Positions 1-64,000 are shown, numbered from the stretch's first letter. The stretch is 64,000 nt of DNA from Octopus sinensis (GCF_006345805.1 NC_043008.1:33976001-34040000); one strand, 5' to 3'. Numbers and translations: made by a program. The notes: a model not told the origin generated them from the sequence alone.

Positions 1-205
1 ACAGCTTTTAATAAACTTTCTTCACTATTACCTACGTAGGAGTCTATATTTAACCTAGCTAACTCCGTGCAGTCTTCTACTGATTTTAACCCTCTTTTAT
101 ATTCCTTTCTAGGTAGGCATAATCTTTCTATTCCTGCCCTTGGGTCGAGTCCTCCATTCATATTGAATTCTTTCCTAGTTCTTCTGTCTAACTTTGCTAA
201 TTCAG
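1..205 (-). mobile_element. R4/Dong-like non-LTR retrotransposon RT C-terminal fragment
   Basis: Minus-strand translation ...DPRAGIERLCLPRKEYKRGLKSVEDC..., matching the 'RLYLPRKEGGRGLxSVED' motif of R4/Dong LINEs; cut by the window edge. Confidence 0.5.
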
Positions 206-960
206 TTTCTGTTCGATCTGTAGAAAAGGTGTAGGTAAAAACTCCATAAGATGTACCCAGTGTAAGCTATGGACACATAAGAGGTGCAACAATATCAGAG
301 AAAGGTTAACAGGGGAAGTAGCTTCTGTGTAGGAGACACCCAGGTACAATAAACACCAAAACTGTACAGAAAATAGACTCCATCAACTGCTAGGTGGGTA
401 AGAGAGAGGTAATTGATAGCTTCCTTTATCTAGGTGACCAAGTTAGTTGCGGAGGTGGATGCTCTGAGAATAAGGATTAGTTGGGCAAAGTCCAGAGAGC
501 TCCTACCGCTGTGGCAACAAAGGGCCTCTCCCTCAGAGTGAAAGGCAATTTGTATGATGCCTGTATGTGAACAGCTATGCTACACAGCAGTGAAATATTG
601 GCTGTGACAGCCAAGGACATGCGTAAGCTTGAAAGAAATGAAACCAGTATGCTTCGCTGGATGCGCAATGTCAAGGTGCATGTTCGACAGAGTGTTTTGA
701 GAGAAAAGTTGGGCATATGAGACATCATATGTTGTGTGTAAGAGAGCTGACTGCACTGATATGGTTATGTGATGCATATAGATGAAGACAGCTGTGTAAA
801 GAAATACCAATCACTGACTGTTGAGGGAACCTGTGGTAGAGGTAGACCCAGGAAGATATGGGATAAGGTGGAGAAGCACGGTTTTCACACTTTGGGCATC
901 ACTGAGGCAATGACTAGTGACTGAGACCTTTAGTGATATGCTGTGCTTGAGAAGACCTGT
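206..960 (+). mobile_element. RTE-X/RTE-like LINE 3' fragment (degenerate)
   Basis: CRKGVGKNSIRCTQCKLWTHKRC Cys-rich insert, then KGLSLRVKGNLYDAC..., MLRWM..., RGRPRKIW thumb motifs with stops. A near-paralogue lies at 24400-24870. Confidence 0.65.
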
Positions 961-1240
961 CAAGCGAAATGAAATCATAGCGATGACTGATGCTGGTGTC
1001 ACATAACTGGCCCCCATGCCAGTGGCATGTAAAAAAAGCACCTTTTAAGCATGGCATATGGAAAGCTCTTTCCAAGCATTAGGCCTCATGGAGGCAATGA
1101 TGACTGACCGAGACCTTTGGAATTATGTTGTTCTTGAGAAGAAGACACATCAAGCCAAGTAAAATCAGACTGGAGTGTAGTGTAGCCTTCCAGCTTGCCA
1201 GCCCTGGTTAAACAGTCCAACCCATGCCAACATGGGCATG
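960..1240 (+). repeat. SINE/LINE-tail repeat ending ...ccaacccatgccagcatgg...gatgat (family also at 5940-6120, 10100-10280, 25020-25290, 31270-31430, 43625-43765 minus)
   Basis: Recurrent motif gcatccagctgtagaaac...tccaacccatgc(c/t)agcatgga...(gat)n seen at several loci in the window. Confidence 0.6.
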
Positions 1241-1764
1241 ATTATATATATAAATGTTAGAACTTACTGTGGACAAGGTTGCATGGCGTTTGATTATAAA
1301 TAAATAAAAAGTATTCATGAAGTACAGGACATCACCAATGAGTGAAAAATATGTAAACAAACTAGAGATAAGTACAGGACAAAATGCCAAAAGAAGGTAA
1401 CACTCCTCATCAGTTGCTGACTGTTTTACTACTCCCTATTTCGTGCTTTCCATGACAAGATAGGAAAACTTTATGCACAGCAGCATCCAGAAATTTTTGA
1501 AATATAAAATTTGTGAAGAGTTAGGGTTTTGAACGAACGAACAACAACAGAGTGGATGTACAGAGTAAACAATCAACAAAGACAACTATTAAGGGCCATT
1601 AGTTAAAATGTACAGAAAACAAAAGACAAAGACAAGTGACAGCACAACAAGTATTATTATGATGCTTGGGAAAATTGTGTGCATATGAGAGTATGTGTGT
1701 GTATGTGTATAAGTAACACAGTGCATGCACTATGTGGAGTGGTGTTTGTTCTGTGTATTTATGT

Positions 1765-4255
1765 ATACATAAAGACCGTCTAAAAACAACTTGGATGCAT
1801 CCCTGGTCCAAACATTGGTATCTACTTGACTATGTGCTTGTACGCCAGCGGGATCTGAAAGACGTTTCACACACAAGAGTGATGCCCAGTGCAGAGTGCC
1901 ACACTGACCATCGCCTTGTCCACTGCAAGCTCAAACTGCAGTTAGAACCCAAATCCAAGAAGAAAGGTAACCCCATAAAGAAACTCAATGTCGACAGCTT
2001 GTTCAGGGAGGAAGTGAAAATCAAGTTCCAAGCAAACCTGCAGCAAAGACTAGACGAATCCCCCTGCACTGATGACACCACCCCAGACACCTTGTGGGAG
2101 AACCTGAAATCAGCCATTCTTAAGACATCTATGGAAGTTCTCGGGCACACAAAGAAGAAAAACAAGGACTGGTTCGATGAAAATGACAAGGAGATCCAGG
2201 AATTACTAGCAAGGAAGAGGGCTTCCTGGCATGGAGAACCCAGCTGTGTGCTGACCTCGGAGACTATAGAGGCTTCTATGAGGCTCTGAAAGCAGTGTAT
2301 GGCCCCACCCACCTGGCCCAGAGTCCCCTACGCAGTTCAGATGGACAAGACCTCCTCACCGATAACAGCTCCATCCTCGCTAGCTGGTCGGAGCACTTCC
2401 AAAGCCTTCACATTTCTCAACTTCCACTCAAAGAGGAGCTCAACGAACCACCCACCCTCGAAGAAACGATTGAAGCCATAGGACAACTCAAGAGCGCAAA
2501 GCAGCAGGAGTTGACGGCATCCCACCAGAAATCTGGAAGAATGGAGGTCCGATGCTCCATGACAAGCTCCATGATTTTCTTGTCTGCTGCTGGGAGCAGA
2601 GCAAGCTGTGACAGGATGTTTTTGATGTCGTCATCATAACCCTGTACAAGAAAAAGGGTGAAAGTCTGACTGCTCCAACTACCGGGGAATCCCCCTACTC
2701 TCCATCGCCGGCAAAGTACTTGCCAGGATCCTGCTCAACAGGCTAGTACCAACCATCGCTGAAGAAAACCTCCCCGAGAGCCAGTGTGGCTTGAGAGCCA
2801 ACAGAGGCACCACGGATATGGTGTTTGTCCTCTGCCAACTCCAGGAGAAGTGCCAAGAACAAAACAGGGGACTCTATGCTACTTTCATCGACCTTACAAA
2901 AGCATTTGACACAGTGAGCAGGACAGGACTATGGCTCATCCTGGAACGACTTGGCTGTCCCACCAAGTTTCTACAGATGGTGATCCAGCTGCATGAGAAT
3001 CAGTGTGGTCAGATCAGACTCAATGCTGACCTGTCAGAGCCCTTCCTCATTTCCAACGGCGTGAAGCAGGGTTGTGTCCTGGCACCAACTCTCTTCAGCA
3101 TCTTCTTCAGCATGATGATCAAGCATGCAACTGAAGATATGGAGGATGAGGATGGGGTGTATGTTAGGTATCGTCTGGATGGCAGTCTCTTCAATCTACG
3201 GCGCCTCCAATCCCACACCAAGACCCAGAAGAGGGTGATCCGAGACCTTCTCTTCGCAGATGACGCTGTCCTTGTCGCCCACACAGAGCGAGCCCTGCAG
3301 CGCATCACGTCCTGCTTTGCAGATGCCTCGTGGCTCTTTGGCCTGGAGGTCAGCCTCAAGAAGACGGAGGTACTTCACGAACCTACACCCCAAGAGGAAT
3401 ACCGCCCATGCCACATCACTATCTGTGGTACTGAACTGAAATCAATAGAGCAGTTTACATACCTGGGCTGCATCATCTCATCCGATGCAAGGTTTGACAG
3501 GGAAATTGACAATAGACTTTCTAAGGCAAATAGCTCCTTTGGCAGATTCTACAAACGTGTTTGGCACAATGGTGGCCTGAAGAACAAAACAAAGATCAGT
3601 GTCTACAGGGCCATGGTTCTCACCACTCTTCTCTACGGCTCAGAGACCTGGATCACTTACCGCAGTCACATCCGTCTCCTTGAGCGCTTCCACCAGCGAT
3701 GGCTCCGCACCATCCTCAACATTCACTGGAGTGACTTCGTCACAAACATTGAAGTCTTGGAGTGGTCCGAGATCCCAAGCACTGAAGCCACGCTACTAAA
3801 GTACCACCTCCGATGGGCAGGGCATGTCTCCAGAATGGAGGACCATCACCTTCCAAAGATTGCCCTGTTTGGTGAACTCTCCGCCGGCCACCAACTGAGA
3901 GGAGCTCCGAGGAAGTGCTACAAAGACTGCCTCAAGAAGTCTCTAACAGCATGTCAAATTAACCCCCCAATGCTGGTCAGACCTGGCTGCGGACCGTGAT
4001 GTCTGGCGCCACATGATCTTCAACGCAGTCAGCAAGTTTGAGGAACAAAGAAGAGACGCACTTAAAGACAAGAGACGCAGGAGGAAGGCGTGAGCTGCAT
4101 CTGACACCACACTGGATATTACCTTCATCTGTGGACACTGTTCAAGGACCTGCCTTTCCCATATCGGACTTGTCAGTCATGAGCGTGCATGCACGCGACA
4201 TGGACAGCCTTTCTGATCTTCGTTCGCAAAGCCAAGCCATGAGATGAGATGAGAT
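1765..4255 (+). mobile_element. RTE-BovB-like LINE, 5'-truncated (end of APE domain, RT, C-terminal Zn finger, short atgag tail)
   Basis: KTTWMHPWSKHWYLLDYVLVR (APE end), KNKDWFDEND, RT motifs FIDLTKAFDTV, GVKQGCVLAPTLF, LLFADD, YLG, HLRWAGHVSRM. Frameshifts lie upstream of 2791. Visibly more GC-rich than the flanks. Confidence 0.9.
2791..3999 (+). CDS. Reverse transcriptase ORF remnant of the RTE LINE (402 aa open)
   Basis: ORF track; contains the RT core including QGC and FADD motifs plus the thumb. Not a full-length ORF. Confidence 0.85.
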   Translation: MRANRGTTDMVFVLCQLQEKCQEQNRGLYATFIDLTKAFDTVSRTGLWLILERLGCPTKFLQMVIQLHENQCGQIRLNADLSEPFLISNGVKQGCVLAPTLFSIFFSMMIKHATEDMEDEDGVYVRYRLDGSLFNLRRLQSHTKTQKRVIRDLLFADDAVLVAHTERALQRITSCFADASWLFGLEVSLKKTEVLHEPTPQEEYRPCHITICGTELKSIEQFTYLGCIISSDARFDREIDNRLSKANSSFGRFYKRVWHNGGLKNKTKISVYRAMVLTTLLYGSETWITYRSHIRLLERFHQRWLRTILNIHWSDFVTNIEVLEWSEIPSTEATLLKYHLRWAGHVSRMEDHHLPKIALFGELSAGHQLRGAPRKCYKDCLKKSLTACQINPPMLVRPGCGP

Positions 4256-4689
4256 GTGTGTGTGGATGTGTGTATATGTGTGTGAGTGTGAGAGGCTGTG
4301 TATAACAACGTGTGTGTGTGTCTGTATTTGTCCCCATCACCACTTGATAACACATGTTGGTGTGTTTATGTCCCCATACCTTACCAATTCAGCAGAAGAA
4401 ACTTATAAAGTAAGTAATAGGCTTAAAAAGCAAAAGCATCCCCACCCCTATTTTTATGTAAAAATAAACCTTTATATTTTACTAATTATATATATTAAGA
4501 ATCATTTGATATTTAATATTATTATAAGCGTCCCCCAATCCACTGCCTTTCTCCCAATGCTTCCTTTTCCTCTACCACCCCCTCAGATACCAGCGCCTAC
4601 CTGGGCCCTCTCAATGCCAACCTGTTGGGTGGTAGCACCCGCTTTGAGAACCTATGATCTAGATCAATAGCATAATACTACAGGTAAAA

Positions 4690-7200
4690 ACAACCATTGA
4701 CATGAAAGATACAACTAATATTCAGAAAATCTTTGAAATAATATTGATTTTTAATTTTGATTTCTAATATTGGCACAAGGCCAGCAATTTTGGTGGAGAG
4801 TATATGTCCATTTCATTCAACCCAGTATTCAACTAGTGCTTATTTTGTTGACCCTGAAAGAATGAATGGCAAAGTTGACCTTGGCAGTCTTTTGAATAGT
4901 ATCAATTTTTCATCAAATAAATTTAAGTTTTTTTCCAATTTCTGACACTAATTATCAATAATTCTTCAGGCTTTTTGGATTGGAATGAACAGTACAAAAG
5001 CACAGAAGATCTACAAATACAGAACAATACAACATCAAAAGTATGTTTAAAAATAATATATATATTAAGCATATTTGTAGCGTGCTACCAAATCAGATAT
5101 TTATTTGTTTAAATTTGTGCCATTATCTATTTCAATCTTAGTAAAATATTAATAAACATATGGAGACAGCAAATTCAGGAAATTACACTTCCATTGTTTT
5201 TCCAAAATTGCAGTTACTATCAATTGGTTACAACTCCTGACCGATGTGTCATCATTTTTTTCTCATGAGTTAGAATTTGGGCTCAAAATGTACAATGCTG
5301 GAACAGCTACATCAAGGCAGCCTATCCTATTCTTGAATAATTCTGCCAAACACCTAATTGAGACTTGTAACATTCTTTTATGAACCCCAAACAAATGAGA
5401 GTCAAGACTGATTCCAATGGGATTTGAATTCAAAGAGCAAAGATTTGCAACAAATACTAGAAAGCTTCAGACTAGTACCCTATTGAATCTGACAGTTCAG
5501 TATGTAATAAGCACTCTATTTGTCTCTATCTGGTTGAGGCAATTAAGAAATTTCCTTTCCATGCAGGTCGATTAATCTACTGGTAGCAGTAATAAAACAA
5601 TCAATTTGTATCAATTCATTTTATCGATGGTGATGCAATTATCAATCATGTTTTATGTATCAGAGACATGTTCATCATTGCAAGTGATCAAGATATGTGA
5701 ACTGCCAACCTCAAAACATGGTATTTGTATTGGGAATCATGTGTTGGAATATCTACAGATGGGGTACCTCTACAGTAGGCCCTATTAAATGTTTCATATC
5801 GCATAAAAGCAAAATCCAAATTTTGTATATCATTCGAGTGTGGTCATTGCCAGTGCCGCCAGACTGGCTCCCATGCAGGTAACACATAAAAAACACCTAT
5901 TGAGTGTGGTCATTGCCAGAACTGAGTGTTGTCATTGCCCCTGTGTCAGTGGCGCGTAAAAGCACTTACTACACTCTTGGAGTGGTTGGCATTAGAAAGG
6001 GCATCCAGCTGTAGAAACTTTGCCAGATCAGATTGAGCCTGGAGCAGCCTTCTGGCTCACCAGTCCTTAGTCAAACCATCCAACCCATGCCAGCATGGAA
6101 AGCGGACGTTAAACGACAATGACAATCTATTGCTTTTTACATAGAGAGGGACTAGTTTTAAAAACATTACGAGTTAAAGCAAGTTTTAAACAAAATCCAA
6201 AAACCAAATTAAACCAAACAGTTAAATTTATACTACACTTAATTACAGCCATTGATATGAAAGACAAGATTAATATTCAGAAAATCTTTGGACATACATT
6301 AATTTTTCCTGTAATGAATTTAAGTTTTTCTCCAGTTTCTGAAAGTAATTATCTACAATATTTTAGGCTCTATGGATAGGAATTATCCAAGTGCCACCAG
6401 CACAATGGATTCACAAATGCAGAATGAACTAAAGCCAAATAGTATGTATTAAAATAATATATGTTTTAGGCATATTTGCAGTATGCTTCTGAATTGAATG
6501 TTGTTTATTTTTTTAAATCTTGTGTCATCATCTACTTCAATTTTAGCAACATATTGATAAACATATGGCAACATCAAATTCTGGAAATTAGATTTCTATT
6601 GTTTTCCCAAAATTGCAGTTACTATCTATTGGCCACATTTTTCTGTGATGAGGCAGAAATTGAATGCATGGGACATCCCATTCTATTCTCTAACAATTCT
6701 CCCAATCAACTACTCCAGGCTAGTAACTTTCTTATATTCACCCCAAACAGATAAAAATTAAGGTCAAGTTTGATCTCAATAGGATTTAAATTCAAAGAGC
6801 AGGGAATTGGAACAGATACTGCCAAGCTTTCAGTCTAGTACTCTATTAAATCTGACACTTCAGTGTATAAAACGTACACTGAGCTGCTTAATAAGTTTCC
6901 ATTCCATGTAAGCTGATGAAAGTGTTTTTAACATTTTAAAATGGAATAGTATTGGTAATCATGGTATTTGTATTGGTAAAACATGGAATTTGTATTGGTA
7001 ATCATGTGTTGGAATATTTACACAAGGGGTATCTCTACAGTAGGATCCATAAAACATTTCATACCACTTGCATAAAAGCAAAATTTAAATTTTGTGTATA
7101 TCCATTGCTTTTTACATAGAGAGGTACTAGCTTTAGAAGCATTACAAATTGAGTTAATATAAGTATTAAACCAAACAGTGAAAATTATCAGTTACAATTG
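4690..7200. repeat. Two diverged tandem copies of a ~1.4-1.5 kb AT-rich unit; third partial copy at 8870-9440
   Basis: Shared blocks aatattcagaaaatctttg, ccaaaattgcagttactatc and ccccaaaca in all three copies; catggtatttgtattg...catgtgttggaatat in the first two. Confidence 0.75.
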
Positions 7201-7684
7201 GTGTCCAATATTGGCACAATCCAGCAATTTCAAGGGAAGGACTAAATTGATTTGAACAACCTAAGGGCTCAACTGGTACTTATTTTATTAATCCTAAAAC
7301 AATGAAAGTCAAAGTTGACCTTGCCACCATTTGAACTCAAATGTAAATATGAGTGAAATACTTCAAAGCACTTTGTCCAGGGTCATAATGATTATACTGG
7401 CTCACCACACTTCATTAAAAGTACAGCATTAAAGTCACAAATGTTTAAGCAAATCTCCCTTAAAATTCATGTTAAGGGAGGTTACTTTTACAGACAGAAG
7501 TCAGATTGCTTTTAAAGGGTAAGGTGCTAATCCACAGAATTAAAATGCAGAAAAAATTACTTGCATTTTTTAAAAGAAAAATGTATGAAAGATTTAGTGT
7601 ATATCTTTGATGAGAATGCATTAGTAAGTTAGACAAAAATATAAGTTCAACTAAATATTGGAAACACAATCATGCAAGGTAGAA

Positions 7685-7727
7685 ATGAAAATATTTTCAA
7701 TAATTTTAATTGCAGTTGATTATTTTG
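7685..7727 (+). CDS. Candidate first coding exon (signal-peptide-like MKIFSIILIAVDYF) of the membrane protein gene
   Basis: ATG, Lys, hydrophobic run, then phase-1 donor G|GTAAGC that joins the phase-1 acceptor at 12945 (G|AT = Asp). Short, so it could be chance. Confidence 0.35.
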
Positions 7728-8519
7728 GTAAGCTGTAAGTAAAAATTGATTTCTATTTTCCATACCTGAATGGATAATAGTACGATATGGTTAGACCTTC
7801 TTTCATACATATTCCATCTGATACTGGTTTGAAATTAGGTGAAAATTAAAATAAAGTACATTTGGAATCATTTGGGATTACTGTTCAGATTTGTTGCAAG
7901 TTTTTATTTCATAATTAAGTGAATTGTGATTTTCAACTTTCAATAACACTAAAAATCTGAGATGAAAGAGAATTAGTTGCATTGAAGATTGAATGAATGT
8001 CTCATTATAACAAATAAATCCAAACAAAAACATTGAAAACAGCAAAAGTTACCTAATATGTGTTCTGCCTCGGATAGAATGCTTCAGTAGTTGAATAAAG
8101 AAAGGTAAGTACGTGCAAATATACATCAGTGCCTTTATACCTTGCTGTTAATCATAAATGCCTCTTTTGGATATAATTACTTTATTTATGCACAACATGT
8201 AGCACAGTTTATGTTTAAATGTTGTTAAGTGTGCTACATGTAAGAAGTTTTGGGTACTGCTGCATTAAGTCTGCTTCAGTCCATTCAGCCGTAAAGAAGT
8301 GCCAGTAGCAACTGGGGTCAGTTAACCTTGCAATGGACTGGCAACATATTAAAGGAACAGTTTTCTACTTTCACTCACATGAACTTTATGGAAATAAGGA
8401 TCAATTTAGGCCTAATGGGCTTGTGAGATTGAGAAGAATAAAAGTTCATATCACTTGACAGCTAGCATTATGACCTTAAATTTTATTCGGTTTGTTGAGA
8501 TTTGTAATCTAGGAGAATG

Positions 8520-8750
8520 ATGCTCTTATTTCTTTACTGTCCACAAGGGGCTACACACAGAGGGGACAAACAAGGACAGACAAAGGGTTTAAGTCGATTA
8601 TATCGACCCTAGTGCATAACTGGTACTTCTTTAATCAACCCCAAAAGGATGAAAGGCAAATTCAACCTCAGCTGAATTTGAACTCAGAATGTAGCAGCAG
8701 ACAAAATACCACTAAGCATTTCGCCAGGCATGCTAACGATTCTGCCAGCT
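8520..8750 (-). mobile_element. tRNA-derived SINE (gagctggcagaatcgttagca...ctgagttcaaat... family); copies also at 9740-9900, 10660-10860, 39230-39350, 48965-49170, 55860-55990, 58120-58315
   Basis: Conserved head with A-box-like and gttcaaat B-box-like motifs, and body gtcgactttgcctttcatcctttcgggg, repeated across the window. Confidence 0.75.
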
Positions 8751-10975
8751 CACATACTCTAAATAATATCAATCATTTCATTAAGATGATATTGAACTTA
8801 GGCTGGAATACGAATTTTATTCTCAGGAATAATTCTGTTTAAACATCTACATTAGTAGTATAATACTACAGTTAACAGCCATTGATTTGAAAGGTAAGAT
8901 TAATATTCAGAAAATCTTTGGACTAATATTAACTTTTCATCAAATGAATTGAAGTTTTTTCTCCAATTTCTGACACTTATTTTCTTTTAGGTTCTGTGGG
9001 TCAGAATTATCAGAAAAAGACCAACTCAAGGTATGCACAGCCTGGACCAATACCAATGAGTACGTATCAGAATAATATATGCTTTAAGAATATTTGTAGT
9101 GTGCTACTGAATTAAATGTTATTCATTTCTGTAATCTTGTATCACCATCTACTTCAGTCTTAGCAAAATATTAATAAACAAATGGTAACAACAAATTCAG
9201 GAAATTGCATTTCCGTTGTTTTTACCAAAATTGCAGTTACTATCTATTGGTCACAGATCCTGACCAAAGTATCACCATTTTTCTGTGATGAGGTACAAAT
9301 TGAGTGTAGAATGCACAGTGCTGCAACAGATACATCAAAGCAGAACATCCAATTCTGAAAAAATTATGCCATCTCCTAATCTAGACTAGTAATTTTCTCT
9401 TATCAGCCCCAAACAAATGAAAAGTAAGGTTAATCTCAATGAATAGAACATCAAAAAAACGCAAGTGTTATTTAGCAGTATCACATGTATTCTAGAAACG
9501 TTTCTGCTATCTAATTCAGTCTTAGAAAAGAATTAAAGGCATCCCAACTCTCTCTGTCTGTTTCTCCCCCTACCTCCCTCTCACAATTGCTATCTGCCCA
9601 CTCTTCTTGATCTTCTCACTCCAGAGCCCAACCTGACACCTTGTTACCACTGTTTTTATCTCTTTTTCTAGATCCACCTTAATTACTTTCACCCACTCTT
9701 CTACAATCCTTTCTACCAAAGTCACAGAGCCAGAAATTTTAGGGGTTGAAGCAAATCTATTACATCAGCCCTCAATGCTTAACTAGTACTTATTTCATTG
9801 ACCCTTGAAAAGTAAGTCTGCTTCTGCTAAATTTGAACTCAGATCATAAAAACAACCAAAATACCACTAAGCATTTTGTCCTGCATGCAAACAATTCTGT
9901 TTTGCTTACCACCTTCTAACTCTTGTATAATGTGAACAGATTTGTATCTCCTTAACAACAAGAAACCTGTTCCAATTCCCTCTGTTGTACTCAAATGTTT
10001 CCTTACTTAGTATAGAACTGCCTCATTTTCTACTGTAGTTCCATTCAGTCTATGAAGATCTTAGTCTTGTAGTCCACATGGCAAATGCAAGGGTTCTGGT
10101 GCAATGAAAAAGCATCCAGTGCACTTTGGAAAGTGGTTGACACTAACAAGGACATCCAGACACAGAAACCATGCAAAAGCTGACACTGAAGCAGAAAGTG
10201 GTCCTCTGATACATCAGATTCTCTCAAACTATCCAACCCTTGCCAGCATGGAAGATTGATGTTAAAAGATGATGATGATGACAATGATGAAATCTCTGTG
10301 TGTGCGGGCACGTGCATGTGTATGCACGTGTGTGTGTATGCATGTATGTGCATGTGCATGTATGCATGTGTTTATATGTTCACGTGCATGTGTGCATATT
10401 TTCTACTAGCTTATTAAATCCTTTTAATATCAATTAGATAATATTGTACAACTAGGGTACATCAGATGGTTCACCTCACTTAGCAACCAGGAGGAATTAT
10501 ATGTAAATAAACTAACGTCATGGCTTTAAATCTTATTGTGCCAATGGCAACTTTGAAGAAAAATACTAGATTTGTCAAGATTTTACTAGAGTAGAACCCC
10601 AAAGAATATTAATTAATCAATTTTTAATACCTTATTTATCTTAGATTCTTTTCTAGTCAAGGCACATGGCCTGAAGTTTTGGGGAGGGGGCCGGTCGATT
10701 AGATCGACCCCAGTACATAATTGGTACTTAATTTATTGAGCCCGAAAGGATAAAAGCAAAATCGACCTTGGTGGCATTTGAACTCAGAATGTAAAGAAAG
10801 ACGAAATACTGCTAAGCATTTTGCCCGGTGTGCTAACGTTTCTGCCAGCTCGCCACCTTCTTATTTATCTAAGATTGAAATATGAATTTTATTTCCAGTC
10901 ATAACTCTATTTGAATATCTAATCCAGCAGAATAATACTATCATTTGCTTGAGGCTTAGAAAACAATAAATAAGC

Positions 10976-10976
<1 letters not shown>

Positions 10977-11006
<30 letters not shown>

Positions 11007-11076
11007 TGTATGTATGTATGTATGTATGTAGGTATGTATGTATGTATGTATGTATGTATGTATGTATGTATGTATG
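10977..11076. repeat. (ATGT)n microsatellite
   Basis: Direct tandem tetranucleotide run. Confidence 0.95.
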
Positions 11077-11674
11077 CTTGTAAGGATGGATGGATGCATG
11101 CATGTATGTACATACAAAGTGCTGGAAAGTCTTCAATGTTGCACTGAAGGCTATTACATCAAAGGCTTTACCAGTGATTCTGAAGTTAATATGCTCCAAA
11201 TGCATAAACTCACGCACCCATAAAGCAGGCATACTCCAACACACATGCGCGCGTGCATGTGTACCACCATTTCGTTTCTCTTAAGATTCTCACCCACATC
11301 ACCCATCAATGTGCCACAAACATTCTATCCAACTATGTGGTCCAAGAAATACGGAATTGAGGCTTCTAGTTGATGTATTTGATGTCACTAATGGTTCGGT
11401 GCTTATGGCGAGAACACCATGTGACCCACCTTGACCAATAAGAGCCCGATCTTCAGTAGTCATGTTGCATTTCTTCCATCTCTCCATTCGGTCGCCTAAA
11501 CCTGAAGAGCTAGGTTCGTGTGAAGCGACTACGAAACTTTAAGTTGTGTTGAGCTGAATCAGAGAGTTATTAAATACCAATATATGTACTCCTAGGAAAT
11601 GTGTTGAATAACTCTTTCTTACTTTTGTCCATTCAGTCGTATAAATATGAATGTGATAGGAGTGTGATTTAATA

Positions 11675-11701
11675 ATAATATTATTAATAATAATAATAAT
11701 G

Positions 11702-11755
<54 letters not shown>

Positions 11756-11990
11756 TTAATAATAATAATAATATTAATAATAATAATAATATTAATAATA
11801 ATAATTATTGTATACAGTGCTCAGGTGCACCACAACTTGTCAAAACTGCGTATAAAGCATGTACCTTAATGTACAAATGCCTGGGAAGTTAGGTACATGC
11901 TTGCGTTTGTATGGAGTGGAGAAAATCAGGTGTGGTGTTGGCTAATCTCAGGAAGCATGGAAGTTTTGAAGGATGCAGTGAAGGAGTAGT
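11675..11990 (-). mobile_element. CR1/L2-like LINE 3' end with (ATT)n tail
   Basis: Minus strand ...ttgacaagttgtggtgcacctgagcactgtatacaataatt followed by a long (ATT)n run; clade assigned by recollection only. Confidence 0.45.
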
Positions 11991-12459
11991 ATAAATATAA
12001 ACACTGTTAATTTATCCGTATTTCGGAGACTGAAAAAGAATGACAAACAGCTTTAATCCATTTTCGAACCTTATTGGATTCTCATCACAAGTGTCTACAT
12101 CACTTGACCAATCCCAGAGAAATGAATAGACAATCTGTTTTTATACACAACAGATCTAGTAGCTTCAGAGAACTGGAGCTATTCATTTGTAAGCTGTAGG
12201 TATTTAACACTTTATTTGACACCAATAGACTGTCAATGGAGATTCGTACAAATATATGATGAGCTATTTTCAGGTTCTCTCTACCAAATCCACACACAAT
12301 GCTTTCGTCAATTTGGGGTTATAACAGAAGACACTTGTCCAATTTGCTGTGCAGTGGGATGGAACATAAGCGCACATGGTTTGGAAGTAAGCTTCACAAC
12401 CACGGAGTCACACCAGTGCCTCAACAATATTTATTGAGTAGTTTTAAATATGGATGCAA

Positions 12460-12830
12460 ACGTGGTTGTGCAATAGGAAATTTACTTCCCTGGCACACAC
12501 ATGGCTCCTAGTTCAATCCTACAGCTTGATACCTAAGGAAAGTGCTTTTTGCTATAGCCCCAGAGCAACCAAAGCTTTGTGAGTAGATTTAACAGACAAA
12601 ATCTCAAAGAAGCTTATCCTATATGTATGTGTGTGTGTCTTTGCATTTGTGTTTGTGTGTCTTTACGTTTGTGTTTGCTCTACCACCACTACTCGGCCAC
12701 CAGTGTTGGTTTGTTCACATTCCTGTAATGTAGCAGTTTGGCAAAAGAGATTGATTTAATAAGTACCAGGTTTTAAACAATAAGTACTGGAGTCGATTCA
12801 TTTGACTAAAATCCTTCGAAGTGGTGCCCC
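12460..12830 (+). mobile_element. tRNA-derived SINE (second family; ...ccaaagccttgtgagtggatttgg...gaaactgaaagaagccc...); pieces also at 15540-15710, 25350-25540, 39400-39570, 41090-41210, 43200-43620, 60400-60830
   Basis: Recurrent body motifs and internal (TG)n tract shared among the copies. Confidence 0.7.
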
Positions 12831-12944
12831 AACATGGCCGTAGTTCAATGACTGAAAGAAGTGAAAGATAAAATGTATACAAACAGTATTATTACAAACA
12901 GTCAATCTATGTAATAAACATTATCTTATGGTGTTTCGTTTCAG

Positions 12945-13201
12945 ATTACTGCTGGAGAATCACATTTTATATTTCAAGCAAATTTTTGTCTCAAACCTCA
13001 AATTATTTCACTGTTCAATTAATCAATGATGAAACACGTGTTTTCTCAAATTAAATGTCTTGTGCAAATAAATGTAGAAGGGGATCTCAACCAAGCTTTG
13101 ATTTTTGCACTCGACAAATTGATCCAGTGAAAGAATTAAAATTAAATGAAACAGTAAAAAATATCTTTAGTGGAATAGTATCTGGTTGGAGATTGGAAAC
13201 T
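12945..13201 (+). CDS. Exon encoding most of a PLAT/LH2-like beta-sandwich; in-frame TAA at 13052-13054
   Basis: Acceptor gtttcgtttcag| and donor act|gtaagt. Translation DYCWRITFYISSKFLSQTSNYFTVQLINDETRVFSN*MSCANKCRRGSQPSFDFCTRQIDPVKELKLNETVKNIFSGIVSGWRLET. RRGSQPSF and GWRLETV resemble the PLAT 'ERG..D.F' and 'GW.L..V' motifs. Phase 1 to 0. Confidence 0.6.
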
Positions 13202-13363
13202 GTAAGTATCTGGATAGAATTCTCATTTTTAATCTGTGTGTTTGTGTGTATGTGGCTGTGTGTACATATTAGTGTGGCTGTGTATGTGCATGATATGTAT
13301 GTATGCATGTGCGTGATTTTGCTGCATTATCATGTTACTTAAAAGTTCCTGTTTTCAATTCAG

Positions 13364-13421
13364 GTAATAACAGATTACTATCAAGCTCTTTGACCATTTT
13401 CTCACACTACTTTCAATCCAG
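13364..13421 (+). CDS. 58-nt exon (VITDYYQAL*PFSHTTFNP), in-frame TGA at 13391-13393
   Basis: Acceptor gttttcaattcag| and donor cag|gtaatg. Phase 0 to 1, which exactly bridges the flanking exons; continues 'GWRLET-VITD'. Confidence 0.5.
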
Positions 13422-13899
13422 GTAATGAAACAGGTACATAAATATAAGGATATAAAGATATCTCCTTTTAATGTGGAACACAGTCATCTCTCTCTCCCTC
13501 CCATTCACTCTTTCTTCCTCTCTCATTCTCTCTCTCTCTCTCAAACACACACTAATACACATACATATACATACAAACACATGCATACACACACACACTC
13601 ATACATAGATAGACAGATATACATACATACACTCATACATACATACATACACACATACATACATACACACACACATACATACATACATACAGTCATACAT
13701 ACATACAGACATACATACATACATACATATGTATACATACATCACTACACCTTGCTATGGTACCAGCTGCTACAGTGAATGCCACTGAAAGACTGACCAC
13801 AATATGCTCCACACAGTTATCCCTAACAGCTGCTAAAGCAACACCTGGGGTTACAGAGTTAAGCTATCAACAGACATATTCCAATGTGATATTTTTTTT

Positions 13900-15300
13900 C
13901 ATCTGTAATACTGTTTGTATTTGCAGTGAATCCATTGTTGGCCCTGTTCACAGAATGCGATGGCTACATGTTGGGATATGCAGGAAAGAAAAAGTTAATG
14001 TCATCCACACATTGTGAGTAAAGCCAGAAAAACAACAGAGTATTTCTGTAGACTCTGGAAAATATGGAAGTCAGGGCTGTCTGCATTTAACAAGACCGTA
14101 TCTCACCATACTTTTGCAGCACCATTGCTAATACCAACATTTGGGATATTGGATCGGACATTTGATGAGATATGCAGTTTGGACATCAAAACCAGAAAGG
14201 TACTGACCACCACTGGCAACTTCCACATTAACAGCAACACCAATAGGATATATGTGAGGTGAAATGATGACGGTAGAGGCATAGGGTCAGTCCAAACAAC
14301 CTTTGGAATTTGCATTGTTTCACTCAGACAACACCTGTTGAACAGTAAAAAAAGAGATGAGTATATTCTATGCATACTGAAAAGGGAGAGTAACAACATC
14401 GTCAGGGTTGGAGAACTATTGTGTAGGTACTCTGAGCATACAGCTATCTTATGCAACCCAATGGAGACTGTATTGGCCAACTTAAGCAGAAGCTTGAAGG
14501 AGAAGCAGGCATCATAATACCAGCAAAAAGCAATGCATGGGGTACTTATTCCATAAGCTAGAGGGCAACAACTGTATTGACAGGAAGAGCAGTCCCTCCT
14601 AGGCCCACGATAGATACATTACATCCCAGCTAGAAGGATATACCTTCGCTATTCAGAAAGATGAGATAGCTATTAAATACCTGCTAAACAAGTGAGACAA
14701 AGATACTACAAAACCTGCATAACGTGTTAAAAAAAATGGGTAGTATTGTTATACCAGTGTGAAGGATATCAGCCACATCATAAGCAGCTGCCCCCAAATG
14801 TCTATGAGATACTACCTGTCCCTAAGGCATGATATAGTTACAAAGGCTATTTACGATGCTATCTGCAAGAAAGACTGCTCTGATGTATATATTAAAAGCA
14901 TGTTAGAACCAGAAGGTATTCACACCTTCAAGAGCAAGAAATACTCGTGGAACAATTCGATAAAAGCATAATTTCAGTGCAAACATAACAGACCTGACAT
15001 TGTTATGTGGGACTGGAAACAAAGATCATGCACTGTTCTAGAGGTCAGCTGCCTAGCGGATGTGAATGTACAATCAAATGTCCAGGAAAGATGGAACAGT
15101 AATGGCGAATTAATGCGGAACTTACAACTCTTGTACACTGACTATAAATTCTCATTTTTACCTGTCATCATAGGTGAACGATGTTATGAACCAACAATTT
15201 TGCACAAAAACTTAGAAATACTTGGTTTCAGAGAAAAAAATGAAACTGATGTGAATTCTTCAAATCCAATCCATAAGTGGCACAGAGTAGATTTATAAGA
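13900..15300 (+). mobile_element. R4/Dong-like non-LTR retrotransposon, 3' part (RT thumb, CCHC finger, restriction-like endonuclease)
   Basis: TFAAPLLIPTFGIL...LDIKTRKVLT, HIISSCPQMSMRYYLSLRHDIV, CKHNRPDIVMWD, LEVSC...; multiple stops. Confidence 0.8.
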
Positions 15301-16058
15301 CACTCCCAAAATTCTCCATCTACGATTCTTATGTAAATAAGTGCACACACTTGGGTGTATGCATCGACAGTTTGACTAACTCACCGATTCAACTACATAT
15401 TTATAAATACTGGAGCTCTCTTAACCTCAAAGAGCATTGTCACTTTGTCAGTGACCAGCTCGGGATCACTTTCTCAAGGGAAACACACACACACACACAC
15501 ACACATACACACACATATACTCTTTTACATGTTTCAGTCATTTGACTTTGGCCATGCTGAGTACCGCCTTTAGCTGAAGAAATTGACTCCAGGACTTATA
15601 CTTTGTAAGCCTAGTTCTTATTCTATCAGTCTCTTTTGCTGAACTGGTAAGTTTCGGGAACATAAACACACCAACATCAGTTGTCAAGTGATAGTAGCGT
15701 GACTAACACAGACGCAAAGACAAACTTACATAAATGTATACCTGCGCGCATGCGTGTGACTGCAAACATGTGTGCGCCTGCGCGTACGCACGTATGTACG
15801 TGTATGCGCACGCATATGTATGCATGAATAAATATATCGATGCGCATGAGCATGCATGTATATATATGTATGTGTATGTAAAAACGTATGTATATGTCTG
15901 TATATATACATATGTGTGCGTGTGTGTGTGTGTATGTATACATATTTGCACATGTATATGTATTTGTGTGCATGCGTACGTATGTCATTATACCTGCTTT
16001 CCTCCTCTCTGATTCCTACCTGTCATTAACCTATCACATACGTCTAACTTATATATAA

Positions 16059-16290
16059 CTAGAAGACAAACCCGGCCTTGCTCGGGATTAAAATAGTTTA
16101 TTATTGTTTTACTTGTTTCGGTATTATAACCCGGTTTCATTCGGGTCGACGCTGGCCACATTTTAAGAGTTGACGAATGTAGCTCTGGAGGCCACGCGTT
16201 TCAAATGAGCAAACTCAAAATTGCTATGCAAACTCACCAGCACTTTTAATATAGGTGTGCAAATTTTCAGCTCAATCCAACCACATATGC
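16059..16290 (-). mobile_element. Non-autonomous Helitron 3' end
   Basis: On the minus strand, hairpin cccg-N8-cggg about 8 nt before CTAG|T (ctag at 16059-16062). Confidence 0.6.
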
Positions 16291-16763
16291 ACACATTATA
16301 TATATATGCATACGCATTAAATATATATGCACATATATACGCATTATATACATACATACACTCACACACACACACACATATATATATATATACGCATTAT
16401 GTATACATATGTATACACATTATATATATATATATACACATACATATATATTCAAATATCGATATATACTCTTTATATATATATAAATTATATATATATA
16501 TTTATATTTATACACACACGCACACATATATATATATAAATTAACATAGTAAATATCTGATTAATAATATCTGTTATCATTATTGTGCGGTGGTGGTGGT
16601 GGGCGATAATAATTCACCGTTGTAAAAGCCCTGTAGCAGGAATATTTAAACTTCAAGGGAGTGAAATATATTCCGACACAATATAATTATTTACTATTTT
16701 ATTCCTCTCCATTAATCCCACTTGCGTCTGTCAACGCTTTCTGTCTATAGATACGGAAAGACG

Positions 16764-16766
<3 letters not shown>

Positions 16767-16842
<76 letters not shown>
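16767..16842. repeat. (AG)n microsatellite
   Basis: Direct dinucleotide run. Confidence 0.95.
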
Positions 16843-16843
<1 letters not shown>

Positions 16844-16899
16844 CTGGGAGAGAAAGAGCGACAGAGAGACAGCGAATACGGAGAGAGAAAGAGAAAACC

Positions 16900-17520
16900 G
16901 AACGCGAGAGTCTGAAGAGAGAAGCAAGATGAGATTTTCTCAAGATCAACAAAGGCATGTTGTAGCACTTAATCCTGGATCATTAAATCAATGTTTTAAC
17001 GATTAGAGTTCCAATAGAATAGCTCTCAGTAATAGACTACGTACAAATTCGTTCTTCACAACTCCTAAAGTTGTTTTCAGATATGATCCATCCCATTCGT
17101 ATAAAAATGATAACTCTCTCTAAATTGGTGTGCTAAGCACAAATTGTCGTTTCTGTAGAGCTTTAAAATTTCCAAATGAAACAAATGGTATGTGCTGCTC
17201 AGGCGGTCAGGTAACATTGCCAGCACTACCAGCTCCTTCTCAACGTTTTATGGATCCTCTACAAGGCACTTCCATCCACTCAAAGGATTTTCTGAACAAT
17301 ATCAGACACTATAACTCTGCATTTCAAATAACATTGATTGCTGCATCTTAGAAGAGAGTTAAACATGAATTTACGCCGACGTCAAAGTTCAAGGACAAGT
17401 CTATCACCTCATTGGTTTCCTGTTACTCACAAATGGACAAATACAGTTCCTCCAAATTTACTTTATGAGTGATGGAGGACAACAAACCCGAAAGAGGTGT
17501 CGAAATTTCAGATGATGAGC
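16900..17520 (+). mobile_element. Helitron RepHel N-terminal fragment
   Basis: FRYDPSHSY...STNCRFCRALKFPNETNGMCCSGGQVTLPALP...FLNNIRHYNSAFQIT...VQGQVYHLIG, typical of the Helitron Zn-finger/pre-Rep region; degenerate. Confidence 0.85.
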
Positions 17521-17849
17521 CGTGTTAGATATAGCGCCAACTGCTGCAAAAGAGAGTATATTCACTGACAGCTTTTCGGTGCGTTAAAAAATCCCATAAC
17601 ACCCACCCCCAATTTTCCGTGACAGGTTGGGGCCTGAAATACTCTAAATGGACGCATAGCATGCTGCCTAGATGAATTAGCTCATCATTTACTCCACAAA
17701 TGTTTTGTTGTCAATGCTGCACTTTCCCATATCACCTGTTTCAACATAACTGTAATATATTATATAAAACTATACCATATTAATTTCGAGAAACACCAGG
17801 TATCTCTACTAGTTTATAGTAATTTGAAATCCTTGTATTTTTCCCTCCA

Positions 17850-18560
17850 CTCAAATTTTACTACCAAAACCACTACTCACTTCTGTATCACCCCACCCAT
17901 ACATTTTCTATACCTATCCCTTAAAACACCCCTACTCACATATCTCACATTTTTGTACTCTTTACCTTCTCATCTTTTCCTATCCTTCTCTCATCCTCCT
18001 ATCACTTTATCTTAACCACCAACTTACACTCCTTTTCTCACTTCTTCCACCCTTTCTTCACTTTTTCACTCTATTCACTTTTGTTCTTTCTCACCCTCTT
18101 TTTTTCTCTTTTCTCCTTTCTTCCTCTCATTTTCTCTTCCTGTTTTCACTTTGAACTATCTTCTCATTCTAATCATATATATCTCCTTCCCCATATATCC
18201 ACAAATACTACCGATACATTCTCAAATTTTCATTCACTCCACAAAACCCTTTCGAACGAGCAACACTGAATTCATGGCTCCATACTTTGAAATGACTGAA
18301 CATGAACTGCTATTAGAACATACATACAATGTACAGGAAACTTCTTTACCACTTCTATACAGCATTTCCTCGAATAATGGAACTGCAACTACAATATCTT
18401 TATACATCTTATTTCTCCTTTCATTCCCTTATTTCCCTCTATATTCTCTATCTCCTCATTTTCCATAATTCGAACTCAAATATTCTCACACCGTCTCTGA
18501 TTAAGGGATATCCGTAATATCCCACAAACAGCTGTAAGTCTATTTCCTTATAAATGTCCT
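17850..18560 (+). mobile_element. Penelope-like element 3' region with degenerate hammerhead motif
   Basis: CT-rich tract, then ctgatTa-a-gggatat-ccgta-atatccc-a-Caaa-cagctg-ta at 18497-18536. Confidence 0.45.
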
Positions 18561-18600
18561 GAAAACTCCTCTCAGCCTTGGCTTTCTTATCACATTCTGT

Positions 18601-18602
<2 letters not shown>

Positions 18603-18690
<88 letters not shown>
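18603..18690. repeat. (TA)n microsatellite (many others, e.g. 19137-19166, 19899-19938, 20096-20181, 27699-27760, 40991-41058)
   Basis: Direct runs. Confidence 0.95.
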
Positions 18691-18691
<1 letters not shown>

Positions 18692-19127
18692 CAAAGTGAA
18701 GTTGTAAGGTACCACACGAGCGGAAATATATATGAAAGAAGGTTTGAAAATGCAATTTTAAAGATGTTGATTCACTTGACCTTTTTCACTTTTTTAGAAA
18801 AATATTGTCAAAAGTAAAATGTAGAGCTTTGTATAAGCTTTGTTGTGTTAAGTACTGGTTGTCATAAAAGTATTGAAATACATGTATACATACTTTGATA
18901 ATAATAAGAAAATGTTAAAAACAGTTTACAAGGAAATATCTTGAGAATATATTAAACAAGAAGTATTAGGAGCTCAAGATAAATGTTAGGAGTTCAATAA
19001 AAGTCATGTTTGGTAGTATATATATACACAGAAGGAGATATAAGATATATTTGGGAGCTTACAAAGATGAACTGACCTGTTAGGACAATTCATCTGAAAT
19101 TCTTTGTAAACTCCCAAATATATTTCC

Positions 19128-19171
<44 letters not shown>

Positions 19172-19895
19172 ACAGTATTTAAACGTTCTAACAGAACGCG
19201 TTCTGAAAATAATCCGATGTAACTCTATCCTGTACTGCTCCTAATCTCTCCTAATGTCTCTCTCTCTCCCCCTTCGTTTCCTCCCTCTTCTTTCCACTTA
19301 TTCTTTTCATCTTCCCTTCTCCTCCTTTCGTTTTTCTCACTCATCCTGTCTCTAATTCTTTTTTCTCCTCTTCACCGTTTTTTATCTGTCTCTCTCTCTT
19401 TCTCACTATTCCTCCTTTACTCTCTCGTTGCTCACACGTGACCATCGGCCATCTTTCTTTTCTTAACTTGAGCTTCTTTCTTTCCTTCTGGTGTGTTGCA
19501 CAGATCAGACGCATTTTTGTCTGTCTCCTCTCCTATCTTTTCTCCCGTCAAAAATTGTCGCTCCAGCGTTCGCCACCTCACCTCGTCATAGCTTAGCAAC
19601 CGTCACTATTTTGTTTTCACTGTCCTGTTTTTGTTACCAACTTTCACATTCTGCAAATCCCACATTTTATTTCGGGTTGAGGGAGCAACTGTTTCCTCGA
19701 AGGCACTTCTTGTCGTAATTGCTCGAAACATAGAGTAGATAAACAGCCGACAACTGACGAAGGGTCGTTCTTTATGTTACTTGTCTTGCTTTTTTCAATT
19801 GTTTCTTTCGTTGTTCGCAAAAGAATTCGTATTCCATGTTTTCGTATTTTCGTATTTCATGTTGCTTACGTTTTGTGACATCCTGTACCCATATA

Positions 19896-19941
<46 letters not shown>

Positions 19942-20090
19942 TCAATAAATGGTGGGGTTGTGTTGACCGCACGTGGAGAAATGATAAGCAAGGAAAAATT
20001 GTAAAAATGCAGAATGCTCGATTGAAAGAAAATTTTAATGAATTGATATATATATTCTTATATGATTGAACGCCACGCATCCATTTCCAA

Positions 20091-20190
<100 letters not shown>

Positions 20191-20482
20191 ATACATACAT
20201 ACATACATACATACATACATACATACATACATACATACATACATACATACATACATGCATACATATATATATGTGTGTATGTGTGTGTTACATGCAATGT
20301 GTTTCACATTTTTATTCCAATTTTTTTTGCAGATTTATTTGATGAATTTGAATACTTCGGCTGCTTATACCTGCAAACTCGATGACCCTGAGGCCAAGGA
20401 AAAAGGTTGTAAACTAAAGCTCAAAGGTAAATTACATCATATGTCTATGTAGTTAGCGAGCAATGAATATAAATATATATAT

Positions 20483-20523
<41 letters not shown>

Positions 20524-20770
20524 GAGAGAGGAGAAATTAGTGAAGTTGAAGATGCTTGCAGAATATATGAAGTTATTTGAATTTTAAAACATACATAATA
20601 CATCACCATCATCATCATCATCGTCGTGTAACATTCATCTTCCATGTATGCATCAGTAGGACACACATTCCCCCCTCTCTCTGTATATATATATATATAT
20701 ATATGTATATTCATACATATATGCATATACACATACATATACATATATACACACATATATATATCTATAT

Positions 20771-21733
20771 GGCGATCTTTCGTTTGTAGTAGCACGTTTC
20801 CGTCGATGATTTCCGTAAAAAACTTTTATTTTTTTACATATGGGCTTGCGGGAACATTTGAAGTAATGAGAGCGAAAGAGACTAAGAGGAAGCGATTTTA
20901 TGACGAGGGAATTTCTTTTGAAGTTACCGAAGCACATATACACATAAACCGAGTAAAAAATTACACTGAATCGGCCATACATACATACATACATACATAC
21001 ATACATACATACATACGTACATACATACATACATACATACACACATACACACACATACTTACACACACACACACATACATAGATACATACACACACACAC
21101 ATACATGCAGACATACATATACACATACACCGAGTAAAAAATTACACTGAATCGGCCATACATACATACATACACACATACACACACACACACACATACA
21201 TTTACACATACATACACCGAGTAAAAGATTACACATATCGGCCATACATACATACATACACACACACATACATAGATACATACACACATACATACACACA
21301 CACATACATAGATACATACACACACACATACATGCATACATACATATACACATACACCGAGTAAAAAATTTCAGTTATCTCTCTCTTCCACACATTACTC
21401 TCTCTGTCTCTTCACACACACTAACAGAAGCACTTCACTTACACAACATACTGTCTGTCTCCCACACCCCATCAAACACACACACATGCGCGCGCGCACA
21501 CACACACATGTACATCAATGCTTCGGTAACTTCAAAAGAAATTCCCTCGTCATAAAATCGCTTCCTCTTAGTCTCTTTCGCTCTCATTACTTCAAATGTT
21601 TCCGCAAGCCCATATGTAAAAAAATAAAAGTTTTTTACGGAAATCATCGACGGAAATGTGCTACTACAAACGAAATGTGCTACTACAAACGAAATCATCG
21701 ACGGAAATGTGCTACTGCAAACGAAAGATCGCC
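20771..21733. mobile_element. MITE/foldback element with ~164-bp TIRs inserted in (TA)n
   Basis: Left arm 20771-20934 (GGCGATCTTTCGTTTG...CCGAAGCA) is the reverse complement of 21519-21733, which carries an internal ~50-bp duplication. The interior holds an accgagtaaaaaattacac...(CATA)n minisatellite. Confidence 0.85.
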
Positions 21734-21736
21734 ATA

Positions 21737-21769
<33 letters not shown>

Positions 21770-21772
<3 letters not shown>

Positions 21773-22197
21773 ATTATAATATTAAGGTTTTTTTGCAACA
21801 AGTTGCTTAAACCACATAACGAAAATATTAGAAATAGCAGCCAAAGGACTACTATGTCTTTTACTATAAACATAAGTCTCCACAGATATGTGTAACTCAC
21901 ATATGGCAAAAGAAGAAGAAAAACAACGAAACCACACAGTCTTCGGATTAATTATGGACGTACGTTTCTGGATTATAATCGTAAAGTTCATTTCCTTATC
22001 AACATAATATTTCCCATAAATCTAGAATTGCTAGGAAAAACTTAGCTCTTATATTTTCGATCAAGCGACATCGAAAGATCGATACAAAAGTCCACTAGCA
22101 TATCCACGTTTGTATATTTATATTGGCTGCTATTTCTAATATTTTCGGTATGTGGTTTAAGCAACTTGTTGCAAAAAACCCTTATTATTATAATTAT
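21770..22197. repeat. Inverted repeat (~75-bp arms) of an unclassified element
   Basis: ...taaggtttttttgcaacaagttgcttaaaccacata...gcagccaa (to ~21843) versus ttggctgc...gcaaaaaaccctta... (from ~22123). Confidence 0.75.
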
Positions 22198-22479
22198 ATA
22201 AATTTTTACCGAATATGGTCCTTTTCCATACCGAAATACTACTAGGTGAAATTTATTTATTTTATTAAATTAATTATATTCCACCCTTTATCTGTATTGT
22301 ATATATACATATATATACATATATCTATATATCTATATATACACATACATACATACATACACACACAAACACACTTATGGTAACGAAGCCAAAGTTCACC
22401 GAGTAAAGTCACTTATCACAGGTCAACATTGAACTCTGATTTCTTGCTCACTTTTGCTATTTATAGCAGTGCTTGGAAG

Positions 22480-22900
22480 GAAGGTGTGTAGCGTGTGATC
22501 ATCACATTAACAATGACAGAGAACGTTATTATGGTGACACCTCCTCAGAAGCCTACATAGTGTTGCTAAAAGTGTATAGATAACAGCGCATGAGCCGCAC
22601 ACAAGTGTACAAGTAGTTCAGATGTTTCCAAGATGGCCGAAAATGTTGATATTGACGACTGTTCTGGGAGACACGCAACCAGCAGAATTGAGAAAATCAT
22701 CCCTGATGCAGCAGTGAGGGGGAAATCGCCGAATCACATCCTTGAATTATCAGACGATGTGCAGATTAGTTACGGTTCAGTTCCGTCTATTGTCACTGAA
22801 GATTTGGACGTGAGATACGTGTCTGCCAAGTTTGAGCCAAAAAATCGGAAGTGAGCTATAACGTTATATCTTAGTGCGCACGTGAGACAGAGTTCATGGT
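22480..22900 (+). mobile_element. Mariner transposase N-terminal (HTH) fragment
   Basis: GDTSSEAY..., MSRTQVYK.FRCFQDGRENV..D.SGR...ISYGSVPSIVTEDLDVRYVSAKF. Confidence 0.75.
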
Positions 22901-23844
22901 CAATCTGATCCAAGCAGCTTCACTTTCCATACTTTAGCTTCGTTACTATAGCAACAGTCCGGATACTTATTGATCAGACTATGTATACATATATACATAC
23001 ATATACATACATACATATGTATGTATATGTGTGTATATATGCATGTATATATATATGGGTATGTATGTATATTTGTGTATATATATGTGTATGTGAGTGT
23101 ATGTGTGTGTATTTATGTGCCTGTATCATGTGTATGTGTATGTGTGACTGTCTGTCTGTGTGTGCATGTGTATTTGTGTGTGTATCAGTATAAAAACGTT
23201 GTATAAGATATAGATTCAGTGAATTGTGTGACTGTCATAGAAAGCTCCTCTACCAGACTCAGCTAGCAGACAACATGATAATCCAAAACAAAACAGTGTA
23301 ATGCAAAGTGCTCATGTAGCTGAAATACATAAAATCCAATCAATGAAATTATTTTAATTAGTAGTATATAAGACGCAAAACATCAGACAATATCAGAATT
23401 GAATATATTTATTTAACGTTTAACATCTACAGGGTTACAGTTGTTTCGCAGCCTATTTCATGTAGAAAGAATTTCAGTGTGCAGCAAGTCATGTTTACAT
23501 CTCTTCATTAATATGCATGCTATGCATTATACAATTCCTGTTCACAAATGAATGCAAGTAAAGTAAGCTAATCATCAGATCACCAGAACATCGAAGTAAT
23601 ACCAACAATTTAATGATTTGTGAATATACAATTGTATTGCATAATATACAGCATGCATATGGATTTAATCATGTGAACATAATTTATTGCACACTGAAAT
23701 TATTACTGCATAAAGAATGTTTCAAAACAGCTGTAATCCTATAGATGTCAAGTGGTTAAATAAACTTATTCACCTCATACCTCCTGGTTCTTTATGGTTT
23801 ATACATATACCTACCTACCTACATATATACATACATATATATAT

Positions 23845-23945
<101 letters not shown>

Positions 23946-24033
23946 GGTGACACCTCATCAGAAGCCTATATATATATGATGGGTTCTCTTGTGTGTAAAC
24001 TACAAATGAGGGTTCAGTAAAATAAAGCATTAA

Positions 24034-24370
24034 TCATGTCCCATGGACATGAATGTGTCTCTTGAAGTCTGCTAGTGCTTTGCAGACCTTTTGGTGAATG
24101 GAACAAGTTGAGGACTTGGTTTTCTTGAGTGTATATGGATCAATCACACTGTATTTTCTTGAGTGGATGGCAAGACCTGCTTTGCTTTGAGCTATAAAAT
24201 TATAATGACAGTTAAGGTTTCCATTTAGAGGAGCAACATTTTGCCAGTGTGCCTTCGTGCTTGCACAAATTTGCTTCTGATGTTGGAGTTTACTTTGCTC
24301 AAATCTTTGAACTGGACAAAAGAAGGCCTGGTGCCAGGTCCTGCGTTCTGATGCTTGTTTTCCCAGGAAG
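24034..24370 (-). mobile_element. RTE-type LINE C-terminus with two decayed C2H2-like fingers
   Basis: ASERRTWHQA...SKAGLAIHSRK...TCSIHQKVCKALADFKRHIHVH. Confidence 0.55.
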
Positions 24371-24399
24371 AAAAGGGAATGTTGCATTGCTCCAGATGG

Positions 24400-24870
24400 A
24401 ATAATAATATTAGAAAGCTTCTACCCCTACTGGTGACAAAGGGCCTCTCACCCAGAGTGAAAAGCAGATTGTACGATGCATGTGTGCGAACTGCCATGCT
24501 TCACGACAATGACTGCGGAGGACATGTGTTGGCTCGAAAGAAATGAAGCTAGCACGATCCGCTGGATGTGTAATGTCAATATGCACACACGACAGAGTGT
24601 AAACGCCCTGAGAGAAATGTTGGACATATGAAGCATCGGATGTGGCTTGCAAGAGAGTCGTTTGCGCTGGTGTGGCCATGCACTACGGATGGATGAGGAG
24701 ACCTGTGTGAAGAAGTGCCACTTCCAAACAGTTGAAAGAATCCGGGGTAGAGGTAGACCCAGGAAGACATGGGGTGAGGTGGCGAAGCATGACCTTGGAA
24801 CGTTGGGCCTAACAGAGGCAATGACGAAAGACCGAGACCTCTGAAGATATGCGTGACTGCAAAGAAACGG
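24400..24870 (+). mobile_element. RTE-X/RTE-like LINE 3' fragment
   Basis: LLPLLVTKGLSPRVKSRLYDACVRTAML...; RLRWCGHALRMDEETCVKKC...RGRGRPRKTWGEV; paralogue of 206-960. Confidence 0.75.
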
Positions 24871-25629
24871 TAAATAAAGTTAGTTCACAGCTGTATCCTA
24901 CATCAGTTTCGCATAACCAACCCCAGCACATTTAAACGTACCTTGAATCGTAGGGCAACCTGCTGTGCTTGAGGAGATCTATTGAGCCAAGTACATCAAC
25001 ATCAAAACGAAAATCAAATGGAAATTGTAGTTGTGCCGGTGGCACGTAAAAAGCAACATCCAAATGTGGCTGATGTCAGCGCCGCCTTGACTGGTTTTCG
25101 TGCTGGTGGCACGTAAAAAGCATCCACTACACTCATGGAGTGGTTGGCGTTAGGAAAGGCATCCAGCTATAGAAACACTACCAAATCAGACTGAAGCTTG
25201 TTGCAGCCTCCTAGCTTCCCAGACCCCGGCCGAACCGTCCAACCCATACTAGCATGGAAAACGAACGTTAAACAATGATGATGATGATGACATGCAGAAA
25301 CACCCGGCCTTAGTCGGGATTAAAATGGTATAGAGTTTTTATCGTTTTACTTATTTCGGTCATGTGACTGTGGCCATGCTGGAGCACTGCCTTTAGTCGA
25401 AGAAATCGATCCCAGGATATATTCTTTGTAAGCCTAGTACTTTTTCTATCGGTGTGTTTTGCGAAACGGCTAAGTTATGGGGACGTAAACACAGCAACAT
25501 CGGTTGTGAAGCGATGAAGGGGGTACAAATACGGGGACACACACACATATATGTATATATACATATATATAGGTATATTTACATATATATAGATGTATAT
25601 ATACATCTATATATACATATGTATGTATA

Positions 25630-26580
25630 CTAGCAAAGCATCCTGGCGTTGCCCAGGTGTTATGGCCTATAGCCACATTGTATTATTTGTGTGTTTCTTA
25701 CGGGCAGAATCGGCACACAAGGAGTGTAAGGCAAACAACACTTCTTTATAAACATGATCTTCGGTCGTTTTGTGATGAAAAACGCTGAAATTGTTGACAC
25801 CAAAAACAGGTAGAATGGCATCTTAGAGTAGAATGAAATCCTAACATTGCCCCCAAAATGACTTACGGATTTAAAGAATTGGATGACGTGTGATGATGTA
25901 AAGGTATCCGTCTTGTACAAAAGTAAAGTACAAGGAAAGAAAGCTGCTTCACTGTGAAAAGCATCAGACTGCACACTTCAAGATAAGTTATGTGAAACCG
26001 ACAATGCTTCTGGGTAAACTATGTTTTGTGTAAGCCTCGTGTTGATAGAATAAATATACAAGTCATCTGCACTGCTAACTCGAGAGCATGTGACATATAG
26101 TTGTCCGTGAGAAAATTGTAAATTGAGACACACAATTTTTAAAGTTTGGCCCTGGGAAGTGGAGGCGCTTGAATTGAAATGACACATTTGAGGGAACAAG
26201 GAGCATGCGTGGAATGTATGCGATCTCTCCTCAATGAGAGTCGACAATAATGGTTGCTTGTCGTTGTAGTAAGTCAATTTTGTACCATTGCATAGTGGTG
26301 GTGGGTCGAAATTCCTCAAGAGCAAGATAGGTGTAATTTCTTTAGGAACAACTAATGGGGTGGCAGACCTCTGGGTTGTAGAAAGTTGAGAAATTCAACT
26401 GGAGACTCAACAGTGGCATGTTCGTCGATGGTAGTATCAATGGAGACAAACGTTGAGGTATCTCCAGGTAGAATGTGGAGGAGTTCATGGATTACATTAT
26501 CAACGCTTTCCTTCCGAGGTGCTCTCTCTGCTTTTTTGAAGTTGTCTTACAATATGGGAAATACCTTTTCTTTAACCTTT
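25630..26580 (-). mobile_element. Helitron 3' part: PIF1 helicase C-terminus plus canonical 3' terminus
   Basis: PVEFLNFLQPRGLPPH, LLRNFDPPPLCNGTKL, SQGQTL, FSHGQLYVTCSRV, TQNIVYPEAL; hairpin cctgg-N6-ccagg (25642-25657) then CTAG|T at 25630. Confidence 0.9.
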
Positions 26581-27696
26581 TCCAAATTAATTCATTTCAC
26601 CCTTCATTATTACGGATAACCATATTTTATCTCAGTAGATGACCACAGCATCTTGTTTTGGCTACACGCGGGTGGGAAGGGGCTGGTGACACAATCTTTT
26701 CATTCACACTTTGAGTTTGGTGATACTAGTTGCGGATTCTAGCTCGCTCTGATACTGATTTGAGTTGGTGCCTTCTGGTATCTCAAAATTCAATATATAA
26801 TCATTTATGATTATAGTATTCTACGCTGAAGAGAAAAGAAGTTTTGGTAAGGTAGAATTATTTAATATTTAATTCTTATGCTTTCCTAAAAACTTGATTT
26901 CGAAACGTGCGTCCGTAGATAACTTAAAATTGTATGATAGATTGCCGTCAATTCATTCTCTCTTACCTGTTTGTGTCTGCCTTCCAATTGCTGTTTTTAC
27001 TGAGATCTCCCTTTTTAGTAGAAGAAATAGCTATAACTCTTTGACTGCTATTTCTAAATTCGGTATGTGGTAAGGCAATTCGTTGCTAAACCCTTTATTG
27101 CTTAGTATTACTTAAATTTTCCTCGAATGAGGCTTTTACATGCCGAAGACTACTTGGTGTAATTGATAATTATTCCAAATTAATTACTTTCACCCTTCAT
27201 TATTACGGATAACCATATTTTATCTCAGTAGATGACCACAGCATCTTGTTTTGGCTACACGCGGGTGGGAAGGGGCTGGTGACACAATCTTTTCATTCAC
27301 ACTTTGAGTTTGGTGATACTAGTTGCGGATTCTAGCTCGCTCTGATACTGAGTTGAGTTGGTGCCTTCTGGTATCTCAAAATTCAATATATAATCATTTA
27401 TGATTATAGTATTCTACGCTGAAGAGAAAAGAAGTTTTGGTAAGGTAGAATTATTTAATATTTAATTCTTATGCTTTCCTAAAAACTTGATTTCGAAACG
27501 TGCGTCCGTAGATAACTTAAAATTGTATGATAGATTGCCGTCAATTCATTCTCTCTTACCTGTTTGTGTCTGCCTTCCAATTGCTGTTTTTACTGAGATC
27601 TCCCTTTTTAGTAGAAGAAATAGCTATAACTCTTTGACTGCTATTTCTAATTCGGTATGTGGTAAGGCAATTCGTTGCTAAACCCTTTATTGCTTA

Positions 27697-27700
<4 letters not shown>
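26580..27700. repeat. Near-identical tandem duplication, period 593 bp (~1.9 units)
   Basis: Offsets 26601/27194 and 26828/27421 are both 593; only a few differences between the copies. Confidence 0.95.
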
Positions 27701-27766
<66 letters not shown>

Positions 27767-27995
27767 GTATATTTTTATATACAAATTGTAGGTGTGAACA
27801 CTAAATGATTATTTTGAGAATAGTAAGGAAGCTGCAAGTTAACAGAGAACCATGAAATATACACGGCAGAATTTAATTGCAAATTACAAGCAAAAAACAA
27901 TGTTTAAATATAGCTAATTGATATCCTTTTTTTTTATTTTTGTTTATTTTGTTTTTAGAGATACTGATGCTACTTTTTTAATTTTGTTTTTATAG

Positions 27996-28034
27996 GTGCT
28001 AATGCTACAAGTACGAAAGATCAAACAACAACAA
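27996..28034 (+). CDS. 39-nt Ser/Thr-rich stalk exon (G)ANATSTKDQTTT
   Basis: Acceptor ttttgtttttatag| and donor |gtatga. Symmetric phase 1-1, NAT sequon; splices in frame to the TM exon. Confidence 0.7.
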
Positions 28035-28829
28035 GTATGAGTTTATTTTACAATGTATTTAAGAATATAATTTTGAAAACTAAGCAGCCATCCTTAGTCA
28101 TCCTCTTTCTCTTTGATTATCGATGAGAGGTTCACATCTGCAGGGCAGATGCTCTCTGTAACAGTACCTACTTCTTGTTTGTCTCAAACAACCATATTCC
28201 GCCTGTTATATTTACATGTGTCAGAAGTATTATGAGCATGTTCCGCCAATTTTCTCTTCGTGTTGATGTTTATGTATATATTTAACAACGAGAGGGAGGT
28301 TCTCAATATTTATTCAAGAGCAGTCTTTTCCTCGAATGGCATTGTTTATTGTTCTCGTGACAACATCATAATACAGAGAGAAATAGTATTTGGCCAGCTG
28401 ATAATAATGTGTGATACTTGTCATAGAAATATGACATACTCTGAATTTTTGGTAGCATTTTGAGGCTCCAAGGTCTTCACTGTCTCTGTTGTTTACCAGG
28501 TATTTTGTACCAGTCTGTTCTTAGATTGCAAATGCATAACCTTTGAATTGTGATGCAGCAGTTGTTAGTCTAATAGAGGCTACCATTCATTTTGATATTG
28601 TCTTCTTTAAATCTTCGGGAGACATAGCCGTGCATAATATTTTTTGGTATACTCAGATTTCACATCCTGGTCTTCTTTAAGGCGTGTTATTCCAGCTGTT
28701 TTAGGATTGTATGAGCATCAGAAAAAGAGTACTTTCAGAGGAGTTCACTGTCAATATGTTGGATGTTGTTCACTTCACTTTTCAGGACTAAGTTAATGTA
28801 TTTGTTTTGCTGTTGTTTAGCAAGTGTTG

Positions 28830-31260
28830 TCGGATAAAGACTATTTAACATTTTGTTGTGGAAGGATTCCAACCGCCGCTCAAGTAACTAAAAGGTCGAC
28901 TGACTCATTATTCTAAAGTAAAGAACTGTGAACAATTGGCGGTTCACGATGAGAGTTTGATATAAAACGTTGAGTCTCGAGTAATAGCAGTGCATTGTCT
29001 ATATACTACCCCGCCTACCTGCTTCGTTATATTATATACGCAATACAAGGATATAAAAGTGGGCACGAGTTGTTCAAAGTGTGCAGTTCATGTTTTTTTT
29101 TGCTCTTTTTGGCACAAAATCAAAAAGTACATCGTTTTAACATGGAAGACTTATTGGGCCTCCGTGGTGCAGTTGCAAAAGTAACAGCAGCAACAACAAC
29201 AGCAGCTGCAGGATCAACTACAACAGCAACAAAATCAAAACCAACAGTTGCTGGAATTAATGTTGAAGAAGTCCGGAAATACTTCAGGTTCGTATTCGTC
29301 AGACAGCGTAGCGAAGTCAATTGAAGAATTCAGCTATAAACCAGAAGACGGTACTACCTTTTCTGCATATGTTCTCAGATATGAAAAAAATCTTCAAAGT
29401 GGAGTGTAAAAGTTGGTCCGACGAGAAAAATGTACGGCTACTTTTGAGAAACTTATCCCCTGCCGAACACAAAAAATATAGTAATTATATTCTTCTAAAG
29501 AAGCTAGGTGAGATTTGTTTCGATGAAACAATATTTTATCGAATATTTTCAGTGAAAGAAGTTCCCTGTTCAATGCTCACGGGGGAATGTTTAAACTTGG
29601 TCAAAAAAGATGATGAAGATTTCGTCACTTATGCCAGAGTGGTTAATAGATACTGTGAGAAATTCAAATTGAATGAGTTTATCCCAGACGTGTTCAAGTC
29701 TTTAATGTTTGATCAAGGGCTTACTGCAAACAAAGAGGCAGGAATACGTTCTCGGATATTAACAAAATTAGAACAGGACCAAAATTTAACAGTAGCTGAA
29801 GAATGTCAGAGTATTATAAATCTACAATATGATGCAAATAAAAATTGAAGAGAAAGATTGCTCTCAGATACAGGCATTTCGACTGGTAATGAATAAGAAA
29901 CAAGAGAAAAATGTCAAAACGGAATCCATGTTATGGGTGTAGTGGTCTACATTTTAAAAATAACTGTCCGTTTATAAAATGCTTCAAGAGTGGTAAATTA
30001 GACCATAAAATGTTGCATTGTAGGACAGACCATAAAAAAACATTTCAACAGAAACAATCGCGTAAACGGATTATCGATGATAAAAAATACAAACAAACCT
30101 CAAAGAAAATTTCTGTATATAAAAATTAATTCCGCAAACGTAATTGGAAACAGGCAGCGATATTTCAATGATTAACACAGGTACATGGAGACCTAGATTA
30201 AATGAAACAATGTTTCTCAGAGGGGTGCATATTTTTAAGAGTGTCTGCCCCCGACGGGTCTGGTCGACGTCCATTTTTGTTAATGATTTGTCCTAAATAT
30301 CTTATTTTCGGTAACAAAAATTCAGACTTTTCTACCCTCAAAGTAAAAGCCATACACCCTAATTATTTGGAATACATATTTCACATCATAGCTTCTCAAA
30401 GTGGGTGCTACCGCCTGTCGGTTGGTGTTGAGCCGGTCCAGGTGGCCGCTGTTGTCGAAGGGGGCTTGAGGTGGGGGGGGGCAGTAGAGAAAAAGGAGGC
30501 GTTAGGAGGAAGGCAGTGGATTTGGGGACGCTATGAATTAATCATATTATTATTATAGTATTATAAATTAGATAATATTATATTAATTATCAAATTATTC
30601 ATAGTATATATAAATTAGTAAAATATATAATATTCCTTTATACATAAAAATAGGGGTGGGGCGCTGAGGTTATTATGTGGTTATGAGGGGCCGGTGGACC
30701 CAAAAGTTCGAGAACCTCTGTTTTACATGTGACCACTCCGCCGTATCATCCTAGGTCAAATGGACAAGCGGAGTGTTTTGTTGACACTTTCAAGAGGGCG
30801 TTTGAAAAGGCGAGCAATGAAATGATGACGATTTTGCATTCTAACAATGTCTAAGAGTGTACCGAGTAACATCTAATCCGAATACATCGTAGGCAATGTC
30901 ACCCGCAAAGTTGATGTTTGCTAGAAAGGTCAGATCTGTTTTTGATACGCTGATGCCCAATGAAAATAAGAAAGCCAATCAAAAATACTTCAAAATTCTT
31001 CAAGTTAGGTGACATAGTTTTTTTTTTAATCTATAGATATGGTAGAGAAAGCTGGAAGGACGGTGTAACAATTAAATACATTGGAAGAATGATATTCCTG
31101 GTAAAAGGAAAAATGTTTAATACAAAAAAATATTAACCAGCTTAAAAGAAAGGTTCACAGAAAAAACAGCCACGAGAAATGAAATCCCTATGGAAGTATT
31201 ATACGGCACGTTTGAGGTACCAACACCCAAATAATTTGAAACTACACGTTCTAGCACCAG
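28830..31260 (+). mobile_element. Gypsy LTR retrotransposon relic (LTR end/PBS, gag, Zn knuckle, protease start, integrase C-terminal part; RT/RH missing)
   Basis: aaca|attggcg PBS-like at 28935; FKVECKSWSDEKNVRLLLR gag; CYGCSGLHFKNNC knuckle; TGSDISMIN protease; TTPPYHPRSNGQAECFVDTFKR integrase. Confidence 0.8.
30387..30720. mobile_element. hAT (Charlie-like) MITE nested in the Gypsy relic
   Basis: Ends catagcttctcaaa / ttcgagaacctctg are imperfect TIRs; flanked by an 8-bp TSD tttcacat / ttttacat (7/8 match). Confidence 0.8.
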
Positions 31261-32349
31261 AAAACAGAAAAGAACGGAAGCACTGGAATTAGGTTGGAAT
31301 TAGGAAGAATATCCAGCTGTAAAAACCATGCTGAACCTGAGATATCTGAGCAAACATCATCTTCTAATCTCTTGGATTCTGTCAAACCACCCAGGCCATG
31401 ACAACATGGAAAACTGACATAAGATGTTGATGATGGTATATATACATACATGTATGTGTATGATGCTGGTATATATACATATATGTATGTGTGTGTGTGT
31501 GTGTACGAGTGCATATAATTTATACACGCACATTCACACATGCATATGTATATATATGTATGTACATATCTACCTACCTATGTATGTATATACATACATG
31601 CAAACATACAAACGAACAAACAAATAGTATACACAACAGAATTCATCAGATATTGGTCAACACAAAACTATTGGAAAAGTAATTTATTCACCAACCCAAG
31701 ATTTTGCAGAGGGGAATTGAACCTGGAACCACATGGATTTGAAGCAATCTTTTTAACAATACAGTAATGACTTGTGAAATAGCAGCTGTCCTTATTGTAA
31801 CTGTTTTAGATTGATTAGATGGTAGTTGCTTTTTTCGGTTAACTCCATGCTTTTCAAGTGTTTCTTACCTTCTTAAGATGATACAGTGTGATTCGAGGAA
31901 CATTTGGTTGCAATTACATGCTGATTCCTTGATTTGTCTCTTTCACTCTCTGATAATTAGTTGTTAGGATCCTACAGTGTGGATTGGTGGTAAATTCAGT
32001 TACTTTCATACTGGATGGAGGTGTGGATTCAGTGTCTACTGTTCAGAATGACAGAATACCTCAGCCTCCCGAATCAGTCCAGATGATGTGTGAGGAGTGA
32101 GAAAGCAGCAAATTGGGTTGATGTTCATCAGAACAATGACTTCAGAGAAAGAATATTTGAGATGGCTCTCCTCCTAAATACAGTATGAAAGGTGATTAAA
32201 ATGATTCATGGTGTTTGAATGAATTCAAATAATATTAAAGGTAACAAAAAAGCTACAAATTGTTGTAATGTTTGACCATTAAAGAAGCAAAAAATCAAAC
32301 AAGCAAATTCTCTTTTTTAATGCTTTCCATTTTTCTCTTAACATTTCAG

Positions 32350-32416
32350 TAATTCTTTGCAGTGTTCTTATACCAACAATAGTCCTGCTTTGTATATTAT
32401 GCATCATAGTTATCAG
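32350..32416 (+). CDS. Transmembrane-helix exon (I)ILCSVLIPTIVLLCILCIIVI(R)
   Basis: Acceptor ttttctcttaacatttcag| and donor cag|gtatgt. 67 nt, phase 1 to 2; 22 hydrophobic residues followed by RHRYKK in the next exon. Confidence 0.9.
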
Positions 32417-33599
32417 GTATGTAATATAAAACTACATCTTACTACTGAGACTCTTTTAGAGTATCATTATTATTTTAACTTTTTTTCTCTATTTTTACTG
32501 TACTAAGTCAGAGGATGAAGAGCAGTGCTCATCTCCCATTTTCAAGACATATAAGACTGGAAGGACGAAGGGAAATTGTATTAAAAGCACCCAAAGGTCA
32601 AGTAGTCTTAGAAAACCAGTTGGCTGATTGAGTCTACCATTCAAAACAAAAACAGGAAGGATTCTTCCAACAAGTTTCTATACAGTTCTCATTTACAAAA
32701 CTTCATTCACAAGGCTTATGTCTCTCCATGAGTATAGCAGAAGATACTTGACTATAGTGCTATTGAATGGGATAAAACTAAAAACCTCACAGTTGCAAAG
32801 TGAATTTATAAACCACTTAGCTATGCCTTCATCCGTAAGATAATCTGAACTTTGAGTTAATATTAATCTGTTTTCCATGATATTAATTGTGCATGTATAG
32901 TGATATATACCTCCAAGCCATCATTGAAGAGAGATTTTTAAATATTTTCTGTTGTTCTGTTTAATCCAAGGAGGGGACAGATGACATGCAGCAGGTTATC
33001 TCTTAAGAACATCTTAAAGTCTTATGTTTTATAGCTCCTTATATAAATGTGTATTTAGATAGGCAGCTACTAGATACCGATACTAATTTGATAGTTTTAA
33101 CTGATAGATATATATTCTATATCTTTTCTGAGTTTACATTGTTGTTTCCTAATCTTCCTAATCTTTAATCCAAAGCTATTCACATTTAATCTATTTGGAG
33201 GAATACATTCCACACAGAAATAGCTTCAGTATGCACAACTATCTGTCTGTGTCATATTCTGGCAAGAACAAAGTTAACTTGTCTCTCTTGCTCATCTGAG
33301 CGATTGGTGACTAATTGACCAATTAGATTTCTGAAGTGTGTGTTATAAATGGGATGAGTACTGACATCATGAAACTTCAAGGGCCTTGGTTTCACTTTAT
33401 TACTTTGTATCCTGATGCTGGAAACTATTAATTTATCACTCTTATTACAAATATTTGAAAGGTGATAGAAACAGTTGTTGATAATCAACTCCTCCAATAA
33501 CTTGACTCCCTTTCCCTTCTCATTGTGTACTAAATACAGCTTCAGTTAAACTGGCCTAGTGGGTATCCGATTTTCTCTGTTAATCGCCTTTAATTCCTT

Positions 33600-34600
33600 G
33601 CTCTTGAGAAAATTAGTGAAAGCAATTGCATTTGACATCAGCAAAGTTTTTGTCTTGTACAAGAATCTCCTGATTAAGACATTTACTTATATGTTCAATC
33701 TGTAGTGTTTTCATGAAGGAAAGCTTGTCGTCAGTATATATACATAATTTACTTGCTACATCAATACAGAAGGTGTTCATACAATATAAGAAGAGTAGAT
33801 TTTATATGAAACGATGTATACTACAGGTGCAGGAGATCAACAGAAATTCATATTAGGCTGCTTTTTACATATCAATGCACGTTCTTCTTGTTGTGTAGCC
33901 ATGGTATGTTTCTTCACCTATCATACCAGGTTGAATATGCAGCTCTGAGAACAGCTATGAGTGAGAGTAAACTCTACCAAAGACTGAATTCACTTTCAGT
34001 CCAAATTCACCCTGGCTTTTTCAAACTAAATCCACCTCTATTTGTAGGCTCTTTCCACACAGGAAGTCCTAGTCATGCTGCCAGACTATCACATGACCAA
34101 AAAGCAAGAGGTGCTGACAGGACCGAAAATGTGTTTGCACACATGATCAACTCATGGTTTTCATGTGGCTAAACATAGATTCCAATTCAGCTGTTATAAT
34201 TCTGTCTCTTGTCTCCCAGGCAGGAAGCTTTCATAACTGCATGTGCTGATGATTTTGTTATTTCCTCTCCTTAACATCAACAACCTACTTGTGACTTCTA
34301 TCACAGCTCACACTCCCTGTGCAGACAACACTAATCTCTATTCTTTCCTAATCTTACACACAAAGGTGTTGTTCACTTGCAGCTTAGCTACTTCATGTCA
34401 AATCGGCACTGCCTCTTTGAGGAAAAATCATAGAAGTATTGACATGTATGTCATGTCCCCTTCAACACTGCAAAAACAATATAATCATTCTTGCCTTGGG
34501 GAGCATGAAATAAACACTCCTAATATTACTACAAGTGTGATATCTGCCCCAGCAATGTCACTGATCCCCAGTCCAAGTGGTTCCACATTCATTGCAAAAA
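33600..34600 (+). mobile_element. CR1/Jockey-like LINE RT remnants
   Basis: AIAFDISKVF at ~33625 and PCADNTNLY (YADD-like) at ~34315; heavily decayed. Confidence 0.5.
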
Positions 34601-34739
34601 CTGTGTCCAGAAATATACTTCTGTTCTGAACAGTTGCTGACTCTCGACAAAGTTCAAGTAAAACTCATGGCAGAAAACTGCTGCAGCATTTTGGGCTGCT
34701 ACTGCTACTGCTGTTGTTGTTGTTGTTGTTAAGCAACAA

Positions 34740-36790
34740 GATGGGTAAGGGTGATTAGGTGATGGTCTAGGGCTTAGGTGCAGGAGACCCCAGACCTTCG
34801 AAAAAAAAAACCTTTGGTTGTCTTGTAAATGTGTTTCTATAAAGACAAAGTGACTAGAGACGGCTAATCAGGCAGATGTGGAAGGTGTACTAAAAGAGAT
34901 AATGCCTGATATTCGGCATCTCCCAAGAGCCAAGCAGTTTATGGGCATTTCAGTGTTCTTCAAGACTGAAGTTCTGGTTGCCAAACACTCTGTGGTTCGC
35001 TATCAGAACAAAAAATATGTGCTCCAGACATTGTATTTACGAAGGAGGATGGTGAGGATAAAGATGTCAGAAATTCCACTAGTGGGAGTTACAACCTCCT
35101 AAAGATGAAGTGGACCTGTTGTGAGAATTGGTCTGGAAACAGTGTGGAGGTACTACTCCACATTAAACCAGACCCAATCATTTGGCATTGCGCGTTTGGT
35201 CTGACAAGGATGCCCACACTTGCCCCTTTTGTACAAGATGGCTCTTGAGCCATTGCTACAGGAGCTGGTTCTTTCATGGGGCATACCATATGAACTAGAA
35301 TGCAGGTTTGTGGCAGCTTATGTGGATGATGTCACAGTAATAGTGTCAAATGTCTCAGAAATTGAGGTAATCACCACTGCAGTATGGGAGTACAAAGCAG
35401 CAAAAGGAGCAAAAAATAACCAGAAGTTACTGGGCCTGCAGCTCAGCAACTGGAGAGGCAGATCCATACCATCTGATAGCATGGTAGAACACTAGACAGA
35501 AGGACTGGTTAAATTGCTTGGGGTCTTGTTTGGTCTGGACCTCCTGTTAGACAAGAACTTGGAGTGGGTGACAAACTGGGTAGCCAGTCTCCCCCAGAAA
35601 TAAGCAGAGAGAAAGCTGTCATCACTACTGTCATTTACTACTATCTGACTGTTGTCCCTTGCCCTCTTTTCTGGTTGATCAGCTGGAGCAATTGCTCTTC
35701 CCACTTCCTGTGGAAGGGACATGTCTAACTCCTCAGTCGGTCCATCTGCTGTCAACAGGTGCTGAGTGGAGGACTGGGAATGCCATGGCTAATGATATGC
35801 AGACATGTACTGAGTCTCATTGATAGAGCAACAGTCCTGGATTAAGCATAGATCAAGTAAGGGCACTTTGCATCTGGAGTGTAAGCAGGCTCTCACAGCC
35901 CTCTGCTAGTCAGGCAATGTAGTCAGTGGAAATTCTACATTGGAATTCTATAGAAAATTAGTGGTGGGCAAGAACAACGATGTCTTCAGAGGAATTCTAG
36001 GAAGGATCAATTATCTGGTCTTTTATTGAGCAATTTCAGGCTGGAGTCTATCTATTATTTCCAGAAATCCTTGGCCTGATAGTGTTACCAGGGAGCTCTG
36101 CCAGTTCAAGACAAGCTTTACAAGCTTCGAAGTGCCATCAGACAGACATGTCCTAGATGTGGATAGGGCAATGAAACTTCTCTGCATGCACTCATTTCAA
36201 ATTTGTGGATCATTGTCAAAATGCTGTTGATGCATGTAGGACAAATCTGGTTATCAGACGACTCCATCATGAGGATCACCCTGCCATCTTCTTTTGGCCA
36301 TGGAGGGAAGGCAGTTTTCCTCTGTCTGATGGCTATGGCGAAAGAGGAAGTGTGGTGGGCATGGTTGAAATGATTGAAGACAGGTACTTTCTCTTCAGCT
36401 GAGCCCTCATTGACTTTCTCAAGTTCCACTTGAAAAGGAAAATGAGGGTGGTGAGGAAAGTGCTGCCTCCTAGTATTGATGTTGAAAGGTGGGTGAATGT
36501 AGTGAGGATGATCCATGTGAATGGGCCTACTCTGAACATACACTTGTAAGCCAGGGGGTTTGAGAAGATGAGAGGTGCTTGCTTGAGGTGCCTTTGGAAG
36601 TCAGGGTGAGGAAGATGTGTGGAGTTCCTTGGTTGTCCTTAGGATGAACTCCCATTATGTGGAGAATTTTATTGTTTATTTTTTGTTGTTAATTGTTATT
36701 GTTTAATTGTATGTACAAATTGTTGTGCTAAACTCCCCTTGCATTGCACCATCCCTGTATGTTTTGTGTTCAGATCTTGTGGCCAATAAA
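34740..36790 (+). mobile_element. Tx1/L1-clade LINE, internally deleted and degenerate
   Basis: RQGCPHLPLLYKMALEPLL, AAYVDDVTVIVS, LLGLQL; C-terminal finger region; ends ...ggccaataaaaac. Confidence 0.7.
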
Positions 36791-36809
36791 AACAAGATCA
36801 TGAATATCA

Positions 36810-37370
36810 TTATTATTATTATCATTATTGTTTGATGAAAACTCACAGATTATTTTGCTGGGTATCATGGAAAGTGTCAGCTGTCCACAGCCAGCAGACT
36901 AAGGTGACACTTGTTTGCTGGTCATGCTTCAAGAACATTGCAAAGAATTCTTGCAGTTTCAAGCAATGAGGATTTTTTTAGGTTCTTCTACTTTTACATT
37001 TGTACCAATCCTTTTGAGCTGAGTTGGTAGTTGAGTGCTGATACTTCCAAGTGCACCAGTTACAATTGGTACCACATCTACTCTCCTCAATGACCACAAC
37101 CTTAGTATTTCCCACTTCAAATTGTCGTAGTCGTTCAGTTTCTCTTCTTTCTCTTTGATCCTGTTGTCACCGGGTCATGCTATGTTGATTATCATGCATG
37201 GTCTTCCTTTTTTTTTTCCACCACAACAATGTTCAGTTTCCAATGTCTGGTCAGGTGATTGCACTGAATCAATGCATCCCACAAGATTTTGCACTTTTCA
37301 TCTTGGTGATTCCTTCTGGGGTTTTTCTCATACCACATCTTTGCTTTTTGTAGTCTGTGATAAGGTGTTA
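36810..37370 (-). mobile_element. R4/Dong-like LINE 3' end (restriction-like endonuclease)
   Basis: Minus strand CKILWDALIQC..., VVPIVTGALGSI, LQEFFA..., followed by an (aat)n tail. Confidence 0.75.
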
Positions 37371-37883
37371 AGTTAGCAGAAGTGTTACCATGTCAGACGA
37401 AATACTAAGCAGTATTTCTTCTGGTTTATGTTCTGCGTTCAAATACCATCAAGGCTAACTTCATCCTTTCATCCAGCTGAGTACTGGAATCAATGCAACT
37501 GACTAACCCTCTCCTCCCAAATTTCAGACCATGAGCCTATAAAAAAGATTATTACTATTATTATTAGGATGAATCAAACTGACAGTTGTTGTCATGTTAA
37601 ATACAATATTTAGCAGCATTTCTTCTGGATCTTTTCATGCTAAGTTCAAATACCACTGAAGTTAAATTAGTGCTTCATTCTTCTGGGGTTAATATAATAT
37701 GTACCAATTGACTCACCACCAGCCCCAAATTACTGGCCTTGTTCCTAATTTTGAAACCATCATTATCATTATAAAAAAAAATTAGTAAGAAGTATTATTA
37801 GTTCTTTTTTTGTGATTATTAACAAAATTTAATTCTAAAATCTACTTAATGTTGTCTGATTAAATATGCTAACATTTTCTTAG

Positions 37884-38328
37884 ACACAGGTACAAGAAAT
37901 CCAAATCAAATTTGATATCTGAAGAAATGACCAAGAAGAGTACCACAAGGACCTGTTTACCAGTGAAGATAGAATCACGACTAAATAATACTTTGAAACT
38001 GCAAGCAGCAGAGATATTGCCCCCAAATAATGCACATTCAATTAGAAATGATCCTTGCATGATGGAAAGGGAATTGCATTCCACTGATGTATATTATTCT
38101 GTCATAAAAGATTTACGTATGGTTGATGATAATGTTGAAGAATATATGTATATGGCTAAAAGGGATATATATTCAAATGTAAATGATAAATATGAAAATG
38201 GCTCAGATACTGTTCACAGTGATTTATGTTTCACTGAGAATGAAGGATATTATGTAAATTCAGCTGAAAATAATTTATGCTCTGATAAAAATGGCATGTA
38301 TATTGATATGGAATCTTGCCATAAGTGA
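37884..38328 (+). CDS. Terminal exon: cytoplasmic tail of a type I membrane protein with multiple Tyr motifs
   Basis: Acceptor ttttcttag|a (phase 2) gives (R)HRYKKSKSNLISEEM...MYIDMESCHK*. Open for 148 codons. Motifs VYYSVI, YMYM, YSNV, YENG, YVNS, YIDM. Confidence 0.85.
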
Positions 38329-38349
38329 TTAAGATAACTTACTTGAAAG

Positions 38350-38825
38350 TGTTTTCTTCTAAAAATTCAATCTAATTATATCTAAAGAAAACAGATACAT
38401 AAAACAACCCTCGATGTCAACACTTCAAAAACCTAATAGAATATTTGAAATATGTTTTCACTGAAATAATTAAACAAAATACCAGCCCCTGCCACACAAT
38501 TTATATACACTCCTATAAATAAACAAGTATTTATAATCATAACTGTTATAATAGTTTATATAAAACATTAAAAAAACACCAACCAGAAATCAAGAACAAA
38601 ACTACTCTAAAAAATTATAACTTAATCCTATACACCCTCTAATATGTAAAAGAAGACAAACAAATAAAACAATAATATTACCAAACTAACAACTCCACCC
38701 CTAATTTGTTTGGAATCAACCATAAAATAGAGCAAATAAAAAATACCACTCAGGTTTAATATGGATAGGAGTAACTAAAGGATTTGTAGGAATAGAATTT
38801 TCCACATCCCCCAATTAGGAAACAA
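38350..38825 (-). pseudogene. CYTB: NUMT part 2: cytb C-terminal portion, then probable trnT 5' piece and nad4L N-terminal portion
   Basis: Minus strand (invertebrate mito code) [32 protein letters not shown]...IPNKLG...GLSYNF..VVLFWFLVGVFLMF (38825 to ~38562), then QWKHISNILLGFEVLT (nad4L-like, ~38470-38400); frameshifted. Confidence 0.9.
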
Positions 38826-39778
38826 TTCCAATACCTTAGTCTTGCCATTGTCCTGTGGTAATGTTGCGAGCATGCTGGCTGGCTTCAGTAGTTTCATTTG
38901 AAATTTGTGGTGTGAGACCAAATGTAGCACTTTGTATTGCATTGATGTTTCTTTTGTCTCTCTTCCTTCTCTTTTTCTTTCTTTCTCTCTTCCTTTTTTT
39001 TTATCCTGATTTTATTCTTTTATTTGTCTTTCTTTCGTAATACGTTATATTAAGGAAAAATAAGAATAAGAGATATTTTTTCATACAATAAATTTGGAAA
39101 TAATATTTTTTAGGCTCAATTCCATTAAATTATTAAATTTTAATATCTTCAATTAATTTTCCTTAATATAATTCACAGTTCAATATTTGATGCTGAACAG
39201 TTGTATTTATTATTTTAATTATTAATTAAGGTGATGAACTGGCAGAATCATTAGTATGCTGGGCAAAATGCATAGTGGTATTTCACCTGCCACTACGTTC
39301 TGAGTTCAAATTCTGCCTTCTGACTTTGCCTTCATCCTTTCGGGGTCAAATTTCAGGACAAGATTATATTATATTATTCTATCCTTTTACTCTTACTTTT
39401 ACTTGTTTCATTATTGACTTGGGCCGCTAACCGCGTATGGAGCACCACCTTAGTCAAGACAAATCATCACCAGACTTATTCTTATTCTTGTAAGCCTAGT
39501 ACTATTTATTGGCGTCTTTTGCCGAACTTTGTAAGCAATGTTGAGGCGGGGGAGACAGACACAGACACACACAACATATCACACACATGTATATATATCT
39601 ATATTATCTATATATAATAGTTATCGCCATACTAATATGGCATTCTTATAAAAATAAGAAAAAAGCTGTCCGCTTATTAGCTTCATGAGCCATCGCCTTA
39701 AGTTAGCTGTTGATACACAAACTGTATCCATATACTTCGAACAAGGGAGGTCAGTCGCTCCACACTACTTGACCGGCA

Positions 39779-39820
39779 GCTACAGACGCGTTTCGGGTAT
39801 TTGCCCCTTTTCAATGCAGC
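39779..39820 (-). ncRNA. Minimal type I hammerhead ribozyme, U3-A8 variant core
   Basis: gctgca-TTGAAAA-ggg(gcaaata)ccc-GAAA-cgcg-TC-tgtagc: 6-bp stem I, G-C-closed stem II, palindromic ACGCGT stem III, GUC cleavage triplet. Confidence 0.75.
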
Positions 39821-40132
39821 GTAGCAGCCAGTAGGTGTCGCTTCCGACATCTCTGTTCGATGGTTTTATTACCTAGTTTCGGTGGAATACATCCACTTGT
39901 TTCAATAATAGAAATATTAAAATAACTAAGTCTCTCTAAAAGAGAACAGCGCAGCGTTCCCGGAAAATAATAGTTATCGCCATACTAATATGGCATTCTT
40001 ATAAAATAAGAAAAAGCTGTCCGCTTATTAGCTCCATGAGGCCATCGCCTTAAGTTAGCTATTTGATACACAAACTGTATCCATATAACCTTCGAACAAG
40101 GGAGGTCAGTCGTCCACACTACTTGACCGGCA

Positions 40133-40173
40133 GCTACAGACGCGTTTCGGGGTATTGCCCCTTTTCAAGCAGC
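40133..40173 (-). ncRNA. Hammerhead copy 2 (lacks the stem I base adjacent to the core)
   Basis: gctgc-TTGAAAA-gggg(caata)cccc-GAAA-cgcg-TC-tgtagc. Confidence 0.6.
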
Positions 40174-40706
40174 GTAGCCAGCCAGTAGGTGTCGCTTCCG
40201 ACAATCTCTGTTCGATGGTTTTATTTACCTAGTTTCGGTGGAATACATCCACTTGTTTTCAATAATAGAAATATTAAAATAACTAAGTCTCTCTAAAAGA
40301 GAACAGCGGCAGCGTTCCCGGAAAATAATAGTTATCGCATTACTAATATGGCATTCTTATAAAAATAAGAAAAAGCTGTCCGCTTATTAGCTCCATGAGG
40401 CCATCGCCTTAAGTTAGTATTTGTTCGAAGGTTATATGGATACAGTTTGTGTATCAAATAGCTAACTTAAGGCGATGGCCTCATGGAGCTAATAAGCGGA
40501 CAGCTTTTTTCTTATTTTTATAAGAATGCCATATTAGTATGGCGATAAACTATTATTTCCGGAACGCTGCCGCTGTCTCTTTTAGAGAGACTTAATTATT
40601 TTAAATTTCTATTATTGAAAACAAGTGGATGGATCCACGCTACCGAAACTAGGTAATAAAACCATCGAACAGAGATTGTCGGAAGCGACACCTACTGGCT
40701 GGCTAC

Positions 40707-40746
40707 GCTGCTTGAAAAGGGGCAATACCCGAAACGCGTCTGTAGC
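40707..40746 (+). ncRNA. Hammerhead copy 3 in the inverted arm
   Basis: gctgc-TTGAAAA-ggg(gcaata)ccc-GAAA-cgcg-TC-tgtagc. Confidence 0.6.
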
Positions 40747-40987
40747 TGCCGGTCAAGTAGTGTGGAGCGACTGACCTCCCTTGTTCGAAGGTTATATGGA
40801 TACAGTTTGTGTATCAAATAGCTACTTAAGGCGATGGCCTCATGGAGCTAATAAGCGGACAGCTTTTTTCTTATTTTTATAAGAATGCCATATTAGTATG
40901 GCGATAACTATTATTTTCCGGGAACGCTGCCGCTGTTCTCTTTTAGAGAGACTTAGTTATTTTTAATATTTTCTTTTTTCTATTACC

Positions 40988-41040
<53 letters not shown>

Positions 41041-41296
41041 ATATATATATATATATATACATACATACATACATATATATATACATATATACGACGGGCT
41101 TCTTTCAGTTTCCGTCCACCAAATCCACTCACAAGGCTATAGTGAAAGACACTTGCCCAAGGTGCCATGTGTGGTAAGCAAGCTAATTACCACACAGCCA
41201 CTCCTGCACCAAGTCATTAATTTTTATTATTTGGTGTGAAAATTAACATAACAAGCAACTTTTGGCATAACAATTAAAAAATGGATCCTATTTTAT

Positions 41297-41743
41297 AAAC
41301 TTAATTCAACTAATGCAAATAATATGAAAAGGAAACCTAAAACAGCTCTATATCTATGATAATGATGAAAAGGAATCTTATGTAAATCACTGTTTAAACC
41401 TAAAGGAATACCTGAACTCCCCTCATGTATAAGCAAAAAAATATAAAATAACCAAACCCACAATAATAAGGGCAACAAAGAATGAAAAAAAAAATCGACT
41501 TAAAGTAGCATCATCAACAAAAAAATGCTCCCCAAATTCAATAAACTAATGCTTCCCTAATATAAGGAACTTCTGAAACTAAATTAGTAGAAACTGTAGC
41601 TCCCCAAAAAGACATTTGACTTCATGGTAATACACACACAACAAAACCAGTCAATATAACTAAACTATACAACAAAAACCCGACATTTCAAGAATAAATA
41701 TTTATATATAAACCATAATACAAACCATGACCAATATGTATAT
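41297..41743 (-). pseudogene. CYTB: NUMT part 1: central cytb
   Basis: Minus strand (mito code) IHIGHGLYYG...WNVGFLLY...[24 protein letters not shown]...[13 protein letters not shown]...[21 protein letters not shown]...LVELSL. Confidence 0.95.
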
Positions 41744-42527
41744 CTTCATCATCATCATTCGAATTAGGTTATGGGCATGAGACAATCGTAGTGGTTTTAC
41801 TTTTTATATTATATCAAACATTTTAATACTTTTTGATAGTTATATATATTTAATAAAAATAAATAAATAAATAAAAAATAAAAAAATATATATATATAAA
41901 AATTTATAAATATAAATTAATAATTTTAAATTTTTAACTTTAAATTTAAATGATTTAAATTTTGAATTTTATATTTTATATATTTTGTATTTTATATTAA
42001 TTAATTTTATTTCTATGGTTTGGTTTATGTTTTTCAATGTTTGATTTTTGCCTAATAGTGGTTTTATCTCTAATTCAATTTTATATATTATCTACATATA
42101 ATATTATAACACAAAATAAGCTAGGTTAAGAGTGCAACCCCACTAAGGATAGTGGAATATTCGTTGGATAAAAAATACAAAATTTAAGTATAATTTTAAC
42201 TTCAACTTTATGAAAAAAAGAAAAAAAATCCTCATATTGATATTTGGTGTATATTCGTGCGTATATAAATACATGTACATGTTGCTTCTATTTGTTACCC
42301 ACACGCATGAACCTGTATGTATTAAGAAGAACTATATACTAAAAGCCATGGTCTAACTGTATGTTTTTTATATATTTATATACATATATATATCTGTTTG
42401 TATGGATTGTGAATTGTTTATCTTGTATTGTAATATTTGATATATTAGAATATATTATAATATGTATTGTCAAGTGACGATTACTATAAATTTAATAATA
42501 TTGTAATTATTGATAAATATAATAATA

Positions 42528-42569
<42 letters not shown>

Positions 42570-42840
42570 TTGATTATTGTTTATGTAGTCACGAGCATAG
42601 ACGTGTTTATATGTTCCAGTATATATGTATATATATCTATATGACGAACGATCTATTTACTTGGACCTATAGTTTAATTGTGTTTATTTATGTATTTTTG
42701 CACATGTAAAAGTATATATACTCTGCTTATGTATGTATATATGTTTATGTATAAGTCTATATGGATATTTGTTCATATTTTTTATATATATAATTATACG
42801 TCTATCCTGTTTCATGTATTAAAATTTTTGGAGTTCTTTA

Positions 42841-42970
42841 TAATCGCTGACGAGGCCTATGGTTATATATATAAGACCTATTCTTAATGCCTACAACCTC
42901 AATATAATTGACAACTATAGGCAATAAAAAATACTTTTAACCATATGCTGAAACAGCTGTAAGGAATGAT
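42841..42970 (+). ncRNA. Penelope-type hammerhead-like motif with long stem II insertion
   Basis: CTGACGA (42847), stem ggcctatggtt/aaccatatgct (10 of 11 pairs), GAAA-cagctg-TA; stem I pairing is poor. Confidence 0.45.
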
Positions 42971-43157
42971 TTTAATGATTTCAATAATTTATATTATGAT
43001 TTTTATAATTTGCATTCTTATCTTATATGTATTGAATTATAAGGTATATATGTATGCTCTAAGGTTCTCATTTTTTTAAATGAATAAATAATTCAACATT
43101 CTAATATCTGAAAGTTGATGAACAAACTAAATTGTTTCTCCTTTTCCTTATTTGTAT

Positions 43158-43193
<36 letters not shown>

Positions 43194-43789
43194 TACTCTT
43201 TTACACTTTTATTTGTTTCAGTCATCTAACTGCAGCCTTATTGGAGCACCGCTTTTTAGTTGAATAAATTGACACAAGGACTTATTCCTTGTAAGCTCTA
43301 TGGGTCACTTTTGCTGAAACATTAAGTTATGGGGATGTAAACTCACCCAAACACACCAACATCGTGTTTCAAGCAAAGGTTAGTGGGGACAAACACAGAC
43401 ACAAATACATACATACATACATACATTATACATATATAATACATATATATTATATATTATTACATTATATATATATATTAATATATATATATATATATAT
43501 ATAATATACATGAGCTTCTTTCAGTTTCTGTCAACCAAATCCACTCACAAAGCTTTGGTTGGCTTGAGGCTATAGTAGACGACACATGTCCAAGTTTCCA
43601 TGCAAGTTTCCATGCATCATCATCATCATTTAATGTCCATTGTCCATACTGTCATGAATTGGACAGTTTGACCAAGGCTTTCAATCTGAGGGGCTGCGCC
43701 AATCTTCTGTCTGATTTGGCATAGCTTCAATGGCTGGATGCCCTTCCTAATACCAACCACTCCAATATATATTATATATATATATATAT

Positions 43790-45060
43790 ATATTGTTGGG
43801 AGAGGAAAAGTCATTCCTGCATCGGCTAGTGAGAACAACAGATACTGTTTGATCTTGGGATGACTTTTTCTCTCCCTCCGATATCCAGTGTTTTTAAACA
43901 GTACATCCATAAGAGATTTTTTCTTGAATAAAACCTGCAACAACTAGCCTATCAACTGTAGTTGTATATATATTAAGTATGATAAATTGATGGTTGTGGT
44001 GTGTGAAGTTTGAAACTAAAAAAACACCGTTTGTTTTTAAATTTCAAGAAAGTGAAGTAGTAGCTAATTCTTTCAAAGCCAAATAAATATGATTATTTAC
44101 TTCTTATGTCAAACAAAATATATTTCTCTACAAAAGATAAAGAACTGAAATTTCCCAACACTAATAAGTTGTTTTTTTTCTTTTTCAACTTTTTTTTAAT
44201 AATTAATGAAATTACTTTAATGCGAGAATTACTGAAGGCTACTTAAAATAAAAAGAGATGAGTAAAAAAAAAGTGAGAGAGAGGAACAGGAAAATCTATA
44301 TTTAAACTGACAAGTCTAATATTAGACAGTTTTCAGTTGTTGCATTCTTATTGGTGGTTGTCTTAATTCAGACTACTGAAATTTATTTGAATAATCGAGT
44401 ATGTTTGTTAACTAACTTTGTCACATTTAAATAAATTAAGAGTGTCATATGAAATGCACAAGTGGCTTTTAACATATGATTATTTCATTTGTTTTATATT
44501 TTAGTTTTTTAATATAACTTTGTCCAACTGTCCATCCCAGATCCCCTCCTCACATCCTGATGGTGAGAACAACCAAGGAAGTGTGTAACATGGCACCAAA
44601 GAAATATAAACACAAAGCCTTGTTGACAAGCACCAGCTGTTTTTAGCTGATAAACTTCAGTGAAAGATACACACACGCAAACACTCACACACAAAACACA
44701 TGCAGTACATGACCCCCCCCCCCGCCAAACGGTAGTGGAAAAGTCATTCCGGCAGTGGCTAGTGAGAACACTGGATGCTGTTTGAAACTTCTTGGAATGA
44801 TTTTTCATCTCCCTCCAACATAATGTTTTTAAACAGCATCTCCATAAGAGATGTCTTTCTTGAATAAAAACGGCAGCAGTTGGCCTATCAGCTGTGTATA
44901 TACATTATAGATGATAAATTGATGGTTATGTGTGAAGTACTTTCCAGTGCAAATAAATATGATTATTCACTTCAAATGTCAAAAGAAACATATTTCTATA
45001 CGAAAGACAAAGAACTGAAACAGCAAATACCCCAACACTAATGAGTTCTTGTTATTTTCT
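43790..45060. repeat. Two diverged direct copies of a ~350-bp unit (43790-44160, 44720-45060)
   Basis: Shared ggaaaagtcattcc..., ccataagaga...cttgaataaaa..., gataaattgatggtt..., caaataaatatgattatt blocks. Confidence 0.75.
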
Positions 45061-45879
45061 TAATCTTTTTTTTTTTATAATTAGAGAAATGGATCTTTTC
45101 AATCTGACCAACAGATTTTTTAATGAATTTTTTTGTAACTAAACACTTTGAAACTTCGGACACTGATAGAATGTGTCACACTGAACAGAGTTTACTCTTA
45201 ATGTTTTTGACAAAATTTTGTATTTTAGAAGTTATTTTGTGTTAAAGTTGTTGTATTTGGGTAATTCTAACCAGTCAATGGCATGTATTCAGCTGAAGAA
45301 AATTACCGCTGCTTTTTGCGAACAACAACTTCCGTGTCCACTCCCCTAACAAAACCTTTCTTTAATAACCAGAGATGTTTTTATAGCAACATAGGTTTGC
45401 TGTATCAGGGTTGATTTGAGGCTAAATAACAATAAATTATTACTGAGACAGACCAACCATTGAGCCTGTATGTGGTTGCATGACCTGCTAGAAAAAATAG
45501 CCAAGCTTTTATATATACAGAATAAATAAACCTCTATCCTGTGATAAACACATAGAGTCCACTATGTCTGGGTAGAAAGATGGAATGGTCACAGTTGAGA
45601 CATCTTTGATCCAATCTGATGGAACAGATATAATCAAAGACGTCCCAACTGTGACCATTACAACATATATAGGACAGCTATTCCAATAAAATTCCTTTCT
45701 CCATCAGATGACAACATATGAGTTTTGGTCTTCTCATAGGTCTTCACAATAGCAAGAACAATTCTTCTGAAATGCCATATGCCAATAATTCTAAAGCTGA
45801 AAAAGAAATGATTTGAGGTGTTGAGAGATGTAATTTTATAATTAAACTAAATTCAAAATTTAAATTTTGGAACATATTA

Positions 45880-46901
45880 TCAGGTTCAGTAAAAAGTAAG
45901 CAACATTATGAACCATGAAGAATTTGTACTGGATTTTTGCAGAGTTTTGAATTTTTTAAAAACATTCTTTGTAATTGTCTGATAACACAGACATAGACTT
46001 GCCTGGACACCCATCTGTCATCGATGACGATCAACTAAAGACCGTCATTGAGAAAGATCCACATGAAACCACTCGAGAACTGGCAAATGAACTTCAAGTT
46101 ACCCAGAAAACTGCCTGCAACCATTTGTATGTGATTGGAAAATCAAAAAGTTTTGACAAATGCTTACCACATGATTTGAATGGAAATCAAAAAATGTGCA
46201 GATATGAAATTTGCTTGCTGCTTCTCTGTAACCAGACCAATCCATTTCTTGACCAAATTGTAACTTGCAATGAAAATTGGATTCTGTACAATAATAAAAA
46301 ACGTTCTTTGCAGTAGTTGGACCAACACGAAGCACCGAAAACCTTCTCAAACCCAAGCTCTTCAAAAAGAAGGTTATGGTGACCGTTTGGTGGTGTACTG
46401 CTAGACACATCCACTATAACTTCTTTAAACCTAGAAAAACCATTACTGCAGAGACATATTGCCATGAAATTGCCAAAATGAACGAAAAACTGCCACTCCT
46501 CCAGCCCAGAAGAAGGTCAATCCTCTTTCACGACAATGCTTAACTGCACGTTTCACTAATGATACTCTAGAAGTTGTAAGAACTTGGCTACGAAGTTCTT
46601 CCCCACCCAGCTTATTCTCCACACTTTCCTCCTGCTGACTACCACTTTTTCAAGCACCTTGATTGTGTCCTATGAGAGAAGGAGTTCAAAAATCAAACCA
46701 ATGCTGAAAGTGAATCCAAAGAGTTTATCAGCTCCAGAATTCCAGATTTTTATGTTAGTGGAACAAACAAACTTGTAACTTGTTGGCAAAATTATGCTGA
46801 CTGTAATGGTACTTACTTTGATGAATAAATTCCTGCATTGTTGAAATATATTGTGATGAATTTCATGTTTCAAAACGTTGCTTACTTTTTACTCAGCCTG
46901 A
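45880..46901 (+). mobile_element. Mariner element with both TIRs and TA TSDs, 5'-deleted decayed transposase
   Basis: TA|tcaggttcagtaaaaagtaagcaac ... gttgcttactttttactcagcctga|TA; IVTCNENWILY, LFHDNA, YSPHFPPADYHFF motifs. Confidence 0.9.
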
Positions 46902-47093
46902 TACATACTTGCTCTTTCATAAGATAAGACCAGTTTTCAATGCCTCACTAAAATAAGGAAGTTTACAATGGCAATATGTGTGTGTGTGTGTTTAATGGCC
47001 AGTGGTCAATCATGCACTGAAAGAAAGAATTTGAATTAGAGACAACAAGTAACTTCTTTCTATCAATCGCTTTATCTGCCTTTATATACATCC

Positions 47094-47133
<40 letters not shown>

Positions 47134-47539
47134 ACACTCACACACATACACACACACTCACACATGCACAGATGCATACACTTTTTGGAGTGTTTTGTTG
47201 TTTTCTGTCAATGTCCCAAAAGGAACTGCTATCTATTTCCCATGGAAATCATGGCTGCTTTGGGAATAGGTAGTAAAGTGTTTTTAATTGAATGAATGGA
47301 TGTCACTAATGTAGTTAAAACTATGGTTATTTGTAAAAAAAAAAAGATCTATTACATTTTCTAAGTTATGTTCGTTTATTGAAAGAGAACCTCTGTGTGT
47401 AAGGTTGCTGAAAGGTGGGTGATCCCTGTATTGAATGCTACATACCCTCCATAGCAGGAGAGCCCTATATCTAGTGGATGTTCAGGGCAGTTGCCCTCTA
47501 CGACCCCCTATAAATCCAGCCCTGCCATTAATTCTGATG

Positions 47540-47996
47540 TGTACTTTTGTCAGCTAGCTAATTTGAACCAAAAAATCAAAGAATTGAGGCTGCAAATTGT
47601 CAACAGGAAAGGAGTAATGTTCCAACAAGACAATGCATGACCACATATGTCTTTAGTTACCCAAACAAACTTACATAAATTTGGCTGAGATCTCTTACCC
47701 AATCCACCATATTCTCCTGACATTGTGTCATCCACCTACCATTTTTTTGTCTCTACAGAACTCATTGCAAGAAAAAGCATTTGATGATTTAGATGAAGTC
47801 AGAATGCATCTAGATAACTTTGTATCCAAAACTGGTCAAATTTTATGCTGATGGAATATTTAAATTGCCTGATAGATCGGCAAAGGTCATTAATAATAAT
47901 GGAAATTATTTCATTTAATAGAATTTATTGAAAGGTCAATTTTATATCCCCTTTCATATATTAAAAAATGCTCAGAACTTATGGGACAACCTTAAT
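47540..47996 (+). mobile_element. Mariner transposase C-terminal fragment with one TIR-like end
   Basis: NRKGVMFQQDNA*PH...PPYSPDIVSSTYHFF...; ends aacttatgggacaacctta. Confidence 0.8.
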
Positions 47997-48059
47997 ATAA
48001 AATAACTTTTCTTTGTTTTCTTTGAAAATATCTGGTTAAACTTGTGACTACCACATTCT

Positions 48060-50560
48060 CTCTGCTCATTAATTTTGATTCGTTACTAGCATAGATGAGG
48101 ATATCGTGTCAGTCCCCTTCAGTAAAGTTTCTATACAGTTATGAAATATACCACTTTAACGCTTAAGACTCAGGTGAAGTCTGTTGACTAAGTACAAACC
48201 ATTGGTTGTATTGATAGTACAAACACATCTTGCATCCTCAGCTAAAGGTATTTGCCAAACGCATGCTTTAGATAGAGAGATGAGAAAACTTTTGCATCTG
48301 TCATGCTAGAGAATATAGTATCAATCAATGATATGGGAAAAGAATAGGTGTCAATATGTGCATTTAAATGTGCCTTGTAATCAACACACATACGAAGAAA
48401 CACATTCTTTTTTAATGATCCAGATCATGATTAAGGTACATCTGATTCCAGGGTAATCTGACGGAGTGATAGTACTCACCACTTCCAACCTCTGCAACAC
48501 ATCTTTGACTTTGTTTTCTAAATTAATGACAACATGTTTTGCTGAACAAATCACGCTAAATCACATCCTGGCAGTTAATATGAGCAACAAAGCCTTTGCC
48601 GCAAGGTGGTGTTAACCGTTGTTTCAATAGATATAGAATGAATAATATGAAATGCTGGCGGTTGAGTTGGGTTCAGGCTGCATATAATGAATGCACAACA
48701 CTCATGAACAATTAACATAATTTTATTTCACCGCATATTTCCATTGTAGGTCCTGAATTAAAAAATGCAACAACAAAATTTACACGCTGGTAGAACAATT
48801 CTGTAGTTATTACAAATAGTTGATTAGAACGCACTGTAATTAAGCGGCTAGGACAGGACAAAATATACAGACTGAGTTTAAGTTAGTGAACTATAGCTCT
48901 GCAGTCATGAGAATGATTGTTAAAAGTTAAAGCAGAAAAATGTCAGAAAGGTTTGCTTAACTTAAGGCAGTGAGCTGGCAGAAAAGTTAGCACATCAGGC
49001 AAAATACTTAGTGTATTTCACCTGCCTTTATGTTCTGAGTTCAAATTCCGTTCAGGTCGACTTTGCCTTTCATCATTTTGGGTTGATAAATTAAGTTGCA
49101 TACTGGGATCAATTTAATCAACTGGCCCCCTCCCCCAAAATTTCAGGCCTTGTGCCTAGAGCAGCAAAGAATATTGTTTGCTTAGCTTAGGGCAGCCACT
49201 AGCTGAAAGTTTGGTGCTCAAAACGTGCCTGTATATAAGCTTTGTAAAAGCGATGTTCTAGCAGCTTCTAGAAAGATACATCACATGATGTCTTGTTGCT
49301 GATTGTTCCATAACTTGGCTGATCACATGAAAAAGCTGTTGCTAAGCTGGGACTTTAACTTGGCAATTTGGTCATTTGGTTTCAAATCTTGCTACACATT
49401 TAACCTCTGTTAAAGTTTTTGTGTTTAACTTAAAACAAAATGAGCTGTCCTTAATAACATCTTTTCCAATCAGTTTGTTCCTTCTCGAGCCATTCCTGAC
49501 TCATAATGGCCGGTTTCCCAGTTTCCTTGGCGTATAGTTTCCCCACCTGAACGGGACGCCGGTCCGTCGCAGGTGAGCTGCAAGACGCAGGAGGAAAGAG
49601 TGAGAGAAAGTTGTGGCGAAAGAGTCAGCAGAAGTTCGCCATTACTGTCTGCCAGAACCGTATGGAGCTTAGGTGTTTCGCTCATAAACACACATATCGC
49701 CTGGTCTGAGATTCGAACCTGCTATCCCTCAACCGTGAGTTCGCTGCTGTAACCACTAGGCCATGTGCCTCCACTCTCCAAGTAGTCCGAAAGTGTAAAT
49801 GCTATCTACTACAATAAAGCAACAAGATTCCTCTGTACCAATGAGTTCAAATTTTACAAGGATTGATCCAACCCCCTTTAGATCTGAACCATCAAAAGTG
49901 GTTAAGTGTTTATAACATGATTTGACTGAAAGGTTAAATTGTGAAGTGAATGAAAATGGAACTATCAAACAAACTACTCCAGTATCCACCCTCATATTGT
50001 CACCGTTCATGGCTGGATGACTTGATGAGTTGGTGAATAATGATACCAATCATGTGAAACTATGGTGGTTCACTCGTGATATCTAATCACGTATCCAGTG
50101 ATTCAGTTTTGAATGATTACCAAAATACCAATGTCTCTGTCATTTACAAAAATCAAGGTTATCTACCTGCTCACATTTAGCATTTGATTAAAACCAACTT
50201 TAAAACCAGCCTTACTTGGAAACCCATTTACGTTATACACGTTACACACAAATTTAGATTGGCAAAATCTTGCAAAACGCCCTACTTTCCGACATTTGTG
50301 ACATCTTTTCCCATATGCTGGATATTCATGCATTTTATGTGTCCCCCAGACAATTCCGATATTTCACTATACTAACGATATTACGACTGCTGCTGCTAGC
50401 AATATTTTTGTTAACATTAAAGTTAGTTGTTGTTACTAATGTAAGCTATCAACTGCTTGCAAATAGTGTTTCTGATTCTATAGTGGATGTAAGAGCAGCT
50501 ATTTCAGTATATTTAATTTTAGAATGATGTCGTAATTGATCTAAATATTTCAGCTTTACC
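48060..50560 (-). mobile_element. Gypsy relic (gag Zn knuckle, protease, RT) interrupted by two SINEs
   Basis: Minus strand YPAYGKRCHKCRKVGRFARFC (~50300), MRVDTGVVCLIVP (~49990), LRMCVDYKAHLN...AKVFSSLYL...CTINTTNGLY (~48400-48180). Confidence 0.8.
49470..49775 (-). mobile_element. tRNA-derived SINE (third family)
   Basis: Head gtggaggcacatggcctagtggtta (A box)...ggttcgaatc (B box) with no tRNA 3' acceptor strand. Confidence 0.8.
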
Positions 50561-51360
50561 TCTGTTCATGATAAGCCAACAATAAAAATGAGTTTTATGA
50601 ATTCCTCTGCTGGGTTTTCTCTCATCCTATTCAGATGATAGAAGGAGACTTGAGAATTAATCCTAAGTAGAAAGACATTGATTTACTTACTCTTACAGTT
50701 TGAGTCTGACCACAATTAACAATCTCTCCTTCAGAGAGAGTGAGAATAATGCAAATGTGCATATTTTCTTTCTCTCTCTGACATCAACACTAATTCTGCC
50801 AGTTTTGAGTCCTGTACATGCCTTTATGGAGGTAATCACAAGTGTATAGCAGTTACTCATACATGTATAAAGTAGATTATCACTCAAGAGACATTTAGAA
50901 TTTCATAACTGTTTTGGAATGTTGTAAAGAAGATGGTATATAAAATTGCTACTAGTACTTGGCTTATTTCAGTTCCTGGACCAGGTCATGCTCTTAGCGA
51001 AACACTTCAGTTGGCAATAATGAGTAATCTTGCAACAGACCAATGTGTCATCTAGGGAAAAAATATGTCCCAGAATCCAGGAAACTGGCATTGTGAACTT
51101 GTGGCTTGGAAAGATCTTTCATACTTATCATTTTTTTGTGTTTGGATAGTGTGGATGCTGAATCTAGTATCTTTGGGCCATGGGAACATTTTGAACTTGT
51201 CCCTTAAGTTTCAAACATAATGTGGGAAAAGGCAATGTTGGTTCCATGTTCCATCAATGAATTTGAAAGAGTATATGTGTTGTTTGAATCTGCTCTTAAA
51301 TGTTTATTGCAGATGAGAAAGCAAGATACTTAACATGAAAGCAGAAAACCTTTAAGAATT

Positions 51361-51848
51361 TGCAGTGGTCTATGTAGCTAAATAATTGAATAATCTCCCT
51401 TGCATAGATGTTTCTAGAAGGATCTATGTCATGAGACGTGATTCATAATAATTCAAGAAGCTTAGCGTTTCTCTTGGCAGTTTCAAGAATGTCTTGTGTT
51501 CCATTAATAAAAACAGCTTGCAAACCTGCTCTTCGTTCTTAGTCGATTAGACTTAGAATCATTCACATCATTGCCATGTCCATCTATTTCTCTATGTCAC
51601 ATGACTGAAAACCACCACTTAGATGTTATTTCTACATTTTCTATCTCTGAACTTTCTTGCATAGATTACTTCATTCAATTAGATTCTACATTTTGATTAT
51701 GTATCACCATTGACCAGTAAATAAAATATATTTTTATGTAGTAAATATATAGTTCTTGAATTTATTCTTCGTCTCTAAATAAACTCATGTAATAATATAT
51801 ACACGCAGCTATATCACCACCTGGTACTGAATATATATCTCCACTACA
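51361..51848 (+). repeat. 5' LTR
   Basis: tgcagtggtc...ccactaca; aligns to 54814-55376. Confidence 0.95.
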
Positions 51849-54813
51849 TAAATTGGTGATCCCAGCGTATCATTATAAGTTTGGTTCTGCAGCTAGGAAA
51901 TGTATTTCACTTTGTACATTTAAAACACAGGAAAACTAAAAAGCTGAACTCTAAGTGTGACTGCAGCTCCTGGCACATTATCTCCTAGTCACGCATTTCT
52001 CATACTAAATTTCGAGTCTAAGAAAGAATTTCTAGTCGATTCTGGAGTGTCCTGCAGTATATGACCATCTAAATTTGTTAATGAAATCTGTCGCTTCTGA
52101 CATATCTCTTCAATCAGTCAACAGCTCTCTGTTAAAACTTTCGGTGAGATTCACTCACGCTGGACTTGAATCTCAGATGAAGTTTCCAGTGGGTTTCATC
52201 ATTGCTGACCTTCTTCATCCAATCTTATGAGCTGATTTTTCTCCACCCATTTTTCATTATTAGAAGATGTCAAAAAAAAAAAGAGACTTATTGATAGCAG
52301 TACCCAGTTACACACTTTAGGAAATATTTCATTCCACTTCTATCAGCCCACTATTTTTATTGCAGATCAACCAAATATCAAACTTTGATTCAATCCTTTC
52401 CTGAATTAACAAATTTAACTTTCAATGTCAATGCTTCAACACATACAACTATTCATCATATAACCACCAATTGATCTCCCGTTTTCTCATGTCCTAGACG
52501 TTTACCACCTGAAAAACACAAAGCTGCTAAAGCAGAGTTCAGCCACATGCTCCAGCTTCGTATAATTCGTCCCTCAAAGAGTAACTGGTCATCACCACTC
52601 CATTTAGTGAAAAAGAAATCTGGTGATTTTAGATCTACTGGTCACTATAGACGACTCAACGCTATTACCATTCCAGATAGGTATCCTATAACACGTTTTC
52701 AAGATTTTGCATCTTCTCTGCATGGTTGCTCTATTTTCTCGAAAATAGATTTGATACGAACATACCATCAGATTCCTGTAATCCCAAATGATATTCCGAA
52801 ATGGCTATTGCAACTCAATTTGGGTCATTTGAACTTCTTACCATGTTCTTTGGGTTAAGGAACACCGCCAGTACTTTTCTGTGTTTCATTGATGAAGTAA
52901 TATGTGGATTAGATTTTGTCTGCACCTATATTGACGATCTTCTCATTGATAGTTCTTCCAAGAAAGAACATGAGATTCATTTGAAGCAACTTTTTGAACG
53001 GTTTTCACAATAAAAAATTTGTATCAACATTACCAAATGTATTATCAGTGTGCCTTCTCTCACTTTCCTTGGACACACCATTGATAAGGATGGAATAGGG
53101 CCTTTGCCAGAAAAGGTGGAGGCAATCGTACAAATTCCAGTTCCTGTTTCATTAAGATAGCTCAAACAATTTCCTGGATTAGCTAATTTCTATCGACATT
53201 TTATACTTCGTTGTGCTGAAATTTTTTACCCTCTCAGCAATTTACGGCAACACCACAAGAAGAGAACAGAAAAGATCACTTTAACCCCTGCTAAAATACA
53301 AGCTTTTGATGATGCTAAACAGAAACAAGCTCGCATCTCCAAGTTTGCTTGCCCCATTCCTGATGCTGAAATTTCTCTTGTAGTTGACACATGAGAAATT
53401 GGCATCAGCGCAGTCATTCAACAACTTCACCATGGCGAATGTCAACCTCTGGCGATTTTCTCTAAGCCTTTAAAACCAGATGAAACTAAATATAACGCAT
53501 TCAGTTGTGAACTGTTTGCTATTTACCTCTCAGTTAAGCACTTCCAACACATTTTGGAAAGGAGAAACTTCACAATATTTATGGACCATAAGCCGTTATC
53601 ATTCACTTTACACTGCAAGTCACATAAGTTGTCTCCGAAAGACATTCTGCATTTGGATTAAATTTCACGATTCATGAGTGATATATGATATTCCAGTTTC
53701 TGAGAACATTGTTGCAGATTCTTTATCCTGTTTACCTGTAAACACGTTATTGTCAACTGCAGAAATTAATTTGGATGAAATGTAGGAAGATCAACCAGGC
53801 GTTGATTTGAATAATATATACAACAACCAGAACTAATTCCTTTCGACCTCCAACATTTCCCAGTTGTGACATCAAACAAAGAAATCCTTTATGATTTTTC
53901 TTCTGGCAAACCCCACACTTTAGTTCTTCAAAAGCATCTCCGTATCATTTTCTCAGCGCTACACAATATTTCACATCCTGGTATAACAGCAACATTGAAG
54001 CTTATTTCAGCTCATTTCATTTGGCCAAACATGCGTCGAGATATAGCTAATTGGACTTGTATCTGTGTTGACTGTCAAAGATGCAAGGTACATAAACATA
54101 TCCATGCACCGTTAGGTACTTTCTCCACTCCAGATGCACAATTCCAGCACATGTTGATATAGTAGAGCCTTGGTCTGTGTGTCAGGGCTACAAGGTTTTT
54201 ATTAACCTGTATTGATCGTTTTTCCCACTGGCTAGAAGTCATTCCACTCACAGACATCTCTTCTCTAACTGTAGCACAAGTTCCTGAAAACAGGCAAGAT
54301 ATCGATACTATAAATTTTATTGAATGCTTGCATGATTATATGTCAAAGTTACCACATATGAACACCAGAAAACAAGACATTAAAACATATTTGCCTAAGG
54401 ACTATTCTTCCTGGACTCATGTTTTTATTTGCAACGATGCCATTCAACATCCTTTAACAGCACCGTATTCAGGACTCTTTCATGTACTTTCTTGCACAGA
54501 TAAAAGTTTTCATCTTAGGTCTTAACAGTTGTAAAGGCACTATTTCTGTTGATAGACTAAAAACGGCTCACATTGAAAAAACTATTTCCAACCCCATTAC
54601 AGACAACACACACACAGCATTACAAATACATCCTTTGCACATACCTTCACAAATTCTGACTACCAAAAGCGGTAGACAAGTGCATTGGTCCAAGAATTTA
54701 ACAAACATTTATTACATTTGAACTGTGATATTGTTTCTACAGTTTGACATTTTGTGATGTATACATTTTTGTTATTTTCATTATTGTATAACGTTACCTC
54801 TGCTTAGGGTGTG

Positions 54814-55376
54814 TGTAGTGGTCTGTGTAGCTAAATAGTTGAATGATCTCCCTTACAAGGAAGATTATAGAGTAACCTCCCTTTATTAAGTTTCTCGAAG
54901 CATCTATGTCATGAGACGTGATTCATAATTATTCAAGAAGCTTAGCGTTTCTCTTGGAAGTTTCTAGAATGTCTAGCGTTCCATTAATAAAAACAGCTTG
55001 CAAACCCTGCTTTTCGCTTCTTAGTCAATTAGACTAAGAGCCATTCACATAATTGCCATGTCCATCTATTTCTCTATGCCACATGACTGAAAACCACCAC
55101 TTAGCTGTTATTTCTACATTTTCCGTCTCTGAACTTTCTTGCATAGATTACTTCATTCAATTAGATTCTACATTTTGATTATGTATCATCATCGACCAGT
55201 AAATAAAATATATCTTTATGTAGTAAAATATATTTTACAACATAAATGCAGTAAAATATATATTTATGTAGTAAAGATATAGTGCTTGAATTTATTCTTC
55301 ATCTCTATATGAATTCTTGTAATAATATACACGCAGCTATTTCACCACCTGGTACTGAATATGTATTTCTACTACA
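54814..55376 (+). repeat. 3' LTR (two extra segments relative to the 5' LTR)
   Basis: tgtagtggtc...ctactaca. Confidence 0.95.
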
Positions 55377-55419
55377 AATCATATGATTTCACTTAGATAG
55401 TATCTGTTGAAAAACAGCA

Positions 55420-55560
55420 GCTAAGATTCGATGGATATTTGTCCTCATCGTGTTTGTTGTTAACACGTTTCGGCTGATATACCTTCCAGTCTTCTTCAGG
55501 TGTCATGGGGAAATTTCGAACCTGGTTCTCATTCCTAAGGTATTTTTCGATATTGTTATA
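55420..55560 (-). mobile_element. Penelope-derived repeat with degenerate hammerhead motif
   Basis: Minus strand gacac-CTGAAGA-agactg...cagcc-GAAA-cgtgtt. Confidence 0.45.
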
Positions 55561-57053
55561 ATTATTATCGTTGTTAGTGTTGGAATCGAACTCGCTCTTA
55601 ACCACTATGCTATCAATAAAGTTTAAAAAAAAAAGAGGTAAAAATCTTAAGGACTTGTTGTGAATGCCCTGAGAAATACTGTCAGCCATACAACCTTAGA
55701 ATTTCTGGATGAGTATACTTTAACAAAAACCTGGAAGAAACTGCTCTGCTTACCAAAAATGGTTATGCATGAATATGAGTTTGTTTGCATTAACTTAAGA
55801 ATGATGTTAATATTAACATTAACAATAGGTTGGCAAACTGGTAGAATTGATAGCACAGCAGACAAAATGGTTAGCAGCATTTCATCCATATCCATGTTTT
55901 GAATTCAAATTCCACCAAGGTCAACTTTACCTGCCTTCCTTTTTTGGTTGACAAGATAAGTACCAGCGGAGCACTGGAGTTGATGAAATTAACGTATTTT
56001 ATTGACTTGTTTTATGACTAACATCCTCCTCATCATAGTTCTATTGTTTTCAGTGGCAACAGACATTCTCTGAATAAATGAAAATATTAAACATGTAAGT
56101 ACTGTACAGGAATATCTGTGAGAAGATTTGTGAATCATAGACAAAAAAAAAAAGAAAAAGAAAATAAAGGAATACTAAGGATTGTTTTTGAAGTGAATTT
56201 TCAAATTCTGTTTGTTACTTTAAAGAACGTCCTGCTCTCAGCTACTATTCAAGTGAATTACACATACGCACATATGTATGTGTATACAAATATGCATGTA
56301 TACATGTAAACATGTGCCTATATTTATATATAATTGCCTATATAACACACACACACACACATTTAATTAGTCACACCAATATACTAAAATTACGAACACA
56401 TGTACTCATACAATCTCATTGACCAAATATATCTCACTTTAGAATCAAGCCCCAAATTTGTTAGGAGTGGATTAGATGCAGCTGTGTAGCACATATATAT
56501 TGATTCACCATACTCTTCATTAGAATTAGTTTACCAAACCAACAAAAGAACTAACAAGCAAGCTGATCCCAACAAGATTTGAAATCAGAATATAAAGGAT
56601 CAAAATTATTAAAAAAAAAAATTTACCTTGACACCGTACTGATTCAGATCAGTCACTGATTTGTGGAAATTATATTTTTAATTAACCAGTAAGTTGTGGT
56701 TCCTTATTTCCTCTACTTGTTTGTTTTTATCTTTTATCTTTCACTTGCTTTATTCATTGAACTGTAGAACATGCTGGGACACAACCTTGAAGGGTTCAGG
56801 AGTTCTCAACCATTTCTCACCTACAGACCCCTTTCATTACTATTTTATTCTGGTGGACCCCCATCTCATTACTCTTCAATGTTCAAAAACTAGTTTTATA
56901 GAAACTTCTTTTAAAATTCCTATTTTGTTTTTCACACTTTAACTTGAGTAGGTCGAACTATATAAAATGTTAGAGAAAAAGCATCCAGCTGTTTCCTGCA
57001 ATACATAACAATACATACATCGAAAGCAAAATTTTTTCAGGATCCCCAATCTA

Positions 57054-57591
57054 TTGGGTTGTCCGGAAAGTTTGTGCTGATTTATAGTAGCTTATTTTCG
57101 ACTTATTTTAGAACATGGTTGAGTCCATAAAATAGGATTTGACTACACCTCCATTTAGAGCACAGTTTAAGCTATCTTTTCGAGGAAGAAGTTTTATGTT
57201 CCTATAACCTGTGTTAATTCTATGCACACTTTCTTATCTTCCATTTTAAAATAGAAGATAAGAAAGTTCATTTTCGGCACTTGATGCCTGTGTATTACTC
57301 CATATTCACCAGATATTGTTCTTTCGGATTTCCACTTATTGAGGTCTCTGCAGAATAGTCTTGAGGGTAAAAATTTCAATTCCTTGGATGACATAAAAAG
57401 ATACCTTGATGAATTCTTTGCCATTAAACCACCTCAGTTCTGGGAAGAGGGTATTTTCAAGTTAAAGGAAAGATGGAGATGCATTGTGCAACAAAATGGT
57501 TCATATTTAGTTGATTAAAAATGTAATGGCAAGTATTTATTGACCTTTTTCTTTCCTTTTAAAATCAGCAGGAACTTTCCAGACAACCCAA
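57054..57591 (+). mobile_element. Internally deleted mariner (538 bp) with intact TIRs and TA TSDs
   Basis: TA|ttgggttgtccggaaagtt ... aactttccagacaacccaa|TA; EDKKVHFRHLM fused to PYSPDIVLSDFHL...NGSYLVD*. Confidence 0.9.
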
Positions 57592-58975
57592 TATTATTTT
57601 GTTGCTTGGACCCACAAAAATCTTATATAGGTCCTGAGGGTCCATCTGGTTCAGATGAACATATTAATCCCAGTACTTATTTATAAGCTAGGTACTTATT
57701 CTATTCGGCTCTATCATCAGACCACTAATTTATGAGGATGTAAGCAACAATGACGCCCACAACAGAATCTAAACATACCACCTGCTGTATTCATTATTAT
57801 TTCTTCTCGGAGCAAACTTGGAAATGTCCAAAATTTATTGGAAAATAGTCATTTGTGCTTTCTTATGACAGGTCGAATTTGCCTTTCATCCTTTCAGGGT
57901 TGATAAAAAAAGCACTAATCCAGGGTGATGGATGAGCAGAATGGCAAAAACATTGGATCAAGTGCTTTGTGGCATTTGTTCAACTCGATGTGTTTTTGAG
58001 TTCAAATCTTGTCATATTCCTGTTTTGTTGAGAATCTTAATTTGTGATCTAGTTTAACATCCCTGCCTGCCATCTTAGGTGCTTTCACTGGAGTCCACTA
58101 TATTCTTTTATAATCTAGGCACAAGGCCCAAAATTTTGGGGGAGGGCCAGTCAATTAGATCGACTCCAGTATGCTACTGGTACTTAATTTATCCACCCTG
58201 AAAGGATGAAAGGTAAAGCCAACCTCAGCAGAATTTGAACTCAGAATGTAAAGATAGGCAAAATACTGCTAAGCATTTTGCCCAGCATGCTAATGTTTCT
58301 GCCAGCTCACCACCTTAGGAGTCCTTTGTATTGCACACATTCAGATCAGGTCTTTGATTTGAGGTTACTTTCCTTCCTCCTCCCCACTCATCTCAGAGTG
58401 TTCTGTATGTATGTGTATATATACACACACATTAGTATACATACATACATACATACATGCATAAATACATACATACATACATACATACATACATACACAC
58501 ACATATTAGTATATACATACATACATACATACATACATACATACATACATACATACATACACTCACACATATATATAAATAGATTTTCACTACACATAAA
58601 TGTAAATAGGATAACAGTATTGATGAGGATATTATGTTTAGTAACAAATACTAATTGTATTAAAAATGCATTGTAGTGTGTATATACAGATATATATTAT
58701 AAAATTTATTGGCAGTAATAAGCTTGTAATTTTTTTTATTGCTATATAAATGCACATTCCCTTAACATTTCATCCTTTAGCACTGCATTTTCCATTATTA
58801 ATGTTCAAGCTTCATCCTTGTTGAATGTTTTTCCAGCTTTCTTCTCACATGCATGCCATATATATATACTTACACATATATGCTATAGAATATATACAAT
58901 GATATCACCCCAACATATTAACACATGCTGTCTTAAAGATAGCACGTCTGCACTAGTATATATGTATTATATTAC

Positions 58976-59053
58976 ATATATTATATTATATTATATTATA
59001 TTATATTATATTATATTATATTATATTATATTATATTATATTATATTATATTA
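58976..59053. repeat. (TATTA)n pentanucleotide microsatellite
   Basis: Direct run. Confidence 0.95.
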
Positions 59054-61342
59054 ATATCACTCATCAGTTGTCAACCAAATATTTATATTGAGCATACATA
59101 TACACATATACATGTCTGCCATTTCTATTTTGTTGTAATCTCCACTATTTCACATTTGCATGAGTTACATGTAACTTGTTGAAGCTGGATTTTCTGTGGT
59201 TTGACCACCTTCCTGTTCCCAACACTCACCTGCTTACAACAAAGGTAAAATTTCATCCAGACCTTTGAACAATGAACAGTTTAGTGTTCAGAACATGCCT
59301 TTGTAGATGTTTCCTTCTTTTCAGAAATACTAAGTACAAGTATACCATTATCCATCCGTATACCTTTCTCAGCCACAATGCCACAAATCTCTTTAGTTTG
59401 CTATCTCACAATCCAGATCATATTTCTGATCTTAATGACAAAAAACATTAGCAAATTTCTCCCATTCTACTTTATACTTTGCTAAATAAATTTGTCACAC
59501 AGTTTCCCTTCTACTTACTTGGTATCATTCTCAGTTTTACCCTTTTTCCAGTTTTTTCCAAGCCTGTCTCTGCTACTATGGTTCTGTCCACTTCACTGAT
59601 TCACCACATCACCTTCTTTCTGGCTGGAATAGCACTGCCACCCAGCCTCCCCACCAATCTAATTACCCTGCTCATTCCAGGCTGAGTAGGAGATGCAAAA
59701 ATCTCAAAATTGTCAAAACTAGGTGTTAAAGCACATGTGTTGGAAATTCTGGTCTTGCTGATGGCTGTTATATCCAAGGTGATCTTGCTTCCAGGATAAT
59801 TCCAGACAATATGCACTTATGCATCCCATTCTCAGAACCAGCAATCTGGCTGAAAGATAATGATGAGAAAAGGAAACAAGTTACTTACCCATTTTGTGGT
59901 TCTGGAGATGATGTAATTCAGTTTCCATGGAGTTTTAGGTTTTATTTGAAAAGTCCTTTTGAAGCCTTCTACTGGTCCTTACATTCAAACTTCGTACATC
60001 CCTCTATATTTTATATGTCCCCAAGTAAGTCCAGCTTTATTAATTTCATTTTTCTTTTTTTGTTTTGCACTTTGAAAGAGCTGTACCGGACCCTCTATTT
60101 AATTGCTTTTAGTTTCCCTTCTATGAAGGGCATCAAATTTTTATTTGTGTTCCTTATCAGCACAAAGTTTGAAGTGGATGTATTTTGTTGTTGTTGTTGT
60201 TGTGTTATATATCAGTCTACTATGTTTTCTTTTTGTTGGGGTGTATGTTGTTGGTGGAAGTATTCATTGTGGATTTCTTTATGCTGGATGTGACTGTAGT
60301 TTCAATGATGCAGTTATGGCTTGTTCAGAGCAAGTGCATCCTTTTATTTTTTATTTTCTTCTTATTATATTTATTTTATTTTTTTATTCTTTTACTTGTT
60401 TCAATCATTTTACTGCAGCCATGCTGGAGCACCACTTTGAAGGGTTTTAGTCAAACGAATAGACCATATGACTTATTTTTTAAAGCCTACTAGTACTTAT
60501 TCTATCAGTTTCTTTTGTTGAATCACAAAGTTACAGGGATATAAACACACCAACACCAGTTACCAGTTACCAAGAGTTGATGGAGGTATACAAACACAGA
60601 CACAAAGACACACACACACATCAATATATATATATATACACACACACATATACATATGATGGGCTTCTTTCAGTTTCCATCTACCAAATCCTCTCACAAG
60701 GCTTTGGTTAGCCTGAGGCTATAGTAGAATCATTTGTCCAAAGTGCCATGCAGTGAGACTGAACCCAGAATCGAGCAGTTAAGAAGCAGACTTCTTACCA
60801 CACAGCCATGCTTGCACCTACCACACAGCCATATTTTTATTTTTAATTGGTTGTCCCTCCTCACAAGATGATATTTACACTTGAGAAAAGACCAGCATAG
60901 GGGGGAGCATAAGAATGTTTGTGTGTGTTTGAAAAAGTTAGGGAGAGAGGAATAGTAATCAAGGGGGAGTTTGTATATTATTTACATTATTTACACTCAA
61001 TGGATATTTGTCCTCATCCTTACATCAGTCGAAAGTAAATAATGTAAATAATGTACATAATTCCTTATCTCTTAAAGATAGAACTGTAAGAGGGAGTTTG
61101 GTTGAACATTTTCCTAGGTGGTATGTTTACATTCTGCTGTGGATGTCATTGTTGTTGTTACTAATGTTATTGGTGCCAGTGCAACAGCTGTTGTCCTTCC
61201 CTTTACTGCTGTTGCTGCTGACATTACTGTTGTACACTGTTGCTGCCAGTGGGGCTTCAACATCAGCAGTATTCTTCACGAGGACCTCTATATTCCCAAG
61301 ATAAGCCTTTTGTCCAACACTGAAACAATTCAATTCTACAAT

Positions 61343-61368
61343 CTCAATAACTTAATAATAATAATAAT

Positions 61369-61414
<46 letters not shown>

Positions 61415-61432
61415 GTAATAATAATAATAATA

Positions 61433-61519
<87 letters not shown>

Positions 61520-61545
61520 TAATAATAATAATAATAATAATAAGA
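61343..61545. repeat. (AAT)n microsatellite
   Basis: Direct run with few interruptions. Confidence 0.95.
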
Positions 61546-61689
61546 AGAAGAAGAATGGTTTCAAATTTTGGTACAAGGCCAGCAATTTGTAGGGAGGGGA
61601 TATGTCAATTACCTCAGTGTTTATTTTTTCAATACCAAAAGGATGAAGGACAATGTCAGCCTTGGTGGAATAATAATAATAATAATTCT

Positions 61690-62138
61690 ACTCAATACCA
61701 CAGATTTGCTCATCAGTTGTTTGACCTGAACCAATTGAGCATGGCTGATGATATGTGCATCCCTGGTTATGAGCTGAAGTAGTGGGGTAGCATCATAGCC
61801 ACATGTTGAGAAGAATTCTTTGTGGTTCGAATAATTCACCTTTTGGAAATATGGTTGTTTTGTTCCACATGCTTAAACAACCCTTATTCAGGGAGCTTTT
61901 GAGCAGAGTGGGCTACTCAACCAGAACAAAACTCTAACTGGGACCCACCTGCAAGGTTATGTGCTGTTTATCTTGATATGAGATCACTATGTTGCACACA
62001 TGTAGTTGTGATGCATGTGTCCGGTGTATTCTTATCATATGGGTAGTCATGATGGGTATATTGGGCTTTGTACCCCAGTGTCACTTTGATATCATGCACT
62101 GCTCTCTCACTCACTCAATAAAAATAATAATAATAATG

Positions 62139-62190
<52 letters not shown>

Positions 62191-62200
62191 TAATAATAAT
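61690..62200 (+). mobile_element. SINE/LINE-tail repeat ending in (AAT)n; second copy at 63400-63915
   Basis: Shared ctcaataccacagatt..., gtaccccagtgtcactttgat...ctctcactcaataa(taa)n. Confidence 0.7.
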
Positions 62201-62519
62201 AACAAGAGCACTCAGAGAGTGCAAACCTTCAATGAGGCAACACCAATGTCCTCTTGACAATTAGCCAGAGATGATTATTAAAATGAGAATATCTGAAATA
62301 AAGTCGACTGCTTTCACAAATGAGAATACTAAAAATGAACCCGACTGCTTTCAAAAATTAAGTAAAAAAGAACCTGAAAAATAATCTAGTATTTTTGTCC
62401 GGTCCCAATGGTAGTCATGGAATGTAAAGGTGGGTGTGTAGGCCGTGTTTGTAACACTGTGTGTGTGTGTTCTCTGCAGTGAGAAGAGACAGTTTTCTCT
62501 ATGAAGGCCTATTCATATT

Positions 62520-63330
62520 CTTTCCAACTGTTCATTAGCATTGAAGAGGTATACATGGAGACACAACTTGGTCCTTAAGGTTATCTTCAATGCTATAAAG
62601 AGCCAAATTCATCTCAACAACACTGAGAAAAAACCGTCTAGAGATTTCGTTACCTTTGTGTGATCAGGCCAGCGGGGCCGTTTCAAGAAGAAGATCAAGA
62701 AATTTCCTGTGAGAGATGAAAAGTGGAATGGCTATTGGGAGGTGACTGCAGATTTGCCTGGGTGCCAGGGATTCTTTCCCATCCCAATTATGAAGAAACC
62801 AGACATTTTGATGTGGTGTGAAAGAAGGAAAGTTGTAAATCTAGTCGAATTAAGGGTTCCTCATGAAGATAATATGGACGCCACTCGGGCTCAAAAGATT
62901 GACCATTATGTAAATCTCCTCGAGGAATGTGAAGACACAGGCTGGAAAGCGGAACATTTTCCAATCGAAGTCGGATGTAGAGGGTTCGTTGGACACAGTG
63001 TGAGACGACTGTTGTTATCATTAGGCCTAACTCATCGTAAAGTCAATACCACCATGACTGATATCCAAACTACAGTGGAGAAGGCTAGCCACTGGATTTG
63101 GTTAAAAAGAGACGATGAGCGATGGCTAGAAGAATATTGAGCTTTATTTGATAACCAGCTGATCTAGCAAGCAGGGTCTCATATCAGTGAGGGGGTGGGG
63201 GCGGTGCGTGTTGATGCTGTTGAGAGGAAGGTCCCGAAATGGCATGCATTCTCTCCTGATCACCCCATACACTTGCTGGCTTCTGATATGCAGAGTTTTT
63301 GACTGGTAGCACTTGCATGTGCAAGTTGTT
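62520..63330 (+). mobile_element. HERO-like non-LTR retrotransposon 3' end (restriction-like endonuclease)
   Basis: RYTWRHNLVLK...KKPDILMWCERRKVVNLVELRVPHEDN...FPIEVGCRGFV...KASHWIWLKR; PD-(D/E)xK-type endonuclease signature as in HERO elements. Confidence 0.8.
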
Positions 63331-63850
63331 TGCAAGACATGATTGGAAGTGTTATCATGTACATGTTTCGTCTTGGTATAAAAGATGGGCTACAGCAAAT
63401 ATTCTGCTCAATACCACAGATTCGCTTGTCAGTTGCTTGACCATAACCAGTTGAGCATGTTCTTTAATGGCTGACAGTATGTACATCTTTGGTCACAAGC
63501 AGAAGCAGTTGGTGAGCATCATAGCTATGTGTTGAAAGGAATTCTTTGGGGTTTGAATAATTCATCCCTGGAAACATGGGTGTCTTGTTCATCATCCTTC
63601 AACAAACCCTATTCAAGGACTTTTGAGCAGGATGGGGCTACTCAACCTGAAGAAAGACACCACCTGGTCATGCACTGTTTATCTTGATATGAAATCACAT
63701 GTCATGCATATATGGTTGTGATGCACCCTTATCAGACAGGTAGTCATGATATGTATATTGAGCTTCATATATTTGTACCCCAGTGTCACTTTGATGGCAT
63801 GCACTACTCTCTCACTCAATAATAATAACAATAATAATGATAATAATAAC

Positions 63851-63892
<42 letters not shown>

Positions 63893-64000
63893 TAATAATA
63901 ATAATAATGATAATAATAATAGCAACAACAATTAAATTTGATTAATTTATATTTTATTGGCTAAAGACAAAGATAGCGCCCATGACTAAACAGATCCTCC

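Follow-up and report, generated by a model that had tools for sequence, protein, structure and literature searches.

Coleoid cephalopods recode their coding sequences heavily by A-to-I editing. Pipelines for cephalopod transcriptomes treat internal stop-loss (UAG to UGG) within ORFs as a known class (PMC8382921), and in fungi premature stops are corrected through A-to-I editing (PMC10776026). Restorative editing in coleoids is a return to the ancestral state after a G-to-A change, and its median level is below 2.5% (PMC6881472). In the known restorative cases an ancestral sense codon is regained, typically where UAG or UGA had arisen from UGG, by one edit that appears as A>G in RNA. An earlier note on the Octopus sinensis locus described here had stated soundly the heavy recoding in coleoids and the stop correction in fungi, and had speculated that two in-frame stops in an otherwise intact six-exon receptor gene might be rescued in the same way.

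The locus shares with the fungal and coleoid cases a genomic in-frame stop that contains adenosines, lies in a real exon and occurs in an ADAR-active organism. It differs from them because its TAA most likely arose from AAA, because two edits would be needed, and because the site is predicted to be single-stranded. Other systems close to the locus are unprocessed pseudogenes and null alleles, to which we return below, and, at the protein level, the PLAT/LH2 domains (PF01477) of lipoxygenases, pancreatic and lipoprotein lipases, polycystin-1 and LOXHD1-like proteins.

The array and its protein family

We analyzed a window of 64,000 nucleotides of O. sinensis DNA (CM016870.1:33,976,001-34,040,000, plus strand), with a base composition of 36% G+C and many microsatellites and transposon fragments. 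Over 26,110 nt (window 22219-48328) it matches CM016870.1:33,998,219-34,024,328 of assembly GCA_006345805.1 at 100% identity. In a search of 5.8 billion proteins, relatives formed seven clusters that were exclusively from Octopus, i.e., O. bimaculoides, O. sinensis and O. vulgaris. When 1.84 billion representatives were scanned exhaustively with phmmer, no closer relative from outside Octopus turned up, and the protein database searched contained no transcript-derived family members. As comparators we used two O. vulgaris loci (L003 and L004), which were reached through annotated proteins and represent paralogous units, and one O. bimaculoides locus (L005); family proteins were mapped onto each. 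These comparators are paralogues or co-orthologues with 85–97% DNA identity, and a strict O. vulgaris orthologue is not among them.

The locus is best explained as one unit of an Octopus-only tandem array that would code for type-I membrane proteins. The next unit begins within the window (Table 1), where positions 58099-64000 are collinear with 8030-18726 of L004. Instability of the array was evident at several places. L002 and L003 show a tandem duplication of the last exon, and one duplicate has lost 5 nt; stalk exons are in part duplicated and in part missing, and transposons are common. The tandem family is young and fast-evolving.

Family proteins are predicted to run from a signal peptide through a linker, an extracellular PLAT/LH2 β-sandwich, a Ser/Thr-rich stalk and a transmembrane helix to a tail with tyrosine motifs. 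Beyond the PLAT-like module, relatives carry the Ser/Thr-rich stalk and the transmembrane helix (ILCSVLIPTIVLLC.LCIIV), and their tails are about 150 residues long. We did not find this architecture, a PLAT ectodomain combined with a tyrosine-motif tail, described in the literature, nor did we come across publications on the family. Tyrosine motifs in the tail comprise the strings VYYSVI, YMYM, YSN, YEN, YVN and YIDM, and paralogue tails share most of these stretches. From topology and tail motifs, whose function is putative, we infer a receptor; the use of this word in the earlier note is a matter of topology only.

The module shared within the family is repeatable and about 117 residues long. 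It reads YCWRITFYIS..SGTSNY.TVQLINDETRVFSN[KR]LSC..KC.RGSQPSF.FCTPQIDPVKE.KLNETVK....W.LES, followed by the part coded in the second module exon. A Pfam scan of P0001, P0006, P0007 and the window protein did not match PLAT even at E<=10 and returned only noise (TMEM154, SCIMP), and no PDB sequence matched a profile made from the domain alignment. With phmmer (1.84 billion representatives), we obtained P0008, P0010 and P0014 at whole-sequence E-values of 2.9e-10, 1.5e-6 and 7e-5, respectively. Each of these proteins holds 7–13 Pfam PLAT repeats, and the aligned stretches correspond to profile positions ~4–97. A MAFFT alignment of family modules with PLAT repeats was gap-poor, and the AGTD, ERG..D.F and W.L motifs lined up. 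The likeness extends over the whole module of ~117 residues, i.e., SGTSNY.TVQL, RGS..SF.F, IDPV.EL.L and W.LESI of the Octopus proteins correspond to AGTDANV.I.L, ERG..D.F.F,.G....I.I and W.L..V.V of PLAT domains, respectively.

An AlphaFold2 model of the domain, computed from an input alignment that included PLAT rows, gave an eight-strand β-sandwich (pLDDT 77.4, pTM 0.74). All 38 Foldseek matches in the PDB at E<=1e-3 were PLAT domains of lipoxygenases, pancreatic lipases or lipoprotein lipases. TMq was 0.57–0.76 for these and 0.57–0.77 over the first 50 matches, and the PLAT domain of Rab6-interacting protein fell just below the E threshold. Because PLAT rows were part of the AlphaFold2 input, the fold result is biased toward PLAT; the sequence result is unbiased. 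Together, alignments and model show the domain to be a divergent, predicted PLAT-like ectodomain. It differs from described PLAT domains in that it stays below the Pfam threshold and has extra cysteines and N-glycosylation sequons. Moreover, it is the predicted ectodomain of a single-pass membrane protein, set on a mucin-like stalk and followed by the tyrosine-motif tail.

Exon structure and the segment with the TGA

The earlier gene model consisted of six segments, 7685-7727, 12945-13201, 13364-13421, 27996-28034, 32350-32416 and 37884-38328. We confirmed their AG/GT borders, their compatible phases and their total of 909 nt. Translated, they give 302 residues and just two internal stops, one at codon 51 (TAA, 13052-13054) and the other at codon 110 (TGA, 13391-13393). 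Homology backs four of these exons (12945-13201, 27996-28034, 32350-32416 and 37884-38328), whereas 13364-13421 is intron and 7685-7727 is unsupported and probably intronic. Both stops described as the only lesions are present in the DNA, but the TGA is intronic, so that only the TAA is a real in-frame lesion. The description as otherwise intact is only partly right, since the real exons 8991-9059 and 20333-20426 had been missed and one stalk exon of the paralogues is absent. Our corrected model joins 8991-9059, 12945-13201, 20333-20426, 27996-28034, 32350-32416 and 37884-38328. Its 972 nt are in frame once the signal exon contributes one leading base, and the TAA is the sole stop.

Table 1. 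Features of the locus and of the following array unit, in window coordinates.
Feature	Position	Strand	Basis or remark
Exon 1 of the earlier model, ATG...GT, MKIFSIILIAVDYF	7685..7727	+	No homologue support; probably intronic
Linker exon, 69 nt, phase 1-1, (G)SVGQNYQKKTNSRYAQPGPIPM	8991..9059	+	tblastn to P0006 residues 52-71; AG, GT borders
First exon of the PLAT/LH2-like module, 257 nt, carries the nonsense codon	12945..13201	+	Homology
Gly-to-Gln, CAA at the most conserved PLAT glycine, two-base change (SGTS/AGTD to SQTS)	12992..12994	+	Family alignment
TAA nonsense codon, only real in-frame lesion	13052..13054	+	AAA (Lys) in the closest paralogue
Exon 3 of the earlier model, with TGA 13391-13393	13364..13421	+	Intronic; skipped by homologues
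Second exon of the module, 94 nt, phase 0 to 1	20333..20426	+	Splice borders ttttttttgcag/ATT ... AAAG/gtaaat
Ser/Thr-rich stalk exon, 39 nt, phase 1-1, ANATSTKDQTTT	27996..28034	+	Matches P0007, P0006; 93.7% to L004 85391-85469
Mini-exon, 22 nt, ATG of XP_036363741.1 (MNSNNIK)	32219..32240	+	Conserved in L002-L004
Transmembrane exon, ILCSVLIPTIVLLCILCIIVI	32350..32416	+	Homology; part of the RefSeq model
Cytoplasmic-tail exon with stop codon	37884..38328	+	100% identical to P0002 (XP_036363741.1)
First exon of the next array unit, MHLCIPFSEPAIWLKDNDEKRKQVTYPFCGSGDD	59811..59912	+	Identical to O. vulgaris CAI9731026.1 over its initial 34 residues; donor GTAATT

The sequence of 7685-7727 occurs in two copies in L004, at intron-level identity, and the O. 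vulgaris model CAI9731026.1 does not use it. L005 has no counterpart and carries the canonical signal exon instead. The family signal exon (MNRIFILLFLLQIVYS / MNCIFILLCLLQIVYS) was not found in the window with DNA and peptide searches; by collinearity with L004 it should sit ~4–5 kb upstream of window position 1. The linker exon has homologous exons in L004 and L005 and is in frame in the corrected model. The first module exon shows 62–78% amino-acid identity to the O. bimaculoides repeats (E 1e-38 to 2e-43) and 87–95% DNA identity to the O. vulgaris paralogue exons, and its borders are those in RefSeq model XP_014780935.1. To the second module exon we obtained tblastn matches from P0001, P0004, P0005, P0006 and P0007 with E down to 2e-10, and homologous exons exist in L003, L004 and L005. 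The 120-nt (long) stalk exon of the paralogues is absent from the window according to DNA and peptide searches. As stalk exons are phase 1-1, its loss leaves the frame unbroken.

The tail exon is the longest gene-related ORF of the window. Its tyrosine motifs are still intact, an observation that counts against a pseudogene, as does the RefSeq model of a product from the 3′ exons.

In three Octopus species, homologues join the 12945-13201 exon ('...W.LES') straight to the 'I.LMNLNTS' exon, which is 20333-20426 in the window. The module is coded by two exons in every annotated model that has both halves. Its first exon (257 nt) ends with '...W.LES' before gtaagt, and its second exon (94 nt) follows ttgcag, starts with 'I.LMNLNTS' and ends as '...KL.../G gtaaat'. 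The segment 13364-13421 starts 163 nt inside the 7.1-kb intron that separates the two. In L003, L004 and L005 this sequence likewise follows the homologous exons, and it is part of no annotated model. The TGA recurs in both O. vulgaris copies, with an extra stop in that of L003. When one of the two copies in O. bimaculoides (L005) was translated, the stop was at a different place, and the donor is GC, not GT.

Segments of this kind are abundant. Within the 7.1-kb intron alone, 409 AG..GT segments of 30–150 nt have the right phase and no more than one stop, and 191 of these are free of stops. Among random 58-nt windows drawn here, 72% contain one stop or none. The 13364-13421 segment is no better than chance. 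The true 94-nt exon has the same phase as the 58-nt segment (0 in, 1 out), which is why the earlier model kept its frame. With the TGA located in the intron between the PLAT exons, the mRNA has no second stop. The claim that it is an in-frame exon stop has to be given up, as the segment is intronic in all copies and unused by annotated models. Selenocysteine insertion or readthrough at the TGA was rejected because the codon is intronic. As a practical rule, AT-rich genomes with long introns abound in phase-correct GT-AG segments, and short exons hence require homology or RNA support.

Origin of the TAA codon and competing explanations

The exon with the TAA is a homologue-supported PLAT exon of which intact copies exist in O. 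vulgaris and O. bimaculoides. The closest available copy (O. vulgaris L003, 94.8% identity over 229 nt) reads AAT AAA ATG (N K M) compared with AAT TAA ATG in the window, i.e., the codons flanking AAA are identical. The equivalent codon is ACG (Thr) in L004 and AGA, AGA and AAA in three O. bimaculoides modules; none codes for Trp. When the module is aligned with PLAT repeats, this position belongs to a variable stretch. AAA is the most likely ancestral codon, and the lesion would be an A-to-T transversion at the first codon base. Trp in orthologues had been proposed as a sign of editing; the relatives at hand, paralogues or co-orthologues, show Lys, Arg and Thr.

The same exon contains a two-base change from Gly to Gln (Table 1). 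The glycine concerned (G17) is at least 90% conserved across the family and PLAT repeats, and its replacement may be read as a second, missense sign of decay. We also considered ways around the TAA. An in-frame internal acceptor past the codon, GCAG/AT in O. vulgaris CAI9731026.1, reads GCAA in the window, and the next AG (13076-13077) is out of frame, so it provides no bypass. As for stop readthrough, termination leaks least at a UAA with an A after it.

Compared with three paralogous loci, dN/dS was 1.4–2.6 over all exons and 2.2–5.6 for the tail exon, both between-paralogue values from small counts. dS was 0.02–0.07, similar to the intron divergence of ~4–8%, and the second PLAT exon was 17–19% diverged, exceeding the introns. 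The earlier note had suggested dN/dS downstream of the stop as a check, and the tail-exon values show no purifying selection there. The whole family appears to be under either relaxed or diversifying evolution. Given such evolution, an otherwise intact frame is not evidence of function. Likewise, as dN/dS is at least 1 family-wide, open-frame copies included, this ratio alone does not mark the window copy as dead. Stop-creating changes make up 5.6% of the possible single-base substitutions in the corrected CDS, so that 1–2% neutral divergence predicts 0.5–1.1 stops.

We consider it highly probable that the full-length form is a young unprocessed pseudogene or null allele, with one Lys-to-stop change and the TGA left in an intron. 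The earlier note had listed this as a simpler option, and for the TAA it is borne out by the Lys-codon ancestry, the Gly-to-Gln change and the neutral-level divergence. A single A-to-T transversion would have turned AAA (Lys) into TAA within the first PLAT exon. The full-length product would be cut after ~60 residues, ahead of the domain, the membrane anchor and the tail, and full-length transcripts would presumably undergo nonsense-mediated decay with loss of function. The RefSeq model of 177 amino acids, with transmembrane helix and tail only, probably exists because the upstream frame is closed.

The locus shows exon-for-exon homology to open-frame family members, and a disabling lesion sits in a constitutive coding exon without an in-frame bypass that would keep the domain. 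It resembles unprocessed pseudogenes and null alleles in having kept the intron-exon structure of its paralogues, in its one disabling nonsense codon and in the intact paralogues nearby. It further resembles pseudogenes in its divergence at about the neutral rate, within an array marked by exon duplications, deletions and transposon insertions. It differs from them in having one truncating lesion only and in that RefSeq annotates its 3′ exons as the short gene LOC118765597. With one truncating lesion so far, the copy must be very young or still polymorphic.

These 3′ exons lead to the main rival reading, in which the locus is alive and the stop abolishes only the PLAT isoform, an ectodomain-less product being made from the start at 32219 or by PLAT skipping. 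We found that 32219-32240, 32350-32416 and 37884-38328 together translate exactly to XP_036363741.1 (LOC118765597, 177 aa), a predicted adaptor-like protein with a short N-terminus, the transmembrane helix and the tyrosine-motif tail, and that the RefSeq coding annotation at the locus covers 32219-38328 only. The paralogue LOC118765596, 300 kb upstream, has the same truncated model, the mini-exon is 98–100% conserved in four loci, and the tail has kept its motifs. Omission of both PLAT exons would also leave a translatable mRNA, as the module is a phase 1-1 unit (257+94 = 351 nt); the frame is kept and the domain lost. Module number varies within the family, with three in XP_014780935.1. However, conservation of the mini-exon is not above that of the surrounding introns (92–97% identical), a closed upstream frame makes Gnomon start at the first available ATG, and the tail exon has a dN/dS of 2 or more. 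We therefore regard a living, ectodomain-less gene as rather improbable. Less probable still, and indeed very unlikely in our view, is that assembly or base calling produced the TAA in error, or that it is a private variant, with AAA as the real or common allele and the gene intact. It is a single-base difference from the closest paralogue, the call is based on one O. sinensis assembly, and the remaining corrected frame is open. In polished long-read assemblies, however, indel errors far outnumber substitution errors, the two-base Gly-to-Gln change at a conserved site of the same exon fits real relaxed evolution, and the RefSeq model is not extended upstream.

Sequencing error and A-to-I editing are both unlikely at the TAA. 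Rescue by editing would mean that ADAR edits both UAA adenosines to give Trp, with full-length protein only where editing is strong. Heavy editing of coleoid coding sequence, with internal stop-loss as a known class (PMC8382921), and the established fungal stop correction (PMC10776026) agree with such a rescue, and Trp might be tolerated because the position is variable (K/R/T). On the other hand, no relative has Trp there, and the A-to-T change at the first base is irreversible by editing. As the UAG and UGA intermediates are still stops, both adenosines would have to be edited on the same molecule, compared with a median coleoid restorative level below 2.5% (PMC6881472). Given an ancestral Lys, Arg or Thr, UAA-to-UGG editing would also not be restorative in the coleoid or fungal sense. 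Both adenosines are predicted to be unpaired and outside a helix, i.e., their pairing probabilities were 0.13 and 0.05 in the spliced mRNA (mean 0.56) and 0.23 and 0.17 in an 800-nt pre-mRNA (mean 0.62). The exon did not fold better than shuffled sequences (z = -1.45). Around the exon we found no editing-complementary sequence; nearby inverted repeats are TG/CA microsatellites in the flanking introns. Purifying selection was not seen downstream, and the second supposedly editable stop is intronic. Among the observations that the earlier note had itself named as speaking against its speculation, we made two: one 'exon' with a stop, that of the TGA, is unused, and at the TAA codon the relatives show Lys, Arg or Thr in place of Trp. 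We consider rescue by editing extremely unlikely. The same slight chance is all we give to editing of 13053 and 13054 together in an ADAR-rich tissue, which would place Trp at a variable PLAT position and gate the full-length protein. If true, this would be the first animal gene gated by premature-stop editing.

Meaning for editing and for the family

One Lys-to-stop transversion and one exon-calling error make the locus a poor candidate for editing-licensed expression, and, as judged from its sequence, nothing at the locus would seem to call for RNA editing. Its main value for the editing question is a negative, as the case of two editable stops in an intact receptor dissolves. A useful by-product is an uncharacterised, Octopus-only array for predicted single-pass membrane proteins with a PLAT/LH2-like ectodomain and putative SH2-type tyrosine motifs. 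The pattern of this family, i.e., a rate of evolution no lower than neutral, duplicated modules and frequent decay, resembles that of lineage-specific immune or recognition receptor families, and a separate study may be worthwhile.

Architecture of the array family

From their sequences, the window gene (8991-38328) and its counterparts at loci L002-L005 form a tandem, Octopus-only family of uncharacterised, predicted type-I membrane proteins. The ectodomain holds a divergent PLAT/LH2-like module encoded by two exons (257+94 nt, phase 1-1), followed in each member by a Ser/Thr stalk, then a TM helix, and finally a tail that carries many YxN, YxxM and ITIM-like motifs. The O. bimaculoides family model XP_014780935.1 has three such modules and lacks the TM helix. 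Some members are labelled 'Ig-like domain-containing' in UniProt, a designation for which the fold gives no support.

Features around the window gene

The next array unit begins within 58099-64000, and its remainder lies past the window end. Relative to the annotated first exon of LOC106876757, the homologous stretch in the window lacks the ATG and has a stop and a one-codon deletion. Among the transposon remnants we found a reverse transcriptase of LINE type (RVT_1, E 9e-31), pieces of LTR-retrotransposon pol (RVT_1, Integrase_H2C2) and an ORF matching DUF7083; on the minus strand, a Pif1 2B domain was matched weakly and under threshold.

Coordinates of exon homologues, repeats and transposon remnants in the window
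Feature	Position	Remarks
First exon of next array unit	59811-59912	encodes MHLCIPFSEPAIWLKDNDEKRKQVTYPFCGSGDD; identical to residues 1-34 of CAI9731026.1 (O. vulgaris)
Homologue of the first exon annotated in O. bimaculoides LOC106876757	8810-8895	MEFVLELFCLNIYISSIILQLITAIDMKG in the O. bimaculoides exon
TG-rich microsatellites	12620-12677, 13234-13322	around first PLAT exon
CA-rich microsatellite	13543-13730	beside first PLAT exon
Direct repeat	26580-27108 / 27173-27700	529 nt, 99.2% identity; immediately upstream of stalk exon
Repeat set	39614-40971	94-96% identical, majority inverted
Transposon remnants	1717-3996; 25981-26394 (-); 29312-29845; 52475-54522	

A plus-strand gene model of 591 residues covers both loci examined (together CM016870.1:33,697,902-34,024,328) end to end and hence spans more than 326 kb. 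It encloses LOC118765597, the RefSeq model of the window copy's TM and tail exons, as well as the upstream paralogue LOC118765596, and extends over 22219-48328 of the window and at least 300 kb upstream. A k-mer search found no family membership for this model.

The first PLAT exon

At the SGTS/AGTD motif position, the window copy encodes Gln (CAA, 12992-12994), whereas all other family members, and 90% or more of the PLAT repeats in the alignment, have Gly; the codon differs from that of the paralogues by two bases. The O. vulgaris model CAI9731026.1 enters this exon via an internal acceptor, GCAG|ATAAATGT (L004, 39669), and thereby omits the first half of an exon that looks intact. We consider this entry probably an annotation error. 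The window reads GCAA at the corresponding site. The TG- and CA-type microsatellites on either side of the exon are complementary, and their pairing in the pre-mRNA could loop the exon out. The TAA codon lies outside these complementary tracts.

Divergence among paralogues

The cytoplasmic-tail exon is duplicated in tandem at two paralogous loci (L002, 12064-12996; L003 from O. vulgaris, 33706-34632), where a 5-nt deletion in the upstream duplicate alters the C-terminus (...MYIDVLP). The window holds a single tail exon, which by its sequence looks like a mosaic of both duplicates. Compared with L002, L003 and L004, the window exons gave dN/dS values of 1.4-2.6, i.e., non-synonymous exceeded synonymous differences, and the second PLAT exon had diverged by 17-19%, as against about 4-8% in introns. 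Together, these values point either to diversifying selection or else to decay across the whole family.
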